From Chloroflexota bacterium (GTDB lineage Bacteria; Chloroflexota; Anaerolineae; UBA1429), in contig DAIPBO010000015.1 in the NCBI GenBank assembly GCA_036774405.1, positions 4,497 to 68,496 of the forward strand: DNA of 64,000 nt, written 5' to 3'. Under the pieces are notes generated by a model, which had not been told where the DNA came from, did not search any database, and saw only the letters and a program-made list of their open reading frames with translations. Positions 1-64,000 of this stretch are shown here, one piece after another. Both the position numbers and the translations under genes were made by a program. How positions within the stretch are numbered: position 1 is the first letter of the stretch; each line of letters opens with the position of its first letter.

Positions 1-844
1 AGGGGGTGCTGTCACGCGGTTCTGCGAACATATGCGGGTAGTCCGCCAGTTGTGCGTCGAGTGCCGCCGCGGCTTCTTGCGGCGCCGCAACGCCGCGCAC
101 AAGTGCATCAAAAAGGTCATCCATGGTCTCGGGCCCGAGCCAGAGATCGAGAGGTTCGGCACCCTCTCTGGCTGCTGCGACAGCCGCTGTCAGCATGTCG
201 ATGGTGGGGCGGTAGCAAAGCGACTGCCCGCTGGCGTGGGTTACATCGACGGTCAGATAAAAGGGCACCCCTGCCGCGCGGTAGATGCGCCGCAGCAGTT
301 CGGTCGAACCGGCGATGGTCCAGGGGGGCAGGTGTGGGCTGCGCATTTGCTCGAGGCCCAAAAACCCCGCGCCCACCTCAACGCCATAGCGGGCCAGGGA
401 GGCCAGGTCATTCACCAGAGAGGCCTCGAGCTCTGCGTAGCGCGCTGGGTCGGCCAGCACCGGCTGCGAAATGGCATGACAGTAGAAGCCCATGCCGGCC
501 CCCAACTCGGCGGCGATGCGGGTCATCGGCTTGAGCCAGTCATCGCGAAAGTGGGCTCGTACGCGCGCATCGGTGTGGGTGAGCCCCAGGGTGACGTAGG
601 TGCCATGGCCAGAGTAGAGGTTGACCACACGCACCGCGTGTCTCTCTTCGGCCTCTCGCACCGCCGTAAGCCAATCGGTCATGGCGTCTGCTGGCAGGTG
701 AAAGGGGTCGCAGTCGTTATCGGCGCTAGCTTCGACGCAGTTCAGACCCAGGTCATGGATGATGCGCGCCCAGTCGTCAGGGGCGACCCAGCGCTTGGAC
801 GCAAAGCAGTTGTCGATGGCGAGATAGATCCGTGGTGAGGTCAT
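1..844 (-). CDS. Sugar phosphate isomerase/epimerase-like TIM-barrel protein (3' end runs off window)
   Basis: Not in the ORF track. Manual translation from ATG at 844 (RBS GAGGAG) gives MTSPRIYLAIDNCFASKRWVAPDDWARIIHDLGLNCVEASAD...GLEQM...LTVDVTH, open to the window edge. The pattern resembles the xylose-isomerase-like/AP endonuclease 2 fold. Confidence 0.6.
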   Translation of the reverse strand, partial: MTSPRIYLAIDNCFASKRWVAPDDWARIIHDLGLNCVEASADNDCDPFHLPADAMTDWLTAVREAEERHAVRVVNLYSGHGTYVTLGLTHTDARVRAHFRDDWLKPMTRIAAELGAGMGFYCHAISQPVLADPARYAELEASLVNDLASLARYGVEVGAGFLGLEQMRSPHLPPWTIAGSTELLRRIYRAAGVPFYLTVDVTHASGQSLCYRPTIDMLTAAVAAAREGAEPLDLWLGPETMDDLFDALVRGVAAPQEAAAALDAQLADYPHMFAEPRDSTP

Positions 845-915
845 CGCTGCTCCTCGTCTACGAGCGTCACTGGCCGGAACATAACACCCCCGCCGGCCGC
901 CTGTCAAGGCGACGC

Positions 916-944
916 TTGACACCAGGGCCCGCCCGCGGTATGAT
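916..944 (+). promoter_or_regulatory. Sigma70-type promoter of SRP RNA
   Basis: TTGACA (916-921), 17 bp spacer, TATGAT (939-944), 6 nt before the SRP RNA 5' end. Confidence 0.78.
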
Positions 945-950
945 CGTTTG

Positions 951-1218
951 CGGTCGTGCTAGACGGGGAGCTAGCGGTGCCCTGTACCCGTAACCCGCTA
1001 TAACGGGGTTGAACTCCCTCTCTCGGCGCGGTGAGCTGGTTGTGTACAGACGCGTGCTGCGTTGATGGTTGGGTCCTGCGCGGCGCAGGCCTGTGAACCC
1101 CGTCAGGTCCGGGAGGAAGCAGCGGTAAGCAGACCCCTGTGGGTGACGTAGGGGCGCCTGGCCAGAGCAAGCTGGTCACCACAACTAGATGTCTGCGACA
1201 ACAGAGGGTGCACGACCG
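951..1218 (+). ncRNA. ffs: Large bacterial SRP RNA (scRNA type with Alu domain)
   Basis: 5' CGGTCGTGC pairs with 3' GCACGACCG. The Alu-type 5' part GGGGAGCTAGCGGTGCCCTGTACC resembles Bacillus scRNA. Helix 8 core is GTCAGGTCCGGGAGGAAGCAGC. Length about 268 nt. Confidence 0.93.
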
Positions 1219-1228
1219 TTGAGTGGAC

Positions 1229-1257
1229 AGAGGCGGGCTGCCCTGCCTCTTTTTTTA
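1229..1257 (+). terminator. Rho-independent terminator after SRP RNA
   Basis: AGAGGCGGG-CTG-CCCTGCCTCT stem followed by a T7 run. Confidence 0.8.
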
Positions 1258-1268
1258 TTGGTGGTGGT

Positions 1269-2492
1269 GTGAAGCGTATCATAGTGATCGGTGGGGGAGC
1301 GGCCGGCTTGATGGCCGCCAGCGCCGCTGCCTCAGCTGGGGCGTCGGTGCTGTTGATCGAAGGAACCAGCCGGCTGGCCAACAAACTGCGGCTGACAGGC
1401 GGTGGGCACGCAAACCTGAGCCACGAAGGCGATCTGTCGGCGCATTTGGCGCACGTGCCCCGAAACCCCGCTTTCGCACAGCCAGCCTTAGCCGCCCTGG
1501 ATGCCGCCTCACTGCGGGCGGCCCTGGCCGCCTGGGGGCTGCCCACCGTGGCCGATGAGCAAGGGCGGGTCTTTCCGGCCACACGCAATGCCCATCAGGT
1601 GGCCGCGGTGCTGCGTAACCGTTGCCTGTCACAGCAGGTGGGCTTTCGGCTGTCTTCTCCAGTAGACCAGATACTGGTGCAGCAGGAGGCTGTCACTGGC
1701 GTGAGGGTCGGCTCTCACCAGATCACAGCGGGCGCCGTGATCCTGGCCACTGGAGGGGCGTCTTATCCCGAGACCGGCTCAGATGGCAGTGGCCTGCGGC
1801 TGGCGTCTAGCCTGGGCCACAAGATCACGCCTCTGCAACCAGGGCTGGTGGGGCTCCATGTGATCTCTGAGGATACGGCGCCGCTGCGCGGCCTCTCGCT
1901 GCGCTCTGTGCCGGCCAGCATCGTGCAGCAGGGGCGCGCCCTGGGCAGTCGACGCGGCGATCTGCTCTTTACTCAAGACGGCCTATCTGGGCCGGTAGTG
2001 CATAACCTATCGCTGTTGCTCGAGCCAGCGCCGTGCCATGCCCAGCTTCACCTGCACCTCCTGGCGCTGCAGGGCTTTGACAGCGAGCAGGCGCGGCAGG
2101 TGGCGGCGGGCGCTGCTCAAAAGGCGTGGCACTCCCTGCTCTTGCCCAACGTACCCTCGCGACTGCAGCGGTATGTGGCCGAGCGGTTGGGTGTTAGTTT
2201 GGGCGCACCGTGGCGCTCGCTCGGCGCCGCGATGCAGGCGCGCATGCTGGCCCTGACCGAAGCGCTCCCCTTTGAGGTGAACGTGGTCGCACCGCTTGAG
2301 CGCGCCATGGTGACACTGGGTGGCGTAGATGTCACTCAGGTAGACCGCAACACAATGGCATCTCTGCTGGTGCGTGGCCTCTACCTGGCTGGCGAGGTGC
2401 TCGACGTCACGGGCGAATCGGGTGGCTATAATCTGCAGCTGGCGTTTTCAACCGGCTATCTGGCCGGCCAGAGCGCGGTGGCGACGCTGTGA
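1269..2492 (+). CDS. HI0933/YhiN (BaiN-like) NAD(P)/FAD-dependent oxidoreductase
   Basis: VIGGGAAGL dinucleotide motif, KLRLTGGGHANL, ATGGASYPETGSDGSG, VTLGGV, GEVLDVTGESGGYNLQLAFSTG. Confidence 0.9.
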   Translation: MKRIIVIGGGAAGLMAASAAASAGASVLLIEGTSRLANKLRLTGGGHANLSHEGDLSAHLAHVPRNPAFAQPALAALDAASLRAALAAWGLPTVADEQGRVFPATRNAHQVAAVLRNRCLSQQVGFRLSSPVDQILVQQEAVTGVRVGSHQITAGAVILATGGASYPETGSDGSGLRLASSLGHKITPLQPGLVGLHVISEDTAPLRGLSLRSVPASIVQQGRALGSRRGDLLFTQDGLSGPVVHNLSLLLEPAPCHAQLHLHLLALQGFDSEQARQVAAGAAQKAWHSLLLPNVPSRLQRYVAERLGVSLGAPWRSLGAAMQARMLALTEALPFEVNVVAPLERAMVTLGGVDVTQVDRNTMASLLVRGLYLAGEVLDVTGESGGYNLQLAFSTGYLAGQSAVATL

Positions 2493-4003
2493 GCCCATCA
2501 CCTGACCGCCCCGACTGGCGTGCGTGGACGTTCGCGCTGCTGGCGCTGCTGGCCTCAGCCTGGAAGCTGGTGGTGCTGGCGGGAGTGGCGGCCAGCCTGG
2601 TAGCCCTGGGCATGCTCTATGCCGCGTCGGGCCGCACGGTGCAGGTGCGGCTAGATGGGCACACCTATGCCTGGCGCACGCATCGCTCGTCGCCCGAAGC
2701 TGTGCTGGCCGAGTTGCCCTTGACTGTGCGCGAGGCGGATCGCATTGTTCTGCCCAGCGCAGAGGGTCTGCTGGCAGGGCAGCCGATGATTCTGGACCTG
2801 GCTCGGCGTGTCCGCATCCGCCACGATGGTACAGTGACGGTGGTCGACACTCAGGCCGAGACGATGGGCGAGATACTGACCGAGGCGGGCATCGTCCTCA
2901 GCGCCCAAGACTGCATCTTGGTGGATGACCGCTGTGCCTCAAGCGAGCAGCCGTTGCCTGTGCAGCCAGCCAAAGACGGACTCGCTGAGGCTATCACTGC
3001 CTGGCGAGGCCCGTTTGACGTCAGTTTGCGCCGTGCACGGCAGATTACCGTCGTTGATGGCGCCCAGGCTACAGGGCCGTACACAACTGCGGCCACCGTG
3101 GGTGAGGCGTTGGCCGAACTGGGCGTGAGGCTGTACGAGGGAGATCTCGTTTACCCAGACCTTGGCAGTGGCATCGCTCAAGGCACGCGTATCACCATTG
3201 CCCGTTCGCTTCCGGTGGTGCTCGAGGCCGATGGTGTTGCGCAGTTGATGCGCACCCGTGCGAATACGGTGGCAGAGCTGCTCGTCGAGGCTGGCGTGCA
3301 GTTGGCGGGTGAGGACTATGCTGACCCTTTGCCCGAGGCGCGCCTGATCAGCGACATGCGTGTTCAGGTGGTGCGCGTGTATGACGAGTACTATGTCGAA
3401 GAAGTCCCCGTGCCCTACGAGACACGCTGGGAGCCCAACAACGAGCTCGAGATCGACCAACAGCAGATTGTGCAGTGGGGCAGCGAGGGCGCACGGCGCC
3501 GCCAGGTGCGCGTGCACTATGAGAATGGTCAGGAGGCTCATCGTTCCGAAGAGGATGAGTGGATCGCTCGCGAGCCCACCGATCGCATCATCGAGTATGG
3601 CACCGGCATCGTGCTGCGCGAGGTGGAGACGCCGAATGGCACGCTGACCTACTGGCGCAAGATCCGCATGCTGGCCACCTCGTATAGCGCGGCTACCGCT
3701 GGCGTGCCGCGTAGCGCGTCATACTATGGGCGCACACGCCTGGGCTGGGAGGCTCGCTTTGGCATTGTCGCCGTGGACCCGCGTGTGGTCAGGCTCGAAT
3801 CAAACCTGTATGTTCCTGGCTACGGCGCGGCTGTGGCTGGTGACACGGGTGGCGGCATCATCGGGCGGCGCGTTGATCTGTGCTATGATGACCACAACCT
3901 GGTAGACTGGTACAAGTGGATCGACGTGTATCTGCTGGCCCCCGCGCCGCCCGCCAGCCAGATCAACTGGATTCTGCCCAACACCCCGCGGGAGCGCGAA
4001 TGA
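2489..4003 (+). CDS. Membrane-anchored ubiquitin-like (DUF348) + G5 + 3D domain cell-wall protein (YabE-like)
   Basis: N-terminal TM helix; repeated TV.E.L..AG units; G5-like segment (VPYETRWE...VQWGSEG); 3D motif IVAVDPRV...AGDTGG...RVDLCY; lies upstream of rsmA as yabE does in Firmicutes. Confidence 0.88.
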   Translation: MSPSPDRPDWRAWTFALLALLASAWKLVVLAGVAASLVALGMLYAASGRTVQVRLDGHTYAWRTHRSSPEAVLAELPLTVREADRIVLPSAEGLLAGQPMILDLARRVRIRHDGTVTVVDTQAETMGEILTEAGIVLSAQDCILVDDRCASSEQPLPVQPAKDGLAEAITAWRGPFDVSLRRARQITVVDGAQATGPYTTAATVGEALAELGVRLYEGDLVYPDLGSGIAQGTRITIARSLPVVLEADGVAQLMRTRANTVAELLVEAGVQLAGEDYADPLPEARLISDMRVQVVRVYDEYYVEEVPVPYETRWEPNNELEIDQQQIVQWGSEGARRRQVRVHYENGQEAHRSEEDEWIAREPTDRIIEYGTGIVLREVETPNGTLTYWRKIRMLATSYSAATAGVPRSASYYGRTRLGWEARFGIVAVDPRVVRLESNLYVPGYGAAVAGDTGGGIIGRRVDLCYDDHNLVDWYKWIDVYLLAPAPPASQINWILPNTPRERE

Positions 4004-4848
4004 TGGATGACGTCAGAGGTCTGTTAGCCCGCTATGGCCTGGCGCCGTCCAAAGGGCTGGGCCAGAACCTGCTCATCAGCCCTGCGGTGTATACGCGCAT
4101 TGTCGAGGCGGCCGAGCTCTCACCGAGCGATGTCGTGCTCGAGATCGGCCCTGGCCTGGGCACGCTGACTCGCAGGTTGGCGGCCCGTGCGGGCGTGGTG
4201 GCTGCCATCGAGCTGGACCGCAAGATGGTGGCGGTGCTCGAGCAAGAGCTGGCCGGCGTAGACAACGTACACATCATTGCGGGTGACGCCCTCGAGCTTG
4301 ACCCTGCAGAGACGCTGCGGTGCGTGGGCGCAGACCTGTCGGGTGGCTACAAGGTTGTGGCCAACCTGCCGTACTATATTACCTCTCGCGCGTTGCGGCA
4401 CCTGTTGGCTGAGAGTGATCGCCCCCGTTTGCTGGTGCTGATGGTGCAACGCGAAGTGGCCGACCGCCTGCGTGCCGGCCCAGGGGAGCATAGTCTGCTA
4501 TCTTTGAGCGTACAGGCGTTTGGCAGTGTTGAACAGGTGTGCCGCGTGCCGGCGAGCGCCTTTTATCCGGCGCCCAAGGTGGCATCGGCAGTGGTGCGCA
4601 TTGCCGTCGACGAGCGCCCCGCTATCGATAGTGCACTGCAGCCCGCCTACTTTCGGGTGCTACGAGCGGGCTTTGGGCAAAAGCGCAAGCAGCTACACAA
4701 TAGCCTGAGTGCCAACCTCGCGCTACCGTCTGGCCGCGCCCACCAGCTGCTGGTGCAGGCGGGCATTCCACCAACAGCGCGTCCCCAGTCACTGTCGCTC
4801 GAGCAGTGGCGCGCGCTTGCCCGGGCGTTTGTCGACGAAGCCCGCTAA
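4000..4848 (+). CDS. rsmA: 16S rRNA m6,2A dimethyltransferase
   Basis: KGLGQNLL, VLEIGPGLGTLT, AIELD, VANLPYYIT, F.PAPKVAS; ATGA overlap with the upstream gene. Confidence 0.95.
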   Translation: MMDDVRGLLARYGLAPSKGLGQNLLISPAVYTRIVEAAELSPSDVVLEIGPGLGTLTRRLAARAGVVAAIELDRKMVAVLEQELAGVDNVHIIAGDALELDPAETLRCVGADLSGGYKVVANLPYYITSRALRHLLAESDRPRLLVLMVQREVADRLRAGPGEHSLLSLSVQAFGSVEQVCRVPASAFYPAPKVASAVVRIAVDERPAIDSALQPAYFRVLRAGFGQKRKQLHNSLSANLALPSGRAHQLLVQAGIPPTARPQSLSLEQWRALARAFVDEAR

Positions 4849-4852
4849 CACT

Positions 4853-4881
4853 TTGGCGAACAACTGACGCTATGTTATCCT
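4853..4881 (+). promoter_or_regulatory. Putative promoter for topoisomerase IB gene
   Basis: TTGGCG, 17 bp spacer, TG-T-TATCCT (extended -10). Confidence 0.5.
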
Positions 4882-4947
4882 ATTCACTTGGCGGTGCTCT
4901 CATGCGGGCGCCGTGCCCTGGCGAATCGTTCTCTGGAGTTGCACGCT

Positions 4948-7149
4948 TTGCTAGACCAGCTTGTACATAACGGTGTTGTGGTGCCCCCAAAAGAGCCGTG
5001 GCGCAGGCTCTCTATCTCTGCTCGCGGGCAGCGCATCGCACTGACGCCACATCAGGAAGAGATGGGGCTCGCTTTTGCGCGCAAGAGCGGCACGCCCTAT
5101 GTCGAGGATCACGTATTCATTGAGAACTTTATGCGCGACTGGAGCGACGATCTGGGCATTTCGCCTCCACTCAAGCTGGACGAGATCGATCTGTCCGAGT
5201 TGCAGGCCGTAGTTGCTGGTGAGCGCGCTGCCAAAGAGGCGCTCACGCCAGAGGAGCGCAAAGCGCTGGCAGCTGCGCGCAAAGCAGAGCGCGAAGCTGC
5301 CAAGGCGCGCTATGGCTATGCGATTGTCAATGGGCAGCGTGTCGAGCTGGGAACCTACATGGTCGAGCCGAGTGGCATCTTCATGGGCCGAGGGCAGCAC
5401 CCTCTTCGCGGTCGCTGGAAAGAGGGCGCGGCGGTGAGCGACATCACCCTCAACTATGGCCCCAACCCTGAAGAGATGCAGGGGGGCTGGGCCGAGGTGG
5501 TATGGCAGCCCGATTCGCTGTGGGTGGCCCGCTGGAAAGACAAGCTCACTGGCAAACTAAAGTATATCTGGCTCAGCGACACCGCGCCTATCAAGCAGGA
5601 GCGCGAAGAGCAAAAGTTCGACAACGCCTTGACGCTCGCCGCCGAGATCAAAGCGGTGCGCCGCCATATCCGCAAGGGCCTCGACAGCGACGATGCCAGG
5701 ACTCGGCAGATTGCCACGGCCACCTACCTGATCGACGCCCTGTGCCTGCGTGTGGGCGACGAGAAGGATTCAGACGAGGCCGACACCGTTGGCGCCACCA
5801 CGCTGCGGCGTGAGCATCTGACCTTTCACGACGACGGCTCTCTCGAGTTCCGCTTCCTGGGCAAAGACTCGGTGGCATGGCACAAGATGCTCAAGCCGGA
5901 CAAGCGGGCGTTACGCAATCTTCGCGCGCTGGCGGGTGCCGATGGCGATAGCGGCGGAGCGGCCGATGGCTCACAGCAGCTCTTTCCAGATGTGACCAGC
6001 GGCCACGTGAACACATTCCTCTCCGAGGTGATCCCAGGGCTATCGGCCAAGGTGTTCAGAACACACCACGCTACGCAGGCCGTGCGCCAGAGCCTGGAAA
6101 AGTCAGGCGTCACAAAGCCCGACCCCGACTATGCCAAGTGGCGGGCAGCCAGCCTGGCCAACCTGGCGGCGGCTGAGCTGTGCAATCACACCAAGCAAGT
6201 CAGTGGCAGTTGGCAGAACACGGCCAAGCGCTATGAACAGCGCATCGCTCGTGGCAAAGAGCGTGTGGCTCGCGCCCAGGCTCGCGTCGCAGAGCAGCGT
6301 GAGCGCCTGACGACTTTGCAGGCCGAGGCCAGCGCACGGCAAGAGGAGGCCGGTTCACTCGAGGCGGCGCAAAAGGTCGTGGCGCGCTATACCAAGCGCA
6401 TCGCTGCGGCGCAAAAGCGCATCGAGACCGCCGAAGGCTCAGCCCAGCGGGCGCAAGATGCCCTGGGTAAGGTGCGCGCCCAATTCGAGATCGCCCGACA
6501 GAAGCGCACCTGGAACACCAGCACCAGCCTCAAGTCATACATCGACCCACGTATCTACCATCGCTGGGGCGAGGCTGTGGGCTATGATGTGCTGTCTAGC
6601 TACTATCCCAGTACCTTGCAGCGCAAGTTTGCCTGGGTGCGCGGCTCAGATGAGGCCGATGACGGCCAGGCTGAGGTAGCGTTGACCATCCGGCCCTGTC
6701 TGCCTGGGGATCTGGTGGCTGTGGCGGCCTTTTTCGAGCGCGTTAGCGACGAGTACGCCGATCTGGCGTTGCCCACACAGCCAGCCGATGTGGCCAGGCG
6801 CTTTATGCCGCGCCTCAACGATGCCTGGCGTGCAACGCGCATCGTCCTTGGAGAGGAGCGCGAGGTGCTGGGCTTTATCGCCGTAGGGCCGCCGTCTCAG
6901 GACGTCCCCCGCCGCCTGGACATCTTTATCGTGCTCGATGTGGACGTGCGCCCGCATGGCCTGGCCTATCGCGTCGCCAGCGAGGTCGAAGCGTGCATCG
7001 AGGCCTATGATGTGCAGCACCCGAGGCAGCGGCGCGACCCCGAGACGGCGCTTTGGCCGCAAGACCGCGCCTGGCTCGCCTATGCTCCGGAGCTTGAGCA
7101 GGCCTTGGCGCTGAGTGAGCGCCCGCAGGAAGACGCTGACGAGGACTAG
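4948..7149 (+). CDS. DNA topoisomerase IB, long archaeal/eukaryote-type, with C-terminal GNAT-like domain
   Basis: LVHNGVVVP, YMVEPSGIFMGRGQHPLRGRWK, LCLRVGDEK (R), FLGKDS (K), SAKVFRT (R), LCNH (H), coiled-coil linker, TSLKSYIDPR (Tyr codon 6538-6540). Probable TTG start at 4948, 9 nt after GGAG. Confidence 0.93.
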   Translation: MLDQLVHNGVVVPPKEPWRRLSISARGQRIALTPHQEEMGLAFARKSGTPYVEDHVFIENFMRDWSDDLGISPPLKLDEIDLSELQAVVAGERAAKEALTPEERKALAAARKAEREAAKARYGYAIVNGQRVELGTYMVEPSGIFMGRGQHPLRGRWKEGAAVSDITLNYGPNPEEMQGGWAEVVWQPDSLWVARWKDKLTGKLKYIWLSDTAPIKQEREEQKFDNALTLAAEIKAVRRHIRKGLDSDDARTRQIATATYLIDALCLRVGDEKDSDEADTVGATTLRREHLTFHDDGSLEFRFLGKDSVAWHKMLKPDKRALRNLRALAGADGDSGGAADGSQQLFPDVTSGHVNTFLSEVIPGLSAKVFRTHHATQAVRQSLEKSGVTKPDPDYAKWRAASLANLAAAELCNHTKQVSGSWQNTAKRYEQRIARGKERVARAQARVAEQRERLTTLQAEASARQEEAGSLEAAQKVVARYTKRIAAAQKRIETAEGSAQRAQDALGKVRAQFEIARQKRTWNTSTSLKSYIDPRIYHRWGEAVGYDVLSSYYPSTLQRKFAWVRGSDEADDGQAEVALTIRPCLPGDLVAVAAFFERVSDEYADLALPTQPADVARRFMPRLNDAWRATRIVLGEEREVLGFIAVGPPSQDVPRRLDIFIVLDVDVRPHGLAYRVASEVEACIEAYDVQHPRQRRDPETALWPQDRAWLAYAPELEQALALSERPQEDADED

Positions 7150-7964
7150 ACGCCGGCAGCGATGCGTCGCAAGAGCTCGTCGATCGGGCGAAGGTCAGCG
7201 ACGATGTAGTGGGCGCCAGCGGCGATGAGACGCTCGCGCTTCCAGGGGTCCAGCTGCCCCGGATGCGCTTCGTCGCTTGCCACCCCCACAGCGATGCCCC
7301 CGGCAGATCGGGTGTTCTCGATCTCGACATAACCATCGCCAAAGGTGACGAGCGAGAGAGGCGCCACCTGATGGCTGCGCAGAATATCGGCGATGACGCG
7401 AGCCTTGGAGTAGTTGCGCCAGTCGGCGATGGCACCATGGATGGCCACAAAGGCGTCGGCCACGCCCAGCAACCTGGCCTCGCGGCGAACGTCGTCCACG
7501 TCGGTGCCACTGGCGAGGTAACAGGTGAGCCCAGCGGCCCGCAACGTGGCCAGCGCAGAGCGTGCGCCCGGCAGCAGGTAACGCTCGGCGGGCTCGTGGC
7601 CGTTCTCCACGGCCTCCAGGCGTGCGGTGATGTGCGCCAGCAGCCGCTCTTGATAGATCGCCTTGTAGGCTTCGGGCGTTGCGGCGCTGCCGCCGCGCTG
7701 GGCGACAGCCCCAGCCAGCCAGATCATCTGGTGGATGGTTTGGATGCCAGTCGAGGCCGCGATATAGTCGTTGACGGTATGCTGCAGGTTCGCCGCGGGC
7801 TCGGCGTTGGGGCACGCAGATAGCGTCTCGATCATCAAAGGCGCCATGACCGTTTGCCAGCCCTGGCGCAACAGCGACAGCGTGCCATCGAAATCGAAAA
7901 GGGCATAGCGCAACTGGGTGCCGCGTGGCGGCGCTGAGACGGTTTCTATCATTGTAGACGACAT
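7146..7964 (-). CDS. HAD-family hydrolase
   Basis: Motif I LFDFDGT, motif II LASGT, motif III K, motif IV TFGDGYVE; start estimated. Confidence 0.8.
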   Translation of the reverse strand: MSSTMIETVSAPPRGTQLRYALFDFDGTLSLLRQGWQTVMAPLMIETLSACPNAEPAANLQHTVNDYIAASTGIQTIHQMIWLAGAVAQRGGSAATPEAYKAIYQERLLAHITARLEAVENGHEPAERYLLPGARSALATLRAAGLTCYLASGTDVDDVRREARLLGVADAFVAIHGAIADWRNYSKARVIADILRSHQVAPLSLVTFGDGYVEIENTRSAGGIAVGVASDEAHPGQLDPWKRERLIAAGAHYIVADLRPIDELLRRIAAGV

Positions 7965-8069
7965 AGGGCCTCGCCCGGTACATGATGGACCGATGCTACC
8001 TGCGTCGGTGCGCCAGGTCAACTGAGACCAATGGCCCTGGCAGCCCTGTTTTGGCGTCATTTTGCACTG

Positions 8070-8078
8070 TGCTATAAT
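8070..8078 (+). promoter_or_regulatory. Extended -10 promoter for rplS-rnhB operon
   Basis: TG-C-TATAAT about 35 nt upstream of the rplS ATG. Confidence 0.55.
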
Positions 8079-8113
8079 CCTAGTTTGTGACATTTGGAAA
8101 GGTGGTGACCCGC

Positions 8114-8488
8114 ATGGTCGAAAACCAGGTGGTCGACAAACTGAGCGGTTGGAACGCAGAGCCGACGATCCCCGAACTGCGCCCCGGTGACACCGTGCGG
8201 GTGCATGTGCGCATTGTTGAGGGTGGACGCGAGCGCGTGCAGGTCTTTCAAGGCGTGGTAATGCGCATGCGCCATGGCAAAGAGTATGGCACCTTTACCG
8301 TGCGCCGCATTGCGGCCCATGGCATCGGCGTCGAGCGCACCTTTTTGCTGGCCTCGCCGCGCATCGAGCGCGTCGAAGTGGTGCGTCGCGCCAAGGTGCG
8401 TCGCGCGCAGCTCTACTTTTTGCGCAAGTACCGCGGCAAGGCCGCGCGCCTCAAGGAAGATCGCTCGGGCCTGAACTCTGGCAAGTGA
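8114..8488 (+). CDS. rplS: 50S ribosomal protein L19
   Basis: [53 protein letters not shown]. Confidence 0.97.
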
Positions 8489-8514
8489 GCCTCTGATCTG
8501 GTAGGAGGCGAAGG

Positions 8515-9153
8515 GTGGAGCAGATCCCCGGCCTGGCGTTCGAACGCGCTGCCTGGGAGCAGGGCCATCGCCTCATTGTGGGTATTGATGAAGCCGGCCG
8601 CGGCGCATGGGCAGGGCCCGTCGTCGCGGCCGCTGTCGTTTTACCTTCGGTCGATGACAGCCTGCTGGCGCGCCTGAGCGGTGTGCGCGACTCCAAGTTG
8701 CTGTCTGCGGCGCAGCGCGAGCGCTGTTATGGCGAGATCATGATGGTGGCCAGAGCGGTGGGCGTCGGGTCTAGCGCTGCGGACGAGATCGATAAAGTGG
8801 GTATTGTGCCTGCCACCCGTGCCGCCATGCTGCAGGCAGTGGATCAGCTCTGTATCGCGCCTGACTTTTTCCTCATCGACGCGCTTACGCTGCCTGTAGA
8901 CCGCCCGCAGCGCGGCCTCATCAAGGGCGATCGCCACTGCCTGTCCATCGCCGCTGCCTCGATCATCGCCAAGGTGACGCGAGACCGTTGGATGGTGGCT
9001 CAGTCGGCAGCCTGGCCCGCTTTTGGTATGGCCCGCAACAAGGGCTATGGCACGCCCGAGCATCGCCGCGCCCTCGATCTGCACGGCCCTACTGCCATTC
9101 ATCGCTACAGCTACGCTCCTGTGCGGCTGGCTGTCGAGGCCCGTCATGGTTAG
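8515..9153 (+). CDS. rnhB: Ribonuclease HII
   Basis: GIDEAGRGAWAGPVVAAAV, VRDSKLLS, LIDA, IKGD, SIAAASIIAKVTRD, NKGYGT. Confidence 0.95.
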   Translation: MEQIPGLAFERAAWEQGHRLIVGIDEAGRGAWAGPVVAAAVVLPSVDDSLLARLSGVRDSKLLSAAQRERCYGEIMMVARAVGVGSSAADEIDKVGIVPATRAAMLQAVDQLCIAPDFFLIDALTLPVDRPQRGLIKGDRHCLSIAAASIIAKVTRDRWMVAQSAAWPAFGMARNKGYGTPEHRRALDLHGPTAIHRYSYAPVRLAVEARHG

Positions 9154-9979
9154 CCTTACCACACCGATCACCGAGGCGCCGCTGGCGGTCCTCGATGTCG
9201 AAACCACGGGCCTGCACCCCGAGAACGGCGACCGGGTGGTCGAGGTGGCCGTGGCGCGCTCGGTGGGCGGTGAGGTCCTTGAGACATTCGTCAGCCTGGT
9301 CAACCCTGAGCGGCCTATTGGTCCGAGTGCGATGCGCGTGCATGGCATTACTGATGCCATGGTGGCGGTGGCGCCCCGCTTCGCTGACGTGGCTGACGAG
9401 GTGCTACGCCTGCTCTCGGGCGCCATCATGGTGGGGCACAACGCCCCGTTCGACCTCGGTTTTGTGTCAGCAGAGCTGTTCATAGCCGGTCGGGCCATGC
9501 CACGGCTGGTGGCGCTCGATACGCTGCGGCTGGCGCGCCACCTGTACACGCTGGGCAGCTATGCTCTTGGCGCTGTGTCGGCCGCCATGCAGGTGTATGT
9601 CGATACGCCGGCGCACCGCGCCCTGGCCGATGTGCTCTTGACCCACGGGGTGTTGCAGGTCATCATTCAAGACCTGTGGCCCGAGGGCATCTGCACCGTG
9701 CAAGACTATGTGCAGGTGCAGGGTGGCGGCCTGGAGTTTGGCGCCGTGGCTCCAGAGCGCGTGCCGGGGCCCATCCGGCAGGCGCTGGCCGAGGGCAAGA
9801 TGCTTTGGATCGCGTATGCCAGTGAGGGCGGCCAGCAGACGAGGCGCATCGTCAGACCATTGCAGGTGATCGAGCGCCCCACGGGCCTCTATCTCGATGC
9901 CTACTGCCAGCTGCGCCAGGCGCGGCGCACCTTTCGCCTCGACCGTATCATCGAGATGGACGTCATCGCGCGTTTTTAG
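9146..9979 (+). CDS. DEDDh (DnaQ-like) 3'-5' exonuclease fused to C-terminal WYL domain
   Basis: ExoI LDVETTG, ExoII GHNAPFD, ExoIII HRALAD; WYL part IAYASEGGQQTRRIVRP...YLDAYCQLRQARRTFRLDRI. Confidence 0.9.
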   Translation: MVSLTTPITEAPLAVLDVETTGLHPENGDRVVEVAVARSVGGEVLETFVSLVNPERPIGPSAMRVHGITDAMVAVAPRFADVADEVLRLLSGAIMVGHNAPFDLGFVSAELFIAGRAMPRLVALDTLRLARHLYTLGSYALGAVSAAMQVYVDTPAHRALADVLLTHGVLQVIIQDLWPEGICTVQDYVQVQGGGLEFGAVAPERVPGPIRQALAEGKMLWIAYASEGGQQTRRIVRPLQVIERPTGLYLDAYCQLRQARRTFRLDRIIEMDVIARF

Positions 9980-9994
9980 CAGAGAGGCGGGTTC

Positions 9995-10819
9995 ATGCCC
10001 GAGACGCCCGACTTGGTCGTAATCGCACGCTATCTGCAAGAGTGGGTGGTGGGCCTGCGGATCCAGGCGGTGCGTGAGTTCCGCCCGCTGGCGCTACGCG
10101 TGCTCACGCCAGATCAAGATGCCTCGCTCTTTTGTGTGGGGAGACAGATCGTCGCCGTCACTACGCGTGCCAAGTTCCTGCTGCTGACGCTCGACGACGC
10201 CCGCTACATCGCCATCAACTTTATGCTCGCTGGCGCGCTGCGGCATGGCACCCCAGAGCAGCCCATCCGTAAGCGCGACTATGTCGCCTTTGTGCTCGAT
10301 GACGGCAGCGAGCTGCGCTATCATGATCCGCGTGGCATGGGCAAGGTCTATCTCTGCACCGATCTGGATGCGGTGCCCGGCCTCAGCGGAGTAGGGCCAG
10401 ATGCGCTCGCACCCGAGCTCACGCTCGACGTTTTTCGGGCTCGCCTGCGCTCACACCGCGGCGAGCTCAAAGGCGTGCTGACCCGCGGGGCGCTGGTAGG
10501 CGGCATCGGCAACGCCTATACCGACGAGATCCTCTTTCGCGCCGGCATCTATCCCTTTCGGCGCGTCCATACGCTCACAGCAGACGAGGTCGAGGCGCTC
10601 TATGAAGCCATGCGTGCTGTGCTGCATGAGGCCATTGCTGTGTTGGGCGAGCGCATGGGCGACGAGATCGACGTCAGGGTGCGCGATTTTCTGGCGGTGC
10701 ACAACAAGCCCGGGCAGCCCTGTCCGCGCTGTGGCTGCCCCATCTCTGAGGTCAAAAGCGGGCAACGTGCCACCAACTTTTGTCGGCACTGCCAGCCAGG
10801 TAGCCTGATCCGTCAGTGA
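9995..10819 (+). CDS. Fpg/Nei family DNA glycosylase/AP lyase
   Basis: N-terminal MPE, RAKFL lysine, H2TH GGIGNAYTDEILFRAGIYP, zinc finger CPRC...CRHCQ. Confidence 0.9.
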   Translation: MPETPDLVVIARYLQEWVVGLRIQAVREFRPLALRVLTPDQDASLFCVGRQIVAVTTRAKFLLLTLDDARYIAINFMLAGALRHGTPEQPIRKRDYVAFVLDDGSELRYHDPRGMGKVYLCTDLDAVPGLSGVGPDALAPELTLDVFRARLRSHRGELKGVLTRGALVGGIGNAYTDEILFRAGIYPFRRVHTLTADEVEALYEAMRAVLHEAIAVLGERMGDEIDVRVRDFLAVHNKPGQPCPRCGCPISEVKSGQRATNFCRHCQPGSLIRQ

Positions 10820-10821
10820 GC

Positions 10822-10850
10822 TTGGCGAGGCCACGCTGGGCGGGTATAAT
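10822..10850 (+). promoter_or_regulatory. Sigma70-type promoter upstream of eIF2B-like/gyrA-like genes
   Basis: TTGGCG, 17 bp spacer, TATAAT. Confidence 0.65.
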
Positions 10851-10882
10851 CTGTGTGGCCTCGCTCAACAACAGGGGATGGC

Positions 10883-11806
10883 ATGGCCCGATTGAACTGG
10901 CAGGCAAGAATCGCACAGCTCCGCCGCGATCAGCACATCAACATCTCTGAACTCACCTGGCGTGTGGCCGATCTACTGATCGAGGCGATCTCGGCGCATA
11001 GCGCTGGCAGCGTCAGCGGCACGCGGCGCTGGCTGCTCGATATCGGCCGTCAGGTGATCGCCGCCAAGCCAGCGGCAGCGCCCGTGTTTCGCCTGGTGAA
11101 CGGCATGCTCTGGTCGGCCGATGGCGCCGATAGCGCTGGCGACGTCCGTCGCGCAGCCATCGAGCATCTTGTGGCCTACGAGGCCAGCGTCGAGCAATCA
11201 ACAGCACGGCTGGTGTTACAGGTCAGCGAAGCATTGGCTCCATACCGACGCCTGATGGTGTATGCGGGGGGAGACATTGCTCGCCGGGCCCTGATGATGA
11301 TAGCGACCATGCGGCCCGACAGCCCGCCACAGCTCTACTGCAGCGAAGAGCGCCCTGGCTTTACAGGGTTGGCGCTGGCAAGCGAACTCGCGGCCGCTGG
11401 CCTGCCGGTGACCATCGGCATCGATCTGGCTTTGTTTGGCTGGCTGCCGCGCATGCCCGTGCTGGTGGTGGGGTGCGAGGCGCTCTCGCGCATGGGCCTG
11501 GTGGGGCGGCTGGGCACCGCTCCCCTGGTGGCCCTGGCGCGCGAACTCGAGCTGCCTGTGCTAGCCATATGCCCCGGTAACCGCATGCTGCCTGAGGAGT
11601 ATGCTGTGGATATCGCCGCTGCTCAGGGCGACCCGGCCCAGATCATGTCTACCGCTGACGACAATTTGACGGTGAGCAACGCACAACTCGACATAACGCC
11701 GCTCGAGAGCATGACGGCCGTCATCTCAGAAGGCGGGGCCCTGGCTGGCCCAGAGCTGCGCCAGGCCCTGGCTGAGATACACATCTACCCCGGCCTGCGC
11801 GGCTAA
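10883..11806 (+). CDS. eIF-2B alpha/beta/delta (IF-2B/NagB-like) family protein, divergent
   Basis: [35 protein letters not shown]...[27 protein letters not shown]. Confidence 0.7.
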
Positions 11807-11852
11807 CGCGCAGACGCGCGATGGACGGTTGATCCCCGGAATACGAGGTTCG

Positions 11853-14774
<2,922 letters not shown>

Positions 14775-14786
14775 GAGGAGCGGCCT

Positions 14787-15239
14787 GTGGCCAAATGGAA
14801 ACGTGTAGCGCTCATCATCCGCGTTGTGGCCGGCCTGGTGCTGGCTGGCGTGCTCGGCTTTGTCATCTATCAGCTCTATGACTTTTACAGCGGACGGCTC
14901 GGCAACTCGCCCGTGCGGGTGACACAGGACTATTTCGAGGCGCTGGGCCGTGGCGATTTCGAGCGGGTCTATGAGCTGACCGATCCTGCCTCGCTGTATA
15001 CGCTGTACGGTCGGCGTGTTACCAAAGAGGAGGTGTTCAGCGCGCTCAGTCGGGTGACCGGCAGCCCCCCTCGGCAGTTCAACAGCATCACCGTCACACG
15101 CGTGGCACGCCACCGCGACCGTTACTATATGCAGGTGGCGCTGTCAGCGGCCAGCGGGGGGAGTACGCGCTACACGGTTCAGGTGGTGCGGGTGGGCACG
15201 CTCTGGCGTGTCTCCTTTCCCTTTGGGCTGGCGCCCTGA
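14787..15239 (+). CDS. Hypothetical single-pass membrane protein, possible NTF2-like (DUF4878-like) extracellular domain
   Basis: RBS AGGAG; N-terminal TM helix; P..V...YFEAL..GDFERVYEL; terminal W.V. Confidence 0.65.
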   Translation: MAKWKRVALIIRVVAGLVLAGVLGFVIYQLYDFYSGRLGNSPVRVTQDYFEALGRGDFERVYELTDPASLYTLYGRRVTKEEVFSALSRVTGSPPRQFNSITVTRVARHRDRYYMQVALSAASGGSTRYTVQVVRVGTLWRVSFPFGLAP

Positions 15240-15265
15240 ACGCCGGCATGGACGGAGGGCCTGAC

Positions 15266-16639
15266 GTGAACCTCAAATCGCTCCTGGCCCGCGGACGTGG
15301 CCCTACACTCGAGTTTGTGCTAGAGCCCGACGCTCGCACCCTGGCCGAACACATTGTGGCGTTCGCCAACGGCGCGGGAGGCACCATCGTGGTCGGTGTC
15401 ACCGAGCGAGGGCGGGTAGACCCCAATGCCGCCGAGCTGTTCGAGCCAGTGTTGGGCGGTGCGTTGGCGCTCTGCCGTCCACCCTTTCGGGCCATCGATT
15501 TGCCCGAGTGGCGCGTCGAAGAGTCTCCTGAAGGGCAGGTGGCCACCATCACAGTGCGCCCCACTGGCTATCGCATGACCGTCGAGGGGCGTGTGCTGGT
15601 GCGCTCGGGCAAGCTGAATGTCGAGGTGAGCCCCGAGCGCGAGTTGCGCGGCCGTCTTGAGCCCGAGCTGCAGAGCGCTGAGGAGCGCGCTGTGCCGGGC
15701 GCTACTCTGGCCGACCTCGACGAGGCTATTCTGGACGAGTATCAGCGCAATCGCATTCGCCGCGGACCGCGGGGAGAGGTGGTTACCCGAGGCGAGTTGC
15801 TCCGCGAGGCGGGCGCTGTCGATGCCGAGGGCAACATCACCACGGCGGGCCTGCTCCTCTTTGGCAAGAACCCTGACTACTTTATGCCGCAGGCTGGCGT
15901 GGTGCTGGTGCGCTTCAAGGGAAGCGACGTGGGCGCGGGCGTGGCGGCCGGCGAACGCTATGCACGGCGTGTTGAGGTGACGGGGCCTGTGGCGCGGCAG
16001 GTGGAGCGTACCTGGCAGGTGCTCTCTGAGGAGCTGCGCCAGGCTGCCGTGACCAACGGCCTGGCGCGCGAAGAGCGCTATGCCTACCCCGTTGAGGCCG
16101 TGCGTGAGGTCGTGGTCAATGCCATCTGCCACCGGGACTATGCCATCAGCGGCCAACGCATCGAGATCCGCCTCTTTGATGACCACATGGAGGTGATCTC
16201 GCCAGGCGGCCTGCCAGGCCACATCACCCTCGATAACATCGTCGAAGAGCACTATTCGCGCAATCCGCGGATTGTGCGCGGGCTGTACTACTGGGGCTAT
16301 ATCGAAGAGCTGGGCCTGGGCATGGATATCGTCTATGACGCCATGCGCCGCGACCATCATCCCGAGCCAGAGTTGCGGGCCACGCCGCGCTCTTTTACGG
16401 TGACCCTGCGCTGCACCGTCGACCAGTTCGAGCGGGAATATGGCCAGGATCTCAGCCCGCGGCAATTGCGCGCCCTGCGCTATCTGTCTACCCACGACAT
16501 GATCACGAACAGCGACTATCGCGAGCTGTGCCCCGAGGTCTCGGCCGAGACGGTGCGTCTTGACCTGCGCGATCTGGTGTCGCGCGGGATTCTGCTGCGG
16601 GTGGGTGACAAGCGGGGCACCTACTATGTGCTCAAGTAG
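15266..16639 (+). CDS. AlbA_2 (Schlafen-like) + 'RecG C-terminal' HATPase_c_4 + wHTH protein
   Basis: IVAFANGAGGTIVVGV, AGLLLFGK, YPVEAVREVVVNAICHRDY, MEVISPGGLP, RNP.I, EELGLGM, ITNSDYREL...DLRDLV; GTG start after GGAGG. Confidence 0.85.
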   Translation: MNLKSLLARGRGPTLEFVLEPDARTLAEHIVAFANGAGGTIVVGVTERGRVDPNAAELFEPVLGGALALCRPPFRAIDLPEWRVEESPEGQVATITVRPTGYRMTVEGRVLVRSGKLNVEVSPERELRGRLEPELQSAEERAVPGATLADLDEAILDEYQRNRIRRGPRGEVVTRGELLREAGAVDAEGNITTAGLLLFGKNPDYFMPQAGVVLVRFKGSDVGAGVAAGERYARRVEVTGPVARQVERTWQVLSEELRQAAVTNGLAREERYAYPVEAVREVVVNAICHRDYAISGQRIEIRLFDDHMEVISPGGLPGHITLDNIVEEHYSRNPRIVRGLYYWGYIEELGLGMDIVYDAMRRDHHPEPELRATPRSFTVTLRCTVDQFEREYGQDLSPRQLRALRYLSTHDMITNSDYRELCPEVSAETVRLDLRDLVSRGILLRVGDKRGTYYVLK

Positions 16640-18317
16640 GGCGCGGTTCTGGGCCGCTTTGCTGGCGCTATGGCTGGTGGCTGCTTGCACCGGCGAGCAA
16701 GAGCCGCTCAGCCAAGCCCTGCCCACGCCAACGCCTCGGCCCACGCCGCAGGCCACCCTCTCTGATGCGCTCGCAGGTGCGCGTTTTGCCATCTATCTTG
16801 ATAAAGAGCTGCTCGCCATTGAAGATCTGGCTGTGCAAGATACCGAGGCTGGCCTCGTGATCCGCAGTGAGGTCACCACCCCATATGATGTGCAGCGGCG
16901 CAGCCTGCTGCTCTCGGGTGCAGAGACGCCATTGCGCTATGAGCTCGAAGAGCGGGTCGGTGGTGCTCGCAGTCTCTGGGTGGCTGAGCGAGACGATGGC
17001 GGCTTGACGCTGCTGGCCGATGACCTCAATTGGCCGCTGCCCGTGGTGCAGAAGGACGTCGCACCGGCAGCCACCACGTTTATCGAGGGCCGGCCCTCGG
17101 CGTTGCCCTATGCGCTGCTGGCCTGGCAGCAAACGGCGCCAGCCGAAACTGCGGGGCAGGCGCTGTATCTGCTCGACCTCACCACGCCCCTGGCGGTAGT
17201 GGTCCCTCTGACTGTGGGGTCGGGCGGCGCCACCACAGGCGAGCTGATCGGAGCCGAAGGCTATCACGGCAGCGCGCCCGCGGCGCTGAACCCCGAGTTC
17301 GACTTTTGGGTGCGCGAGCGCACGCGGCTGCTATTGCGTGTGCGTGTGGCCAACTACCAGCCTGGGCACTCGGCGTCACTGGCCTGGCCAGCGCTGGCCG
17401 GAGGGCATACGTTGACCATTGAACGCGTGTCTCAGCTGCCCGCGCTGTCGGCGCCCGATCCCGAAAGCCAGGTCAGTGGTGGTGTTAGAGCCGAGCAGGT
17501 GCAGTTCATTGACGCCTTGGGCAATGAGCGCACCGCCTGGCTGCAGCTACCTGACGGTCCTGGGCCGCATCCCGCAGCGCTGCTCGTGGGGCCCGAAGGA
17601 TTGCGCGTCCCCTGGCGTGGCGGCGCGGCGCTCGTTGCTCAAGGTTGGGCGGCGTTGAGCTATGCGCCTCGGGGTCTCGCTGGGCCTGAGGTGCGCTATG
17701 CGCGTGGTGAATACCAGGGCTGGGGCGCCGATGCCGTTGCTGCTGCCCAGGCGCTGGGCCGGCGCAGCGACATCTCTGGCGTGGTGGCTGTTGGCTGGCG
17801 CGAGGGTGCCCTGGTGGTGGCGCAGGCACTGGCGCTAGACGAGGCTGCCCTGGCTGGCGCCGTGCTGCTCGACCCGCCCGTGGGTCCGATCTTTCCCGCT
17901 GCACTTGAGTGGCGCATCGAGCACGAGCTGGCGCCTGCTCTGGCATGGAACCCCGACCAGGTGCTAGCCTACCGTGCGCTCACCCTTGACCGCGGCCGAG
18001 ATTGGCTGTTCGACGATGCCGATGAGATCACCTCCGTCGGCCGTCGCATCGATGTGAGCTATCTGCGCACCTATAATGACACCACACTCGCGGACCTGCT
18101 AGGGGCGGCCGAGTCGCCCGTGCTGCTTCTTGCCGATCCGTCGGGCCGGTGGACGTCGCCCGATGCCGCCACCGTGCTCGCCGAGCAACTTGGTGCGCTG
18201 GGTCGAGGGCAGGTGCAGGCCCCTGCAGTTACGGGGGCGCTGTTCGCTCCGCAGAGCGAGGAGCTGAGCGACCAAGCGGCGACGCTGATCGTCTCATGGC
18301 TACAACGGTTGCCCTAA
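16626..18317 (+). CDS. Putative lipoprotein with alpha/beta-hydrolase-fold domain lacking the nucleophile
   Basis: Lipobox LVAA-C, Pro/Thr linker, beta-rich N-domain, PGPHPAALLV, GWAALSYAPRG, GWREG in place of GxSxG. Confidence 0.7.
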   Translation: MCSSRARFWAALLALWLVAACTGEQEPLSQALPTPTPRPTPQATLSDALAGARFAIYLDKELLAIEDLAVQDTEAGLVIRSEVTTPYDVQRRSLLLSGAETPLRYELEERVGGARSLWVAERDDGGLTLLADDLNWPLPVVQKDVAPAATTFIEGRPSALPYALLAWQQTAPAETAGQALYLLDLTTPLAVVVPLTVGSGGATTGELIGAEGYHGSAPAALNPEFDFWVRERTRLLLRVRVANYQPGHSASLAWPALAGGHTLTIERVSQLPALSAPDPESQVSGGVRAEQVQFIDALGNERTAWLQLPDGPGPHPAALLVGPEGLRVPWRGGAALVAQGWAALSYAPRGLAGPEVRYARGEYQGWGADAVAAAQALGRRSDISGVVAVGWREGALVVAQALALDEAALAGAVLLDPPVGPIFPAALEWRIEHELAPALAWNPDQVLAYRALTLDRGRDWLFDDADEITSVGRRIDVSYLRTYNDTTLADLLGAAESPVLLLADPSGRWTSPDAATVLAEQLGALGRGQVQAPAVTGALFAPQSEELSDQAATLIVSWLQRLP

Positions 18318-18790
18318 ACCGCTGGCTGTGCCTGCTCTACAGAGCACCGTAGCAGCGGCCATTGGTCATCCAGCGCCGCGAACACCGCCTCTACCGTGAG
18401 CTGCGAGGGGGCTGCAAAGAGATGAGTGTGGCAGGCGCAATCAGAGGCTCCAATGGGGCGAGTGCTGCGCGCGATGCCGGGCCAGGCCGCCACCATGTGT
18501 GCCCAGGCGCACTCGAGCCGCGATGGGCTAGGGTGGCACCAGGCCTCGACGAGGGTGGCAGCCTGCAGCACATGGTCGATGTGCCAGTGTAGCGCCTTGT
18601 CTCGGCGGGCGTGGCGCTCTAGCCGCGGGGCCAGCCCGCCCAGAGCACTGCCCACGTAGAGCAGCCAGCCAGCGGGCAGCGTGCACAGTCCCAGCGCGCC
18701 CACCCGGGCAGTCAGGGTGGTGTGCGCCTGCATGACGAGCACGTAGGTGCCGCCGGCGCGCGGGGGCTGGGGCGTATACGACGTCAGCAT
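18314..18790 (-). CDS. GIY-YIG (DUF123/Uri superfamily) nuclease
   Basis: GTYVL, LYVGSALGG...RLERH, LHWHIDHVL, EC..A, GASDCACHTHLF. Confidence 0.8.
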   Translation of the reverse strand: MLTSYTPQPPRAGGTYVLVMQAHTTLTARVGALGLCTLPAGWLLYVGSALGGLAPRLERHARRDKALHWHIDHVLQAATLVEAWCHPSPSRLECAWAHMVAAWPGIARSTRPIGASDCACHTHLFAAPSQLTVEAVFAALDDQWPLLRCSVEQAQPAV

Positions 18791-18898
18791 GCCGCTCGAT
18801 CGCAGAGCGTCGGGCAGCGATACGCGGCTTGGAGCCCTGGGTGCACTATGGTATACTCCTGCCTGCTCAACAGTAGGATAGCCTTCAGAGGTGAGTGC

Positions 18899-18991
18899 AT
18901 GGGAAGCGTCATCAAGAAACGCCGCAAAAAGATCGCCCGCCACAAGTACCGCAAGATGCGCAAGCTCATGAAGTTTCAGCGGCGCAAGTAG
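18899..18991 (+). CDS. 30S ribosomal protein bS22 (AURKAIP1/COX24 family), 30 aa
   Basis: MGSVIKKRRKKIARHKYRKMRKLMKFQRRK; RBS GAGGTG; upstream extended -10 TG-G-TATACT (about 18849-18857). Confidence 0.88.
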   Translation: MGSVIKKRRKKIARHKYRKMRKLMKFQRRK

Positions 18992-19044
18992 CCGTTGCTT
19001 TGCGCTGGCCGCGCAAAGCGGCTGGCGTTCGACTCAGAGCCAGC

Positions 19045-19071
19045 GAGGACGCCCATTGGGGCGTCCTCTTT
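19045..19071 (+). terminator. Terminator-like hairpin after bS22 gene
   Basis: GAGGACGCCC-ATTG-GGGCGTCCTC followed by TTT. Confidence 0.6.
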
Positions 19072-19081
19072 CCGTTGTCTG

Positions 19082-20341
19082 TTAACGGTGCGCAGTCACC
19101 GCCTCAAATAGCGCCACCAGATTCTCGGTGGGCACACCGCCCTGGATGTTGTGCACGCTGTTAAAGACAAAGCCGCCGCCTTGCCCGAGCACAGCGATAT
19201 TGTGCGCCACATGCTCGCGTACCTCGTCTGGCGCGCCAAAGGGCAGCACGTGCTGCGTATCTACACCGCCACCCCAAAAGGTGAGCTTGCTTCCCCAGCG
19301 CTCCTTCAGCACCTCGGGAGCCATGCCGTCTGCTGAGATCTGCACGGGGTTGACGATGTCGACGCCTGCGTCGACAAAATCGTCATAGAGCTGGATCATC
19401 GAGCCACACGAGTGGTAAAAGGTCTTCCAAGTGGTGTGGGCATGAATCCAGTCATTGATGCGCTGGTGATATGGCTTGTAGAGCCGCCGATAGGCGCGCG
19501 GCGAGATAAAGGCACTGCGCTGCGAGCCAAAGTCTGTGCCGCTCACAAAGATGGCGCAGATGCGCTCGCCCACCGCCTGGTGGTACATCTCGAGGTTCTG
19601 GATGGCGATATCACACTGGCGCTCAAAGATGCCCTGGATATAGTCGGGGTAGAGCGCGGTGGCCATGTACCAGTCGGCCACGGCGCGGATGCCTTTGGGG
19701 TGCTTGACCTGAAGTCCCGGCACCAGGGCGATGTCGCCGAACGATCCCTGGCCAAAGTTCCCGATGATGGCGCGGCTGGTGCCCTCGTACAGCTCTTGCG
19801 AGCACGCCTCGAGATGGCGCAGCTCCTCATCGGACAATAGATGATACATGTCGCGGGTCCACGCCTCGGGGTCAAGCGTAGCCGGATCGTACGGCTCCTG
19901 GCGTTCGACGGCGTCAAAGTAGAACCCACCCTTGGGCATGCGGCCCGAAGGCGGCACAGTACGGTCTCCCTGGGGATACTGATAGATGTCTCCGGCCTCG
20001 TCTGGCTCGGTATTGAACAGCCCTGGTACCATGACGGGCGTGCCATCAAAGAGGGTGAAAGGTTGCCAGTCTCTGGCAGGGTAGCCAAAGAGTGTGCCGC
20101 CGTCCCACAGACCGACTACATCGATGCCCAGCGCGTCGAGCACCTCATCATCAACCCAACCCAGCATCTGGTAGGGTTCATGCACCGTGACCGTCCGTGG
20201 CGCAAGACCCAGCGCGTGGCGCAGGCGGTGCAGCGCCGAGGCGGCAATGCCCGTCACCGAGGTCGAACCCATGTCGAGCGGCGTCTGATCGGGCTGTTGA
20301 TGGTTCAAAGCCATGGTCACACGTTCGCGGCTACTGCTCAT
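19082..20341 (-). CDS. Uroporphyrinogen decarboxylase-fold (MtaA/CmuA-like) protein
   Basis: SRERV..ALNHQQPD, GTDFGSQ, YHSCGS, GVDIVNPVQ, FWGGGVDTQ, GGGFVFNSVHNIQ. Confidence 0.88.
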   Translation of the reverse strand: MSSSRERVTMALNHQQPDQTPLDMGSTSVTGIAASALHRLRHALGLAPRTVTVHEPYQMLGWVDDEVLDALGIDVVGLWDGGTLFGYPARDWQPFTLFDGTPVMVPGLFNTEPDEAGDIYQYPQGDRTVPPSGRMPKGGFYFDAVERQEPYDPATLDPEAWTRDMYHLLSDEELRHLEACSQELYEGTSRAIIGNFGQGSFGDIALVPGLQVKHPKGIRAVADWYMATALYPDYIQGIFERQCDIAIQNLEMYHQAVGERICAIFVSGTDFGSQRSAFISPRAYRRLYKPYHQRINDWIHAHTTWKTFYHSCGSMIQLYDDFVDAGVDIVNPVQISADGMAPEVLKERWGSKLTFWGGGVDTQHVLPFGAPDEVREHVAHNIAVLGQGGGFVFNSVHNIQGGVPTENLVALFEAVTAHR

Positions 20342-20452
20342 CTCCCGCTCCTCTCTCTTCTGTTATGCGGATTCTACCAACCAGCGCACGGCGCGACAAG
20401 CGCTGCGCCGTCTGGCGTGTATAATGCGGGTACCGCCAGACAGGAGGCAGGC

Positions 20453-22129
20453 ATGTCACAGTCAGAGATTGATGACCAGGCCCGGCCGGCATCGCCAACC
20501 CAGCTCATGCCTTGTGGCGCCGCGCTATCGGGGGCCGAGGCACTGGCCTGGGGCGTTTGCGCCGCCAAAGTGGGCCTGATGACGGGCTATCCGGGGGCGC
20601 CAGCCACCGAGGTCTATGACGCCGTGATGGCTCGTACCCAGAGAGACCTGTCTGCCTACTGGGCGCCCAACGAGAAGGCGGCTGTCGAGGTAGCGCTGGG
20701 CGCCTCGCTGGCGGGCATGCGCGCCCTGGTGGTGCTCAAGAGCGTTGGCCTCAATGTGGCTCTCGACCCGTTGGCCACGGCCGCCTACAGTGGCTGCCAT
20801 GCAGGGCTGGTCATCCTGCTGGGAGACGATCCAGGCGGCTGGAGCTCGCAGAATGAGCAAGACAGCCGCTGGCTCGCCCGTGCTGCCGAGCTGCCGCTCG
20901 TCGAGCCGATCGACGGCGATAATGCCGCCTCATTCATGGTGCAGGCTTTTGCCTGGTCTGAGGCCATCGGTCTGCCGGTGATCGTGCGGGTGACGCCCAG
21001 CCTGGTGGGCCGGCGCTGCGTGGCGGCGCCGCCCTGGGAGTTGCCCCCCTCTCACAAGCAGTTCGCCCATCGAGAGAACCGCTGGGTGGTGCTACCGGCC
21101 ACGGTGGTGGCGCGTCGGCGCACACTGCACCGCAAGCTACGGCTGATGCGCCACAGTTTAGAGGCCTCGCCTTATGATCGTGCCACGTTACGTGGCTCTC
21201 TCGGCGTCCTCGCGGTCGGCGCCGCCTATGCCAAGGTTGTTGATCTGCTGGGCGACGCCGAAAGAGATTGTAGCCTGCTCGGGCTGACCAGTGTGCACCC
21301 CCTGCCCGAAGAGGCGCTCAAGCTGTGGCTGGGCCACTGCAGCCGGGTGCTCGTGCTCGAAGAGGGCGGCCCCTTTGTCGAGCATGGCCTGCGTGCTCTG
21401 GCCCAGAGGGCGCACCTGCGCACCCAGATCGCTGGTCGCCAAGACCACGTGCTACCCGAAGAGGGGGAGCTTTCCGGCCGCGATATCGCCATGGCGCTGC
21501 GCCGGCTAGACCCGTCAATCGCCTTGCCCGTGCCCGAAACGCTGGCCCGCGAGATGCCCAGCACCGCCGGGCTGTGCCCCCAGTGCCTCTATGCGCCTGC
21601 CTTTGCGGCGCTGGCTGCGGCGATGCACCGCACGGGCGGGAGACGACGCTATCTGGTGACGGGTGAGACGGGCTGCATGGTGCGTGCTCACGGCTCGGCG
21701 GTGAGGCTAGACGTCAAGTTATCGCTGGGGGCTTCGCTGGGATTGGCTCTGGGTCTGGCCGAAGCGACCGAGCGACAGCGTGTGGTGGCCCTCGTGGGAG
21801 ACTCGAGCTTTTTCCACTCAGAGGTGACTGCGCTGCCTCTGGTCATCGATCGTGGGCTCGACCTGACGGTGGTGGTGCTCGATAATGGCCTCACCGGCTT
21901 GACGGGCGGCCAGCCGCACCCTGGCAGTGCGCCACAGGGCCGGCCCACACGGCTGGTGGACTGTTGCCGCGCCATGGGCATCGAGCCGACGGTGGTGGTG
22001 ATGGCCAGCGACGGCCAACAGGCGCTTGAGAGCACGCTGGCCACGGCCCTGACGCAACCAGGGGTGCGAATGGTGGTGCTGGAGGCGCCGTGCCCCCGCT
22101 ATAACCCACTCGAGGTGGAGCGATTATGA
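20453..22129 (+). CDS. Indolepyruvate:ferredoxin oxidoreductase alpha-subunit (IorA)-like TPP enzyme, no C-terminal ferredoxin
   Basis: LSGAEALAWG, TGYPGAPATE, NEKAAVEVALGASLAG, KSVGLNVALD, GDDPGGWSSQNEQDSR, LCPQC, GDSSFFHS, LDNGLTGLTGGQPHPG; RBS AGGAGG. Confidence 0.85.
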   Translation: MSQSEIDDQARPASPTQLMPCGAALSGAEALAWGVCAAKVGLMTGYPGAPATEVYDAVMARTQRDLSAYWAPNEKAAVEVALGASLAGMRALVVLKSVGLNVALDPLATAAYSGCHAGLVILLGDDPGGWSSQNEQDSRWLARAAELPLVEPIDGDNAASFMVQAFAWSEAIGLPVIVRVTPSLVGRRCVAAPPWELPPSHKQFAHRENRWVVLPATVVARRRTLHRKLRLMRHSLEASPYDRATLRGSLGVLAVGAAYAKVVDLLGDAERDCSLLGLTSVHPLPEEALKLWLGHCSRVLVLEEGGPFVEHGLRALAQRAHLRTQIAGRQDHVLPEEGELSGRDIAMALRRLDPSIALPVPETLAREMPSTAGLCPQCLYAPAFAALAAAMHRTGGRRRYLVTGETGCMVRAHGSAVRLDVKLSLGASLGLALGLAEATERQRVVALVGDSSFFHSEVTALPLVIDRGLDLTVVVLDNGLTGLTGGQPHPGSAPQGRPTRLVDCCRAMGIEPTVVVMASDGQQALESTLATALTQPGVRMVVLEAPCPRYNPLEVERL

Positions 22130-23370
22130 GGTTCATACATGCAGCCGACATTCATCTGGGCTATAGCCAGTATGGCGAACGAGAGCGCTATAACGACTTT
22201 GCACGCGCCTTCTTGGGGTTGGTCGATGCCGCCATCGCTGCCGAGGTCGACTTTGTGTTGTTGGCCGGCGACCTATTCGATGCACGCGATATCGACCCGC
22301 GCACGTTGTTGGTGGCTGTCCGCGGCCTCGAGCGGCTGGCCGAAAGGGCAATCCCTGTACTGGCGATCGAGGGCAACCACGAGCGCGGTCATTGGCACGA
22401 TGCCTTTTCGTGGCTTCACTACCTGGCGCAAATGGGGCTCTTGATCAACCTATCGCCCTGGTTCGAGGGCCAGCGACTGGTGCTCGCACCGTATGATCGG
22501 CAGGCGGCCCAAGGCGCCTACTATGACCTGCCCGGTAACGTACGTGTCTATGGCTGCCGTTACTATGGCGCCAGCACCGCGGCCATGGTGGGGCAGCTGG
22601 CTGCGGCACTGCAAGAGCAGCCAGAGCGTCCGCCCTATGCGATCATGATGCTGCACGCCGGTGTTGAGAACGTCCTGCCAGGGTTCGGCGGCCTCAGCCA
22701 CGCGCAACTCGCGCCCCTGAGGTCATCGATCGACTATGTGGCGCTGGGGCACATCCACAAGCCTTTTGAGCACAATGGCTGGCTGTACAACCCCGGCTCC
22801 CTCGAGACCAACAGCATGACAGAGGCCGACTGGCCTGAGCGCGGCCACTACCTGGTCGAGATCGACCTTGAACAACGCAGTCATACGGCACAACTGGTGC
22901 CCGGCGCCCGCCGTGAGTTTGTGCGGCTCAATCATGACCTGACGCCCTATGGAACGCCGACTGAGGTCGAGCGGCAGGTGGGTGCCTACATTGCGGCCGA
23001 GGCCCAGAGACGGCGATGTGAAAGGCCGGTGGTAGAGCTGACGCTGACCGGCAGTCTGGGTTTTGCTCCGGGTGATCTGCCGCTTGAGGTGTTGCGCCTG
23101 ACCATCCAAACACACTTTGACGCCCTGTTGGCTCGTATCAACAATCGCGCTGTGCCACCGGGTGACCCCCCTCCGCCGCCAGGCATCAACGTCGAGCGAC
23201 ATGTGCTGCAGCAACTGATCGAGCGCGACAACCGCTTGTGCGCCAACAGCGAGTTCTGGACCGACACGGTGCTGCAGTTCAAAGAGATGGCGCTGCGGCA
23301 CGAGGCGCCCGAGCGGATCGTGGCGCAGGTGCGCGATCTTTTGGCGCAGTATGGCGAGGAGTTGGGCTGA
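22126..23370 (+). CDS. sbcD: Mre11/SbcD metallophosphoesterase nuclease
   Basis: ADIHLG, AGDLFD, GNHE, MLH, LGHIH, NPGSLE. Confidence 0.93.
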   Translation: MRFIHAADIHLGYSQYGERERYNDFARAFLGLVDAAIAAEVDFVLLAGDLFDARDIDPRTLLVAVRGLERLAERAIPVLAIEGNHERGHWHDAFSWLHYLAQMGLLINLSPWFEGQRLVLAPYDRQAAQGAYYDLPGNVRVYGCRYYGASTAAMVGQLAAALQEQPERPPYAIMMLHAGVENVLPGFGGLSHAQLAPLRSSIDYVALGHIHKPFEHNGWLYNPGSLETNSMTEADWPERGHYLVEIDLEQRSHTAQLVPGARREFVRLNHDLTPYGTPTEVERQVGAYIAAEAQRRRCERPVVELTLTGSLGFAPGDLPLEVLRLTIQTHFDALLARINNRAVPPGDPPPPPGINVERHVLQQLIERDNRLCANSEFWTDTVLQFKEMALRHEAPERIVAQVRDLLAQYGEELG

Positions 23371-26087
23371 TGCAGATCATCCGCGTGTCGTTGGAGAACT
23401 TTCGCAGCTATCGAGAGGGGCTGGTCGACTTTGTGCCAGGCGTGAACGCTATCGTGGGCGCCAACGGTGCGGGCAAGAGCACGGTGCTTGGGGCCATTGG
23501 GCTGGCGCTGTTCAACGCTCGTCCGCCGTCGATTCACAACGAGGGCCTGGTGCGTGAGGGCGCCAACAGCGCCACGGTGACGGTCGAGTTCGAGTCGACG
23601 CTGGATGAGCGCCGCTACGAGGTCGAGCGACGATTGGGGACGAATGCCCGCTTTCGCGTGTACGATATCGAGATGGGTAAGGCCGTGGTGGCCGAGGGCG
23701 TGGCCGATGTCGAGGGCTGGCTGCGCCAGCATCTGGGTGTGCCGGCTGACGGGAGCTTGTCAGATCTGTTCGAGAACACCATCGGTGTGTACCAGGGCAC
23801 CTTCACCGCTCCCTTTTTGCTGCCAGCGGCGCAACGCAAGGGCATCTTTGACCCGCTGCTGCGGGTTGACGAGTACAAGCGCGCCAGTGACCAGCTGAGA
23901 GAGCCGATCAAACTGCTGAGGGACGAGGATCGTATTCTGAGCCAGAATCAAGGCTTGAACGAGGGGATGATATCGGCACTGCCCGATCTGCGCAGCCGGC
24001 GAGAGTTGCTGGATGCGAGCCTGGCAGCGAACCGCAAGGCTCTTGCTGCAGCGCATCAAGCGTTGGGTGAGGCAAACGAACGCTTGGACCTGTTCAGGGC
24101 ACGCGAGGCGGCGGCGGCGCAGGCTCAGAAAGCCCGGGATCTTGCTCACAGCGTGGTCGAAGGCACGCAACAGCGACTCGGCGACGCTAACACAGCCCTG
24201 CTGCGTGCCCGGGCGGCGAGCGAGCGGATCGCGGCGACCGCCCCTGGGCACCAGCGGTACGTCAAGGCTGAACAGCACCGCGCTCAGCTCGAGGCAAGGC
24301 GTAAGGGCCGCGAGCTGGCCCAGGTGGAGCTAGCGCGCGTGGAAGAGAGCCTGGCTGCAGAGCGCGCCAATGTCAAGAGGTATCGTGATGGTTTGGAGCG
24401 GCTCGCTGACCAAGGGCGGCGAGCGCGCGAGCTTGAACCCCTCGCCCAGCGGCAGTGCGATCTGCAGGCCGCGCTAGAAGAGGCTCAAGAACGCGTTCGG
24501 CAGCGCCAGAGCGCTATCGAGCGGGGCGACGACCTTCGGCGGCAGATCGACGACCAGCACGAGCAGGTCAAGAACCTTGCCGCCCAGGTGGCTGAGGGCC
24601 AGCGGCTCGACGCTAAGCGAGCGATGACGCAGGCCCGTCTCGACGCGCTGCAGCACGATGCCGGGCAGCGGCAACTGCTGCTGGGGCAATTGCGCGCGCA
24701 GCAGGCCCAGCTGCGCAAGCAGCTCACCGATCTCGATGCGGCCGAGGGCGCGCAGTGTCCGCTGTGCGAGGCGCCGCTCACAGAGGAGCATCGCGCCGAG
24801 TTGCTCGAGCGTAACGGCGCGGCCATCGCCGCGCTCGAGGCCGAACTCGTGGCGCTCGACTCTGCCGCGCAAGAGTCTGACAGCGAGCGTTCCAGGCTGC
24901 GCGCCGACCTGGACGAGCTGGACGCGCTCCGACGCACCCTGGCCGGCCCGGCGCAAGTGCAGGCCGCAGAGCGGTTGCTGAGTGACTTGCAGCACCGCGC
25001 CCTGGAGCTGCAGGAGCAGGTGGCCGCCCGGGGCACGCCAGAAGAGGATGTCCGTCAAGCGCAAGAGGCACTCGCTGCCCTCGGCGACCCGGAGCAGGAG
25101 CTGGCCATTTGCCGCAGGGATCTGGAGCAGCTGCCTGCCGCCCAGGAGGCTCTGGAAAAGGGCGTAGCCGCCGTCGCAGCTCTGGAGGCACAGCAACGTG
25201 AGGCCGTCGCCGCTGTGGCCAACTTTGCCGGTAACGATGAGCGCCTGGCCGACGTAGAGCGAACGCTGGAAGAGAACCGCGCTGACTATGATGCCTACGT
25301 CGGTAGCCAGAACGAAGCAGGCCAACTCGAGCAGAGCGCCCAGAGGGTCAGTGAACTCGACCAGCGCCTCAGCGAGGCGCTGGCGCAACTCGCTACGGCT
25401 GAGGCCGATCTGGCAGCGGCCACTCGCGGCTTTGACCCCGACCAGCTGGCGCGGGCGCACGCCGAGGTGCTCTCTGGCAGTCAGCGCGTCGCGGCGCTCG
25501 AGGCCACGATAGCGGGTGAGGCCAGGTCGCTGGAGGAGACCATCACCAGTATCGAGCGGCTCGAGGCCAAAGAACGCGAGCTTGAGCAGATCACCCTGGA
25601 GCGCAAGCGCCTGGCAGATGCAGGCGCCTTTATCGATTGGGTGCGTACCCACCTGACCGAGGCTGGCCCACTGGTCACACAGCAGTTGGTGCGGCGCATC
25701 TCGGCCGACGCCGCCAGCCTGTTTAGTGAGCTGATGGATAACTACTCGGCGCGCCTGGCCTGGGACGAGAGCTATGCCCTGACGTTGGACGTGGCCGGCC
25801 GGGAGCGCGATTTTGCCCAACTCTCGGGTGGTGAGCAGATGTGCGCGGCCTTGGCCCTGCGGCTGGCGCTACTGCGCAACCTGTCGGGTATCGACGTCGC
25901 CTTTTTCGACGAGCCCACCGCCCATCTCGACGCCGAACGACGGGCACTGTTGGCTCATACCCTCACGCAAGTGCAGGGCTTTGAGCAGATCTTTGTCATC
26001 AGCCACGACAGCACCTTTGAACAGGCGGCCCAGGCCAATTTCGAGGTGACCAAAGACGGCAACGAAAGCCGCATCGCGAGGATCTAG
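23370..26087 (+). CDS. sbcC: Rad50/SbcC SMC-family ATPase with zinc hook
   Basis: LENFRSY, Walker A GANGAGKS, Q-loop YQG, long coiled coil with central CPLC, signature LSGGE, Walker B FFDEPT, ISH. Confidence 0.94.
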   Translation: MQIIRVSLENFRSYREGLVDFVPGVNAIVGANGAGKSTVLGAIGLALFNARPPSIHNEGLVREGANSATVTVEFESTLDERRYEVERRLGTNARFRVYDIEMGKAVVAEGVADVEGWLRQHLGVPADGSLSDLFENTIGVYQGTFTAPFLLPAAQRKGIFDPLLRVDEYKRASDQLREPIKLLRDEDRILSQNQGLNEGMISALPDLRSRRELLDASLAANRKALAAAHQALGEANERLDLFRAREAAAAQAQKARDLAHSVVEGTQQRLGDANTALLRARAASERIAATAPGHQRYVKAEQHRAQLEARRKGRELAQVELARVEESLAAERANVKRYRDGLERLADQGRRARELEPLAQRQCDLQAALEEAQERVRQRQSAIERGDDLRRQIDDQHEQVKNLAAQVAEGQRLDAKRAMTQARLDALQHDAGQRQLLLGQLRAQQAQLRKQLTDLDAAEGAQCPLCEAPLTEEHRAELLERNGAAIAALEAELVALDSAAQESDSERSRLRADLDELDALRRTLAGPAQVQAAERLLSDLQHRALELQEQVAARGTPEEDVRQAQEALAALGDPEQELAICRRDLEQLPAAQEALEKGVAAVAALEAQQREAVAAVANFAGNDERLADVERTLEENRADYDAYVGSQNEAGQLEQSAQRVSELDQRLSEALAQLATAEADLAAATRGFDPDQLARAHAEVLSGSQRVAALEATIAGEARSLEETITSIERLEAKERELEQITLERKRLADAGAFIDWVRTHLTEAGPLVTQQLVRRISADAASLFSELMDNYSARLAWDESYALTLDVAGRERDFAQLSGGEQMCAALALRLALLRNLSGIDVAFFDEPTAHLDAERRALLAHTLTQVQGFEQIFVISHDSTFEQAAQANFEVTKDGNESRIARI

Positions 26088-26089
26088 CT

Positions 26090-27268
26090 GTGCTATCACG
26101 AACGCATGTATTGCGTGCCCTGGCTGAGGCGGCCAACGCCTTTGGCGTATACGAAGCTCGCGCCAGCGAACAGGCCCAGCGCTATGGCGAGCTGCTACGG
26201 CGTTATCAAGCGCTTTCAGCCGAGCAGGTGCGAACAGCGGTGCAGGGCGTGCCGCAGCCAGGCGCTCTGCCTACCGCTGAGCGAGTCGCAGGTCGAGCAG
26301 CTACGCTATCCTTTGGCGCGCGCTGGACCGATCATCGCCAGGCTCGCACGTGGGCGCGAGAGCGTCTTGAGGGCGTACTCACCATCGCCGTCGACGGCTC
26401 GCAGATCACGCCCGATCCGGCTTTTTCGATCCCGCTGGGCGCCATCCAGATCGGCTGGTTTGAGAACCCGCACTGTGGCGCCGAGCGCTATGTCAAAGAC
26501 ATCGCCTTTGAGCTCGTCACGCCGCAAGACCTGGCTGCGCCCACGGGCAACCCCTTCAGCTTTCCCGAGCAGCTGGTGGGGTTGCGACGTTTTGAGCGCG
26601 AGTGCGCTCAGCTTCAGGAGTTGATGTATCGTGCCGCTGACACAGGCCGCGAGACGCTCGCTCTGCTCGATGGGTCGTTCATCATTTCGTTCGCAACGCA
26701 GGTGGCGCCCGAGCTGCAGCTGCGCTACGCCCGTGCTGCCCAGGCCGTGCTGCGCTGCAGCCATGAGACGGGCGTGCCCGTGGTAGGCTACGTAGACAGC
26801 TCGGCCGCACGCGATGTGACCAACCTCTTGCGCTACCTGGGCGGCGAGGCTGACGAGCCACAGATCAGCGATGCCCATCTGCTGTCTGCCGGCATGCGGT
26901 GGGGAGATCGCAGCGAGTTCTGGGTGTGCGCTCGCGCCGACAGGTTCGTCGATGAAGCGTTGACGGCCCACTATGCCGATGTCTGCATGTGCTATCTCAA
27001 GGCAACGTCGCATCTGCCGCCAGCCCGCGTCGAGCTGCCCCGCTGGTTAGTAGAGCAGGGTGGGGCCGAGCGCGCGCTCGACCTGCTGCGCGCCGAATGC
27101 ATCGTTGGCCTGGGCTATCCCTATGCTATCGAGACGGCCGACGCGCTGGCTGTGATCACCATGCAAGACCGCGAGCGCTTTTATGCGCTGGTGCAGGCGC
27201 ACCTGGCTGAACAGGGTGTGCCGCTGCGTTATGCCCGCAAGGCCGCCAGCAAGCGCGTGCGCCGCTAA
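26090..27268 (+). CDS. nurA: NurA 5'-3' nuclease
   Basis: IAVDGSQ, LLDGS, GYVDSS, RVELPRW, GYPYAIETAD..AVI; directly upstream of herA. Confidence 0.88.
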   Translation: MLSRTHVLRALAEAANAFGVYEARASEQAQRYGELLRRYQALSAEQVRTAVQGVPQPGALPTAERVAGRAATLSFGARWTDHRQARTWARERLEGVLTIAVDGSQITPDPAFSIPLGAIQIGWFENPHCGAERYVKDIAFELVTPQDLAAPTGNPFSFPEQLVGLRRFERECAQLQELMYRAADTGRETLALLDGSFIISFATQVAPELQLRYARAAQAVLRCSHETGVPVVGYVDSSAARDVTNLLRYLGGEADEPQISDAHLLSAGMRWGDRSEFWVCARADRFVDEALTAHYADVCMCYLKATSHLPPARVELPRWLVEQGGAERALDLLRAECIVGLGYPYAIETADALAVITMQDRERFYALVQAHLAEQGVPLRYARKAASKRVRR

Positions 27269-27282
27269 GAGAGGGAGAGGAT

Positions 27283-27873
27283 ATGGAGCTAGGTCGAATC
27301 GTACACTCCAACTCGCATGTCGACTATGTCTGTCAGATCGCGCAGCGGACTGAGACCCCGCAGACGCCAGAGCCGACGCACTATGCCTTTGGCACGTTGG
27401 TGGGGCTCGAAGGCGCCGCGGGCACGTTAGTGGGGCTGATCTATGACACACGGTTGGTCAATCCCGAGTTTGGCAACCTGGGCCCGCGCCTCTCGCCCCG
27501 CGAAGAGCTGCTCTCCTTCTCGCCCGACTATTTGGCCGAGACGGCCACGTTGGTGGGCATCTTGGCCATTGGCCTGTTGAGGCCAGGCGGCGAGAGTCAA
27601 CAGGGCGTGCCCACCATTGCCGTTGAGGTGGGCACGTCGGTGCGCACCCTGTCAGATGGCGAGATCGTCGGCTTTCACCGCCCTGGCGGCCGGCTCCGGG
27701 TGGCCTATCTGCCACAGGTGCTGGCACACGGGCCCCTCGGCCTGGCGTTGGCACAGCGGATGCTGGCGCAGCTCGAGCTGTTGCTGCCCGACGATCGTGG
27801 TCGTCTGCAGGTGCTGGCCTCTACGGTGGGCTGGCGCGCGGCGGTGGGGGGCATCCAGGAGGGGAGGCGATGA
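27283..27873 (+). CDS. Stand-alone HAS-barrel protein
   Basis: LGRIVHSNSHVDYVCQI, FGTLV, VGLIYDTRL, GPRLS, FSPDY..E; located between nurA and herA. Confidence 0.72.
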   Translation: MELGRIVHSNSHVDYVCQIAQRTETPQTPEPTHYAFGTLVGLEGAAGTLVGLIYDTRLVNPEFGNLGPRLSPREELLSFSPDYLAETATLVGILAIGLLRPGGESQQGVPTIAVEVGTSVRTLSDGEIVGFHRPGGRLRVAYLPQVLAHGPLGLALAQRMLAQLELLLPDDRGRLQVLASTVGWRAAVGGIQEGRR

Positions 27874-29540
27874 TGCAGCACGACGTGACGATTGGCGTAT
27901 GCAAAGGGCCCGGCGAGACGCCACACGAGTTTCTGTTTGTGACCACCGACCCCGAGCTGCGCGTCAAAACCGGCGAGTTCGTCTACTATGATGCCCTTAT
28001 CGACGGCGCCGAGCGGCACATTCTGGCGCGGGTGACGACACGGCAGCAGGTGCGCGCCTACCCTGACACATTGTTGGCCGACCCCGCCATCGACCCGGCC
28101 GAGATGGCTGCCCTGCTGGGCTTTGATGGCGAACACGGTGAGCTCTTGCAGATCACCGCGGCGGTGGTGGGCTATTACGATCGCGTGCTGGGCTTTGTCA
28201 ACCCGCGTATTCCGCCGCGCACCGGTGCGCCTATCCGCATTGCCCCCGACGAGATGCTCTCGCAAGTGTTGTGCAAGCTCGAGCCCGAGGCGGTGGGCGC
28301 GGTGCACATCGGCTCGCTGCTGAACCGGCCGCTGGGCGCGGTGCCCGCCGTGCTCGACGCTAGAGGTTTCACCAGCACGCACCTGGCCATCATCGCCTCT
28401 ACCGGCGCCGGCAAGAGCTACCTGGCCGGCGTGATGCTCGAAGAGCTGTTGCGGCCCCATAACCGCGCGGCCGTGCTGATTATCGACCCGCACGCCGAGT
28501 ATGACACCCTGGCAGCAATGCAGGGCCACCCTGCCTTCAGGGCGCCCGGCTACGAGGCACGGGTGAGCATCAAGCGGCCCGATAGCATCCGCGTACGCTT
28601 TAGCTCGCTCACCCTGGGCGATCTACGATATCTGCTGTCGAACCTGTCAGAGCGCATGCACTATCTGCTCGGGCGCGCCTATGGGGCGGTGCAGCGCAAG
28701 CATGGCGAGAGATGGACCCATCAGCACCTGCTGGTTGAGGTTCGCCAGGGGCTAGATGGTAAGCCGGTCACCGACCCGGACGAAACCAGGGAAGAAGACC
28801 CCACGGTTGGCGGCCTTATCTGGCGCATCAACAACCTGCGCGCTCAGTCGCGTATCTTTGACGACCATGAGAGCATGGCCCTCGACGACCTGCTCGAGCC
28901 GGGCAAGTGCACCGTGCTGCAGCTCAATGAGGTGTCAGAGCGCGAACAGCAGATTGTGGTGGCCACGCTGTTGCGGCGCATTAACCAGGCGCGTATGGAC
29001 ACGGTGCGTGGCCGCGCCAACCGCGGCGACGAGCTCTATCTGCCCTATCCGGTGTTCGTGCTCATCGAGGAGGCGCATAACTTTGCGCCGGCCGGCACCG
29101 AGATCGTCACGACGCAGATTCTCAAGCAGATTCTGGCCGAGGGGCGCAAGTTCGGCGTGTCGGTGGGGCTCATCAGCCAGCGGCCTGGCAAGCTCGATAG
29201 TGACGTGCTGTCGCAATGCATGACGCAATGCATCATGCGAATCGTCAACCCGGTGGACCAGGCGCGCGTGGCTGAGAGCGTCGAATCCGTCGGGCGCGAC
29301 CTGCTGCTCGAGCTGCCGGCCCTGAGCCGTGGCCAGGTGATTGTATCAGGGGTGTCGGTCAACACGCCCATCCTGGTGCGGGTGAGAGAACGCCTCACAC
29401 CGCATGGCGCCGAGGACCCCAACGCACCAGAGCAGTGGCAGCACTATTTTGCAGAGCAGAGCGCCGCGCAACGTGCCCGCGATCAGGCCATCTGGCAAGA
29501 CCCGCCGCCCAAACGCGGCGATGATCTGCTGTTCCGCTAG
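27870..29540 (+). CDS. herA: HerA ATPase/translocase (HAS barrel + FtsK-HerA domain)
   Basis: N-terminal barrel; HLAIIASTGAGKS, IIDPHAEY, VLIEEAHNF, EGRKFG, ISQRPGKLD. Confidence 0.93.
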   Translation: MMQHDVTIGVCKGPGETPHEFLFVTTDPELRVKTGEFVYYDALIDGAERHILARVTTRQQVRAYPDTLLADPAIDPAEMAALLGFDGEHGELLQITAAVVGYYDRVLGFVNPRIPPRTGAPIRIAPDEMLSQVLCKLEPEAVGAVHIGSLLNRPLGAVPAVLDARGFTSTHLAIIASTGAGKSYLAGVMLEELLRPHNRAAVLIIDPHAEYDTLAAMQGHPAFRAPGYEARVSIKRPDSIRVRFSSLTLGDLRYLLSNLSERMHYLLGRAYGAVQRKHGERWTHQHLLVEVRQGLDGKPVTDPDETREEDPTVGGLIWRINNLRAQSRIFDDHESMALDDLLEPGKCTVLQLNEVSEREQQIVVATLLRRINQARMDTVRGRANRGDELYLPYPVFVLIEEAHNFAPAGTEIVTTQILKQILAEGRKFGVSVGLISQRPGKLDSDVLSQCMTQCIMRIVNPVDQARVAESVESVGRDLLLELPALSRGQVIVSGVSVNTPILVRVRERLTPHGAEDPNAPEQWQHYFAEQSAAQRARDQAIWQDPPPKRGDDLLFR

Positions 29541-30082
29541 TCTGCGTGGGGGCTGGGCCCTGAACCGTTTTTGGGCGGCGCCTCGGCGACGGTGTCGAGA
29601 ACGACCTCTGCGCTGGCTACAGCCTGCAGACGGGTGTTATGCCGCTCTTGCAGGTGAGAGATGCCGTTTTCGACGACGCGTTGCAGGCGGGTGAGGTGTC
29701 GGCCAAGGCTGTGCAGTTCGCCCGCCGCATAGGCCTCGGCCTGGTCGATGATGCCGGCGGCCTCGGCCTCGGCGCTGGTCACCAGGGCTGTCGCTTGCGC
29801 CTCGGCCTCGCGCAGGACACTGCTTTCGCTGATCAGCCTGGCTGCCTGCGACTGGGCCTTGGCGACGATCTCTTCAGCTTCGGCTGTGGCCAAATCGAGC
29901 ACGCGGTCGCGCTCGCGCTCCAGCTCTGCGGCACGTTGAATCTCCTGGGGAATCGCGATGCGCATTTGATCGATGATGTTGAGCACGGCATTGCGTTCGA
30001 CCAACATGCGGTCGGCCAGGGGGATGCGCCGCCCTCTCTCAATAATCTCATCCAAACGGTCAACCAGCTCTCGTATATCGAT
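29537..30082 (-). CDS. Conserved coiled-coil protein downstream of coaD (often annotated 'ATPase'/DivIVA-like)
   Basis: IDIRELVDRLDEII...IIDQMRIAIPQEIQRA...A..EA repeats. The only canonical start is TTG at 30055; ATC at 30082 has a better RBS. Confidence 0.75.
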   Translation of the reverse strand: MDIRELVDRLDEIIERGRRIPLADRMLVERNAVLNIIDQMRIAIPQEIQRAAELERERDRVLDLATAEAEEIVAKAQSQAARLISESSVLREAEAQATALVTSAEAEAAGIIDQAEAYAAGELHSLGRHLTRLQRVVENGISHLQERHNTRLQAVASAEVVLDTVAEAPPKNGSGPSPHAD

Positions 30083-30118
30083 GTCGCCACCCCCTTGTAT
30101 CGGCCACCGCCAGCTGTG

Positions 30119-30607
30119 TCAGGGCGTGTGGTGTGTGAGCCTGGCGCGCAACGCTGCGCTCACCGGTTCGGGGACGAACTGGCTCACACTGCCGCCCGCC
30201 AGAGCGACTTCTTTGACAATGGTCGAGCTGAGAAAGGCGTACTGCAGGCTGGTCATCAAACAGACCATATCGATCTCGGGGGCCAGCTCGCGCGTGGTGA
30301 GCGACATCTGGTATTCCCGCTCAAAGTCCGAGATCACCCGCAGGCCGCGCACCACGGTATGGGCGCCTCGCTCACGGCAGAAATCGACCGTTAGCCCGCT
30401 GTAGCTAGACACCTCGATGTTGGACACATCGGCCAACACCTCGCGCACCATCGCCACCCGCTCCTGGGTGTTGAATAGCAGGCTCTTCTGCGGAAGATCA
30501 TAAACGGCCACGATGACCCTGTCAAAGATACCAGCGGCCCGCCGGGCGATGTCGATGTGTCCGTTGTGTACAGGGTCAAAGGTGCCTGGATAGACGGCCG
30601 TGTTCAC
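30119..30607 (-). CDS. coaD: Pantetheine-phosphate adenylyltransferase
   Basis: YPGTFDPVHNGHIDI, VRGLRVISDFERE, LSSTIVKE. Confidence 0.96.
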   Translation of the reverse strand: MNTAVYPGTFDPVHNGHIDIARRAAGIFDRVIVAVYDLPQKSLLFNTQERVAMVREVLADVSNIEVSSYSGLTVDFCRERGAHTVVRGLRVISDFEREYQMSLTTRELAPEIDMVCLMTSLQYAFLSSTIVKEVALAGGSVSQFVPEPVSAALRARLTHHTP

Positions 30608-30620
30608 AGAGGTGTTCTCC

Positions 30621-33152
30621 TCAGGTCAGGTTTAGCGAGCCCCAGAAGCGTCGCACTGCCTCAGCCAGCATGGTGTGTTCGGGCTGCTGCAGGTTTGCGT
30701 CTTGTGCAAAGAGGCGTTGGGCCTGCACACGCGCCTTTTCGAGCGTGGCTGCGTCGCCCAGATCGGCCACACGGAGTTCGGGCATGCCACTCTGCCGCAC
30801 CCCGAAAAAGTCGCCAGGCCCACGCAGCTCCAGGTCTTTCTCGGCCAGGGCAAAGCCATCGTTGGTGGCCTCCATGGCGGCCAGGCGTTGCATGCTCAGC
30901 TCGCTGGCGTCCTCTGCCATCAAGATGCAGTAAGAGCGGTGTTCACCGCGACCCACGCGTCCACGAAACTGGTGTAGCTGGGCCAGGCCAAAGCGATCGG
31001 CGCTCTCGATAAGGATGAATGTCGCGTTGGGCACGTCGATGCCCACCTCGACGACTGACGTGGACACGAGTATGTCGACCTCGCCGCTGGCAAAGGCCGT
31101 CATCACCTCATCTTTGGCCTCGGCCGAGAGCTGACCGTGCAAGAGCCCGATGTGGAGATCGGGAAAGATCTCTTCTTGCAGATGCTTGGCCTCGGCGATG
31201 GCCGATCGCGCTTCAACAGCGTCAGACTCTTCGACCAGAGGGCAGATGACAAACCCCTGCCGGCCTTCGGCCACCTGCCCGCGCATGAACGTATAGATGC
31301 GTTCTCGCGAGCTCTCGCCGCGCACGGCCGTAGCGATCTCCTGGCGGCCGGGCGGCAACTCGTCCAAGACTGACAGATCGAGATCGCCGTAGAGGGTCAG
31401 GGCCAGCGTCCGGGGGATGGGCGTGGCGCTCATCACCAGCATGTGTGGGCTCGGCGTGCTGCGTGACAGCAAGGCTGCGCGCTGCTCCACGCCAAAGCGA
31501 TGCTGCTCGTCGACGATCACCAGGCCGAGCTGTCGAAAGCTGACCGACTCTTGGATGACGGCGTGCGTGCCCACCACCAGATGCACCCGTCCCAACGCGA
31601 TCTCGTCTCGGATGCGCTGTTTGTCGCCTTCGGGCATGCTACCGGTCAACAGCCGCACTTGCACCTCGGGAAAGGGCGTCAGCAGGCGACTGATGGTGCG
31701 CATGTGTTGCTCAGCCAAAATCGAGGTGGGCGCCAGCAGGGCGGCCTGCAGGCCGTTGTAAGCCGACATGAGCAGCGCTGCCAGGGCCACTACCGTCTTG
31801 CCCGAACCCACATCGCCTTGTAGTAGACGGCGCATGGGGGCCGGGCGCTGCATGTCTTGGGTGATGGCCGCGATGGCGCGGTCTTGCGCTGCCGTGAGGG
31901 CAAAGGGCAGACTGTCCCTAAACGCCGTAAGGCGCTCAGCAGGCGCCTCGAGGGCCAGGCCTCGCAGCGTCTCGAGCTGCTGCCGGCGCCCCAACACGCC
32001 GAGCTGCAGCAGTAGGAACTCGTCAAAGGCCAGGCGTTGCCTCGCTCGCAGCAGCGACTCGGCATCGTCAGGAAAGTGCACCTGATCGATGGCGCGGCTC
32101 AGGGGCACCAAGTCGGCCTCGTGCAACACGTCGGCGGGCACCGGGTCGAGCAGGCGCGGGGCCAGATCATCGATGGTTCGTTTGATGATGCGCCGCAGCC
32201 AGCGCTGGCTCACTCCCTCTGTCAGCGGGTAGACCGGCACCATGCGTCCGGTGTTCAACAGCTCCTGTCGCGCCAACTCCCACTCGGGCGACTTGAACAG
32301 GAGCCGCCCCAGGTATTGATCGACACGGCCGCTCAGCACCAGCGCAGAGCCCTCACGTATCTGCTGGCCAAGGTAGGGCTGGTTGTACCACACGGCCTCG
32401 ATCTGTCCGGTCGAATCTCGCAAGACCGCCGAAAAGATGGTCATGTTGTTGCGTGTGCGGCGGACGGTGCTGCGCACTACAATGCCAGCGATGGTGACCA
32501 GCTGGCCTAACTCGAGCTGGTTGATGCGCGCCAGCTGAGCATAGTCGTCATAACGCCGTGGGAAGTGATAGATCAGATCGCGCACGGTAGCAATGCCCAG
32601 CGGCGCCAGGCGGCGCTCGCCGGCTGTGCCGATGCCCTTGAGTTTGGTCACCGATGCGTTGAGATCGAGCACATGGCCTGCCGCAGCAACCGGTTGCTGC
32701 GGCGCTGCCTTGGGCGCTGCCGACGTGCGGGGCCCCAGAGGCTCTTGGGGCGGAGCGGGCGGCGTCGCTTGCTGCTCGGCCTGCGCTGGGGCGTCTGGTG
32801 CGAGCGGCTCGGGGTCGACTCTTTGGTCGGTCTCGGGTGAGGCCGCTACGGCGTCGATGCTGGCAACGGGTTCATCATCTGGCTGTGGGGTAGAACGCAC
32901 GCGCGCCAGGGCCACCACCAGCTCCTCGACCAGGGGGCGCCGCTCTGCGACAGAGAGTTCGGCATAGCCGGCCAGGCGACCGAGGATTTCGTCAACAGTC
33001 AGCCCGCTGGTGACCTCTCCCTCTTGCTCACGCGCCTCTTTCTGCCAGAACTTGAGAAAGCGCTCTAGGCCGCCGATCACGGCGCGGTCTCGGCAGCTCT
33101 GCTCACGCTCGAGCACGAGTATGCGCCGAAGCTTGTCCATAGCAGTAGACAT
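30621..33152 (-). CDS. recG: ATP-dependent DNA helicase RecG
   Basis: Wedge domain; RLAFDE, LQGDVGSGKT, DEQHRFG, MSATPIPR, GLAQLHQFRGRVGRG, DLELRGPG. Confidence 0.96.
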   Translation of the reverse strand: MSTAMDKLRRILVLEREQSCRDRAVIGGLERFLKFWQKEAREQEGEVTSGLTVDEILGRLAGYAELSVAERRPLVEELVVALARVRSTPQPDDEPVASIDAVAASPETDQRVDPEPLAPDAPAQAEQQATPPAPPQEPLGPRTSAAPKAAPQQPVAAAGHVLDLNASVTKLKGIGTAGERRLAPLGIATVRDLIYHFPRRYDDYAQLARINQLELGQLVTIAGIVVRSTVRRTRNNMTIFSAVLRDSTGQIEAVWYNQPYLGQQIREGSALVLSGRVDQYLGRLLFKSPEWELARQELLNTGRMVPVYPLTEGVSQRWLRRIIKRTIDDLAPRLLDPVPADVLHEADLVPLSRAIDQVHFPDDAESLLRARQRLAFDEFLLLQLGVLGRRQQLETLRGLALEAPAERLTAFRDSLPFALTAAQDRAIAAITQDMQRPAPMRRLLQGDVGSGKTVVALAALLMSAYNGLQAALLAPTSILAEQHMRTISRLLTPFPEVQVRLLTGSMPEGDKQRIRDEIALGRVHLVVGTHAVIQESVSFRQLGLVIVDEQHRFGVEQRAALLSRSTPSPHMLVMSATPIPRTLALTLYGDLDLSVLDELPPGRQEIATAVRGESSRERIYTFMRGQVAEGRQGFVICPLVEESDAVEARSAIAEAKHLQEEIFPDLHIGLLHGQLSAEAKDEVMTAFASGEVDILVSTSVVEVGIDVPNATFILIESADRFGLAQLHQFRGRVGRGEHRSYCILMAEDASELSMQRLAAMEATNDGFALAEKDLELRGPGDFFGVRQSGMPELRVADLGDAATLEKARVQAQRLFAQDANLQQPEHTMLAEAVRRFWGSLNLT

Positions 33153-33174
33153 AAGCGATTCGCCTCGCGTTTCG

Positions 33175-34014
33175 TTAGGCCTCAAAAGCTGCCACGCCAA
33201 AAGCGCGCACGCCCATCAGCGAGGCAAAGACAGGGCCATAGATATGTTCTTGGTAGGGCTGGTCTGGTCGAGCCTCGGCCATGGCGGCCTTGATCTCGTC
33301 CATCAGGCTGCTTTGCCCGTTGTGCAGGTAATAGAGCTGACTCAGCGAGCGAAACTCGCCGATGAACTCGATGATCCGCTCTGAAGGCGCGCCACGCTTG
33401 CGCGAGCGCTGCAGCGGTACCACCTGCCCGTCCTCAACCAGCAGCAGCGGGCGGTAGCTGGGCGTGCCACGCACCTCTTCGTCTCGATCGTCTACGAGCC
33501 CCTTTTGCGCCATCGTGGTCAGCGAGTCGGTGTAGATGGCCAGATACGAGCGAGGAATCAGGCCGCTGGTTTGTCGTACAATCTCGTTGGCGGTGGCACC
33601 TTGTTGCGCCAGCAGGGCGGCCTGCTCGACCAGAATGCCCATGGTGCGCCCGATAAAGGTCGAGTCGAGCACCTGAATGACGCACCGCCCGAGAAACGCC
33701 TGCCTCGCCTGTTGAGCGGCTGCGACGATGCGCGCCAGCTTGGCCGAGGGAGCCACCACGATGATCTGATCGGTCTCGCTGGTGAGTGCTTCAAAGACAC
33801 GGCTGAACTCGGCCGCTGTAGGCGGTGCGGCGCTAGGCAGCAACTTGCCATCTATCATCTCACGATAGTGCTCTGCGGTGCGCAGGGCAGCGCTATCACC
33901 GTGCATCTGTGCACCCACCCGAACGCGCCAGGGCAGCACAGTGATCTGTAGTTGGTCAGAGATGTCCGGCGGTAACTCGCACGAGCTGTCGGTCACGATG
34001 CGTGCGTTCGCCAT
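33175..34014 (-). CDS. DegV family fatty-acid-binding protein (FakB-like), divergent
   Basis: RIVTDSSCEL, SAAP, IQVLDS, YRPLL.VEDG. Confidence 0.8.
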   Translation of the reverse strand: MANARIVTDSSCELPPDISDQLQITVLPWRVRVGAQMHGDSAALRTAEHYREMIDGKLLPSAAPPTAAEFSRVFEALTSETDQIIVVAPSAKLARIVAAAQQARQAFLGRCVIQVLDSTFIGRTMGILVEQAALLAQQGATANEIVRQTSGLIPRSYLAIYTDSLTTMAQKGLVDDRDEEVRGTPSYRPLLLVEDGQVVPLQRSRKRGAPSERIIEFIGEFRSLSQLYYLHNGQSSLMDEIKAAMAEARPDQPYQEHIYGPVFASLMGVRAFGVAAFEA

Positions 34015-34027
34015 CAGGCCCCACCTC

Positions 34028-35722
34028 TCATTCTGCCGAAACGATATAGTGATAGTGCGGCTGCCCGCCCTCGACGATCTCGATCTCGAGATGGTCATAG
34101 GCCGAACGGATGGCCTCGGCCAACGCCTCGGCCTCTATGGCCGTCACCTGCTCGCCATAGTATATGGTGACGATCTCTAGCGCGTCGACCCCGATGCGGT
34201 CGAGCAGGGTAAGCGAGACCGCCAATGCAGACTCATCGGCGGTGATCAGGTCGCCATCCCACAGGCCGATGAACTGCCCCTCATTGACCGACAGCCCGTT
34301 GATCTTGACCGAGCGCACAGCGCGCGTGATCTCGATGGTCTGCACGGCTGTGCAGGCCTCGGCCATCGAGGCGACGTTCTCGTCGATGCCTTCCTGATAG
34401 TTGTAAGCCAGCAGCGCGGCAATGCCCTGCGGCACGCTGCGGGTGGTGATCACTTCGACTCTCTTGCTCGAGAGCGCCTTGGCCTGCTGCGCCGCCAGGA
34501 TGATGTTCTTGTTGTTCGGCAGCAGGATCACCTGTTCCTTGGGCGCCTGCTGGATGGCCAAGAGCAGGTCTTGCGTGCTGGGGTTCATGGTCTGCCCGCC
34601 AGGTACGACAAAAGAGGCACCCAGGCCCTCAAAGACGCGCTTGAGCCCGTCGCCAGCCGCCACCGCCACGATGCTGATGTCGCCCGTCTCCTCGGCTAGC
34701 GTCGAACCCGCCACCTGTGCCAGCCCCAGAGGGGCCTGCTGGGAGCGCATAAACTCTTCGTACTGCAGCTGCATATTCTCAATGATCACCGCGGTGACGT
34801 GCCCCAGGGTGATGCCGTATTCGAGCGCCTCGCCGGGGTGATCGCAGTGGACATGCACCTTGACGGTCTCTTCATCGCCCACCACCAGCACCGAATCGCC
34901 CATGGTGGCAATGTGGTCGCGAATGACAACCACGTCGAGCCCCTTGCCCTGGACAATGAACTGGGTGTCATAGTTGTATTCGCTGTCTAGCAGTTCGGCA
35001 TGGGCGTGCTCGGTGTCTGTCTGCGTTTGTGCCACGTCTACACGCTCCCCACGCTCATACTTTAGGGCGCCTTCGAGTAGATAGACCAGTCCCTGGCCGC
35101 CAGCATCTACCACGCCGGCCGTCTTGAGGACCGGCAAGAGCTCGGGCGTGCGCGCCAGAGAGATGCGCGCCTGCTCTAGCGCATGTTCAAGCACCTGGGT
35201 CACGTTGGCGCCGCCCACGGCGGCCATGTCAGCGGCCTCGGCAGCCTCGCGGATAACGGTGAGCATCGTGCCCTCAACTGGGCGCATCACACCCTTGTAG
35301 GCCGTGGCGGCTGCCTCTTTGAGGGCATGGGCCAGGTCGAGCGCGGTGAGTGTTGCCTTGCCGTCGACGCCATGACCAAAGCCGCGCAGAATCTGCGACA
35401 GAATCACCCCCGAGTTGCCGCGGGCCCCCATCAGCGCTCCCTGGCTGACGACGCGAGCCAGGTCTGACGCGTTGGGTAGCACCCGATCGCCGATCTCATC
35501 CAACGCGGCGCGTATGGTCAATGACATGTTGGTGCCGGTGTCGCCATCGGGCACGGGGAACACGTTCAAAGCGTTGACGCCATCGCGGTGTAGCTCGAGC
35601 CAGTCTCTGGCTGCGCAGAGCGCTCCCCACAATCCCTGGCTATCGACTATCTGCTGATGCTCGCCATCGTTAGTGCCTGGCTCGGCCGACTGTGCCTCAG
35701 ATGGCATGGCTGCCTGTGTCAT
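34028..35722 (-). CDS. DAK2-domain fatty acid kinase subunit (FakA/YloV)
   Basis: LNVFPVPDGDTGTNM, GARGNSGVILSQ, GVVDAGGQG, KVHVH, GGQTMNPST, GGQPHY. Confidence 0.93.
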   Translation of the reverse strand: MTQAAMPSEAQSAEPGTNDGEHQQIVDSQGLWGALCAARDWLELHRDGVNALNVFPVPDGDTGTNMSLTIRAALDEIGDRVLPNASDLARVVSQGALMGARGNSGVILSQILRGFGHGVDGKATLTALDLAHALKEAAATAYKGVMRPVEGTMLTVIREAAEAADMAAVGGANVTQVLEHALEQARISLARTPELLPVLKTAGVVDAGGQGLVYLLEGALKYERGERVDVAQTQTDTEHAHAELLDSEYNYDTQFIVQGKGLDVVVIRDHIATMGDSVLVVGDEETVKVHVHCDHPGEALEYGITLGHVTAVIIENMQLQYEEFMRSQQAPLGLAQVAGSTLAEETGDISIVAVAAGDGLKRVFEGLGASFVVPGGQTMNPSTQDLLLAIQQAPKEQVILLPNNKNIILAAQQAKALSSKRVEVITTRSVPQGIAALLAYNYQEGIDENVASMAEACTAVQTIEITRAVRSVKINGLSVNEGQFIGLWDGDLITADESALAVSLTLLDRIGVDALEIVTIYYGEQVTAIEAEALAEAIRSAYDHLEIEIVEGGQPHYHYIVSAE

Positions 35723-35762
35723 CACGCAAAAGGACCTCCAGAACTGGCGATTGGACCCTGGC

Positions 35763-36119
35763 CTACTGCTCGGGGCTGATGCGCACGCCCTGGACGTGCA
35801 CATTGACCTCGGCCACCGGCATGCCCAGGGCCCGTTCTACCGTGAACTTGACGCTATCCATAACGTTTTGGGCGACCTCAGAGATACGGATGCCGTACTC
35901 GATCACCACATACAGATCAACCGTCACCTGGCCATCCTTGGCGTTCACCTGCACGCCGCGGTGGCTGTTCTCCACCTGCAACACCTCGGCGATGCCATCG
36001 CGCACCGTACTGGCGGCCATGCCTACCACGCCATAACAACGCAGCACCGCATCGCTGGCAAGGCTGGCGATGGCACGCGGCGACACTTCAACTCTTCCCA
36101 ATACCGATCCTGGTGTCAT
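35763..36119 (-). CDS. Asp23/Gls24 family protein (YloU-like)
   Basis: GRVEVS..AIASL...CYGVVGMA, YVVIEYG..I.EVA, VNVHVQGV. Confidence 0.9.
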   Translation of the reverse strand: MTPGSVLGRVEVSPRAIASLASDAVLRCYGVVGMAASTVRDGIAEVLQVENSHRGVQVNAKDGQVTVDLYVVIEYGIRISEVAQNVMDSVKFTVERALGMPVAEVNVHVQGVRISPEQ

Positions 36120-36140
36120 CGCAACGCTCCTCTCACCAGT

Positions 36141-36169
36141 TTGCACCGGCAACTGGATCATGGTACTAT
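36141..36169 (+). promoter_or_regulatory. Promoter for rpmB
   Basis: TTGCAC, 17 bp spacer, TG-G-TACTAT. Confidence 0.55.
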
Positions 36170-36225
36170 GATCGTCGGTCTGGACGCAAATCACGGGCTC
36201 ACAGCCTGTGCGATGGAGGTTGATG

Positions 36226-36408
36226 ATGGCGAGCTGTGAAGTGTGCGGCAAGGGGCCGCAGTTTGGTCACAATGTGAGCCACTCAAAGGTGGCAACCAAT
36301 CGTCAATGGTCGCCCAATATCCAGAAGGTGACCCTGGTCGTTGACGGGCATCCACGCAAGGTGAACATCTGCACCCGTTGCCTGCGCACGCTCAACCGCA
36401 CCAAGTAA
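36226..36408 (+). CDS. rpmB: 50S ribosomal protein L28 (zinc-binding form)
   Basis: CEVCGK.P.FGHNVSHS, R.W.PNIQ, CTRCLR; RBS GGAGG. Confidence 0.96.
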   Translation: MASCEVCGKGPQFGHNVSHSKVATNRQWSPNIQKVTLVVDGHPRKVNICTRCLRTLNRTK

Positions 36409-36430
36409 CCTCACGCGATCGGTCACCACA

Positions 36431-36459
36431 AGGCCAGCCACTAACGGCTGGCCTCTTTT
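36431..36459 (+). terminator. Terminator after rpmB (overlaps rpe stop)
   Basis: AGGCCAGCC-ACTAAC-GGCTGGCCT followed by CTTTT. Confidence 0.7.
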
Positions 36460-37121
36460 ATTGCGCTGCGGCTCGCGGCCATCGCTTGCACCACTCCGTC
36501 GGGGTGCCCAAAGATCGCTGATCCCATCACCAGCACGTTCGCTCCGGCCTGCACGGCCGGCCCCAGCGTGGCCGGTGAGATGCCCCCATCGACCTCGATG
36601 AGACAGTGCTCGTTGCCGCATTCGGCCAGCCGCAGGCGGATGGTGCTGATCTTGCGCAGGGCATAGGGCAAGAGCTCTTGACCTCCAAAACCAGGGTTTA
36701 CCGTCATCACCAGCACCATATCGACGAGCGGCAGAGCGTGCTCGAGCAGGCTCACGGGCGTGGCCGGGTTGAGCGTCACGCCAGGGTGCACGCCGGCCTC
36801 GCGGATCAGCGCCAGTGTGCGGTCCAGATGCTGGCACGCCTCAACGTGTACTGTGATATAGCTGGCGCCCGCGGCCGCAAAGGCCTCGACATACCGCTCT
36901 GGCTCGACGATCATCAGGTGGACGTCTAGTGGCAGGCCAGTCACGGGCCGGAGGGCACGCACTACCAGCGGCCCCACGCTGATATTGGGCACATAGCGCC
37001 CATCCATCACATCCACGTGGATCAGGTCCGCCCCCGCGGCCTCGGCTTGTCGCACCTGTTCGCCCAGTCGCGCGAAATCTGCTGCCAGAATTGACGGCGC
37101 TATCAACACCCGCTCAGCCAT
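36441..37121 (-). CDS. rpe: Ribulose-phosphate 3-epimerase
   Basis: IAPSILAADF, IHVDVMDG, LDVHLMI, MTVNPGFGGQ, IEVDGGI. Confidence 0.96.
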   Translation of the reverse strand: MAERVLIAPSILAADFARLGEQVRQAEAAGADLIHVDVMDGRYVPNISVGPLVVRALRPVTGLPLDVHLMIVEPERYVEAFAAAGASYITVHVEACQHLDRTLALIREAGVHPGVTLNPATPVSLLEHALPLVDMVLVMTVNPGFGGQELLPYALRKISTIRLRLAECGNEHCLIEVDGGISPATLGPAVQAGANVLVMGSAIFGHPDGVVQAMAASRSAIKEASR

Positions 37122-38193
37122 GCTGGCCCGCCTCAGCCGAGCGCTTGGCATAGCGCTCGCGCAGCTGGCCGCAGCCTGCCTCGATCTCGAGGCCCCGACT
37201 GGCGCGCAATGTGGTTTGGATGCGCCCGTTCACCAGGATCTCCTGAAAGCGCATGACGCGCTCTCGCGGCGAGGGCCTAAAGGGGCAGGCCGGGCTAGGG
37301 TTCAGCGGAATCAGGTTGACGTGGCATAGCAGATTACGGAGCAGCTCTGCGGTGCGGCGGGCGTGTTCGTCGCTATCGTTGATGCCATCCATGAGAATGT
37401 ACTCAAAGGTGACGCGGCGGCCGGTGCGCTCGATGTAGCGTCGGCAAGCCTCGAGCAGACGCTCAATGGCATAGCGTCGGTTGATGGGCACAATGCGGTT
37501 ACGCAGGGCGTTGTCGGGTGCGTGCAGCGACACCGCCAGCCCTACCTCCATCGCCTCGCGCGCCATGCGCTCGATGCCAGGGACGATGCCCGCCGTCGAG
37601 ATGGTAAAGCGCCTTGCGCCCAGTGCCAGGCCCTCACGGTCGTTCAGGTTCGCGATGGCGCGCCACACGGCCTCGTCGTTGAGCATTGGTTCGCCCATGC
37701 CCATGAACACCACGTTGGTGACGTGAGCGTTCTGCTGGGCCAGCTTTTGCGCATAGTGCAGCACCTGTGCCGATATCTCTCCCGCTGACAGGTCGCGCGC
37801 AAAGCCGCTCTGCCCTGTAGAGCAGAACACGCACCCCAACGCGCAGCCGATCTGGCTCGATAGGCACAGCGTGTTGCGGTTGGTGTAGCGCATCAGCACC
37901 GTCTCGATATAGTGGCCATCGCGCGTGCGAAAGACGGTCTTTTCGGTGAGGCCATCGTCCGAGACGGCCACATCGACGGGCTCAAGCCGGCCCACATAGG
38001 TGTGTTCGGCCAGTTGCGCCCGCAACGCCGCCGGCAGGTTGACCATCTCGCCAAAGTCGGCCGTGAGCGTATGGTAGACCCAGCGCCAGATCTGTGCAGC
38101 ACGAAAGCGCGGTTGCTCCCAGCTGACCACCAGGGCTACCAACTCGTCGAACGAGAGGTTGAGCAGGTCGATGGCGTCGTTCGTAGAGGTCAT
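37114..38193 (-). CDS. rlmN: Dual-specificity RNA methyltransferase RlmN
   Basis: CLSSQIGCALGCVFC, FMGMGEP, SLHA, FEY, VNLIP, AGCGQL. Confidence 0.95.
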   Translation of the reverse strand: MTSTNDAIDLLNLSFDELVALVVSWEQPRFRAAQIWRWVYHTLTADFGEMVNLPAALRAQLAEHTYVGRLEPVDVAVSDDGLTEKTVFRTRDGHYIETVLMRYTNRNTLCLSSQIGCALGCVFCSTGQSGFARDLSAGEISAQVLHYAQKLAQQNAHVTNVVFMGMGEPMLNDEAVWRAIANLNDREGLALGARRFTISTAGIVPGIERMAREAMEVGLAVSLHAPDNALRNRIVPINRRYAIERLLEACRRYIERTGRRVTFEYILMDGINDSDEHARRTAELLRNLLCHVNLIPLNPSPACPFRPSPRERVMRFQEILVNGRIQTTLRASRGLEIEAGCGQLRERYAKRSAEAGQHG

Positions 38194-38206
38194 GTTGGCC
38201 TTTCCG

Positions 38207-38905
38207 TTAGCGTCTGCGCCGCGAGCCCCCCAGCAAGAACACATAGTACAACAGCGTGGAAAGCGACTGGATCACAGCGGCCACGTAAGTGAGCGCGGCG
38301 GCGTTGAGCACAGCGCGGGCACCTTGCTGCTCGATGGGGCTTACCAGGCCAGACCTCTCGAGCATGACCATGGCACGGCGGCTGGCGTCCAGTTCGACAG
38401 GTAGCGTTACCAGTGAAAAGAGCAGCGTGCCCGCAAAGAGCACCACACCGATCACTGAGAGATCATAGACAGATAGGACCATCCCCAGCATGAAGACGAT
38501 CGGCCCCAACCAGGAGCCGATTTGCACCACAGGCACCAGCGCCGAGCGCAGCTTGAGTGGCATATAGTGGCTGTGATGCTGCAGGGCATGGCCCACCTCG
38601 TGGGCCACGATGCCCATCGAGGCCACCGAGGCGGTGCGCCCCACGCCCGTAGAGAGATGTAGAGCGCGTTGACGGGGGTCATAGTGATCGGTCAGCTCGC
38701 CACGCGTCTCGTTCAGGCTGACATCCGTCAGGCCGTTGCTCGCCAGCAGGCGCTGCGCCACCTCAAAGCCGGCCAGCCCACTGCGGTTGGCGACACGCGC
38801 ATACTTGCCATAGGCCGACCGCACCTTCCACTGTGCCCATAGGCCCAGCAGCAGTGCGGGCAGTGCAAACATAAAGTAGGTCGGGTTGAAGTAAGGCCAG
38901 TACAT
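38207..38905 (-). CDS. Membrane neutral zinc metallopeptidase (YugP-like)
   Basis: LTDHYDP, AHEVGHALQH, LVTLPVELDASRRA, AAALTYVAA. Confidence 0.9.
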   Translation of the reverse strand: MYWPYFNPTYFMFALPALLLGLWAQWKVRSAYGKYARVANRSGLAGFEVAQRLLASNGLTDVSLNETRGELTDHYDPRQRALHLSTGVGRTASVASMGIVAHEVGHALQHHSHYMPLKLRSALVPVVQIGSWLGPIVFMLGMVLSVYDLSVIGVVLFAGTLLFSLVTLPVELDASRRAMVMLERSGLVSPIEQQGARAVLNAAALTYVAAVIQSLSTLLYYVFLLGGSRRRR

Positions 38906-39114
38906 CGATATTCCTCATGCACACTGTTGATGACGTCTTTACTCAAGTATAATCGCCAGCGCGACGCCTGCAAGTCACTGGCAGGCGCCATCGCCTGCAA
39001 TCCCACGCCGCGCCAGCAGCACTGTGCTGCTTCCCTGGGGGTGTGCGTGCGCCATCTCTCGGCACAGTCTAGACCACGGTGAGGACACTGGCCAATGCCG
39101 TGACCGGCAGACGG

Positions 39115-39142
39115 TTGACGCCTCGGGGACCGAAGCTATAAT
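39115..39142 (+). promoter_or_regulatory. Promoter for thiI-malQ
   Basis: TTGACG, 16 bp spacer, TATAAT. Confidence 0.65.
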
Positions 39143-39177
39143 CAACCTTCACATCGCGTCACTGCAAGGAGTCAGGG

Positions 39178-40305
39178 GTGGGGCTGATCCTAGTTCGCTA
39201 CGGTGAAATCGCCATCAAAGGGGGCAACAGGCATCTATTCGTGAGCCGCCTGCGGCGCAACATCCGCGCGGCCCTGCGCGCTCACGGTATCGATGCCGAG
39301 GTGTCCTCACAGGGGCAGCGCATTCTGGTGCGCACAGAGCAGGTAGAGCCTGCTCTCGAGCCGTTGTCTTGCACCCCTGGCATTGTCTCTTTGAGCCCGG
39401 TGGTCGAGGTGCCCAGCGAAATCGAGGCCATCGAGCGTGAGGCGTTGCGTCTGGCGGCCGTCGAAGGCGTCAGCACAGAGCGCACCTACTGCGTGCGGGC
39501 TCGCCGCCCCTGGAAGCAGTTTCCCCTCACCTCCGTCGAGATCAACCAGCGGGTGGGTGGCGCCATTCACCGTCAGTTCGCAGCCAGCGCCAATCTCTCG
39601 CAGCCCGATGTCACGCTGACCATCGAGGTGCGCCCCGAGACCACGCTCCTGTCGACGCGCACCATCGCTGGGCAGGGCGGCCTGCCGGTTGGCTCTGAGG
39701 GCAAGGTGGTGGTGCTGCTCTCGGGCGGTATCGACTCGCCAGTGGCCGCCTGGATGATGATCAAGCGCGGCTGCGGCATCATCCCCGTGCACTTTTCTCA
39801 AAGTGAAAGCGATACCGCCAAGGCGCTGGCCAATGTCGAGCAGCTGCAGCGCTATAGCCATGGCTTTGAGCTGCGCCCAGTGGTGTTGGATCATGCCGAG
39901 ACCATAGCCCCCTATCTTGAGGGGCTGCAGCGCATCGCCCAAGAGCGCTGGACCTGTGTGTTCTGCAAACGCGCCATGCTCGAGCGCGCCAGCGCTGTGG
40001 CCCAGGAACTGGGGGCGCACGCCCTCGTCATGGGCGATTCGCTGGGCCAGGTCGCCAGTCAGTCGCTTGCCAATCTCGAGGTCATCTCTCATGGCATCAG
40101 CAAGCCGATTCTGCGGCCCCTGATCGGGCTCGACAAGGCCGACATTGTCGAGCTTGCCAGACAGATCGGCACGTTTGACACCTCCATCCGCGAAGCCGAA
40201 CCCTGCCCATTTCTGCCCAAAGGCCCAGTGACACGCGGCACAGTGGGGCGGCTCAAGGGTATTCTGCAGCGTCTCTCACAGGTCGATGATCGAGCCGTCG
40301 AGTGA
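39178..40305 (+). CDS. thiI: tRNA 4-thiouridine sulfurtransferase (THUMP + PP-loop, no rhodanese)
   Basis: VRYGEIAIKGGNR, GGLPVG, LLSGGIDSPVA, GDSLGQVASQ, RPLIGLDK. Confidence 0.93.
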   Translation: MGLILVRYGEIAIKGGNRHLFVSRLRRNIRAALRAHGIDAEVSSQGQRILVRTEQVEPALEPLSCTPGIVSLSPVVEVPSEIEAIEREALRLAAVEGVSTERTYCVRARRPWKQFPLTSVEINQRVGGAIHRQFAASANLSQPDVTLTIEVRPETTLLSTRTIAGQGGLPVGSEGKVVVLLSGGIDSPVAAWMMIKRGCGIIPVHFSQSESDTAKALANVEQLQRYSHGFELRPVVLDHAETIAPYLEGLQRIAQERWTCVFCKRAMLERASAVAQELGAHALVMGDSLGQVASQSLANLEVISHGISKPILRPLIGLDKADIVELARQIGTFDTSIREAEPCPFLPKGPVTRGTVGRLKGILQRLSQVDDRAVE

Positions 40306-40342
40306 ACGTTGTGCGGCGCCACTGCCGCCAGAGGAGCCCAGC

Positions 40343-41926
40343 ATGGATCAGAACGTCTCACAGGCAAACCGCAAGTGCGGCATCTTGTGCCACCCCACGA
40401 GTGTCCCCGGTCCCTTTGGCATCGGCGATCTTGGCGATGGCAGCCTGCGCCTGCTCGACTTTATCGCGGCGGGTGGGCACAGCTATTGGCAGGTGCTGCC
40501 GCTGGGGCCCACTGGCTATATGGATTCGCCCTACCAGCCATTCTCGGCCTATGCCGGTAACCATCTGCTGATCGATCCCCTGGCGTTGGTGCGTGATGGG
40601 CTGCTCACGCCGGGCGATCTGGCCGGCAACGCCGAGCTCTCCGAGGATCGCGTCGACTATGGCGCCGTCATTGGCTACAAGATGGGCCTCTTTCAGCGGG
40701 CGCTCGAGCGGCTGGCTCAGGCGCCAAGTGAGCTGCGCGATGAGCTCGAGGCCTTTGCAGCCGACCATGGCGACTGGCTGCCCGATTACGCGCTCTTTAT
40801 GGCGCTCAAGCAGCACTATGGCGGTAGGCGGTGGCTCGAGTGGGACCGCGACATCGCCCTGCGCGAGCCCGAAGCCGTGCGCCGCTGGCAACTGGCCCTG
40901 GACAAGGATGTGCGCCTGCACGTACTGCTGCAGTTCCTCTTTCATCGGCAGTGGCAGGCGGTGCGCGCCTATGCGCACGGGCTGGGCATCAAGATCATCG
41001 GAGACGTGCCCATCTTTGTAGGACACGACAGCGTCGATGTGTGGGCCAACAGACGGCTGTTCCGCCTCGACGACGACGGCCGGCCCACGGTGGTAGCCGG
41101 CGTTCCGCCCGACTATTTTAGCGCGACGGGCCAGCTCTGGGGCAACCCGCACTATCGTTGGGACCTGATGGAGGCCGACGACTATCGCTGGTGGCTCGAT
41201 CGGCTCGAGCACACCCTCGAGCAGGTGGATCTGGTGCGCATCGACCACTTTCGCGGCTTTGCGGCCTATTGGGAGGTTCCCGCTGACGAGGACACGGCCA
41301 TGAATGGCCGCTGGGTGTTGGGGCCAGGCAAGAGCCTCTTTGAGGCCATCGCGGCGCGCTTTGGCAAACCGCCCATCATCGCCGAAGACCTGGGGGTGAT
41401 CACGCCCGATGTGGTGGCCATCCGCGATGGCTTTGGGCTGCCTGGCATGCATGTGCTGCAGTTCGCCTTTGATTCGGATGCCACCAACCCCGACCTGCCG
41501 CACAACTATCAACGCAACTGCATCGTCTACACCGGCACCCACGATAACGACACGAGTCTCGGCTGGTATGCGCAACGTGACGCCGCAGTGCAGCATCGCG
41601 CGCGGGTGTACACCGGTACAGACGGTTCGGCCATGAACTGGACACTCATGCGGCTTGCCATGACGTCGGTGGCCGACACCGCCATCTACCCCCTGCAAGA
41701 TGTGCTGAGCCTGGGTAGCGAAGCACGAATGAACCTGCCGGGCCGGCCCGAGGGCAACTGGTCCTGGCGCTTTCGAGCTGAGGATCTGCGGCCTGACCTG
41801 GCATCGCTGCTCCACGAGCTGGCTCGGGTGACGGGCCGCCTGCCGCTGGGCGCCGAGGCGCCCGAGGCCAAACCGGCGGACCGCGCTCGAGCCGACGACG
41901 TGCTCTACGAGCCCGTCCAAGCCTAA
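40343..41926 (+). CDS. malQ: 4-alpha-glucanotransferase (amylomaltase, GH77)
   Basis: GILCHPTS, WQVLPLGP, GDVPIFV, GVPPDYFS.TGQLWGNP, RIDHFRG, AEDLG, YTGTHDNDT. Confidence 0.96.
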   Translation: MDQNVSQANRKCGILCHPTSVPGPFGIGDLGDGSLRLLDFIAAGGHSYWQVLPLGPTGYMDSPYQPFSAYAGNHLLIDPLALVRDGLLTPGDLAGNAELSEDRVDYGAVIGYKMGLFQRALERLAQAPSELRDELEAFAADHGDWLPDYALFMALKQHYGGRRWLEWDRDIALREPEAVRRWQLALDKDVRLHVLLQFLFHRQWQAVRAYAHGLGIKIIGDVPIFVGHDSVDVWANRRLFRLDDDGRPTVVAGVPPDYFSATGQLWGNPHYRWDLMEADDYRWWLDRLEHTLEQVDLVRIDHFRGFAAYWEVPADEDTAMNGRWVLGPGKSLFEAIAARFGKPPIIAEDLGVITPDVVAIRDGFGLPGMHVLQFAFDSDATNPDLPHNYQRNCIVYTGTHDNDTSLGWYAQRDAAVQHRARVYTGTDGSAMNWTLMRLAMTSVADTAIYPLQDVLSLGSEARMNLPGRPEGNWSWRFRAEDLRPDLASLLHELARVTGRLPLGAEAPEAKPADRARADDVLYEPVQA

Positions 41927-41938
41927 CTGACGACCAGC

Positions 41939-41975
41939 GTGCAGTGCGCCACAGCCTGATTGTGGCGCACTGCAC
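41939..41975. repeat. Perfect 15-bp inverted repeat after malQ (probable terminator/stabiliser hairpin)
   Basis: GTGCAGTGCGCCACA-GCCTGAT-TGTGGCGCACTGCAC; no T-tract. Confidence 0.7.
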
Positions 41976-42085
41976 TGCCTCTCCGTCTCACGCGGGCCGC
42001 GTAGCGCTCGAAGGTCATGCCTAACCCGATTTGATCTGTATTGGCTAGATTCCTCGAAATTCCTCGTGCATTCGGCTGTTTATTG

Positions 42086-42094
42086 TGCTATTAT
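42086..42094 (+). promoter_or_regulatory. Putative extended -10 promoter upstream of giant DUF11 gene
   Basis: TG-C-TATTAT in an AT-richer patch about 310 bp before the ATG. Confidence 0.4.
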
Positions 42095-42406
42095 GGGGGC
42101 GCAACGCGATCCTAATCGTGCGCAGGGGTTTGGGGCCTCTTCGCCGATCGCCACAGGAGAGCAGCTATTGGTGTTGTTGGGCACCAGCTTGCACTCTGTG
42201 ACGGCCGGGGAAGGGGCCCTTGTCGTCTGTTAGCAGGGTTGGGCTCGCGTTCTGGTATTGATTTGGCGTGTTGTGCTTGGAATGCCTTTGTGGGAGCTTG
42301 GCGCTGCCGTCTCATCGACGGCCTCATGCTGTTTGTGGCTGAGGCTTCTAGTGAGACGGCAGCGCCCCACAGGGCGCAAGGGGAGGGAGAGAGAGGTGCA
42401 GAGGAC

Positions 42407-45400
42407 ATGAGTAAGCGTTCTTGGCGGAACCTGCTGCAGATCTTGTTGGTCATGCTGCTGGCCACGTCGAATCTGGCGTTCTCTATGCCAGCATCGGCAG
42501 ATGGCCCTAGCGATCTGCGGGCAGAAGCGGCTCTCGTAAGCGGTGGACTTGACGATACGACAGTGGCCGCAGGCACTACCGTGCGAATCGGTCTGGCCGC
42601 GTGGAACGATTCGCCAGACGGTCTCGATGCCGAGGGGGATGCAGAAGATGTGGGTATGTACCTATATCTACCCGAAGGCTTTGAGATCGTACCCGGGCCA
42701 GACTCGCCCACCAACGGGGCGGTGATGACCCAGATAGGCCCTCGCGCCTATTACTTTGCGTTAGGCGACATTGTGGCAGGCGGCTCCTTTGGTTTTGGTG
42801 TCGCTGTCGCCATTGCGCCCGACGCCGTCGCCGGGTCTGACGGGCATCTGCCTGTGGCCCTTACGGCGGCGGTCGACCCCGGTGGCCCCACGTTCTATGA
42901 CGTCAACACCGAGAACAACACCTACGCGGTAAACCTCACCGTGGTCGAGGACGCGCAGGATGTTTGGGTCGACCAGACCAGGCTCCCTGGGTCGGCGTTC
43001 GCTGGCGCCCCTAACGATTACGTACTGGGCGTGTTCAACGGCGGCCCGTCAGCAGCGCGCCAAGTAACCCTTGTTGACGAGTTGTCGCCCGATGAGACCT
43101 ACGTGTCGGTGGACTTTACCAAGGGCAGTGGTGAGTGCTCCTACCTGGCCAGCAGCCATACGCTCTTGTGCCGTCTGGGGACGGTGATGCCCAGCACCTT
43201 TATCGAGGGTGCTGAGGCCTATGACCCGACGGTGGAGATGGTCCTCCATACAGAGGTCAAGAGCAGTACAGCCGATGTAGCGACTATCACCAACAGCGCT
43301 ACGGTGGGCTGGTTGCACTGGGTGGGCCCCGGGCCGGATGACGAAGAGACCTTCGCGGCCGAGCCCGATCTGTTCGACACCTGGGTCGATCGTGACGTAT
43401 CGCTGCAGGTGAGCAAGGTCAGCAGCCCCAACCCGCTGACGGCCGGCGAGCGGCTCACCTATGACATTACCGTGACCAACAATGGCCCCAGTGACGCCGA
43501 CGGTGTAGAGCTCACCGAGGCACTGCCCTCGGGCGTCAGCTTTGTGGCCGCCTCTTTGGGCAGCGATTGGGCTGAGACGGTCCCCGGCAGCGCCTATGCA
43601 CTGACTCGGCCTCTTGCGGCCGGCGAGACGGTAGGGTTGAGTCTGGAGGCTGACACCACGGCGAACCTGTATGGCCAGCTATCGCCGGGCACCCCTGTGA
43701 TCACCAACAGCGTCTGCGTCACCTCGAACGAGATGATGAACGACAGCCAGGTGTGTGCCGATCAGGACACCCTGGTGACTGAGGCGGCAGACCTGGCCGT
43801 GTTCAAGGTCAGCAGCTCTGGCGGCCAGCTCTATGCAGGCCAGGAGCTCGAGTACACCATCCACGTCTACAACCGCGGCCCTTCGGCAGCTCGCGGAGTA
43901 AAGGTGGTTGACGATATCATCTCGGCGGCCGGTGTTTCGGTCCTCGACTGGGCTGTTGACGCGCCCACACCGAGCACGGTGACAGAGATCGGTGGCCAAC
44001 TCGAGATCGCCATCAACCGCATACCGGCCGGCCAACGCGCCGAGATCACTGTGCTGATCGGCGCCGAAGAGGCGACTAGCGTGACCAACGTGGTCAACGC
44101 CAGTGCGAACACCCCCGATCCGGATGTGACCAACAACACTGCCAGCACGACAGACGAGTTTGTCGCCTCCGCCGATCTTGGCATCTACACGGACGCTGAC
44201 CCGGTTATCATCACAGCAGGCAGTGTGGGGCGTTTCCTGATCGAGGTCTATAACGATGGCCCCTCCACGGCCAACAATGTCGTTGTCAAGAACAGGCTTC
44301 CGCAGGGAGTCGAGCTGCTATCGGTCGACGCCGGAGGGGGCCTGGGCTTGATAGGCGGCAATGCGCTGGGCGATGCGAACGACCCGGTGGTGGTTCCTCT
44401 GGGCGACCTCGCACCAGGCGAATATGCCTGGATTGACATCCTTGTGATGGTCGATCCGAACTATACCGACGCGCTGACCTACGACTTTTTGGGCTATGTC
44501 ATCAACAGCGCTGAGGTGTCGTCTGACACGTTCGACCCATTCAACGGCAACAATGCCGATTCTGCCCACGCGCTGGTCTTGGGCGAGGCCGACCTCGCGC
44601 TTACCAAGGGGCAGACGCCAGACCCGGTGGTTGCTGGCGAGATGGTCGAGTGGCCTATGGTGATCACCAACTATGGCCCCTCGGTGGCGCGCGACGTGCA
44701 GTTGCTCGACGCCCTCCCCGGCGAACTCGGCTTTGAAGAGGTCGTCTTGGTCTCGGGCGAGGCGCAGTGTCAATACAGCCACACGACCGGGCTGCTGGGC
44801 TGCGACCTGGGCGATATGTACCCGGGCGACAGCGTCAGCCTGATCGCACGCACGCACGTCAAGCCGCATGTCAGCGATGGCACAGTCATCGAGAACACGG
44901 CTACCGTGGGCTCGCGGCTGCTGCTCGAGCCGATCGACGGTTACCCTGGCACGCGCGATGACAATTTCGACAACAACGTGTCCAGCGATAGCGGCACCGT
45001 CCGCGTCCAATCCTGGGTCAACGTTACGATCGAGGCCACGCCAGACCCGGTGTTGGCGGGCCAAAAGATCCACTATCTCGTCACAGTGACCAATGATGGT
45101 CCTTCTATCGCCAGCGGCGCTGCAGTGAACGTCGGCCTGCCGGCGATGGTGGACTACTCTGCGTACTCTGGCCCCGAGTGGACGCTGGATGCGCCGCTCA
45201 GCTGGAGCACCGAGCGCATCCTCTTCCCCGGCGAGTCCTCGTCGTTCATGGTCGAGGGCATCGTGCGCTCAGAGACAACTGCCTGGGACTGGGAGGCCCC
45301 CGAGCCCGCAGTCGATCCGGCTGGCTCTGAGACGCTAGCGGTGGGAGCCTGCGCCCAGTGGAACGAGGCGCCGCTGTTTGAGGACCCCGACCTGGGCCTG

Positions 45401-48400
45401 GTGCCTTCCGAAAGTTGCACCAGCCTGGAGACCTTTGCCGACGAAGAGGCTGATCTCTACATCGTCAAAGTCGGCAGCCCCGAAGGCCAGGTGCCGGCGG
45501 GTGGCCAGATTGAGTACATCGTCTATGTGTACAACCTGGGCCCGTCTGATGCCCGCAACGTCGTAGTGACCGATAACGTGCTCGGCGCCGACTATCTCGA
45601 GACTGTTGATCTTCAAGTGATCGAGGGCGGCGGCTCGGTTAACAGCATCGCTGGGGTCGCCATTCAGGGCGAGACGGTGGTGCTGCCTGCTGGCCAGCGC
45701 TTTGGCTACAGGGTGGTGCTGAGCAGCGACGAAGCGGTCGACCTGCAGAACATTGCTCACGTCTCCTCAGACACGCCCGACCCAGACTGGTCGAACAATG
45801 ATGCCGCCACGTTCCACGAGTTCGTGGCGATGGCCGACTTGAGCATCACCAAGTCTCAAGCGGGCGGTATGATCCATATGGGTGAGGAGATCGTCTGGAA
45901 TATCGAGGTCTACAACTCCGGACCATCGGTTGCCCAGGATGTGGTGATCTATGACGCGCTGCCGGCTGGCGTCTCGCCCGCTCCGGGCCCCTGGTCTCCC
46001 GGCACGCCCGGCGATCCCAATGACCCCATGACCATCCCATTGGGCAATCTGAACCCCGGTGAGACTCGCGCGGTTCAAGTTGTCGTTCGCGTCGCTCCGG
46101 ACCTGGCCACGGGTGGAGGCTATATCGGCGTGCCCAGTATAGCCGAGATCTGGAACACCGCGAGGGTTGACAGCGTAACGGTTGACCCCAAAACGGCCAA
46201 CAACACGTCCAGCGCTTGGACCCCCTTGATGTCGGTGGCTGATCTGAGAGCGCAGATTCAGCCCAATCCAATAAATGCCGTCGCAGGCGAGTCCTTCGAG
46301 TTCCTGCTGAGCGTCGACAACGCAGGGCCCAGTGCGGCTATCGACAGCACAGTTTACCTTAACTGGGCGCCGTTAGCGCAAGTCGAGAGCATCACGCCCG
46401 TCGAGGGCACTTGGGACTGCGCGTCTACGCTCACTTCCGGCATGATGCAGTGCAACCTCGGCGATCTTGGTCCGCAGCAGGCATCTGTAGCGCTTGTGCG
46501 CATGCGTCTGCAGGCCGACCTACCTGATGGTATGTGGCTGCCAGTTCAGGCGTACGTCACGTCTTCCTGGTCAGCAGATTTCAACGGCTATAACAACATG
46601 GCGTCGGCGATAGTCTCTGTCTCTCGCATGACCAACCTCACGGTGACCCGTGAGACGTGGCCAGAGCCAGTGGTTGCTGGTGACAAGCTCTATCACAGCA
46701 TCACGGTGACCAATGAAGGCCCGTCGATGTCGTCAGGCATCGAGGTCACGCACAACTGGGATATGGCCAATCTGGAGCTGCTCGGTCAGACCGGCAGCGA
46801 GTGGGTGATGACCGAGCCAGACACCTGGCTTCTCAACCGCTGGCTGATGCCTGGCGATACCAGCACCTTTGTGCTCGAGTTCCGCGTCAAGCCTTCGACG
46901 GCCAATGTCACGGGCTCGTACGTGCTAAACAGCAGCACCTGCGTGACGGACGATGTGATGCCTGGCGAGGTATGCCCGCCCATCGAGCAGACGTTTGTCG
47001 ACGAGCAGGCCGATCTCAGGCTGATCAAGGTCGGCACGCCCAACCAGACGGTGCGAGCCGGCGAAGAGCTTCAGTATGCGATCTTTGTCTACAACCTGGG
47101 GCTGTCTGACGCGCGCAACGTGGTGGTGACGGACGAGATCCTCTCAAATGGCCAGTTCAGCGATCCGGTGTTCGCGAGCCAGGGCTATGACTGCACCGTG
47201 GACGGCGGCGAGATCGTCTGCGACGTGGCGGTGCACCCTGCCGGGCAGCGTGAAACGATCTGGATCACCGTTACAGCCAACGAAGAGGTCGCCGTCAACA
47301 ACCTGTCTTGCGTCGCCAGTGATACGCCAGACCCTGACGCAGACAACAACTGCGCCATGGTGCTGACGTCGGTCGTGCCTGTGGCCGATCTATCGGTTCA
47401 CAAGACGCCGCTAGATCAGGGCCCCTGGATCGCGGGTACAGAAGCTGGCTTCCGTATCGAAGTGACCAATAACGGACCCTCTACGGCCGAGAACGTGGTC
47501 ATCGAAGACTTTTTGCCGGCGTATGTTACCGTGCTCGAGACGGTGCCGGCGGGCAACTATACCGCCGGTGTTCCGGGCGACCCGAACGCGCCGATGGTCA
47601 TCCCTGTGGGCAGTCTGGAGGCTGGCCAGACCTGGGAGGTCGAGGTCTACCTGCAGATTGACGCAGGCTATCCGTTCGATCCAGCGCTGAATGGCGAGTT
47701 CCTGACCAATGACGTCAGAGTGTCGAGCGACGTGTTCGATCCCGATATCAGCAGCAACCACAACTCGGCGGTGCTGTTGGTCGAGCCGTTCTCACAGTTG
47801 ATCGTGTCCAAGAGCGCAACGCCAGGGGAGGCCATGGCCGGCGAGCCGCTCGAGTATGCCATCACTGTGATGAACGCTGGGCCTTCAGTTGCCCACGGTG
47901 TGACGGTTATCGACTCCTTCGATGACGAGATGCTCACCTTTGTTGACTATGAGGTCGGCCTGGGTGAGGGGCGCTGCTTCTATGATGCCACACATCAAGA
48001 GGTGCTCTGCGACCTCGGTGACATCGAGCCTAACACCGTGCGCGAGATCTACCTCACCTTCCTGGTGAGCCCTGATGCACCCGATGGGTATCTGCTCTGG
48101 AACCAGGCAGATCTGATGACAGTGTCCAGCGTAGAGTTCGAGGGCGCCAACGTTGAGGTGCCGGTCATCAATAACGCTGATCTGCAGGTGACCAAGTCGG
48201 CCGACAAGATGCAAGTCTATGCCGGCCAGCAGCTCACCTACACAATCGACGTGGTGAACCATGGCCCAACCAGTGCGGTGGGCGTGCAGGTTGTCGATAC
48301 GTTGCCCGGAGGGGTGACGTATGTGAACGACAACCTCGGCAGCTGCAGTCTTGAGGATGCCGAACTCACCTGCGATCTGGGCGACCTGCCCGTGGGGCAG

Positions 48401-50302
48401 AGTGTGAGCTTTGACGTGCTGGTGACGGTGAACGCCGACACCATCGAGCCCATCATCAACGTGGCCTCGGTTTCGAGCGACACGGTTGATCTGGACAGCG
48501 ACAACAACGAATCTGCCGTCACTACACCGGTCGATGGCTTTGCAGACCTGCGAGCCATCAAGTTCGGTAAACCCGAGGCGTTTGTGCGGGCTGGTGAGGA
48601 GCTGACCTACACGATCCTGGTCGACAACCTGGGCACGGGCGTGGCTCATGGCGTCAAGCTGGTCGATAGCCTCGATTCTAACGGGGTGTTCGAGCTGCAG
48701 AGCGTCGAGTCTAGCCTGCCGGTGGTTGAGGATTTGGCGTCTCTGCAGCAGCAGTTCACCAAGAGCGGCAGCTTTACGCTGACGCTTGCTGATGATCTGC
48801 CCATCACCTTGGGGCAAGCGCCGTGGCGCATCACCACGATCGTCATGGCTAATGACGATCAGACCATCAACAACTGCGTGGTGGTCAGCGGCGACGACTT
48901 TGATCCCGATGTGGAGAACAACCGCGCCTGCGCCGAGCACGACATCACCAATGTCGCTGATCTGGGCGTAGACAAGACCGCGGTCGGCGAATCGCAGATC
49001 ATGGGAGAGCCCGCTGGCACCGTCGAGCTGACCGAAGGCCGTGTGACGGCTGGCCAAGCCCTGTTCTACTCGATTACGGTGACCAATAGCGGGCCGTCAA
49101 TCGCAGAGAACGTGGTGGTGCATGATGATCTGCCGGTCGGCGTCGAGTTCGTCGAGGCGGATCCGGCCGCTGATACGAGCCAACTGCCTGGCAAGTTGAT
49201 CTGGAATCTCGGCTCGCTCGCCAGCGGTGATGTGGTCGAGATCGAGGTCAAGGTGTTGGTGCCCGCGCACGTGCCGCAAAGCACCGTGTTGCGGAACACC
49301 GCGGCAGTGATGAGCGACATCTTTGACCAGAACAACAGCAACAACACCGCCTCGGCAGAGGCCATCGTCGAAGCGTATGCGGACATCGTTCTCACCAAGT
49401 GGAGCGAGCCCGAGACGGCGATCTTTGGGAACGACATCGAGTACCACATCGTCGTCGAGAACCTGGGCCCCAGCGATGCTGGTCTCGTCAGGATCAGCGA
49501 TCTGCTGCCCGAGGGTATCGATGGCGAAAAGTGGGAGTACACCACCGATGCTGGCCTCACCTTCACCAGGGGCTATGGCAACGTCAATGTCACGCTTGAC
49601 ATGCCCGTGGGCCAGGTGGTCCAGATGGGCGTCACAGGTATTGTGAATACCTACGCGACGTTCACCAACACGGCGTGCGCCAGCTCCAGAGAGGTGGTCG
49701 ACCCTGTGGCAGATAACAACTGCGACCAGGTCGAGAACCGCCAGACGCTGGTGTTCTATCCCATCGAGATGCGCGGCACAACCAACACCTCGCATCGCGC
49801 CGACATCACCGTCTCCAAGATCGTGGCCACGCCAAGCTATGTCGAGGTCACGGTCACCAACGTCGGCAACCGGCCGTTGCTCGAGCCGTTCTGGGTGGAC
49901 TTTTACGTCAGCCCCGATCCGGTCCCGACGGCTGTGAACCAGATCTGGGAGAACCTGTGCGCGCCTGGCATGGGCTGGGCGTGGCGCGTGACGGGCGATG
50001 ACGGCCTGCCGCTAGACCCCGGCGAAAGCCTGGTGCTGGTGGTTGACGACACCGACAGCGATCTCTTCCCGCTGGCGCAGGGCCTGACGGTCTGGGCGCA
50101 GGCTGACTCGTGGAATCCCAACTCTGAATGGGGTATGGTCCTCGAGCAGGACGAGATCCAGGGTCTGCCATACAACAACATCCGCTGGTCGACGGTCGGG
50201 CGGGTCTGGGGCTATGACGGGATCGCTCGCACGAGCGACGACGTCATCCGCTCTGGCGCCCTCTCGAGCGCCGCAGCCGATGGGTTGCCTCCGCGCCCCT
50301 AG
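42407..50302 (+). CDS. Giant secreted DUF11-repeat surface protein (2,631 aa) with C-terminal CARDB-like domain
   Basis: Sec signal MSKRSWRNLLQILLVMLLATSNLAFSMPASA; about 18 units of DL...K...AG..L.Y.I.V.N.GPS.A..V.D.L...NN.A; strongly acidic. Confidence 0.9.
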   Translation: MSKRSWRNLLQILLVMLLATSNLAFSMPASADGPSDLRAEAALVSGGLDDTTVAAGTTVRIGLAAWNDSPDGLDAEGDAEDVGMYLYLPEGFEIVPGPDSPTNGAVMTQIGPRAYYFALGDIVAGGSFGFGVAVAIAPDAVAGSDGHLPVALTAAVDPGGPTFYDVNTENNTYAVNLTVVEDAQDVWVDQTRLPGSAFAGAPNDYVLGVFNGGPSAARQVTLVDELSPDETYVSVDFTKGSGECSYLASSHTLLCRLGTVMPSTFIEGAEAYDPTVEMVLHTEVKSSTADVATITNSATVGWLHWVGPGPDDEETFAAEPDLFDTWVDRDVSLQVSKVSSPNPLTAGERLTYDITVTNNGPSDADGVELTEALPSGVSFVAASLGSDWAETVPGSAYALTRPLAAGETVGLSLEADTTANLYGQLSPGTPVITNSVCVTSNEMMNDSQVCADQDTLVTEAADLAVFKVSSSGGQLYAGQELEYTIHVYNRGPSAARGVKVVDDIISAAGVSVLDWAVDAPTPSTVTEIGGQLEIAINRIPAGQRAEITVLIGAEEATSVTNVVNASANTPDPDVTNNTASTTDEFVASADLGIYTDADPVIITAGSVGRFLIEVYNDGPSTANNVVVKNRLPQGVELLSVDAGGGLGLIGGNALGDANDPVVVPLGDLAPGEYAWIDILVMVDPNYTDALTYDFLGYVINSAEVSSDTFDPFNGNNADSAHALVLGEADLALTKGQTPDPVVAGEMVEWPMVITNYGPSVARDVQLLDALPGELGFEEVVLVSGEAQCQYSHTTGLLGCDLGDMYPGDSVSLIARTHVKPHVSDGTVIENTATVGSRLLLEPIDGYPGTRDDNFDNNVSSDSGTVRVQSWVNVTIEATPDPVLAGQKIHYLVTVTNDGPSIASGAAVNVGLPAMVDYSAYSGPEWTLDAPLSWSTERILFPGESSSFMVEGIVRSETTAWDWEAPEPAVDPAGSETLAVGACAQWNEAPLFEDPDLGLVPSESCTSLETFADEEADLYIVKVGSPEGQVPAGGQIEYIVYVYNLGPSDARNVVVTDNVLGADYLETVDLQVIEGGGSVNSIAGVAIQGETVVLPAGQRFGYRVVLSSDEAVDLQNIAHVSSDTPDPDWSNNDAATFHEFVAMADLSITKSQAGGMIHMGEEIVWNIEVYNSGPSVAQDVVIYDALPAGVSPAPGPWSPGTPGDPNDPMTIPLGNLNPGETRAVQVVVRVAPDLATGGGYIGVPSIAEIWNTARVDSVTVDPKTANNTSSAWTPLMSVADLRAQIQPNPINAVAGESFEFLLSVDNAGPSAAIDSTVYLNWAPLAQVESITPVEGTWDCASTLTSGMMQCNLGDLGPQQASVALVRMRLQADLPDGMWLPVQAYVTSSWSADFNGYNNMASAIVSVSRMTNLTVTRETWPEPVVAGDKLYHSITVTNEGPSMSSGIEVTHNWDMANLELLGQTGSEWVMTEPDTWLLNRWLMPGDTSTFVLEFRVKPSTANVTGSYVLNSSTCVTDDVMPGEVCPPIEQTFVDEQADLRLIKVGTPNQTVRAGEELQYAIFVYNLGLSDARNVVVTDEILSNGQFSDPVFASQGYDCTVDGGEIVCDVAVHPAGQRETIWITVTANEEVAVNNLSCVASDTPDPDADNNCAMVLTSVVPVADLSVHKTPLDQGPWIAGTEAGFRIEVTNNGPSTAENVVIEDFLPAYVTVLETVPAGNYTAGVPGDPNAPMVIPVGSLEAGQTWEVEVYLQIDAGYPFDPALNGEFLTNDVRVSSDVFDPDISSNHNSAVLLVEPFSQLIVSKSATPGEAMAGEPLEYAITVMNAGPSVAHGVTVIDSFDDEMLTFVDYEVGLGEGRCFYDATHQEVLCDLGDIEPNTVREIYLTFLVSPDAPDGYLLWNQADLMTVSSVEFEGANVEVPVINNADLQVTKSADKMQVYAGQQLTYTIDVVNHGPTSAVGVQVVDTLPGGVTYVNDNLGSCSLEDAELTCDLGDLPVGQSVSFDVLVTVNADTIEPIINVASVSSDTVDLDSDNNESAVTTPVDGFADLRAIKFGKPEAFVRAGEELTYTILVDNLGTGVAHGVKLVDSLDSNGVFELQSVESSLPVVEDLASLQQQFTKSGSFTLTLADDLPITLGQAPWRITTIVMANDDQTINNCVVVSGDDFDPDVENNRACAEHDITNVADLGVDKTAVGESQIMGEPAGTVELTEGRVTAGQALFYSITVTNSGPSIAENVVVHDDLPVGVEFVEADPAADTSQLPGKLIWNLGSLASGDVVEIEVKVLVPAHVPQSTVLRNTAAVMSDIFDQNNSNNTASAEAIVEAYADIVLTKWSEPETAIFGNDIEYHIVVENLGPSDAGLVRISDLLPEGIDGEKWEYTTDAGLTFTRGYGNVNVTLDMPVGQVVQMGVTGIVNTYATFTNTACASSREVVDPVADNNCDQVENRQTLVFYPIEMRGTTNTSHRADITVSKIVATPSYVEVTVTNVGNRPLLEPFWVDFYVSPDPVPTAVNQIWENLCAPGMGWAWRVTGDDGLPLDPGESLVLVVDDTDSDLFPLAQGLTVWAQADSWNPNSEWGMVLEQDEIQGLPYNNIRWSTVGRVWGYDGIARTSDDVIRSGALSSAAADGLPPRP

Positions 50303-50331
50303 TGGCGTGAGCGACTGACTCTCAAGAAAAC

Positions 50332-50365
50332 ACAGCGCGCCTGGCTCATCAGCCAGGCGCGCTGT
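50332..50365. terminator. Likely bidirectional terminator between convergent genes
   Basis: Perfect 15-bp stem ACAGCGCGCCTGGCT-CATC-AGCCAGGCGCGCTGT; the AAGAAAA upstream reads as a U-tract on the minus strand. Confidence 0.75.
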
Positions 50366-50378
50366 TGCCTGCGAGTGC

Positions 50379-51008
50379 TCAGCCCAACAGGGCCCTGATG
50401 CTCTCTGCCACAGCGTGGCCCAAGGCGGCATGCCCCTTGGCGTCGAGGTGGATGCCATCGATCGGGCTGCTGTCGACCACTGTGCTGGCGTCGAGCAGGG
50501 CGCAACCCCTGGCGCGCGCCACGCGCGCGAATTGTTTGCCCAGGCGCAACGACTCGGCTGTGGCCCCGCGGAACATGTCGGCATAGTCGCTGAGCGTGCT
50601 CAACGGGGGTGGGGCCACTAGAAGCACCTTGGGGGCGCGTCCATCTGGCCCTGTGCTGCTGCCACAGACGATGTCGACCAGCGCGCCAGCGCCCTCGGCT
50701 ACGTCATAGGCCGTCAACGAAAAGCGGTGTTTGAGATCGTTGGTGCCCAACATGATCACCACCACCTGCAACGGCGTATGGCTGGCGAGGCAAGGGATGA
50801 GGTACTCGCGGCCATTCTTGTGGCCCTCAATAGGATCGTCCCACACAGTGGTGCGGCCACACAGCCCCTCTTCGATGATGGTATAGCCTGGGCCGAGGGC
50901 GCGTTGCAGCACCCCGGGCCAGCGCACCTCGGGCGCAAAGCGCCCGCCCGTTTCGGGGATGTGCCCCCAGGTGTTCGAGTCTCCGTAGCAGAGAATGCGT
51001 GTGTTCAT
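50379..51008 (-). CDS. SGNH/GDSL hydrolase
   Basis: YGDSNTWG, EEGLCGRT, MLGTND, DGIH. Confidence 0.92.
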   Translation of the reverse strand: MNTRILCYGDSNTWGHIPETGGRFAPEVRWPGVLQRALGPGYTIIEEGLCGRTTVWDDPIEGHKNGREYLIPCLASHTPLQVVVIMLGTNDLKHRFSLTAYDVAEGAGALVDIVCGSSTGPDGRAPKVLLVAPPPLSTLSDYADMFRGATAESLRLGKQFARVARARGCALLDASTVVDSSPIDGIHLDAKGHAALGHAVAESIRALLG

Positions 51009-51032
51009 CGGCTAAACTCCACCCTACTATGA

Positions 51033-51059
51033 AAACGCTCTGGCTTGGCCAGAGCGTTT
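51033..51059 (-). terminator. Terminator after ferritin
   Basis: AAACGCTCTGGC-TTG-GCCAGAGCGTTT; TTTT follows on the minus strand. Confidence 0.65.
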
Positions 51060-51084
51060 GGGTACCAAAGGTGCGCGCGCCGCG

Positions 51085-51570
51085 TTAGCGTTGCGCCAAC
51101 GTGCGGTCCAGGCTTAGCAAGAGCCCCTTATGGTCGCCGATGGCTTTGAGCTGATCGACGATGGCAGTGGCGTTCGCTTCTTCTTCCACCTGCTCATCGA
51201 TGAACCATGTGAGCATGCTCTGTGTGGCATAGTCTTTGGCTGCCAGAGCCACTTCGTACAGCTTCCAGATGAGGCTGGTGACGAGCTCTTCGTGAGCGAG
51301 AGCGGCCTCAAAAACGTCCAGTGCCGAGCCAAACTCGCCCTTGGGCGCGTCTAGCGCTCCGAGCAAGACACGGCCCCCACGCTCGTTGACATAGTCGAAC
51401 AGCTTGAGCGCGTGCTCCTCTTCTTCGCTGGCCTGCTTGCGGAACCAGTGTGCAGCGCCCGGCAGGGCGTTGGCCTCGCACCAGGCCGACATCGACAGGT
51501 ATAGATAGGCCGAAAAGAGCTCGTGTTTGATCTGATCGTTGAGAGCCTGCGAAACGGTGTCTTTGAGCAT
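51085..51570 (-). CDS. ftnA: Non-heme ferritin
   Basis: LNDQIKHELFSAYLY, EEEEHA, E..VT, WFIDEQVEEE. Confidence 0.93.
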   Translation of the reverse strand: MLKDTVSQALNDQIKHELFSAYLYLSMSAWCEANALPGAAHWFRKQASEEEEHALKLFDYVNERGGRVLLGALDAPKGEFGSALDVFEAALAHEELVTSLIWKLYEVALAAKDYATQSMLTWFIDEQVEEEANATAIVDQLKAIGDHKGLLLSLDRTLAQR

Positions 51571-51592
51571 CGCTGTCTCCTTGTGCCTTGAG

Positions 51593-52036
51593 TCAGTTCG
51601 CTTGCGACTGCGCGCATCGAGGGCAGATGCCCCAGAAATCAGCGCGATTGCTGACCTCGACATAGCCCGTCTCTTGGGCCACCTGGACGGCAAGGCTGCT
51701 TACATCGAGGTTGTCCAGATCGACGATTTTGCCGCACAGCTTGCAGATCAGATGCGGGTGAGGCTCTGCGACGCGCCCATCGACATGGCGCACATCGTCG
51801 GCTGTGTGAATCTCTTGCAGCTCGTCGATCTCTTTGAGCAGTGAGACGGTCTTGTAGACCGTCGCCAGGCTGGTCATGGGAAAGTCGACCTGTACCTGTG
51901 CGTGGACCTCTTCAACCGTCGGATGCCCTGTATGGCCCACGATGGTGTTGATGATCGCGACCCGCTGCGGCGTGACACGGTAGCCGTGCTCGCGGAGACG
52001 GGTGATTAGCATGCCAGCTCGAGTCACTTGGTCCAT
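51593..52036 (-). CDS. Fur-family regulator, PerR-like
   Basis: RVTPQR, HPTVEEV, SLATVYKT, HPHLICKLCGKIVD, GICPRC. Confidence 0.9.
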   Translation of the reverse strand: MDQVTRAGMLITRLREHGYRVTPQRVAIINTIVGHTGHPTVEEVHAQVQVDFPMTSLATVYKTVSLLKEIDELQEIHTADDVRHVDGRVAEPHPHLICKLCGKIVDLDNLDVSSLAVQVAQETGYVEVSNRADFWGICPRCAQSQAN

Positions 52037-52070
52037 GGTGTCTCCATCCTCGACGCGTTGTTATCGGAAA

Positions 52071-52137
52071 CATATTATCAAAATAGTGCGTCCAGGTCAA
52101 GTGAGCTTTGACAGCCTGCCCAACCTCGTGCTACAAT
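52071..52137. promoter_or_regulatory. Back-to-back promoters for perR-like/ferritin (minus) and trxB (plus)
   Basis: Minus strand: TTGACC, 17 bp, TAATAT. Plus strand: TTGACA, about 17-18 bp, TG-C-TACAAT. Confidence 0.6.
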
Positions 52138-52183
52138 AACGGTTGCAGTTGATACCCTACGGGGGTATAGGATAGGAGGATCG

Positions 52184-53200
52184 ATGAGTGACATGACACT
52201 CTCGCTCGACGTCAGTCGGCTGGGGTTTGGCGAGCAAAAGGCGCAAGAGCAAGAGCGCAATCTCGTGATAATCGGTGCAGGGCCGGCTGGCCTCACTGCG
52301 GGGCTATATGCCGGCCGAGCACAGCTCGAGCCGTTGCTGCTGGTGGGGCAGGCGTTTGGCGGTCAGGCTGCAACAACCAGTGAGATGGAGAACTACCCGG
52401 GCTTTCCCGAAGGCATCGGCGGTATGGCTCTGGCTGAGCAGATGTCGAACCAGGCCACCCGCTTTGGCGCTGAGATCATGTATGAAGAAGTGGTCAGCGT
52501 CGACCTCAAGCAGTATCCCTTTGTGGTGCGCACCTATGGCCCGGTCTTTCGGGCCAAGTCGCTGATCATCTGCACGGGTACGTCGTCGCGCAAGCTGGGC
52601 GTCGCTGGTGAGGAGCGTTACATCGGCCGCGGCGTCTCGTTTTGCGCCACCTGTGATGGGTTCTTTTACAAAGACAAGACAGTGGTGGTGGTGGGCGGTG
52701 GCGATAGTGCTATCGATGAGGGCCTCTACCTTACGCGCTTTGCGCGCGAGGTCATTGTGGTGCACCGCCGCGATGCCTTGCGGGCCAACGCGCTGCTACA
52801 AAAGCGCGCCTTTGCAGAGCCCAAGATGCGTTTTGTCTGGAACTCGGTCGTCACAGAGATCGTCGGCGACGATAATGTCACTGGCGTGCGCGTCCGAGAT
52901 GTGAACACCGGTGAAGAGACCGTCATCGACGCCGATGGCGTGTTCGAGTACGTGGGCCTGGTGCCCAACACCAAGCTGTTCGAGGGCCAGCTCGAGCTCA
53001 ACGAGCAGGGCTATATCGCCACCGACAGGCGTCAGCGCACCAGTATGCCGGGGGTGTATGCCGCCGGCGACGTGCAAGACCCCTGGTATCGGCAGGTGGT
53101 GGTAGCGGCAGGCGCGGGCGCAGCGGCCGCCATCGAGGCCGAGCGTTGGCTGGCAGAAAAGGCTTTTGAGGAGGCCGAACAGGCGCAGCAGGCTGGCTGA
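52184..53200 (+). CDS. trxB: Thioredoxin-disulfide reductase
   Basis: IIGAGPAGLTA, ENYPGF, GVSFCATCDG, VGGGDSA, VHRRD, AAGDV. Confidence 0.95.
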   Translation: MSDMTLSLDVSRLGFGEQKAQEQERNLVIIGAGPAGLTAGLYAGRAQLEPLLLVGQAFGGQAATTSEMENYPGFPEGIGGMALAEQMSNQATRFGAEIMYEEVVSVDLKQYPFVVRTYGPVFRAKSLIICTGTSSRKLGVAGEERYIGRGVSFCATCDGFFYKDKTVVVVGGGDSAIDEGLYLTRFAREVIVVHRRDALRANALLQKRAFAEPKMRFVWNSVVTEIVGDDNVTGVRVRDVNTGEETVIDADGVFEYVGLVPNTKLFEGQLELNEQGYIATDRRQRTSMPGVYAAGDVQDPWYRQVVVAAGAGAAAAIEAERWLAEKAFEEAEQAQQAG

Positions 53201-53214
53201 GCTTTTGGGCATCT

Positions 53215-53258
53215 ATAGCATACGGGTCGCCTCTCTAGAGAGGCGACCCGTATGCTAT
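53215..53258. repeat. Perfect 44-bp loop-less palindrome between convergent genes
   Basis: ATAGCATACGGGTCGCCTCTCT|AGAGAGGCGACCCGTATGCTAT, checked base by base. Confidence 0.95.
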
Positions 53259-53274
53259 GTCTACAGCAGCGGCA

Positions 53275-54099
53275 TCACGGCTTTTGCGCTACCAGCAAAA
53301 TGTGCGCGCCCATATCGAGGCATCCTGGCTCGCGACAGGCCTCGAGCTCGAGCTCGATCAACTGCTGCCAGGTGCGCTGGTCGCCAAGCCAGGTTGCTAC
53401 CAGATCGCCCCAGGTGGCGCTCAGGCAGTTGCTGGCCGACATCACCAGCGGCTGCGCGCCCGTCTGCGTTACGAACTGACGAAACTCGTCCGCTCGATAG
53501 GCGTGCCAGAAGCGGCTGACAGCCGCCACCGAAGCAGGCCCCATATCGCCCGTGGACACGATCTCACGATTGAGGCCGCGATCGACGTTCAGGATGCGCG
53601 GCAGGTCTTGGTGCAGCGTACCGAACAGGCTGCGTGCACTGAGCAGCAACAGCCCGCCCGATCTGGTCACGCGGTAGAGCTCGCGCACCGCCCGTTCGCG
53701 CCGGTCAAAGACATAGCTCAACGGCCCCCCCACGCACACCACCGCGTCGAACTCGTCATCATCAAAAGCGTGCGAGAGGTCGATCATGTTGCACTCGCGC
53801 CAGGCCTCGATCTGCCGCGCATATCCCTGCGCCTCGGCGTTACGCCGATTGAGCGCCAGTTTGTCGGCCGACATGTCGGCCACCACCACCCTCGCTGAGA
53901 TGGCGGCGATCTCTTGCGTGAAGCGGCCCGAGCCGGCTCCCATCTCGAGCACGCGCATGTCTGACTTGAGGTACTGCCTCAGGTAGTGGTTGTGGATGGC
54001 AAAGTCGACCTGCTGGATCGGGTCATGCTGACGCCGTTGCCACTCATCCTCGGCGTCGCTGTGCGATCGCACCCAGCTCAGCTCTTGGCCCGTCATCAT
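53275..54099 (-). CDS. Class I SAM-dependent methyltransferase
   Basis: VLEMGAGSGRF, VADMS, FDAVVCVGGPLSY; upstream minus-strand promoter TTGAGG-17-TATAGT. Confidence 0.88.
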   Translation of the reverse strand: MMTGQELSWVRSHSDAEDEWQRRQHDPIQQVDFAIHNHYLRQYLKSDMRVLEMGAGSGRFTQEIAAISARVVVADMSADKLALNRRNAEAQGYARQIEAWRECNMIDLSHAFDDDEFDAVVCVGGPLSYVFDRRERAVRELYRVTRSGGLLLLSARSLFGTLHQDLPRILNVDRGLNREIVSTGDMGPASVAAVSRFWHAYRADEFRQFVTQTGAQPLVMSASNCLSATWGDLVATWLGDQRTWQQLIELELEACREPGCLDMGAHILLVAQKP

Positions 54100-54179
54100 G
54101 CGCCTCCATCTGTGGGTGGTTTAACCTAACATGATCACATCCATACTATAGAGCGCTCTGGGCATACCCTCAAGTGCAA

Positions 54180-54779
54180 CTAGACGGTAAGGGCGTTACC
54201 GCTGCTCAGTAACGCCTCGGCGATGCTGTACATGTTCGATATGGTCCCCAGCTCAAGCTGCTCTTTGAGCCCCAGATAGCCCAGGCAGGTGCCGCACACG
54301 AGGATCTCGACGCCAGCGGCAGCCAGGCGTTGCAGATCATCGATCACAGGTGAGCCCGCGACGGCCAGACGTACGCCGGTGTTGTAGAGCACCAACGTCT
54401 TGGGCAACGGTTCTACCTGTGTGAGGGTGTAGATGAACGAGCGCATCAGAATGGCCCCCAGCTCGTCCTCGCCACGGCCCATGCGGTCACTGGTCAGGGC
54501 TACGACCGCGCCGGCAGATGACACGCCACAAGTCAGCAGGTCGGGTGCGAGTTCGGGCTCGCTGGTGGCATCGCCGCGCACCAGATAGACCGCAAAGCCA
54601 TCGGCGCGCGCTTCCCAGCGGCACTCCCAGCCGGCCCGTTGGCCCAGACGCAAGACATTATCCACCTGCTCGCGCTCACTGACGAGGGTGGTAATTGCGC
54701 TCTCCTGGCGCATAGCGTTACGCGTGAGGATGACTGGCTGGGGGCACGCCAGCCCGCGGGCATCGACGGTAGTGGTCAT
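54180..54779 (-). CDS. YedF-like selenium/sulfur metabolism protein (TusA + DsrE domains)
   Basis: VDARGLACPQPVI, MGRGEDELG.ILM.SF, LYNTGVRL, CGTCL.Y. Confidence 0.88.
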   Translation of the reverse strand: MTTTVDARGLACPQPVILTRNAMRQESAITTLVSEREQVDNVLRLGQRAGWECRWEARADGFAVYLVRGDATSEPELAPDLLTCGVSSAGAVVALTSDRMGRGEDELGAILMRSFIYTLTQVEPLPKTLVLYNTGVRLAVAGSPVIDDLQRLAAAGVEILVCGTCLGYLGLKEQLELGTISNMYSIAEALLSSGNALTV

Positions 54780-54919
54780 ATCGCCGCTCCTGGTGTTGGT
54801 CTGCTTTTCATTGTACCCCATGCGGGTATGCGGCACAAGAGATGGCTCTGGGTTCTGGCGGCCAGCACGCCTGTGCTATAATCTGCAAGTTGTTGGCACT
54901 CTACGGCGAAAGGCAGGCT

Positions 54920-55723
54920 ATGGCCGCATCTCTGACACAGATCCGCAGTCTATTGATCGATCTGGATGGTGTGCTCTATCGGGGGCAGACAGCACTGCCT
55001 GGCGCTGCCGCCCTGCTCGACTTTTTGCGCGAGCGGGGCCTCGGCTACATGCTCGTTACGAACAACTCGACGCTGACGCCCGAGCAGTTTCGACAGCGGT
55101 TGCTTGGCATGGGCATAGATGTGCCCACCGAGCTGATTATGACCTCGGGTGTGGCCACGGCAGCCTACCTTGCCTCTGTGGCGCCGCCAGGCACCAGGGT
55201 GAATGTGGTAGGAGAGCCTGCGCTCATCAGCGAGATCGAAAAGCGGGGCTTTGTGATGGGGGGGCGCGAGTCGCGCTATGTTGTCTGTGGGTGGGACAAG
55301 GGCATCAACTTTGAAAAGCTCAAGACCGCCACGTTGGCCATCCGTGACGGCGCCACCTTTATCGGCACCAACCCCGACAAGACTTATCCGCTGGAGAACG
55401 ACATCATCCCTGGCGCGGGCAGCATCATCGCCTCGCTGGTGGCCGCCACCGATGTCGAACCCATCGTGGTAGGCAAGCCCGAGCCGTTGGCGCTCGAGCA
55501 GGCGATGCGCATTCTCGGGGCAACGCCCGCTAACACCGCCATTCTGGGAGACCGGCTCGAGACCGATATACTCGGTGGGCGGCGCGCTGGCATGCGCACC
55601 ATCTTGGTGCTCACAGGCATCTCGACCGCTGAAGAAGCACTCGCCTATACTATCGCTCCGCCAGACTGGGTCTATAACGATCTGCCAGCCTTGCTGACAG
55701 ACTGGGCCGCAGCACTGGGCTGA
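54920..55723 (+). CDS. HAD-IIA (NagD-like) phosphatase
   Basis: LIDLDGVLY, VTNNS, TNPD, VGKP, GDRLETDI.GG; upstream extended -10 TG-C-TATAAT at 54874-54882. Confidence 0.92.
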   Translation: MAASLTQIRSLLIDLDGVLYRGQTALPGAAALLDFLRERGLGYMLVTNNSTLTPEQFRQRLLGMGIDVPTELIMTSGVATAAYLASVAPPGTRVNVVGEPALISEIEKRGFVMGGRESRYVVCGWDKGINFEKLKTATLAIRDGATFIGTNPDKTYPLENDIIPGAGSIIASLVAATDVEPIVVGKPEPLALEQAMRILGATPANTAILGDRLETDILGGRRAGMRTILVLTGISTAEEALAYTIAPPDWVYNDLPALLTDWAAALG

Positions 55724-55736
55724 GCGCCGAGAAGCC

Positions 55737-55769
55737 AAGAGGCGCACCCCGCGAGGTGCGCCTCTTTTT
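55737..55769 (+). terminator. Rho-independent terminator
   Basis: AAGAGGCGCACC-CCGCGA-GGTGCGCCTCTT followed by TTT. Confidence 0.8.
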
Positions 55770-55780
55770 GATGCCGTAGG

Positions 55781-56773
55781 CTAGATGGCAATAGGCTCGC
55801 TCAACATCGCTTTGAGCAAGCGCACGCTGTTGAGCACATCGCCGTGGTCGACCATCTCTGATGGCGTGTGGATGTGCCGACAGGGGATCGACAGGCACCC
55901 AGAGGGGATGCCCGCTCGCGTGGTCTGGATCACCATCGCATCGGTAGTGCCTGCATCGAGCACCTCGCGCTGGTATGGAATGCCCGCCGCCTCGGCAGAG
56001 CGAATCATCCAGTCTTTGACGCCCTCGTGAGCGATCATGCCCGAGTCCTTGATCTTGACGGCGGGGCCGCCACCCAACTCAACGGCCATAAAGGCCGCTT
56101 TGGGGGTATCGCCAGTGTCTGTCACGTCGATGGCCACGGCCACATCGGGATCGATGCCAAACGCAGCGGTCATGGCGCCACGCGGGCCCACCTCTTCTTG
56201 CGTCGTGAACACGGCATAGACATCATTGGGCGTGTCGCCGAGCTCGATCAGCGTTTGGGCCGCCACAGCACAGGCGATGCGGTCGTCCATCGCCTTGGCG
56301 ACGAGACGTTTGCCCAGATCCACCATAGGGCGGTCAAAACAGCAGATGTCGCCCACCTCGACGGGAGCATCGGCTGGCGATGTGGCTCCCAGGTCGATGA
56401 ACAGCTCTTCCATCTTGGGCAGTTCGCGCTTCTGCAGCCAGTACTCCCAGCCCACCACGCCCGTGGCGCCATTGGCAAAGCGCACACGGTTGCCCAGCAA
56501 CGTCAGCGGAGAGACGCCGCCCACGGTCTGGAAGCGGGCAAAGCCCTTGCGGTCTATATGGCTGACCACGAGGCCGATCTCATCCATGTGCGCCGCCAGC
56601 ATCACCCGTAGGCCGCCGCCAGAGCCCTTTTTGTAGGCGATGAGGTTGCCCATGTTATCGCTGCGCACCTCATCCACAAAAGGGCGCACCAGATCGGCCA
56701 GCAGGGCGCTCACGACGCTTTCGCGCCCCGAAGGGCCAAAGGCCTCGACCAAAGTCTTGATCATGTCTTTCAT
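55781..56773 (-). CDS. M42 (TET-like) metallo-aminopeptidase, paralog 3
   Basis: AAHMDE, MDDR, QEEVG, AIDVT, HIHTP. Confidence 0.92.
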   Translation of the reverse strand: MKDMIKTLVEAFGPSGRESVVSALLADLVRPFVDEVRSDNMGNLIAYKKGSGGGLRVMLAAHMDEIGLVVSHIDRKGFARFQTVGGVSPLTLLGNRVRFANGATGVVGWEYWLQKRELPKMEELFIDLGATSPADAPVEVGDICCFDRPMVDLGKRLVAKAMDDRIACAVAAQTLIELGDTPNDVYAVFTTQEEVGPRGAMTAAFGIDPDVAVAIDVTDTGDTPKAAFMAVELGGGPAVKIKDSGMIAHEGVKDWMIRSAEAAGIPYQREVLDAGTTDAMVIQTTRAGIPSGCLSIPCRHIHTPSEMVDHGDVLNSVRLLKAMLSEPIAI

Positions 56774-57813
56774 GACAGGCTCCCTTGAATGCGCTGCAGG
56801 GCGGCCGCCATCAGGCGGTGGGTATTCTCCAGATCGTTCAGGCTGAGGATGCTCACGGGGGCATGAATGTTACGGCAGGGCACCGCCACCGTCACTGCGG
56901 GCACGCCTTCGCGCGATAGGTGGATAGCGCCTGCGTCGGTGCCTCCCGCCGCCGCTTTCTTGAACTGGTAGGGAATGCCCTCTTCGCGGGCGGTCTCTAC
57001 CAGCAGATCAACAAGACGACGATCGGCGATGAAACTGCGATCCATAAAGGTGATGGCTGGGCCCTTACCCACCTCAGTGACGTGGCTGGTGTCCTCGTCT
57101 CCCTTGGGCAGGTCATCGCAGATGGTCCCTTCGAGCACAAACGCGAGATCGGGCTCAATGCCATAGGCCGCCACGCGGGCGCCGCGCAGGCCCACCTCTT
57201 CTTGGGCAGTGAACACGGCATACAGGTCGATGGCATAGTCGTGCTGCAATAGCTCGACGAGCACCGCACAGCCGGCACGGTCGTCGAGCGCCTTGCCCTT
57301 GACGCAGCGCAACGCGCCTGGCTCTAGCGCCTCGTAGGTGGTGCGAAAGGTGATGGGATCGCCCAGCGAGACGAGCCTTTCGGCTGCGCTCTGACTGGTG
57401 GCGCCGATATCGATGGCCGCACGCGAAAGATCGGGCGCTGCCTCGCGCTCCTTCCGTGCGATGAGGTGAATGGGACGGTAGCCGATAACGCCAGGCACAG
57501 CGGCCTGGCCGATGAGCACCTGCTTGGATAGCAGGATGCGGTCGTCGATGCCGCCCACTTTGTCAAAGCGAACGGTGCCGTCCTTGTTGACGCCCGTGAC
57601 GATCAGGCCGATCTCGTCCATATGAGCAGCCACCATCACCTTGAGCGGCCGACCCTCGACCGGCCGCCTTGCCCTGCGCAGGCAGATGAGGTTGCCCAGG
57701 GTATCGACGCGCTGTTCATCTACCAGGCCATCGATGGCCGCTTCGATGATCTCGCGCACCTCACGCTCACAGCCCGAAATGCCACGGGCGTCTGAAAGCT
57801 GTTGTAGCAGCAT
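56770..57813 (-). CDS. M42 (TET-like) metallo-aminopeptidase, paralog 2
   Basis: AAHMDE, LDDR, QEEVG, VLEGT, NIHAP. Confidence 0.92.
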   Translation of the reverse strand: MLLQQLSDARGISGCEREVREIIEAAIDGLVDEQRVDTLGNLICLRRARRPVEGRPLKVMVAAHMDEIGLIVTGVNKDGTVRFDKVGGIDDRILLSKQVLIGQAAVPGVIGYRPIHLIARKEREAAPDLSRAAIDIGATSQSAAERLVSLGDPITFRTTYEALEPGALRCVKGKALDDRAGCAVLVELLQHDYAIDLYAVFTAQEEVGLRGARVAAYGIEPDLAFVLEGTICDDLPKGDEDTSHVTEVGKGPAITFMDRSFIADRRLVDLLVETAREEGIPYQFKKAAAGGTDAGAIHLSREGVPAVTVAVPCRNIHAPVSILSLNDLENTHRLMAAALQRIQGSLS

Positions 57814-57822
57814 GCTCTCCTC

Positions 57823-58878
57823 CTACAGCATCGGGGCAGAGACGTCAGCGCTGTCGAGCGCGACGATGGCCCTCGCCATCAGCCGGCCAGTGCGCTGGAT
57901 GTCTCGCAGGCACACCGTCTCGACCGACGTGTGCATATAGCGCAGCGGCACCGACAGCAGCCCTGTGGGTACGCCTTCGCGGGCCACCTGGATCGCCCAG
58001 GCGTCGGTGCCCGTCTGGCCGGCAGCCACCTCAACCTGGTATTTGATCTCATGTTCTTTGGCCGTCTGTACGAGCAGCTCGTAGATGGATGGATGGATGT
58101 TGGGCCCCATGGCAATGGCCGGTCCACCATCCATCTCGACTGACTCATCATCAGACACCCCAACCTGGGCGCCAAAGCCCACATCCACGGCGATGGCCGC
58201 GTCTGGCGCTGTGTGATAGGCGCTGACGATGGCGCCGCGCAGGCCCAGTTCCTCTTGGGTGGTGGCCACCGCATACACGTCCCAACCGTGCCGCAGGCGA
58301 CTCAGCTCTTGCAGGCACACCGTCAGTGTGGCCACGCCGGCGCGGTCGTCCATGGCCTTGCCCGAGAGATAGCCCTCGGCCAGCGCGATGGTCTCACGAC
58401 GCATCGACACGAGGTCGCCCACCTGCACCAGATGCGGCACCTCCTCGGCAGTGAGCCCCGTGTCGATAAAGAGCTTGTCGGTCGGCACGGCAGTGCGGCG
58501 CTCTTGCTCGCCGAGCACGTGGGGCGGGCGGCTCGAGATAACGCCGATCAGCTCGCGCCGGCCGTGGACCGTCACCTCCTGACCCAGCACGGTGCGCAGG
58601 TCTACCCCGCCTACGCGCGTAAAGCGCAAAAAGCCGCCTTCATAGCCGGTCACCATCAGGCCGATCTCGTCCATGTGGGCCGCCAGCATGATAGCGCGCC
58701 TGGGAGTGCCCTCCGCAGGCTCGCCGCGCTTGAGCGCCATCAGGTTGCCCAGGGCATCGGTCTCAAAAGCGTCGACGAGCGGATCCCAGGCCTTTTGCAC
58801 CAGAGAGCGCACATCGCCCTCATAGCCCGATAGGCCGGTGGCCATGGTGAGTTCTTTGAGATGCGCAACAAGGTCCAT
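57823..58878 (-). CDS. M42 (TET-like) metallo-aminopeptidase, paralog 1
   Basis: AAHMDE, MDDR, QEELG, AVDVG, YMHTS. Confidence 0.92.
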   Translation of the reverse strand: MDLVAHLKELTMATGLSGYEGDVRSLVQKAWDPLVDAFETDALGNLMALKRGEPAEGTPRRAIMLAAHMDEIGLMVTGYEGGFLRFTRVGGVDLRTVLGQEVTVHGRRELIGVISSRPPHVLGEQERRTAVPTDKLFIDTGLTAEEVPHLVQVGDLVSMRRETIALAEGYLSGKAMDDRAGVATLTVCLQELSRLRHGWDVYAVATTQEELGLRGAIVSAYHTAPDAAIAVDVGFGAQVGVSDDESVEMDGGPAIAMGPNIHPSIYELLVQTAKEHEIKYQVEVAAGQTGTDAWAIQVAREGVPTGLLSVPLRYMHTSVETVCLRDIQRTGRLMARAIVALDSADVSAPML

Positions 58879-58922
58879 AGAGCTTCCTTTCGGACGCGCG
58901 AGAGGTGCGGTTAGCGCTGCGC

Positions 58923-59234
58923 TCAAGGCGTCGCCGTGGGCGTCAGGGTGGGGAAGAGCGTCGGTGTATTGGTGGGCGCGGCGCTGGGCGCCACGGTGGG
59001 TGGCTCGCTGGTGGGCTCGACTGGTGCCTCTGGCTCTTCTGTAGGGGGAGCCACCAGGCTGGCGACTGTGGGTGTGGGCATGTCGGCCGGAGACATCATG
59101 GTTTTGCGCACATACAGGCTCAAGGCGCCCAGCGCATACAACAGCACCACGATGAACGAACCGGCTATCCAGGCGGCACGTTTGGCGCGGGCCACGTCAG
59201 AGCGAGCGACGAGACGATCCCACCATGTGGTCAT
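58923..59234 (-). CDS. Small membrane protein with Pro/Thr-rich tail
   Basis: One TM helix (AAWIAGSFIVVLLYALGALSLY) followed by PTPT...PTLTPTATP; start estimated. Confidence 0.55.
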   Translation of the reverse strand: MTTWWDRLVARSDVARAKRAAWIAGSFIVVLLYALGALSLYVRKTMMSPADMPTPTVASLVAPPTEEPEAPVEPTSEPPTVAPSAAPTNTPTLFPTLTPTATP

Positions 59235-59278
59235 GCCGTTACTGACCTGCGACGCAGTTGCTGAGGCACGATGCCTGC

Positions 59279-59590
59279 CTAGACGGGGCGTCCATCGAAC
59301 GAACGCAGCAGCGAGGTGAGTGCTTTGCGGGCGTTGAGTAGATAGTTGAGGTTGCTCCACGAATCACGAACCTGATCGGGCACTTGATTGTCAGACCACC
59401 CCATGGCCGAGACCATCTGGTCTTCGGTGCCCAGATAGTCGTAGAGGATATCGATCTGCTCGTCGAGCAGCGAGAGATTGTAGAGCAGCAACGCATACAT
59501 GGCACGGGGCGATACGGTGTGATCGCCACGCGAACCTCCGGCGGCCGCCAACAGGCTAGCCACTTCAGCGTCGCGGATCAAACGTGCCAT
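59279..59590 (-). CDS. Hypothetical 103-aa protein
   Basis: RBS GGAGG 6 nt upstream, own consensus promoter, helical composition. Confidence 0.7.
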   Translation of the reverse strand: MARLIRDAEVASLLAAAGGSRGDHTVSPRAMYALLLYNLSLLDEQIDILYDYLGTEDQMVSAMGWSDNQVPDQVRDSWSNLNYLLNARKALTSLLRSFDGRPV

Positions 59591-59617
59591 GCAGAACCTC
59601 CATCAATGCTTCGGGCG

Positions 59618-59646
59618 ATGCTATCACCAAGGAAGGGCGATGTCAA
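59618..59646 (-). promoter_or_regulatory. Sigma70-type promoter of the 103-aa ORF
   Basis: TTGACA, 17 bp spacer, TAGCAT on the minus strand. Confidence 0.7.
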
Positions 59647-59665
59647 CTCGAAAGCCTGGCATGGC

Positions 59666-60829
59666 TCAGGGCACCTGGCCGCCGACCTGCTCGATATTCC
59701 GCACGTGCTCCTCGTATGTCTCGGCGAACACGTGCGAGCCGTCGCCCTGCGCCACAAAAAAACGATAGGGCGTGTCTACCGGCTGCAGCGCAGCCTCGAT
59801 GGCCCCCAGCCCTGGGTTACAGATGGGCGAAGGCGGCAGCCCTGGGTTCAGATAGGTGTTGTACGGTGAGGCGATCGACGAGTACTCTTCAATCGTCAAC
59901 GGGCGCCACCAGTCGTCGGCCTCGGCATCGTAGCCGCGCGCGTATTGCACGGTGGGGTCGGCCTGCAGATACATGCCGTCCTCGAGGCGTTTGGCGTACA
60001 CGCCGGCGATGAGTGGTTGCTCGTCTGCTACGACTGCTTCGCGCTCGACGATACTGGCGAGTGTGACCACCTCATACACGCTGCGCCCCGTGGCGTTGGC
60101 ACGCGCGAGCATGTCGGCTGGCATGCGCCCCTGCCAGGTGCTCACCATGATCTCGACAATACGCGCTGCGCTGGCATTGAGCGGGAACTGATAAGTGTCG
60201 GGAAAGAGAAACCCCTCTATGCTGGCGGGGCTGCCTGCAGGGCGGTCATCGAGCAGCGGGTTACCGCTCACGCCGCTGCGCACCGCCGCCAAAAAGGCCT
60301 CGGCTTCGACGACGTCGCTCTCGTCGAGCAGGGCGGCGATCTGCTCGGCTCGCAGACCCTCGGGCACCGTCACGGTCACAGCGGGGAGCCTGCCATGCTG
60401 CAGATTGCGTACCATCTGCTCCATGGTCATGTCGGGCCGCAGCTCGAACACGCCTGCCTGAATATCACTATCCGCGCCCCAGTATTGCACCATGCGCCGG
60501 AATAGCTCAGCGTTGCTCACCAAACCCTCGCGCTCCAGACGCTGCGCGATGCCAGTTAACGTCTCGCCCGAACGAATGACAAAGGTGCGCTCGCGGCTAT
60601 CGTCGGGGTTGGCGGGAGCGTTCATCTGGTCGCCATACATCTGGCGAAGATACAGCCCGATGGCCCAGCGCTCAACCCTGCTGGCGGTGATCTCAAAGGG
60701 CGTATCGCGTTTGGTCTCGTCGGCAGCTTGCCAGGTGTACCAGAGCCCTGCCGTAACGATCAGGCCGACGGCCAGCAACGTCAGGGCAGCTGTGAGCACC
60801 CGCAGCGTCCAGCGCAAGGCGTTGTTCAT
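59666..60829 (-). CDS. mltG: Endolytic transglycosylase MltG
   Basis: N-terminal TM; TVPEG, EGFLFPDTY, LASIVEREA (catalytic Glu), LQADPTV, YNTY...GLPP.PI.NPG. Confidence 0.94.
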   Translation of the reverse strand: MNNALRWTLRVLTAALTLLAVGLIVTAGLWYTWQAADETKRDTPFEITASRVERWAIGLYLRQMYGDQMNAPANPDDSRERTFVIRSGETLTGIAQRLEREGLVSNAELFRRMVQYWGADSDIQAGVFELRPDMTMEQMVRNLQHGRLPAVTVTVPEGLRAEQIAALLDESDVVEAEAFLAAVRSGVSGNPLLDDRPAGSPASIEGFLFPDTYQFPLNASAARIVEIMVSTWQGRMPADMLARANATGRSVYEVVTLASIVEREAVVADEQPLIAGVYAKRLEDGMYLQADPTVQYARGYDAEADDWWRPLTIEEYSSIASPYNTYLNPGLPPSPICNPGLGAIEAALQPVDTPYRFFVAQGDGSHVFAETYEEHVRNIEQVGGQVP

Positions 60830-61251
60830 GTATTCCTGCTCATCTGATGGTCGATATAGTCCTGCAGCAACACTGCCGCAGCCACTGCGTCTACCTGCTG
60901 GGCGCGCTTCTGCGGCGACAGCCCCTCGGCAGAGAGGATCTCGTTGGCACGTCGGGTGGTCTCTCGTTCATCATGAAAGATGATGGGCACCGCCACATGC
61001 TGCTCCAAGCCGCGCACAAAGGCGCGCGTTGAGGCGACCTGTTTGCCCTCGCTGCCGTCGGGCAGCAACGGCAGCCCCACCACGATGGCTCTGATGCCTT
61101 GCTGGCTAACCAGTGCGGCAATGCGCACAAAGCCGCCTGGCCCGCGGCGACGCGGAATCATCTCCAGCGGGCGCGCCAGCTGTTCCAGCTCGTCAGAGAT
61201 GGCGACGCCGGTACGCTCATCGCCCACGTCGAGTGCCAGTAGCCGCGTCAT
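60826..61251 (-). CDS. ruvX: RuvX/YqgF pre-16S rRNA nuclease
   Basis: LALDVG.ERTGVAISD, VVGLP, DERETT, DAVAAAVLLQ. Confidence 0.94.
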   Translation of the reverse strand: MTRLLALDVGDERTGVAISDELEQLARPLEMIPRRRGPGGFVRIAALVSQQGIRAIVVGLPLLPDGSEGKQVASTRAFVRGLEQHVAVPIIFHDERETTRRANEILSAEGLSPQKRAQQVDAVAAAVLLQDYIDHQMSRNT

Positions 61252-62741
61252 GGGGCACCGGCGTCGACTGCTACGCTGATACGCACGGGCAGCACCGGCA
61301 GGCGCTCCCAACGCGGCGGCAACACTGTGACCTTGGGCGCAGCGGCCAACTCGAAACTGTCGCTCAACCAGGCCGTGGCTGTGTCGACCTCTTGGCCGCG
61401 CACCCCGTGGCGCACGCTGTCCACCTCGATCACCTGTGCCAGGCTGCCTCGTGCCATCACGTCAAAGGTGATCTCGCCGCCCTGCACAGAGACCTGCTCC
61501 GAGGGTTGGAGCGCAAGCGTGTCTTCCACCAGACGCAGATCGGCTTTGCCCTGCGCCTCTAGCATGCGCGTGGCCAGTAACTCTAGGTCGCGTGAACGGA
61601 TGGCCTCGCCGCGCGCCACCACCTTCATGGTCATTGAGACGATCTCGCTGCGCTGGTCGAGCACCTGATCGTGCTTGTATGACATGACCTGCACGTCGAG
61701 CGAGGCCTGCACGATCGACTCTCCCTCCTCAAGCTCGTCGGCCAGTTGCTGTCTGGCGAGCTCAGTCAGGCGCGCCAACGCCTCATCATAGAGCGCGTTC
61801 TGATCCTCGGCGCTCACCCTCGCGATCTCTCGCATCGCCCCACCGCTGGTGGCGCTGTCGTTGATCACCTCAAGAGAGGAAGCCAACCCCCCCTCGATAA
61901 TGTTGATGGTCAGGGCGCGCACATTGCCCACAGGGCCAGCGTCGGCCGCCATGATGGGCACCCTCACGGTGGCGTTGTACTGCGCCGGCAACGAGGCATC
62001 GTTCACCGTGTAAAAGCGGGCCGTTTGCCCCGATCCGGTGCGCACATACGTGCCCTTGGGGATGCTCACTGCCTGGTCCGAGCGGTTGGCAAAAACGACA
62101 TCGCCCGCGGCAAAGGTGTCGGGCTCGGTGGCACGGCCAGTGGTGGCCTGCTGCGCTACATCCTCGACGATCACCTGTACCATACGGGCGGGCAGCAGGG
62201 CCTGTCCATAGTCGATCTCGGTGCGCAACGGGCTGGCCGTCACCGTGAACCTCACCTCGGCAGCCTGGGTGATGGGCTGCAGGGTGATCTCAGCACTGGG
62301 CAACACCACGGCAATGGTGGCCGCAATGATGCCCAGCAGCAAAAGCGCGCCGAGCAAACCCGCTGCAAACGCGGCCAGCCCCAGGTGGCGCGGGCGCCTG
62401 AACTGTGCAGCCGAGAGCGTGCGCACCTCGGCGTGGCTGTCTTTGCCCTCGACGCGCTGCACGCTCCGCTGCAGCGCCGGCGGCAACATGATGTACGGCG
62501 GCAGGCCGGCCTCGCGGGCCAGTTGGCGCACCTGGCTGCGCAGGCTCACCAGCCGCAGGTCGACGCCGACCTCGCTGGCCGCGTGGCCCAGGCGTCGCAG
62601 GTTGAGCAGGTTCTGGGCCCAGCGAGTTCTCCAGGGCAGCACCAGCCAAACCTGGTCGCCCGCCCTGTGGCGCCGCACCAGGCTGGCGGCAACGCTGACT
62701 GTCACATGACGCTGCAAGCGATAGACGTGTATCGACGCCAA
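61248..62741 (-). CDS. Single-pass membrane protein with extracytoplasmic baseplate J/gp47-like domain
   Basis: TTG start after GGAGG; soluble N-domain; TM helix; A.G.VVFAN.....IPKGT.V....F.T...V.A...G..GNV....I...V.N..A.SGG pattern typical of Baseplate_J. Confidence 0.75.
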   Translation of the reverse strand: MASIHVYRLQRHVTVSVAASLVRRHRAGDQVWLVLPWRTRWAQNLLNLRRLGHAASEVGVDLRLVSLRSQVRQLAREAGLPPYIMLPPALQRSVQRVEGKDSHAEVRTLSAAQFRRPRHLGLAAFAAGLLGALLLLGIIAATIAVVLPSAEITLQPITQAAEVRFTVTASPLRTEIDYGQALLPARMVQVIVEDVAQQATTGRATEPDTFAAGDVVFANRSDQAVSIPKGTYVRTGSGQTARFYTVNDASLPAQYNATVRVPIMAADAGPVGNVRALTINIIEGGLASSLEVINDSATSGGAMREIARVSAEDQNALYDEALARLTELARQQLADELEEGESIVQASLDVQVMSYKHDQVLDQRSEIVSMTMKVVARGEAIRSRDLELLATRMLEAQGKADLRLVEDTLALQPSEQVSVQGGEITFDVMARGSLAQVIEVDSVRHGVRGQEVDTATAWLSDSFELAAAPKVTVLPPRWERLPVLPVRISVAVDAGAP

Positions 62742-62767
62742 CGATCCTCCCGTTACAGGCCAACGCC

Positions 62768-64000
62768 TTACGATGCGCTGCGCCAGTCGATGATGTCGAG
62801 CAACGCTCGGTCGAGCTCGCCGCCGGGGCCGTACTGTCGGGCCACATAGTGGGCCAACGACCAGGATGGCAGCAGCGCTGGCCCATAGGTCTGCCGTGTC
62901 CAGTTCATCACCCGATCGTTCCTGTAATTCTCGAGCGTGGCGAGGCGTGGACAGCGCGCCAGGCCCAGTGCTTGCTCCCAATAGGGCGTTTCGAGGGCGA
63001 GCAGGGCCTCTGACGCCTTATGAGAGAGGTCCAGACCATAGTGCTGGTCTGGCAACCCAGGGCCACGCTCCTCTGGAGGCACGAGCTCGCACAGCCCGTC
63101 GAGCCATGCCTGCAGGGCGCGCCAATAGCGGCGCGCCAGGCGGTCGAGCCCTTCACGATCGAGCCTGCCAGCACGATATTCGTGCATGAGCTGTAGACGC
63201 TCCTCGCGCTGCAGCGGCAGGCCCTCGAGCGTCGCGTCGATGATGCCCATGGCGCCCTCATCGCTGCGGGCCGACCAGACGATGCGCCCCTGATGCAGGC
63301 GATCGAGATACGCCTCATTCTCATCGAGCAGCACCAGCAGAGCGTCGCCCAGCGGAGCGGCCAGCGCCACGCGCTGCGGTACAATGCTCGCTAACGAAAT
63401 CTGCAGCTTGGCCGACAGCGCCTCGAGGGTGCGCACCCATTCGATGGGCGCCGCAAAGAAACACAGGTCGGCCTCTAGCAGCGTGCCCTGCAGGCTGACG
63501 GGGTCGAGCACCTGGTGGCCGTCGACGCGCACCTGTGCTGGTACGCCGCAGGTGATCACATAGCGCTCGAGCTGTTTCTGCTGATCCAGACGGTCGAGCG
63601 CTTCTCGATACCCACGCCGCAAGAGGTCGCGCACTTCGTCGAGCTTGATCGGCTGCGTGGGGCGGTTGCGCTCACGTCGCGGCCTTACGGCGGCGCTCAA
63701 GGTGATGCTGTCGGGCACGCTCATGGTGACGGTGTCGGCCACCACCTTGCGCTGATAGTTGCCGTGCTCGGTCATATCCTCGGCCTGCGTCAGCGCCAGG
63801 TCTGCCCCAATAAACCATCGCTCGGGATCAGGGAACTGCGCGCGGCCCAACCCGTGTACGGGAGACACGCCCACGCCCAGCACATCGGCAATGCCGTGCG
63901 ATAGCTTCACCACGGCTCCGCGCACATGGTCACGCTCCCATGTGAGCAAGCTATGAAAATGAGGCGAGCTCTCGGATGTGGGAGCGCGGCGCCGCTGGAG
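62768..64000 (-). CDS. FtsA-like actin-fold protein, degenerate (5' end possibly beyond window)
   Basis: VLGVG......G......D; V..R..P...I...E; VDGH.V.DP..L.G..LE...; overall FtsA-like layout but no DIG or DxGG ATP motifs. The frame stays open to the window edge. Confidence 0.62.
   Translation of the reverse strand, partial: LQRRRAPTSESSPHFHSLLTWERDHVRGAVVKLSHGIADVLGVGVSPVHGLGRAQFPDPERWFIGADLALTQAEDMTEHGNYQRKVVADTVTMSVPDSITLSAAVRPRRERNRPTQPIKLDEVRDLLRRGYREALDRLDQQKQLERYVITCGVPAQVRVDGHQVLDPVSLQGTLLEADLCFFAAPIEWVRTLEALSAKLQISLASIVPQRVALAAPLGDALLVLLDENEAYLDRLHQGRIVWSARSDEGAMGIIDATLEGLPLQREERLQLMHEYRAGRLDREGLDRLARRYWRALQAWLDGLCELVPPEERGPGLPDQHYGLDLSHKASEALLALETPYWEQALGLARCPRLATLENYRNDRVMNWTRQTYGPALLPSWSLAHYVARQYGPGGELDRALLDIIDWRSAS

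Follow-up and report, generated by a model that had tools for sequence, protein, structure and literature searches.

What is the function of an FtsA-like gene that lies between alaS and a gene for a membrane-anchored, phage baseplate-J-like protein, upstream of ruvX and mltG? This question is raised by one end of a 64,000-nucleotide stretch of DNA from a bacterium of the Chloroflexota class Anaerolineae (hereafter the window), for which a sequence-only reading had proposed an envelope machine coupled to ruvX and mltG. The two genes, called here FtsA-like and J-like, are a previously undescribed pair, and no paper on them was found in a literature search.

A conserved two-gene module in a housekeeping operon

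The genes concerned and the spacer between the first two are as follows:

62768 to beyond 64000, minus strand: FtsA-like gene, 5' end outside the window, assigned by fold
62742 to 62767, minus strand: 26-nt spacer from the FtsA-like stop to the J-like start, read from the sequence
61248 to 62741, minus strand: J-like gene, TTG start, Pfam Baseplate_J
60826 to 61251, minus strand: ruvX (yqgF), Pfam RuvX and TIGR00250
59666 to 60829, minus strand: mltG (yceG), endolytic transglycosylase, Pfam YceG and TIGR00247

The four co-directional genes, the 26-bp gap and the two ATGA overlaps described in the sequence-only reading are all present on the minus strand: the J-like stop overlaps the ruvX start at 61251..61248, the ruvX stop overlaps the mltG start at 60829..60826, and the spacer holds a Shine-Dalgarno-like GGGAGGA 3 nt 5' of the J-like TTG start. 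One correction to that layout is that the FtsA-like open reading frame continues past the end of the window: in a near-identical contig (L004) it begins with an ATG 12 nt past position 64000, separated by 13 nt from the alaS stop, and encodes a full-length protein of 414 aa. Past 64000, the upstream side carries tig-clpP-clpX-alaS, and the junctions along alaS/FtsA-like/J-like/ruvX/mltG are tight throughout (13 nt, 26 nt, ATGA and ATGA). RuvX passes its curated models (PF03652, 133 bits; TIGR00250, 87.1 against a cut-off of 43.25), as does MltG (PF02618 YceG, 284.6 bits; TIGR00247, 209.4 against 103.4), which has a membrane-anchoring N-terminal transmembrane helix at residues 7-33.

In a survey of 85 loci, the J-like gene was directly downstream of the FtsA-like gene in 64/64 loci (drawn from Anaerolineae, Limnocylindria, Dormibacteria and two unplaced lineages), which bears out the conserved pairing that the envelope-machine proposal needed; ruvX came next in 41/43, mltG in 35/37, and alaS was upstream in 56/66. 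The order clpX-alaS-FtsA-like-J-like was found in 14/14 loci of GTDB genomes, with ruvX and mltG next wherever the contig reaches that far, and the J-like/ruvX junction was the tightest and most conserved of the operon (median 12 nt). FtsA-like and J-like therefore form a conserved two-gene module within a housekeeping operon. Named carriers of the pair are Chloroflexota classes and Ca. Dormibacteria. It is kept down to about 20% identity, and also in other lineages, namely Limnocylindrales L025, Ca. Dormibacteria L102 and two without a placement, L024 and L100, in the last two of which it occurs without ruvX or mltG and also with no alaS nearby. A J-like gene between alaS and ruvX with no adjacent FtsA-like gene was detected in Nitrolancea hollandica and L021, suggesting that the FtsA-like partner is encoded elsewhere or is dispensable there. 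The two proteins were not seen fused to each other; in long members of the family it is kinase, TIR or caspase domains that are attached instead. The dN/dS values of 0.13-0.21 against relatives at 69-82% protein identity (0.13-0.20 for FtsA-like) imply purifying selection, and by this measure and by orthologues traceable to about 20% identity both are real genes rather than chance open reading frames.

The neighbouring genes have a history of their own. In B. subtilis, alaS adjoins yrzL in the locus alaS-yrzL-yrrK(ruvX)-yrzB-yrrL(mltG), and YrzL is a small cytoplasmic protein of the YrzL/IreB/ReoM family. There, yrzL, yrrK and yrrL bear the neighbouring locus tags BSU27400, BSU27390 and BSU27370 (PMC3814617). 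The alaS...ruvX...mltG backbone is common to this locus and the Chloroflexota operon, whereas the inserted genes are non-homologous, Firmicutes having a YrzL-type gene in the slot where Chloroflexota have the FtsA-like/J-like pair. The ruvX/mltG linkage belongs to this backbone, which is older than the pair. The coupling to ruvX and mltG proposed earlier thus holds as a layout, but the link to mltG may be unspecific, given the older backbone and the occurrence of the pair without ruvX or mltG. It is also conceivable that the two proteins act jointly in something other than cell-wall biology, for example in quality control or signalling connected with the RNA or translation functions of alaS and ruvX, and that the proximity of mltG has historical reasons only. 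Such a role would agree with the older gene order, present in Firmicutes without the pair (PMC3814617 for yrzL, yrrK and yrrL), with the tight J-like/ruvX junction and with the family paralogues fused to kinase, TIR or caspase domains; however, the predicted extracytoplasmic domain of 350 residues ill fits a purely cytoplasmic RNA function, and in L024 and L100 the pair has neither alaS nor ruvX nearby, so that this explanation is considered unlikely.

The FtsA-like protein

The FtsA-like product is, by prediction, a cytoplasmic protein with an actin (ASKHA) fold of the FtsA/PilM type. This type has a 1C subdomain instead of 1B. With an AF2 model (pLDDT 89) as query, the best Foldseek matches in PDB were FtsA (7q6i, 7q6g, 1e4g) and PilM (5eoy, 2ych), with E 2e-19 to 6e-14 and TM-scores of 0.5-0.69 (for the FtsA structures alone, E 2e-19 to 1e-17 and TM-scores up to 0.69), and the order of predicted secondary-structure elements is that of this fold; the structure search thus agrees with the actin fold assumed earlier. 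A PDB profile search also ranked FtsA first (E 0.0015) and aligned the signature of an N-terminal beta-hairpin plus helix. Because curated sequence models fail on the window protein (TIGR01174, 11.1 bits against a cut-off of 175.85; no match to Pfam FtsA, PF14450, or to PilM_2), the assignment was made from the predicted fold and from orthologues, of which those with intact motifs pass PF14450 and some show weak PilM_2 matches.

All three nucleotide-binding motifs are replaced in the window protein. Compared with orthologues, TWERDHVR stands in place of LDIGTxxxK (phosphate-1), LLDENEAYLD in place of DIGGGTTD (phosphate-2) and YGLDLS in place of CGGGS (adenosine motif), and none of the FtsA patterns DxGxxxxK, DxGGGTT and GGG is found. 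Among the orthologues, 38 are without these motifs and 36 have them intact, with identical gene order. The loss is confined to one large Anaerolineae clade and one small lineage, and the replacement residues TWE[RK][DG]HVR are conserved in their turn. Judged from the aligned sequences, motif loss is clade-specific and no property of the whole system; the sequence-only reading, which saw an FtsA-like protein devoid of ATP motifs, was right for this protein and too general for the family, 36 orthologues of which keep them. As the motifs were lost and purifying selection was kept, the FtsA-like protein of this Anaerolineae clade should work as a nucleotide-independent scaffold. The actin-like domain of GspL/EpsL, which is not known to bind nucleotide, is a precedent for such a scaffold. 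It, too, brings an actin-like fold to a machine that spans the envelope, and it was among the Foldseek matches (1yf5, 1w97, 4pht), but this match is far weaker (E 1e-8, TM-score 0.33 by query length and 0.50 by target length), and GspL is a single polypeptide that has its own transmembrane segment and binds the GspE ATPase.

The overall fold shared with FtsA, the best structural and profile match, raises the possibility that the pair is the true divisome part of this lineage, in which FtsA-like would tether FtsZ and J-like would replace FtsQ/DivIB or FtsN. That orthologues pass PF14450 would fit this, and one JGI record labels a family member 'cell division ATPase FtsA'. However, FtsA-like lacks the phosphate-1, phosphate-2 and adenosine motifs and fails TIGR01174 (11 bits against 176), its gene lies between alaS and its obligate neighbour, the J-like membrane protein gene, and no ftsZ or dcw neighbourhood was found in loci with both flanks present. 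J-like has no POTRA or FtsQ domain, and a canonical ftsA-ftsZ has been reported at the dcw locus of Chloroflexota (PMC10608941), implying that the FtsA-like gene is probably a paralogue. In its tail, where FtsA has an amphipathic membrane-targeting helix, the FtsA-like protein reaches its highest hydrophobic moment in the C-terminal segment ELDRALLDIIDW, but this segment is acidic. That the pair is the divisome component of this lineage is regarded as distinctly unlikely.

The J-like membrane protein and its origin

By prediction (AF2 model, pLDDT 88), J-like is a bitopic membrane protein whose ectodomain is built around a J/gp47 wedge beta-barrel. Its parts are:

62448 to 62741, minus strand: residues 1-98, alpha/beta domain, predicted cytoplasmic (AF2, pLDDT 82-93)
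62391 to 62447, minus strand: residues 99-117, basic disordered linker (AF2 model)
62304 to 62390, minus strand: residues 118-146, single transmembrane helix (Kyte-Doolittle and model)
61251 to 62303, minus strand: residues 147-497, extracytoplasmic domain of about 350 residues (AF2 model)
61833 to 62126, minus strand: residues 206-303, baseplate-J-type beta-barrel core (Pfam, Foldseek)

A single hydrophobic segment was detected at residues 118-154 (19-residue Kyte-Doolittle windows, peak 2.85), with a helix at 122-146 in the model; five K/R residues occur in the 22 positions before the segment and one in the 24 after residue 146. Residues 1-98 have no sequence relative in Pfam or PDB and are conserved across the family, in ATP-motif-bearing, degenerate and FtsA-less lineages alike; it is here that the FtsA-like protein may dock. 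In the modelled outer domain the barrel leads into a long helix (311-336) and then into alpha/beta domains, and the C-terminus carries a conserved PxxWxxxPxLPxR. Domain searches of this outer part revealed neither a catalytic nor a peptidoglycan-binding domain.

The barrel matches Pfam Baseplate_J (PF04865) with 28.1 bits against a gathering threshold of 21.1, over residues 206-303 and only profile positions 18-111 of 255; a precomputed PF04865 match is present in 29/31 homologues found, and distant members have an outer domain without one. The PHROG family phrog_6, 'baseplate wedge subunit', also matches J-like (E 2e-11). Baseplate J/gp47/wedge proteins were the best structure matches in both PDB and BFVD, in agreement with the baseplate-J assignment: Foldseek superposed the barrel at about 3 A rmsd over about 100 residues, with 19-24% identity, on Mu gp47, phiCD508 and A-1(L) proteins, whereas longer local alignments, to phi812 and BFVD baseplate J proteins, span 300-430 columns (E down to 1.6e-9) at a TM-score of about 0.2 and rmsd above 20 A. 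Thus the membrane-anchored baseplate-J-like protein proposed earlier stands as to its N-domain, single transmembrane helix and outer J barrel, but its sequence likeness is confined to the beta-barrel of about 100 residues. A barrel of a similar kind also occurs in Streptomyces GlxA.

These matches would be explained if the J-like gene were a remnant of a prophage or contractile injection system. Compared with the baseplate J/gp47/T4 gp6 wedge proteins (PF04865), which are alike in barrel sequence and structure, J-like is anchored in the membrane, has an extra cytoplasmic domain, has no sheath, tube or baseplate partners and sits at a fixed housekeeping locus. No phage or contractile-injection genes were found by a Pfam sweep of 38 further open reading frames of the window (most of those of at least 200 aa across positions 1-59590), in agreement with the sequence-only reading, nor were sheath, tube, spike, gp25 or gp48/I-like genes found in the scanned window frames, in the 10 kb past its end, where tig-clpP-clpX-alaS lie, or in related loci with gene tables. 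In addition, the locus keeps one chromosomal position across classes and phyla, purifying selection acts on the gene, no local departure in G+C was observed, and tblastn gave no phage relative (best E 0.2). A remnant is therefore extremely improbable and was rejected as far as these data reach. The term 'domesticated' of the sequence-only reading presupposes a transfer from phage to cell and is too strong here.

A role as a PilM-PilN-like platform for type IV pili, competence or secretion was also considered. As in PilM-PilN, an actin-fold gene lies directly upstream of a gene for a bitopic protein with a cytoplasmic N-terminus, PilM is a strong fold match, orthologues show weak PilM_2 matches, a prepilin peptidase (Peptidase_A24) gene directly follows mltG in L102, and a weak T2SSF_N neighbour occurs in L100. 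In contrast to PilN, with its short conserved N-terminal binding peptide and small ferredoxin-like periplasmic domain, J-like combines a folded cytoplasmic domain of 98 residues with a wedge-like outer domain of 350 and gives no PilN match. Neither in the window nor in loci with Pfam gene tables do pilin, pilO, pilB/C/T or secretin genes adjoin the pair, that prepilin peptidase being the sole pilus-assembly exception, and a pilus platform appears very unlikely.

A possible complex across the membrane

The FtsA-like actin-fold protein may dock on the cytoplasmic domain or linker of J-like. Comparable docking is known for MreB on RodZ, PilM with PilN and FtsA with FtsN. Docking of this kind would create a pair that spans the membrane and links a cytoplasmic scaffold to the outer wedge-like domain, which might act at the cell wall, in peptidoglycan strand processing with the co-transcribed MltG, in cell morphogenesis or in division. 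That the two proteins form such a membrane-spanning pair with a wall-acting domain is given a somewhat better than even chance. What suggests a physical trans-envelope complex is the pairing of the genes, the topology and the analogy with known systems. The reading as a whole, with its putative envelope role, agrees with both fold matches, the one-helix topology with its basic N-terminal side, the conserved pairing, selection and the lack of a prophage. Several observations run against it: J-like genes with no adjacent FtsA-like gene, the lack of fusions, a tie to mltG that may reflect no more than the old gene order (the pair stands alone in L024 and L100), an outer domain in which no peptidoglycan-binding or catalytic domain was recognised and which loses its Pfam match in distant members, and the low global TM-score of J-like (about 0.2), good superposition being limited to the barrel.

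Among known systems, MreB-RodZ is the nearest architectural match. Bitopic RodZ comprises a folded cytoplasmic domain, a basic juxtamembrane linker, a transmembrane helix and an outer domain, and docks on an actin homologue; its docking domain is of the helix-turn-helix type, and a 1C subdomain is absent from MreB. The present proteins have no sequence or fold relation to RodZ. The PilM-PilN-like logic invoked in the earlier proposal is therefore retained for the actin fold and its bitopic partner, but a folded cytoplasmic domain of about 98 residues instead of a short PilN-type peptide brings MreB-RodZ closer. A more specific proposal, tentative and more doubtful than the membrane-spanning pair itself, is that of a new membrane-spanning morphogenetic complex of Chloroflexota/Dormibacterota, in which an FtsA-paralogous actin-like protein (a nucleotide-independent pseudo-ATPase in Anaerolineae) would polymerise or act as a scaffold on the cytoplasmic face and place an oligomeric outer wedge-fold assembly, steering glycan-strand processing with MltG. 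On this proposal, no baseplate wedge protein before J-like would have been recruited to core cell-envelope biogenesis outside an injection machine.

Docking of actin-like proteins on bitopic proteins organises division (FtsA), elongation (MreB-RodZ) and pilus assembly (PilM-PilN), and the cell-envelope architecture of Chloroflexota is under debate. Fixed in a housekeeping operon across a large and little-studied phylum, the present pair would be a fourth of this kind and a new element of envelope organisation. A baseplate wedge fold would then also be at work outside a contractile machine, which bears on the direction in which structural proteins were exchanged between phages and cells. Orthologues with and without nucleotide motifs in one genomic slot form a natural experiment, by which the role of ATP in an FtsA-type scaffold becomes directly testable.

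Operon layout, flanks and conservation

At the end of the window, four co-directional genes were found, all on the minus strand. The 26-nt spacer between the FtsA-like and J-like (membrane-anchored, baseplate-J-like) genes and the ATGA overlaps at 61251..61248 and 60829..60826 are as the sequence-only reading had given them:

62768..>64000, minus strand, FtsA-like gene, truncated by the window end
61248..62741, minus strand, J-like gene, start codon TTG with GGGAGGA 3 nt upstream
60826..61251, minus strand, ruvX, ATGA overlap with the J-like stop codon
59666..60829, minus strand, mltG, ATGA overlap with the ruvX stop codon

RuvX and MltG passed their curated family models by wide margins. The FtsA-like frame stays open as far as position 64000, where the window ends; full-length homologues have 414 aa. 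Contig L004, which is near-identical, places the ATG 12 nt past that position and 13 nt downstream of the alaS stop codon, the spacing being tight within one operon from the alaS side to mltG. Several features were also observed downstream, where housekeeping genes are present as well:

59646..59618, strong promoter-like site TTGACA-17-TAGCAT with TG, just past the mltG stop
59279..59590, minus strand, small ORF (~103 aa) directly after mltG
58923..59234, minus strand, second small ORF (~103 aa) with one TM segment and a Pro/Thr-rich tail
55781..58926, three Peptidase_M42 paralogues, next after the small ORFs

Both small ORFs are kept in close and some distant relatives.

Origin from a prophage or an injection system was ruled out by three lines of evidence. 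Three near-identical metagenome contigs and two relatives (83% protein identity) continue beyond position 64000 with tig, clpP, clpX and alaS, not with sheath, tube or baseplate genes; among the remaining large ORFs of the window, Pfam recognised only housekeeping or unrelated genes and nothing phage-like, in agreement with the earlier remark that no further phage or contractile-injection genes are present there; and when the J-like outer domain was compared by tblastn with 50,697 phage records, no match was better than E 0.2. The G+C content is even across the window.

Loci were scanned with profiles from alignment A1 and from A4, a narrower set; A2 and A3 were too diverse to contain a sufficiently conserved stretch. 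All 14 GTDB species-genome loci (Anaerolineae or Chloroflexota MAGs) showed the order clpX-alaS-FtsA-like-J-like, followed by ruvX and mltG wherever the contig reaches that far. A metagenome scan added 71 further loci, and neighbours were counted by HMM over the FtsA-like-seeded loci, with scorable loci as denominators. The pairing, on which the sequence-only reading hinged, held throughout, with J-like directly downstream of FtsA-like in 64/64 loci; ruvX followed J-like in 41 of 43, mltG followed ruvX in 35 of 37, and alaS lay upstream of FtsA-like in 56 of 66.

The named carriers are Chloroflexota classes and Dormibacteria, and the same arrangement was seen in Ca. Limnocylindrales (L025) and Ca. 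Dormibacteria (L102). Two loci, L024 (GC 0.40) and L100 (GC 0.48), have the pair without ruvX or mltG. Elsewhere J-like stands between alaS and ruvX and lacks an FtsA-like neighbour: in Nitrolancea hollandica (WP_008474453), in a related contig and in L021. Database names, where given, are 'hypothetical protein', 'baseplate J/gp47 family protein', 'Baseplate protein J-like domain-containing protein' and 'cell division ATPase FtsA', and literature searches found no published description of the pair. The pair is a genuine module, conserved and apparently not described before.

Folds and architecture of the two proteins

The FtsA-like protein of the window had no Pfam match and scored only 11 bits with TIGR01174. 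In a Foldseek search of the PDB with its AlphaFold2 model (12-sequence alignment, pLDDT 89, pTM 0.87), the top 29 matches were all FtsA (7q6i, 3wt0, 7q6g, 1e4g, 4a2a) or PilM (5eoy, 2ych), with E from 2e-19 to 6e-14 and TM up to 0.69, and EutJ and GspL/EpsL followed far lower. A profile search of PDB sequences also placed FtsA first (E 0.0015), via the N-terminal hairpin and helix. Identity with the true divisome FtsA is unlikely because Chloroflexota reportedly have a canonical ftsA-ftsZ at the dcw locus (PMC10608941), whereas the FtsA-like gene is located elsewhere. The protein may work like FtsA and PilM but is not a member of either group: it failed the curated model, lacks the motifs and lies outside their genomic context.

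The FtsA-like family extends far beyond the Anaerolineae clade: 847 cluster representatives were recovered at E <= 1e-3 when profiles were searched exhaustively. The majority of distant members keep the canonical ASKHA motifs (LDIGTxxxKA, DIGGGTTD, CGGGS) and pass Pfam FtsA. The wider family also contains N-terminal fusions to caspase, TIR or Ser/Thr protein kinase domains (P0081, P0105, P0139; L101 6001..8301), which look like signalling or conflict-system paralogues; the kinase-fused member at L101, the one locus examined, has no J-like neighbour.

The J-like model (pLDDT 88) comprises the following parts:

residues 1-98, alpha/beta N-domain
disordered basic linker
residues 122-146, TM helix
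350-residue outer domain

Hydropathy also gave one TM segment, and the N-terminus should be cytoplasmic because five K/R residues precede this segment and one follows it. In the model, the outer domain combines beta-rich parts and alpha/beta domains with a long helix (311-336). It matched Pfam Baseplate_J at 28.1 bits (cut-off 21.1), limited to residues 206-303, and PHROG phrog_6, 'baseplate wedge subunit' (E 2e-11). Foldseek aligned a barrel of ~100 residues at ~3 A and 19-24% identity with baseplate J/gp47 of Mu, phiCD508, A-1(L), Milano and 7-7-1; longer alignments (300-430 columns, E to 1.6e-9) with phi812, diffocin, Pa193 and many BFVD 'Baseplate J-like' entries had poor global superposition (TM ~0.2). 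The barrel alone is not phage-exclusive, since it also matches Streptomyces GlxA. Thus, structure searches returned both the actin (FtsA/PilM) and the baseplate-J folds expected by the sequence-only reading; the J-like protein has a true Baseplate_J-type barrel, yet it is membrane-anchored and lies outside a baseplate gene context.

The N-domain is an orphan domain for which neither Pfam nor the PDB offers a relative: the Pfam matches (PelD_GGDEF, STAS) were all sub-threshold, and the PDB profile search gave designed repeat proteins only. It is conserved across all lineages examined, including pairs without ruvX/mltG and lone J-like loci. Across the family, linker length ranges between about 20 and about 450 residues, and two members differ most clearly in architecture:

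7417..10218 of L028, the longest J-like protein (933 aa), with a disordered Pro/Ser/Gln-rich cytoplasmic linker of ~450 residues
9280..11085 of L102 (Dormibacteria), J-like protein with a Cys/Ser/Thr-rich segment in place of the barrel, the N-domain and C-terminal domains being conserved

Loss of the nucleotide-binding motifs

Among 74 near-full-length FtsA-like orthologues in the same gene order, all three motifs were lost in 38 and kept in 35, and one failed the second-motif pattern only. Motif loss is clade-specific: the large degenerate group, to which the window protein belongs, is a single clade in a neighbour-joining tree, and a second, small degenerate lineage branches separately:

about 6970..8210 of L066, L094 and L098, FtsA-like genes with motif replacements LHIGEEWVR / VLDTRESTLF / WQMARAWP

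The partners in this lineage keep the J-like N-domain type of ATP-motif-bearing lineages, which suggests that the second loss was independent. In the J-like N-domain, a PWR motif tracks the large degenerate clade and is missing from the second lineage; as a correlated partner change it was set aside, being confounded with phylogeny.

The degenerate gene is functional: the replacement residues TWE[RK][DG]HVR are conserved, and dN/dS against relatives is 0.13-0.21, indicating purifying selection. A pseudogene was ruled out by these residues and by dN/dS of 0.13-0.20.

Possible role, and other features of the window

The FtsA-type protein probably docks onto the bitopic J-like protein, at its cytoplasmic domain or linker, so that the two would form a membrane-spanning unit; no fusion of the two was seen. 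Actin-like envelope systems with such logic include FtsA-FtsN, PilM-PilN, MreB-RodZ and, in a single chain, GspL, among which MreB-RodZ is the closest architectural analogy because a basic linker follows the folded cytoplasmic domain of the J-like protein. The outer domain is unprecedented for this known logic of actin-like adaptor and bitopic partner; wedge-like and bearing a long helix, it could oligomerise as baseplate wedges do, and the scaffold of the window organism should be nucleotide-independent. A baseplate-fold morphogenetic complex is the most far-reaching reading and is less likely than not. The earlier description of the genes was confirmed, none of the three refuting conditions named with it was borne out, and of the trans-envelope complex built on it the folds, topology, pairing and motif loss stood, the binding and the wall role staying predictions.

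A pilus or secretion platform would fit two neighbours, the prepilin peptidase of L102 and the weak T2SSF_N match beside the L100 pair, but genomic context offers little else for it, and such a role is improbable. Repeated predicted co-transcription with MltG, together with UppP/BacA near the J-like locus of L028 and MurJ near the lone J-like locus of L021, points weakly to a cell-wall role; in the J-like outer domain, no domain for peptidoglycan binding or catalysis was recognised. An older alaS-ruvX-mltG order may be the source of the mltG link. The B. subtilis genes yrzL, yrrK and yrrL are BSU27400, BSU27390 and BSU27370 (PMC3814617). A small unrelated protein takes the position of the pair in that species. 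That the gene order is merely inherited and the role of the pair not tied to the envelope seems rather unlikely, and the membrane-spanning unit is preferred.

Elsewhere in the window, the following genes were observed:

2489..4003, plus strand, DUF348-G5-3D protein with RpfB-type peptidoglycan hydrolase architecture, a second cell-wall enzyme, distant from the FtsA-like/J-like cluster
4888..7149, plus strand, 753-aa eukaryotic-type topoisomerase IB with Topoisom_I_N (E 1e-43), Topoisom_I core (E 1e-59) and Topo_C_assoc, a long form unusual for a bacterial genome
9023..9979, plus strand, RNase_T exonuclease-WYL domain fusion
15248..16639, plus strand, Schlafen AlbA_2 and HATPase_c_4 protein
22126..29540, plus strand, archaeal-style double-strand-break resection operon: Mre11-like metallophosphatase, zinc-hook Rad50 (949 aa), NurA and HerA (DUF87)
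42239..50302, plus strand, giant 2687-aa protein with 17 DUF11 repeats, CARDB-like and other Ig-like domains

The RNase_T-WYL and Schlafen proteins could each serve in defence or regulation, and the giant protein is probably a surface protein.
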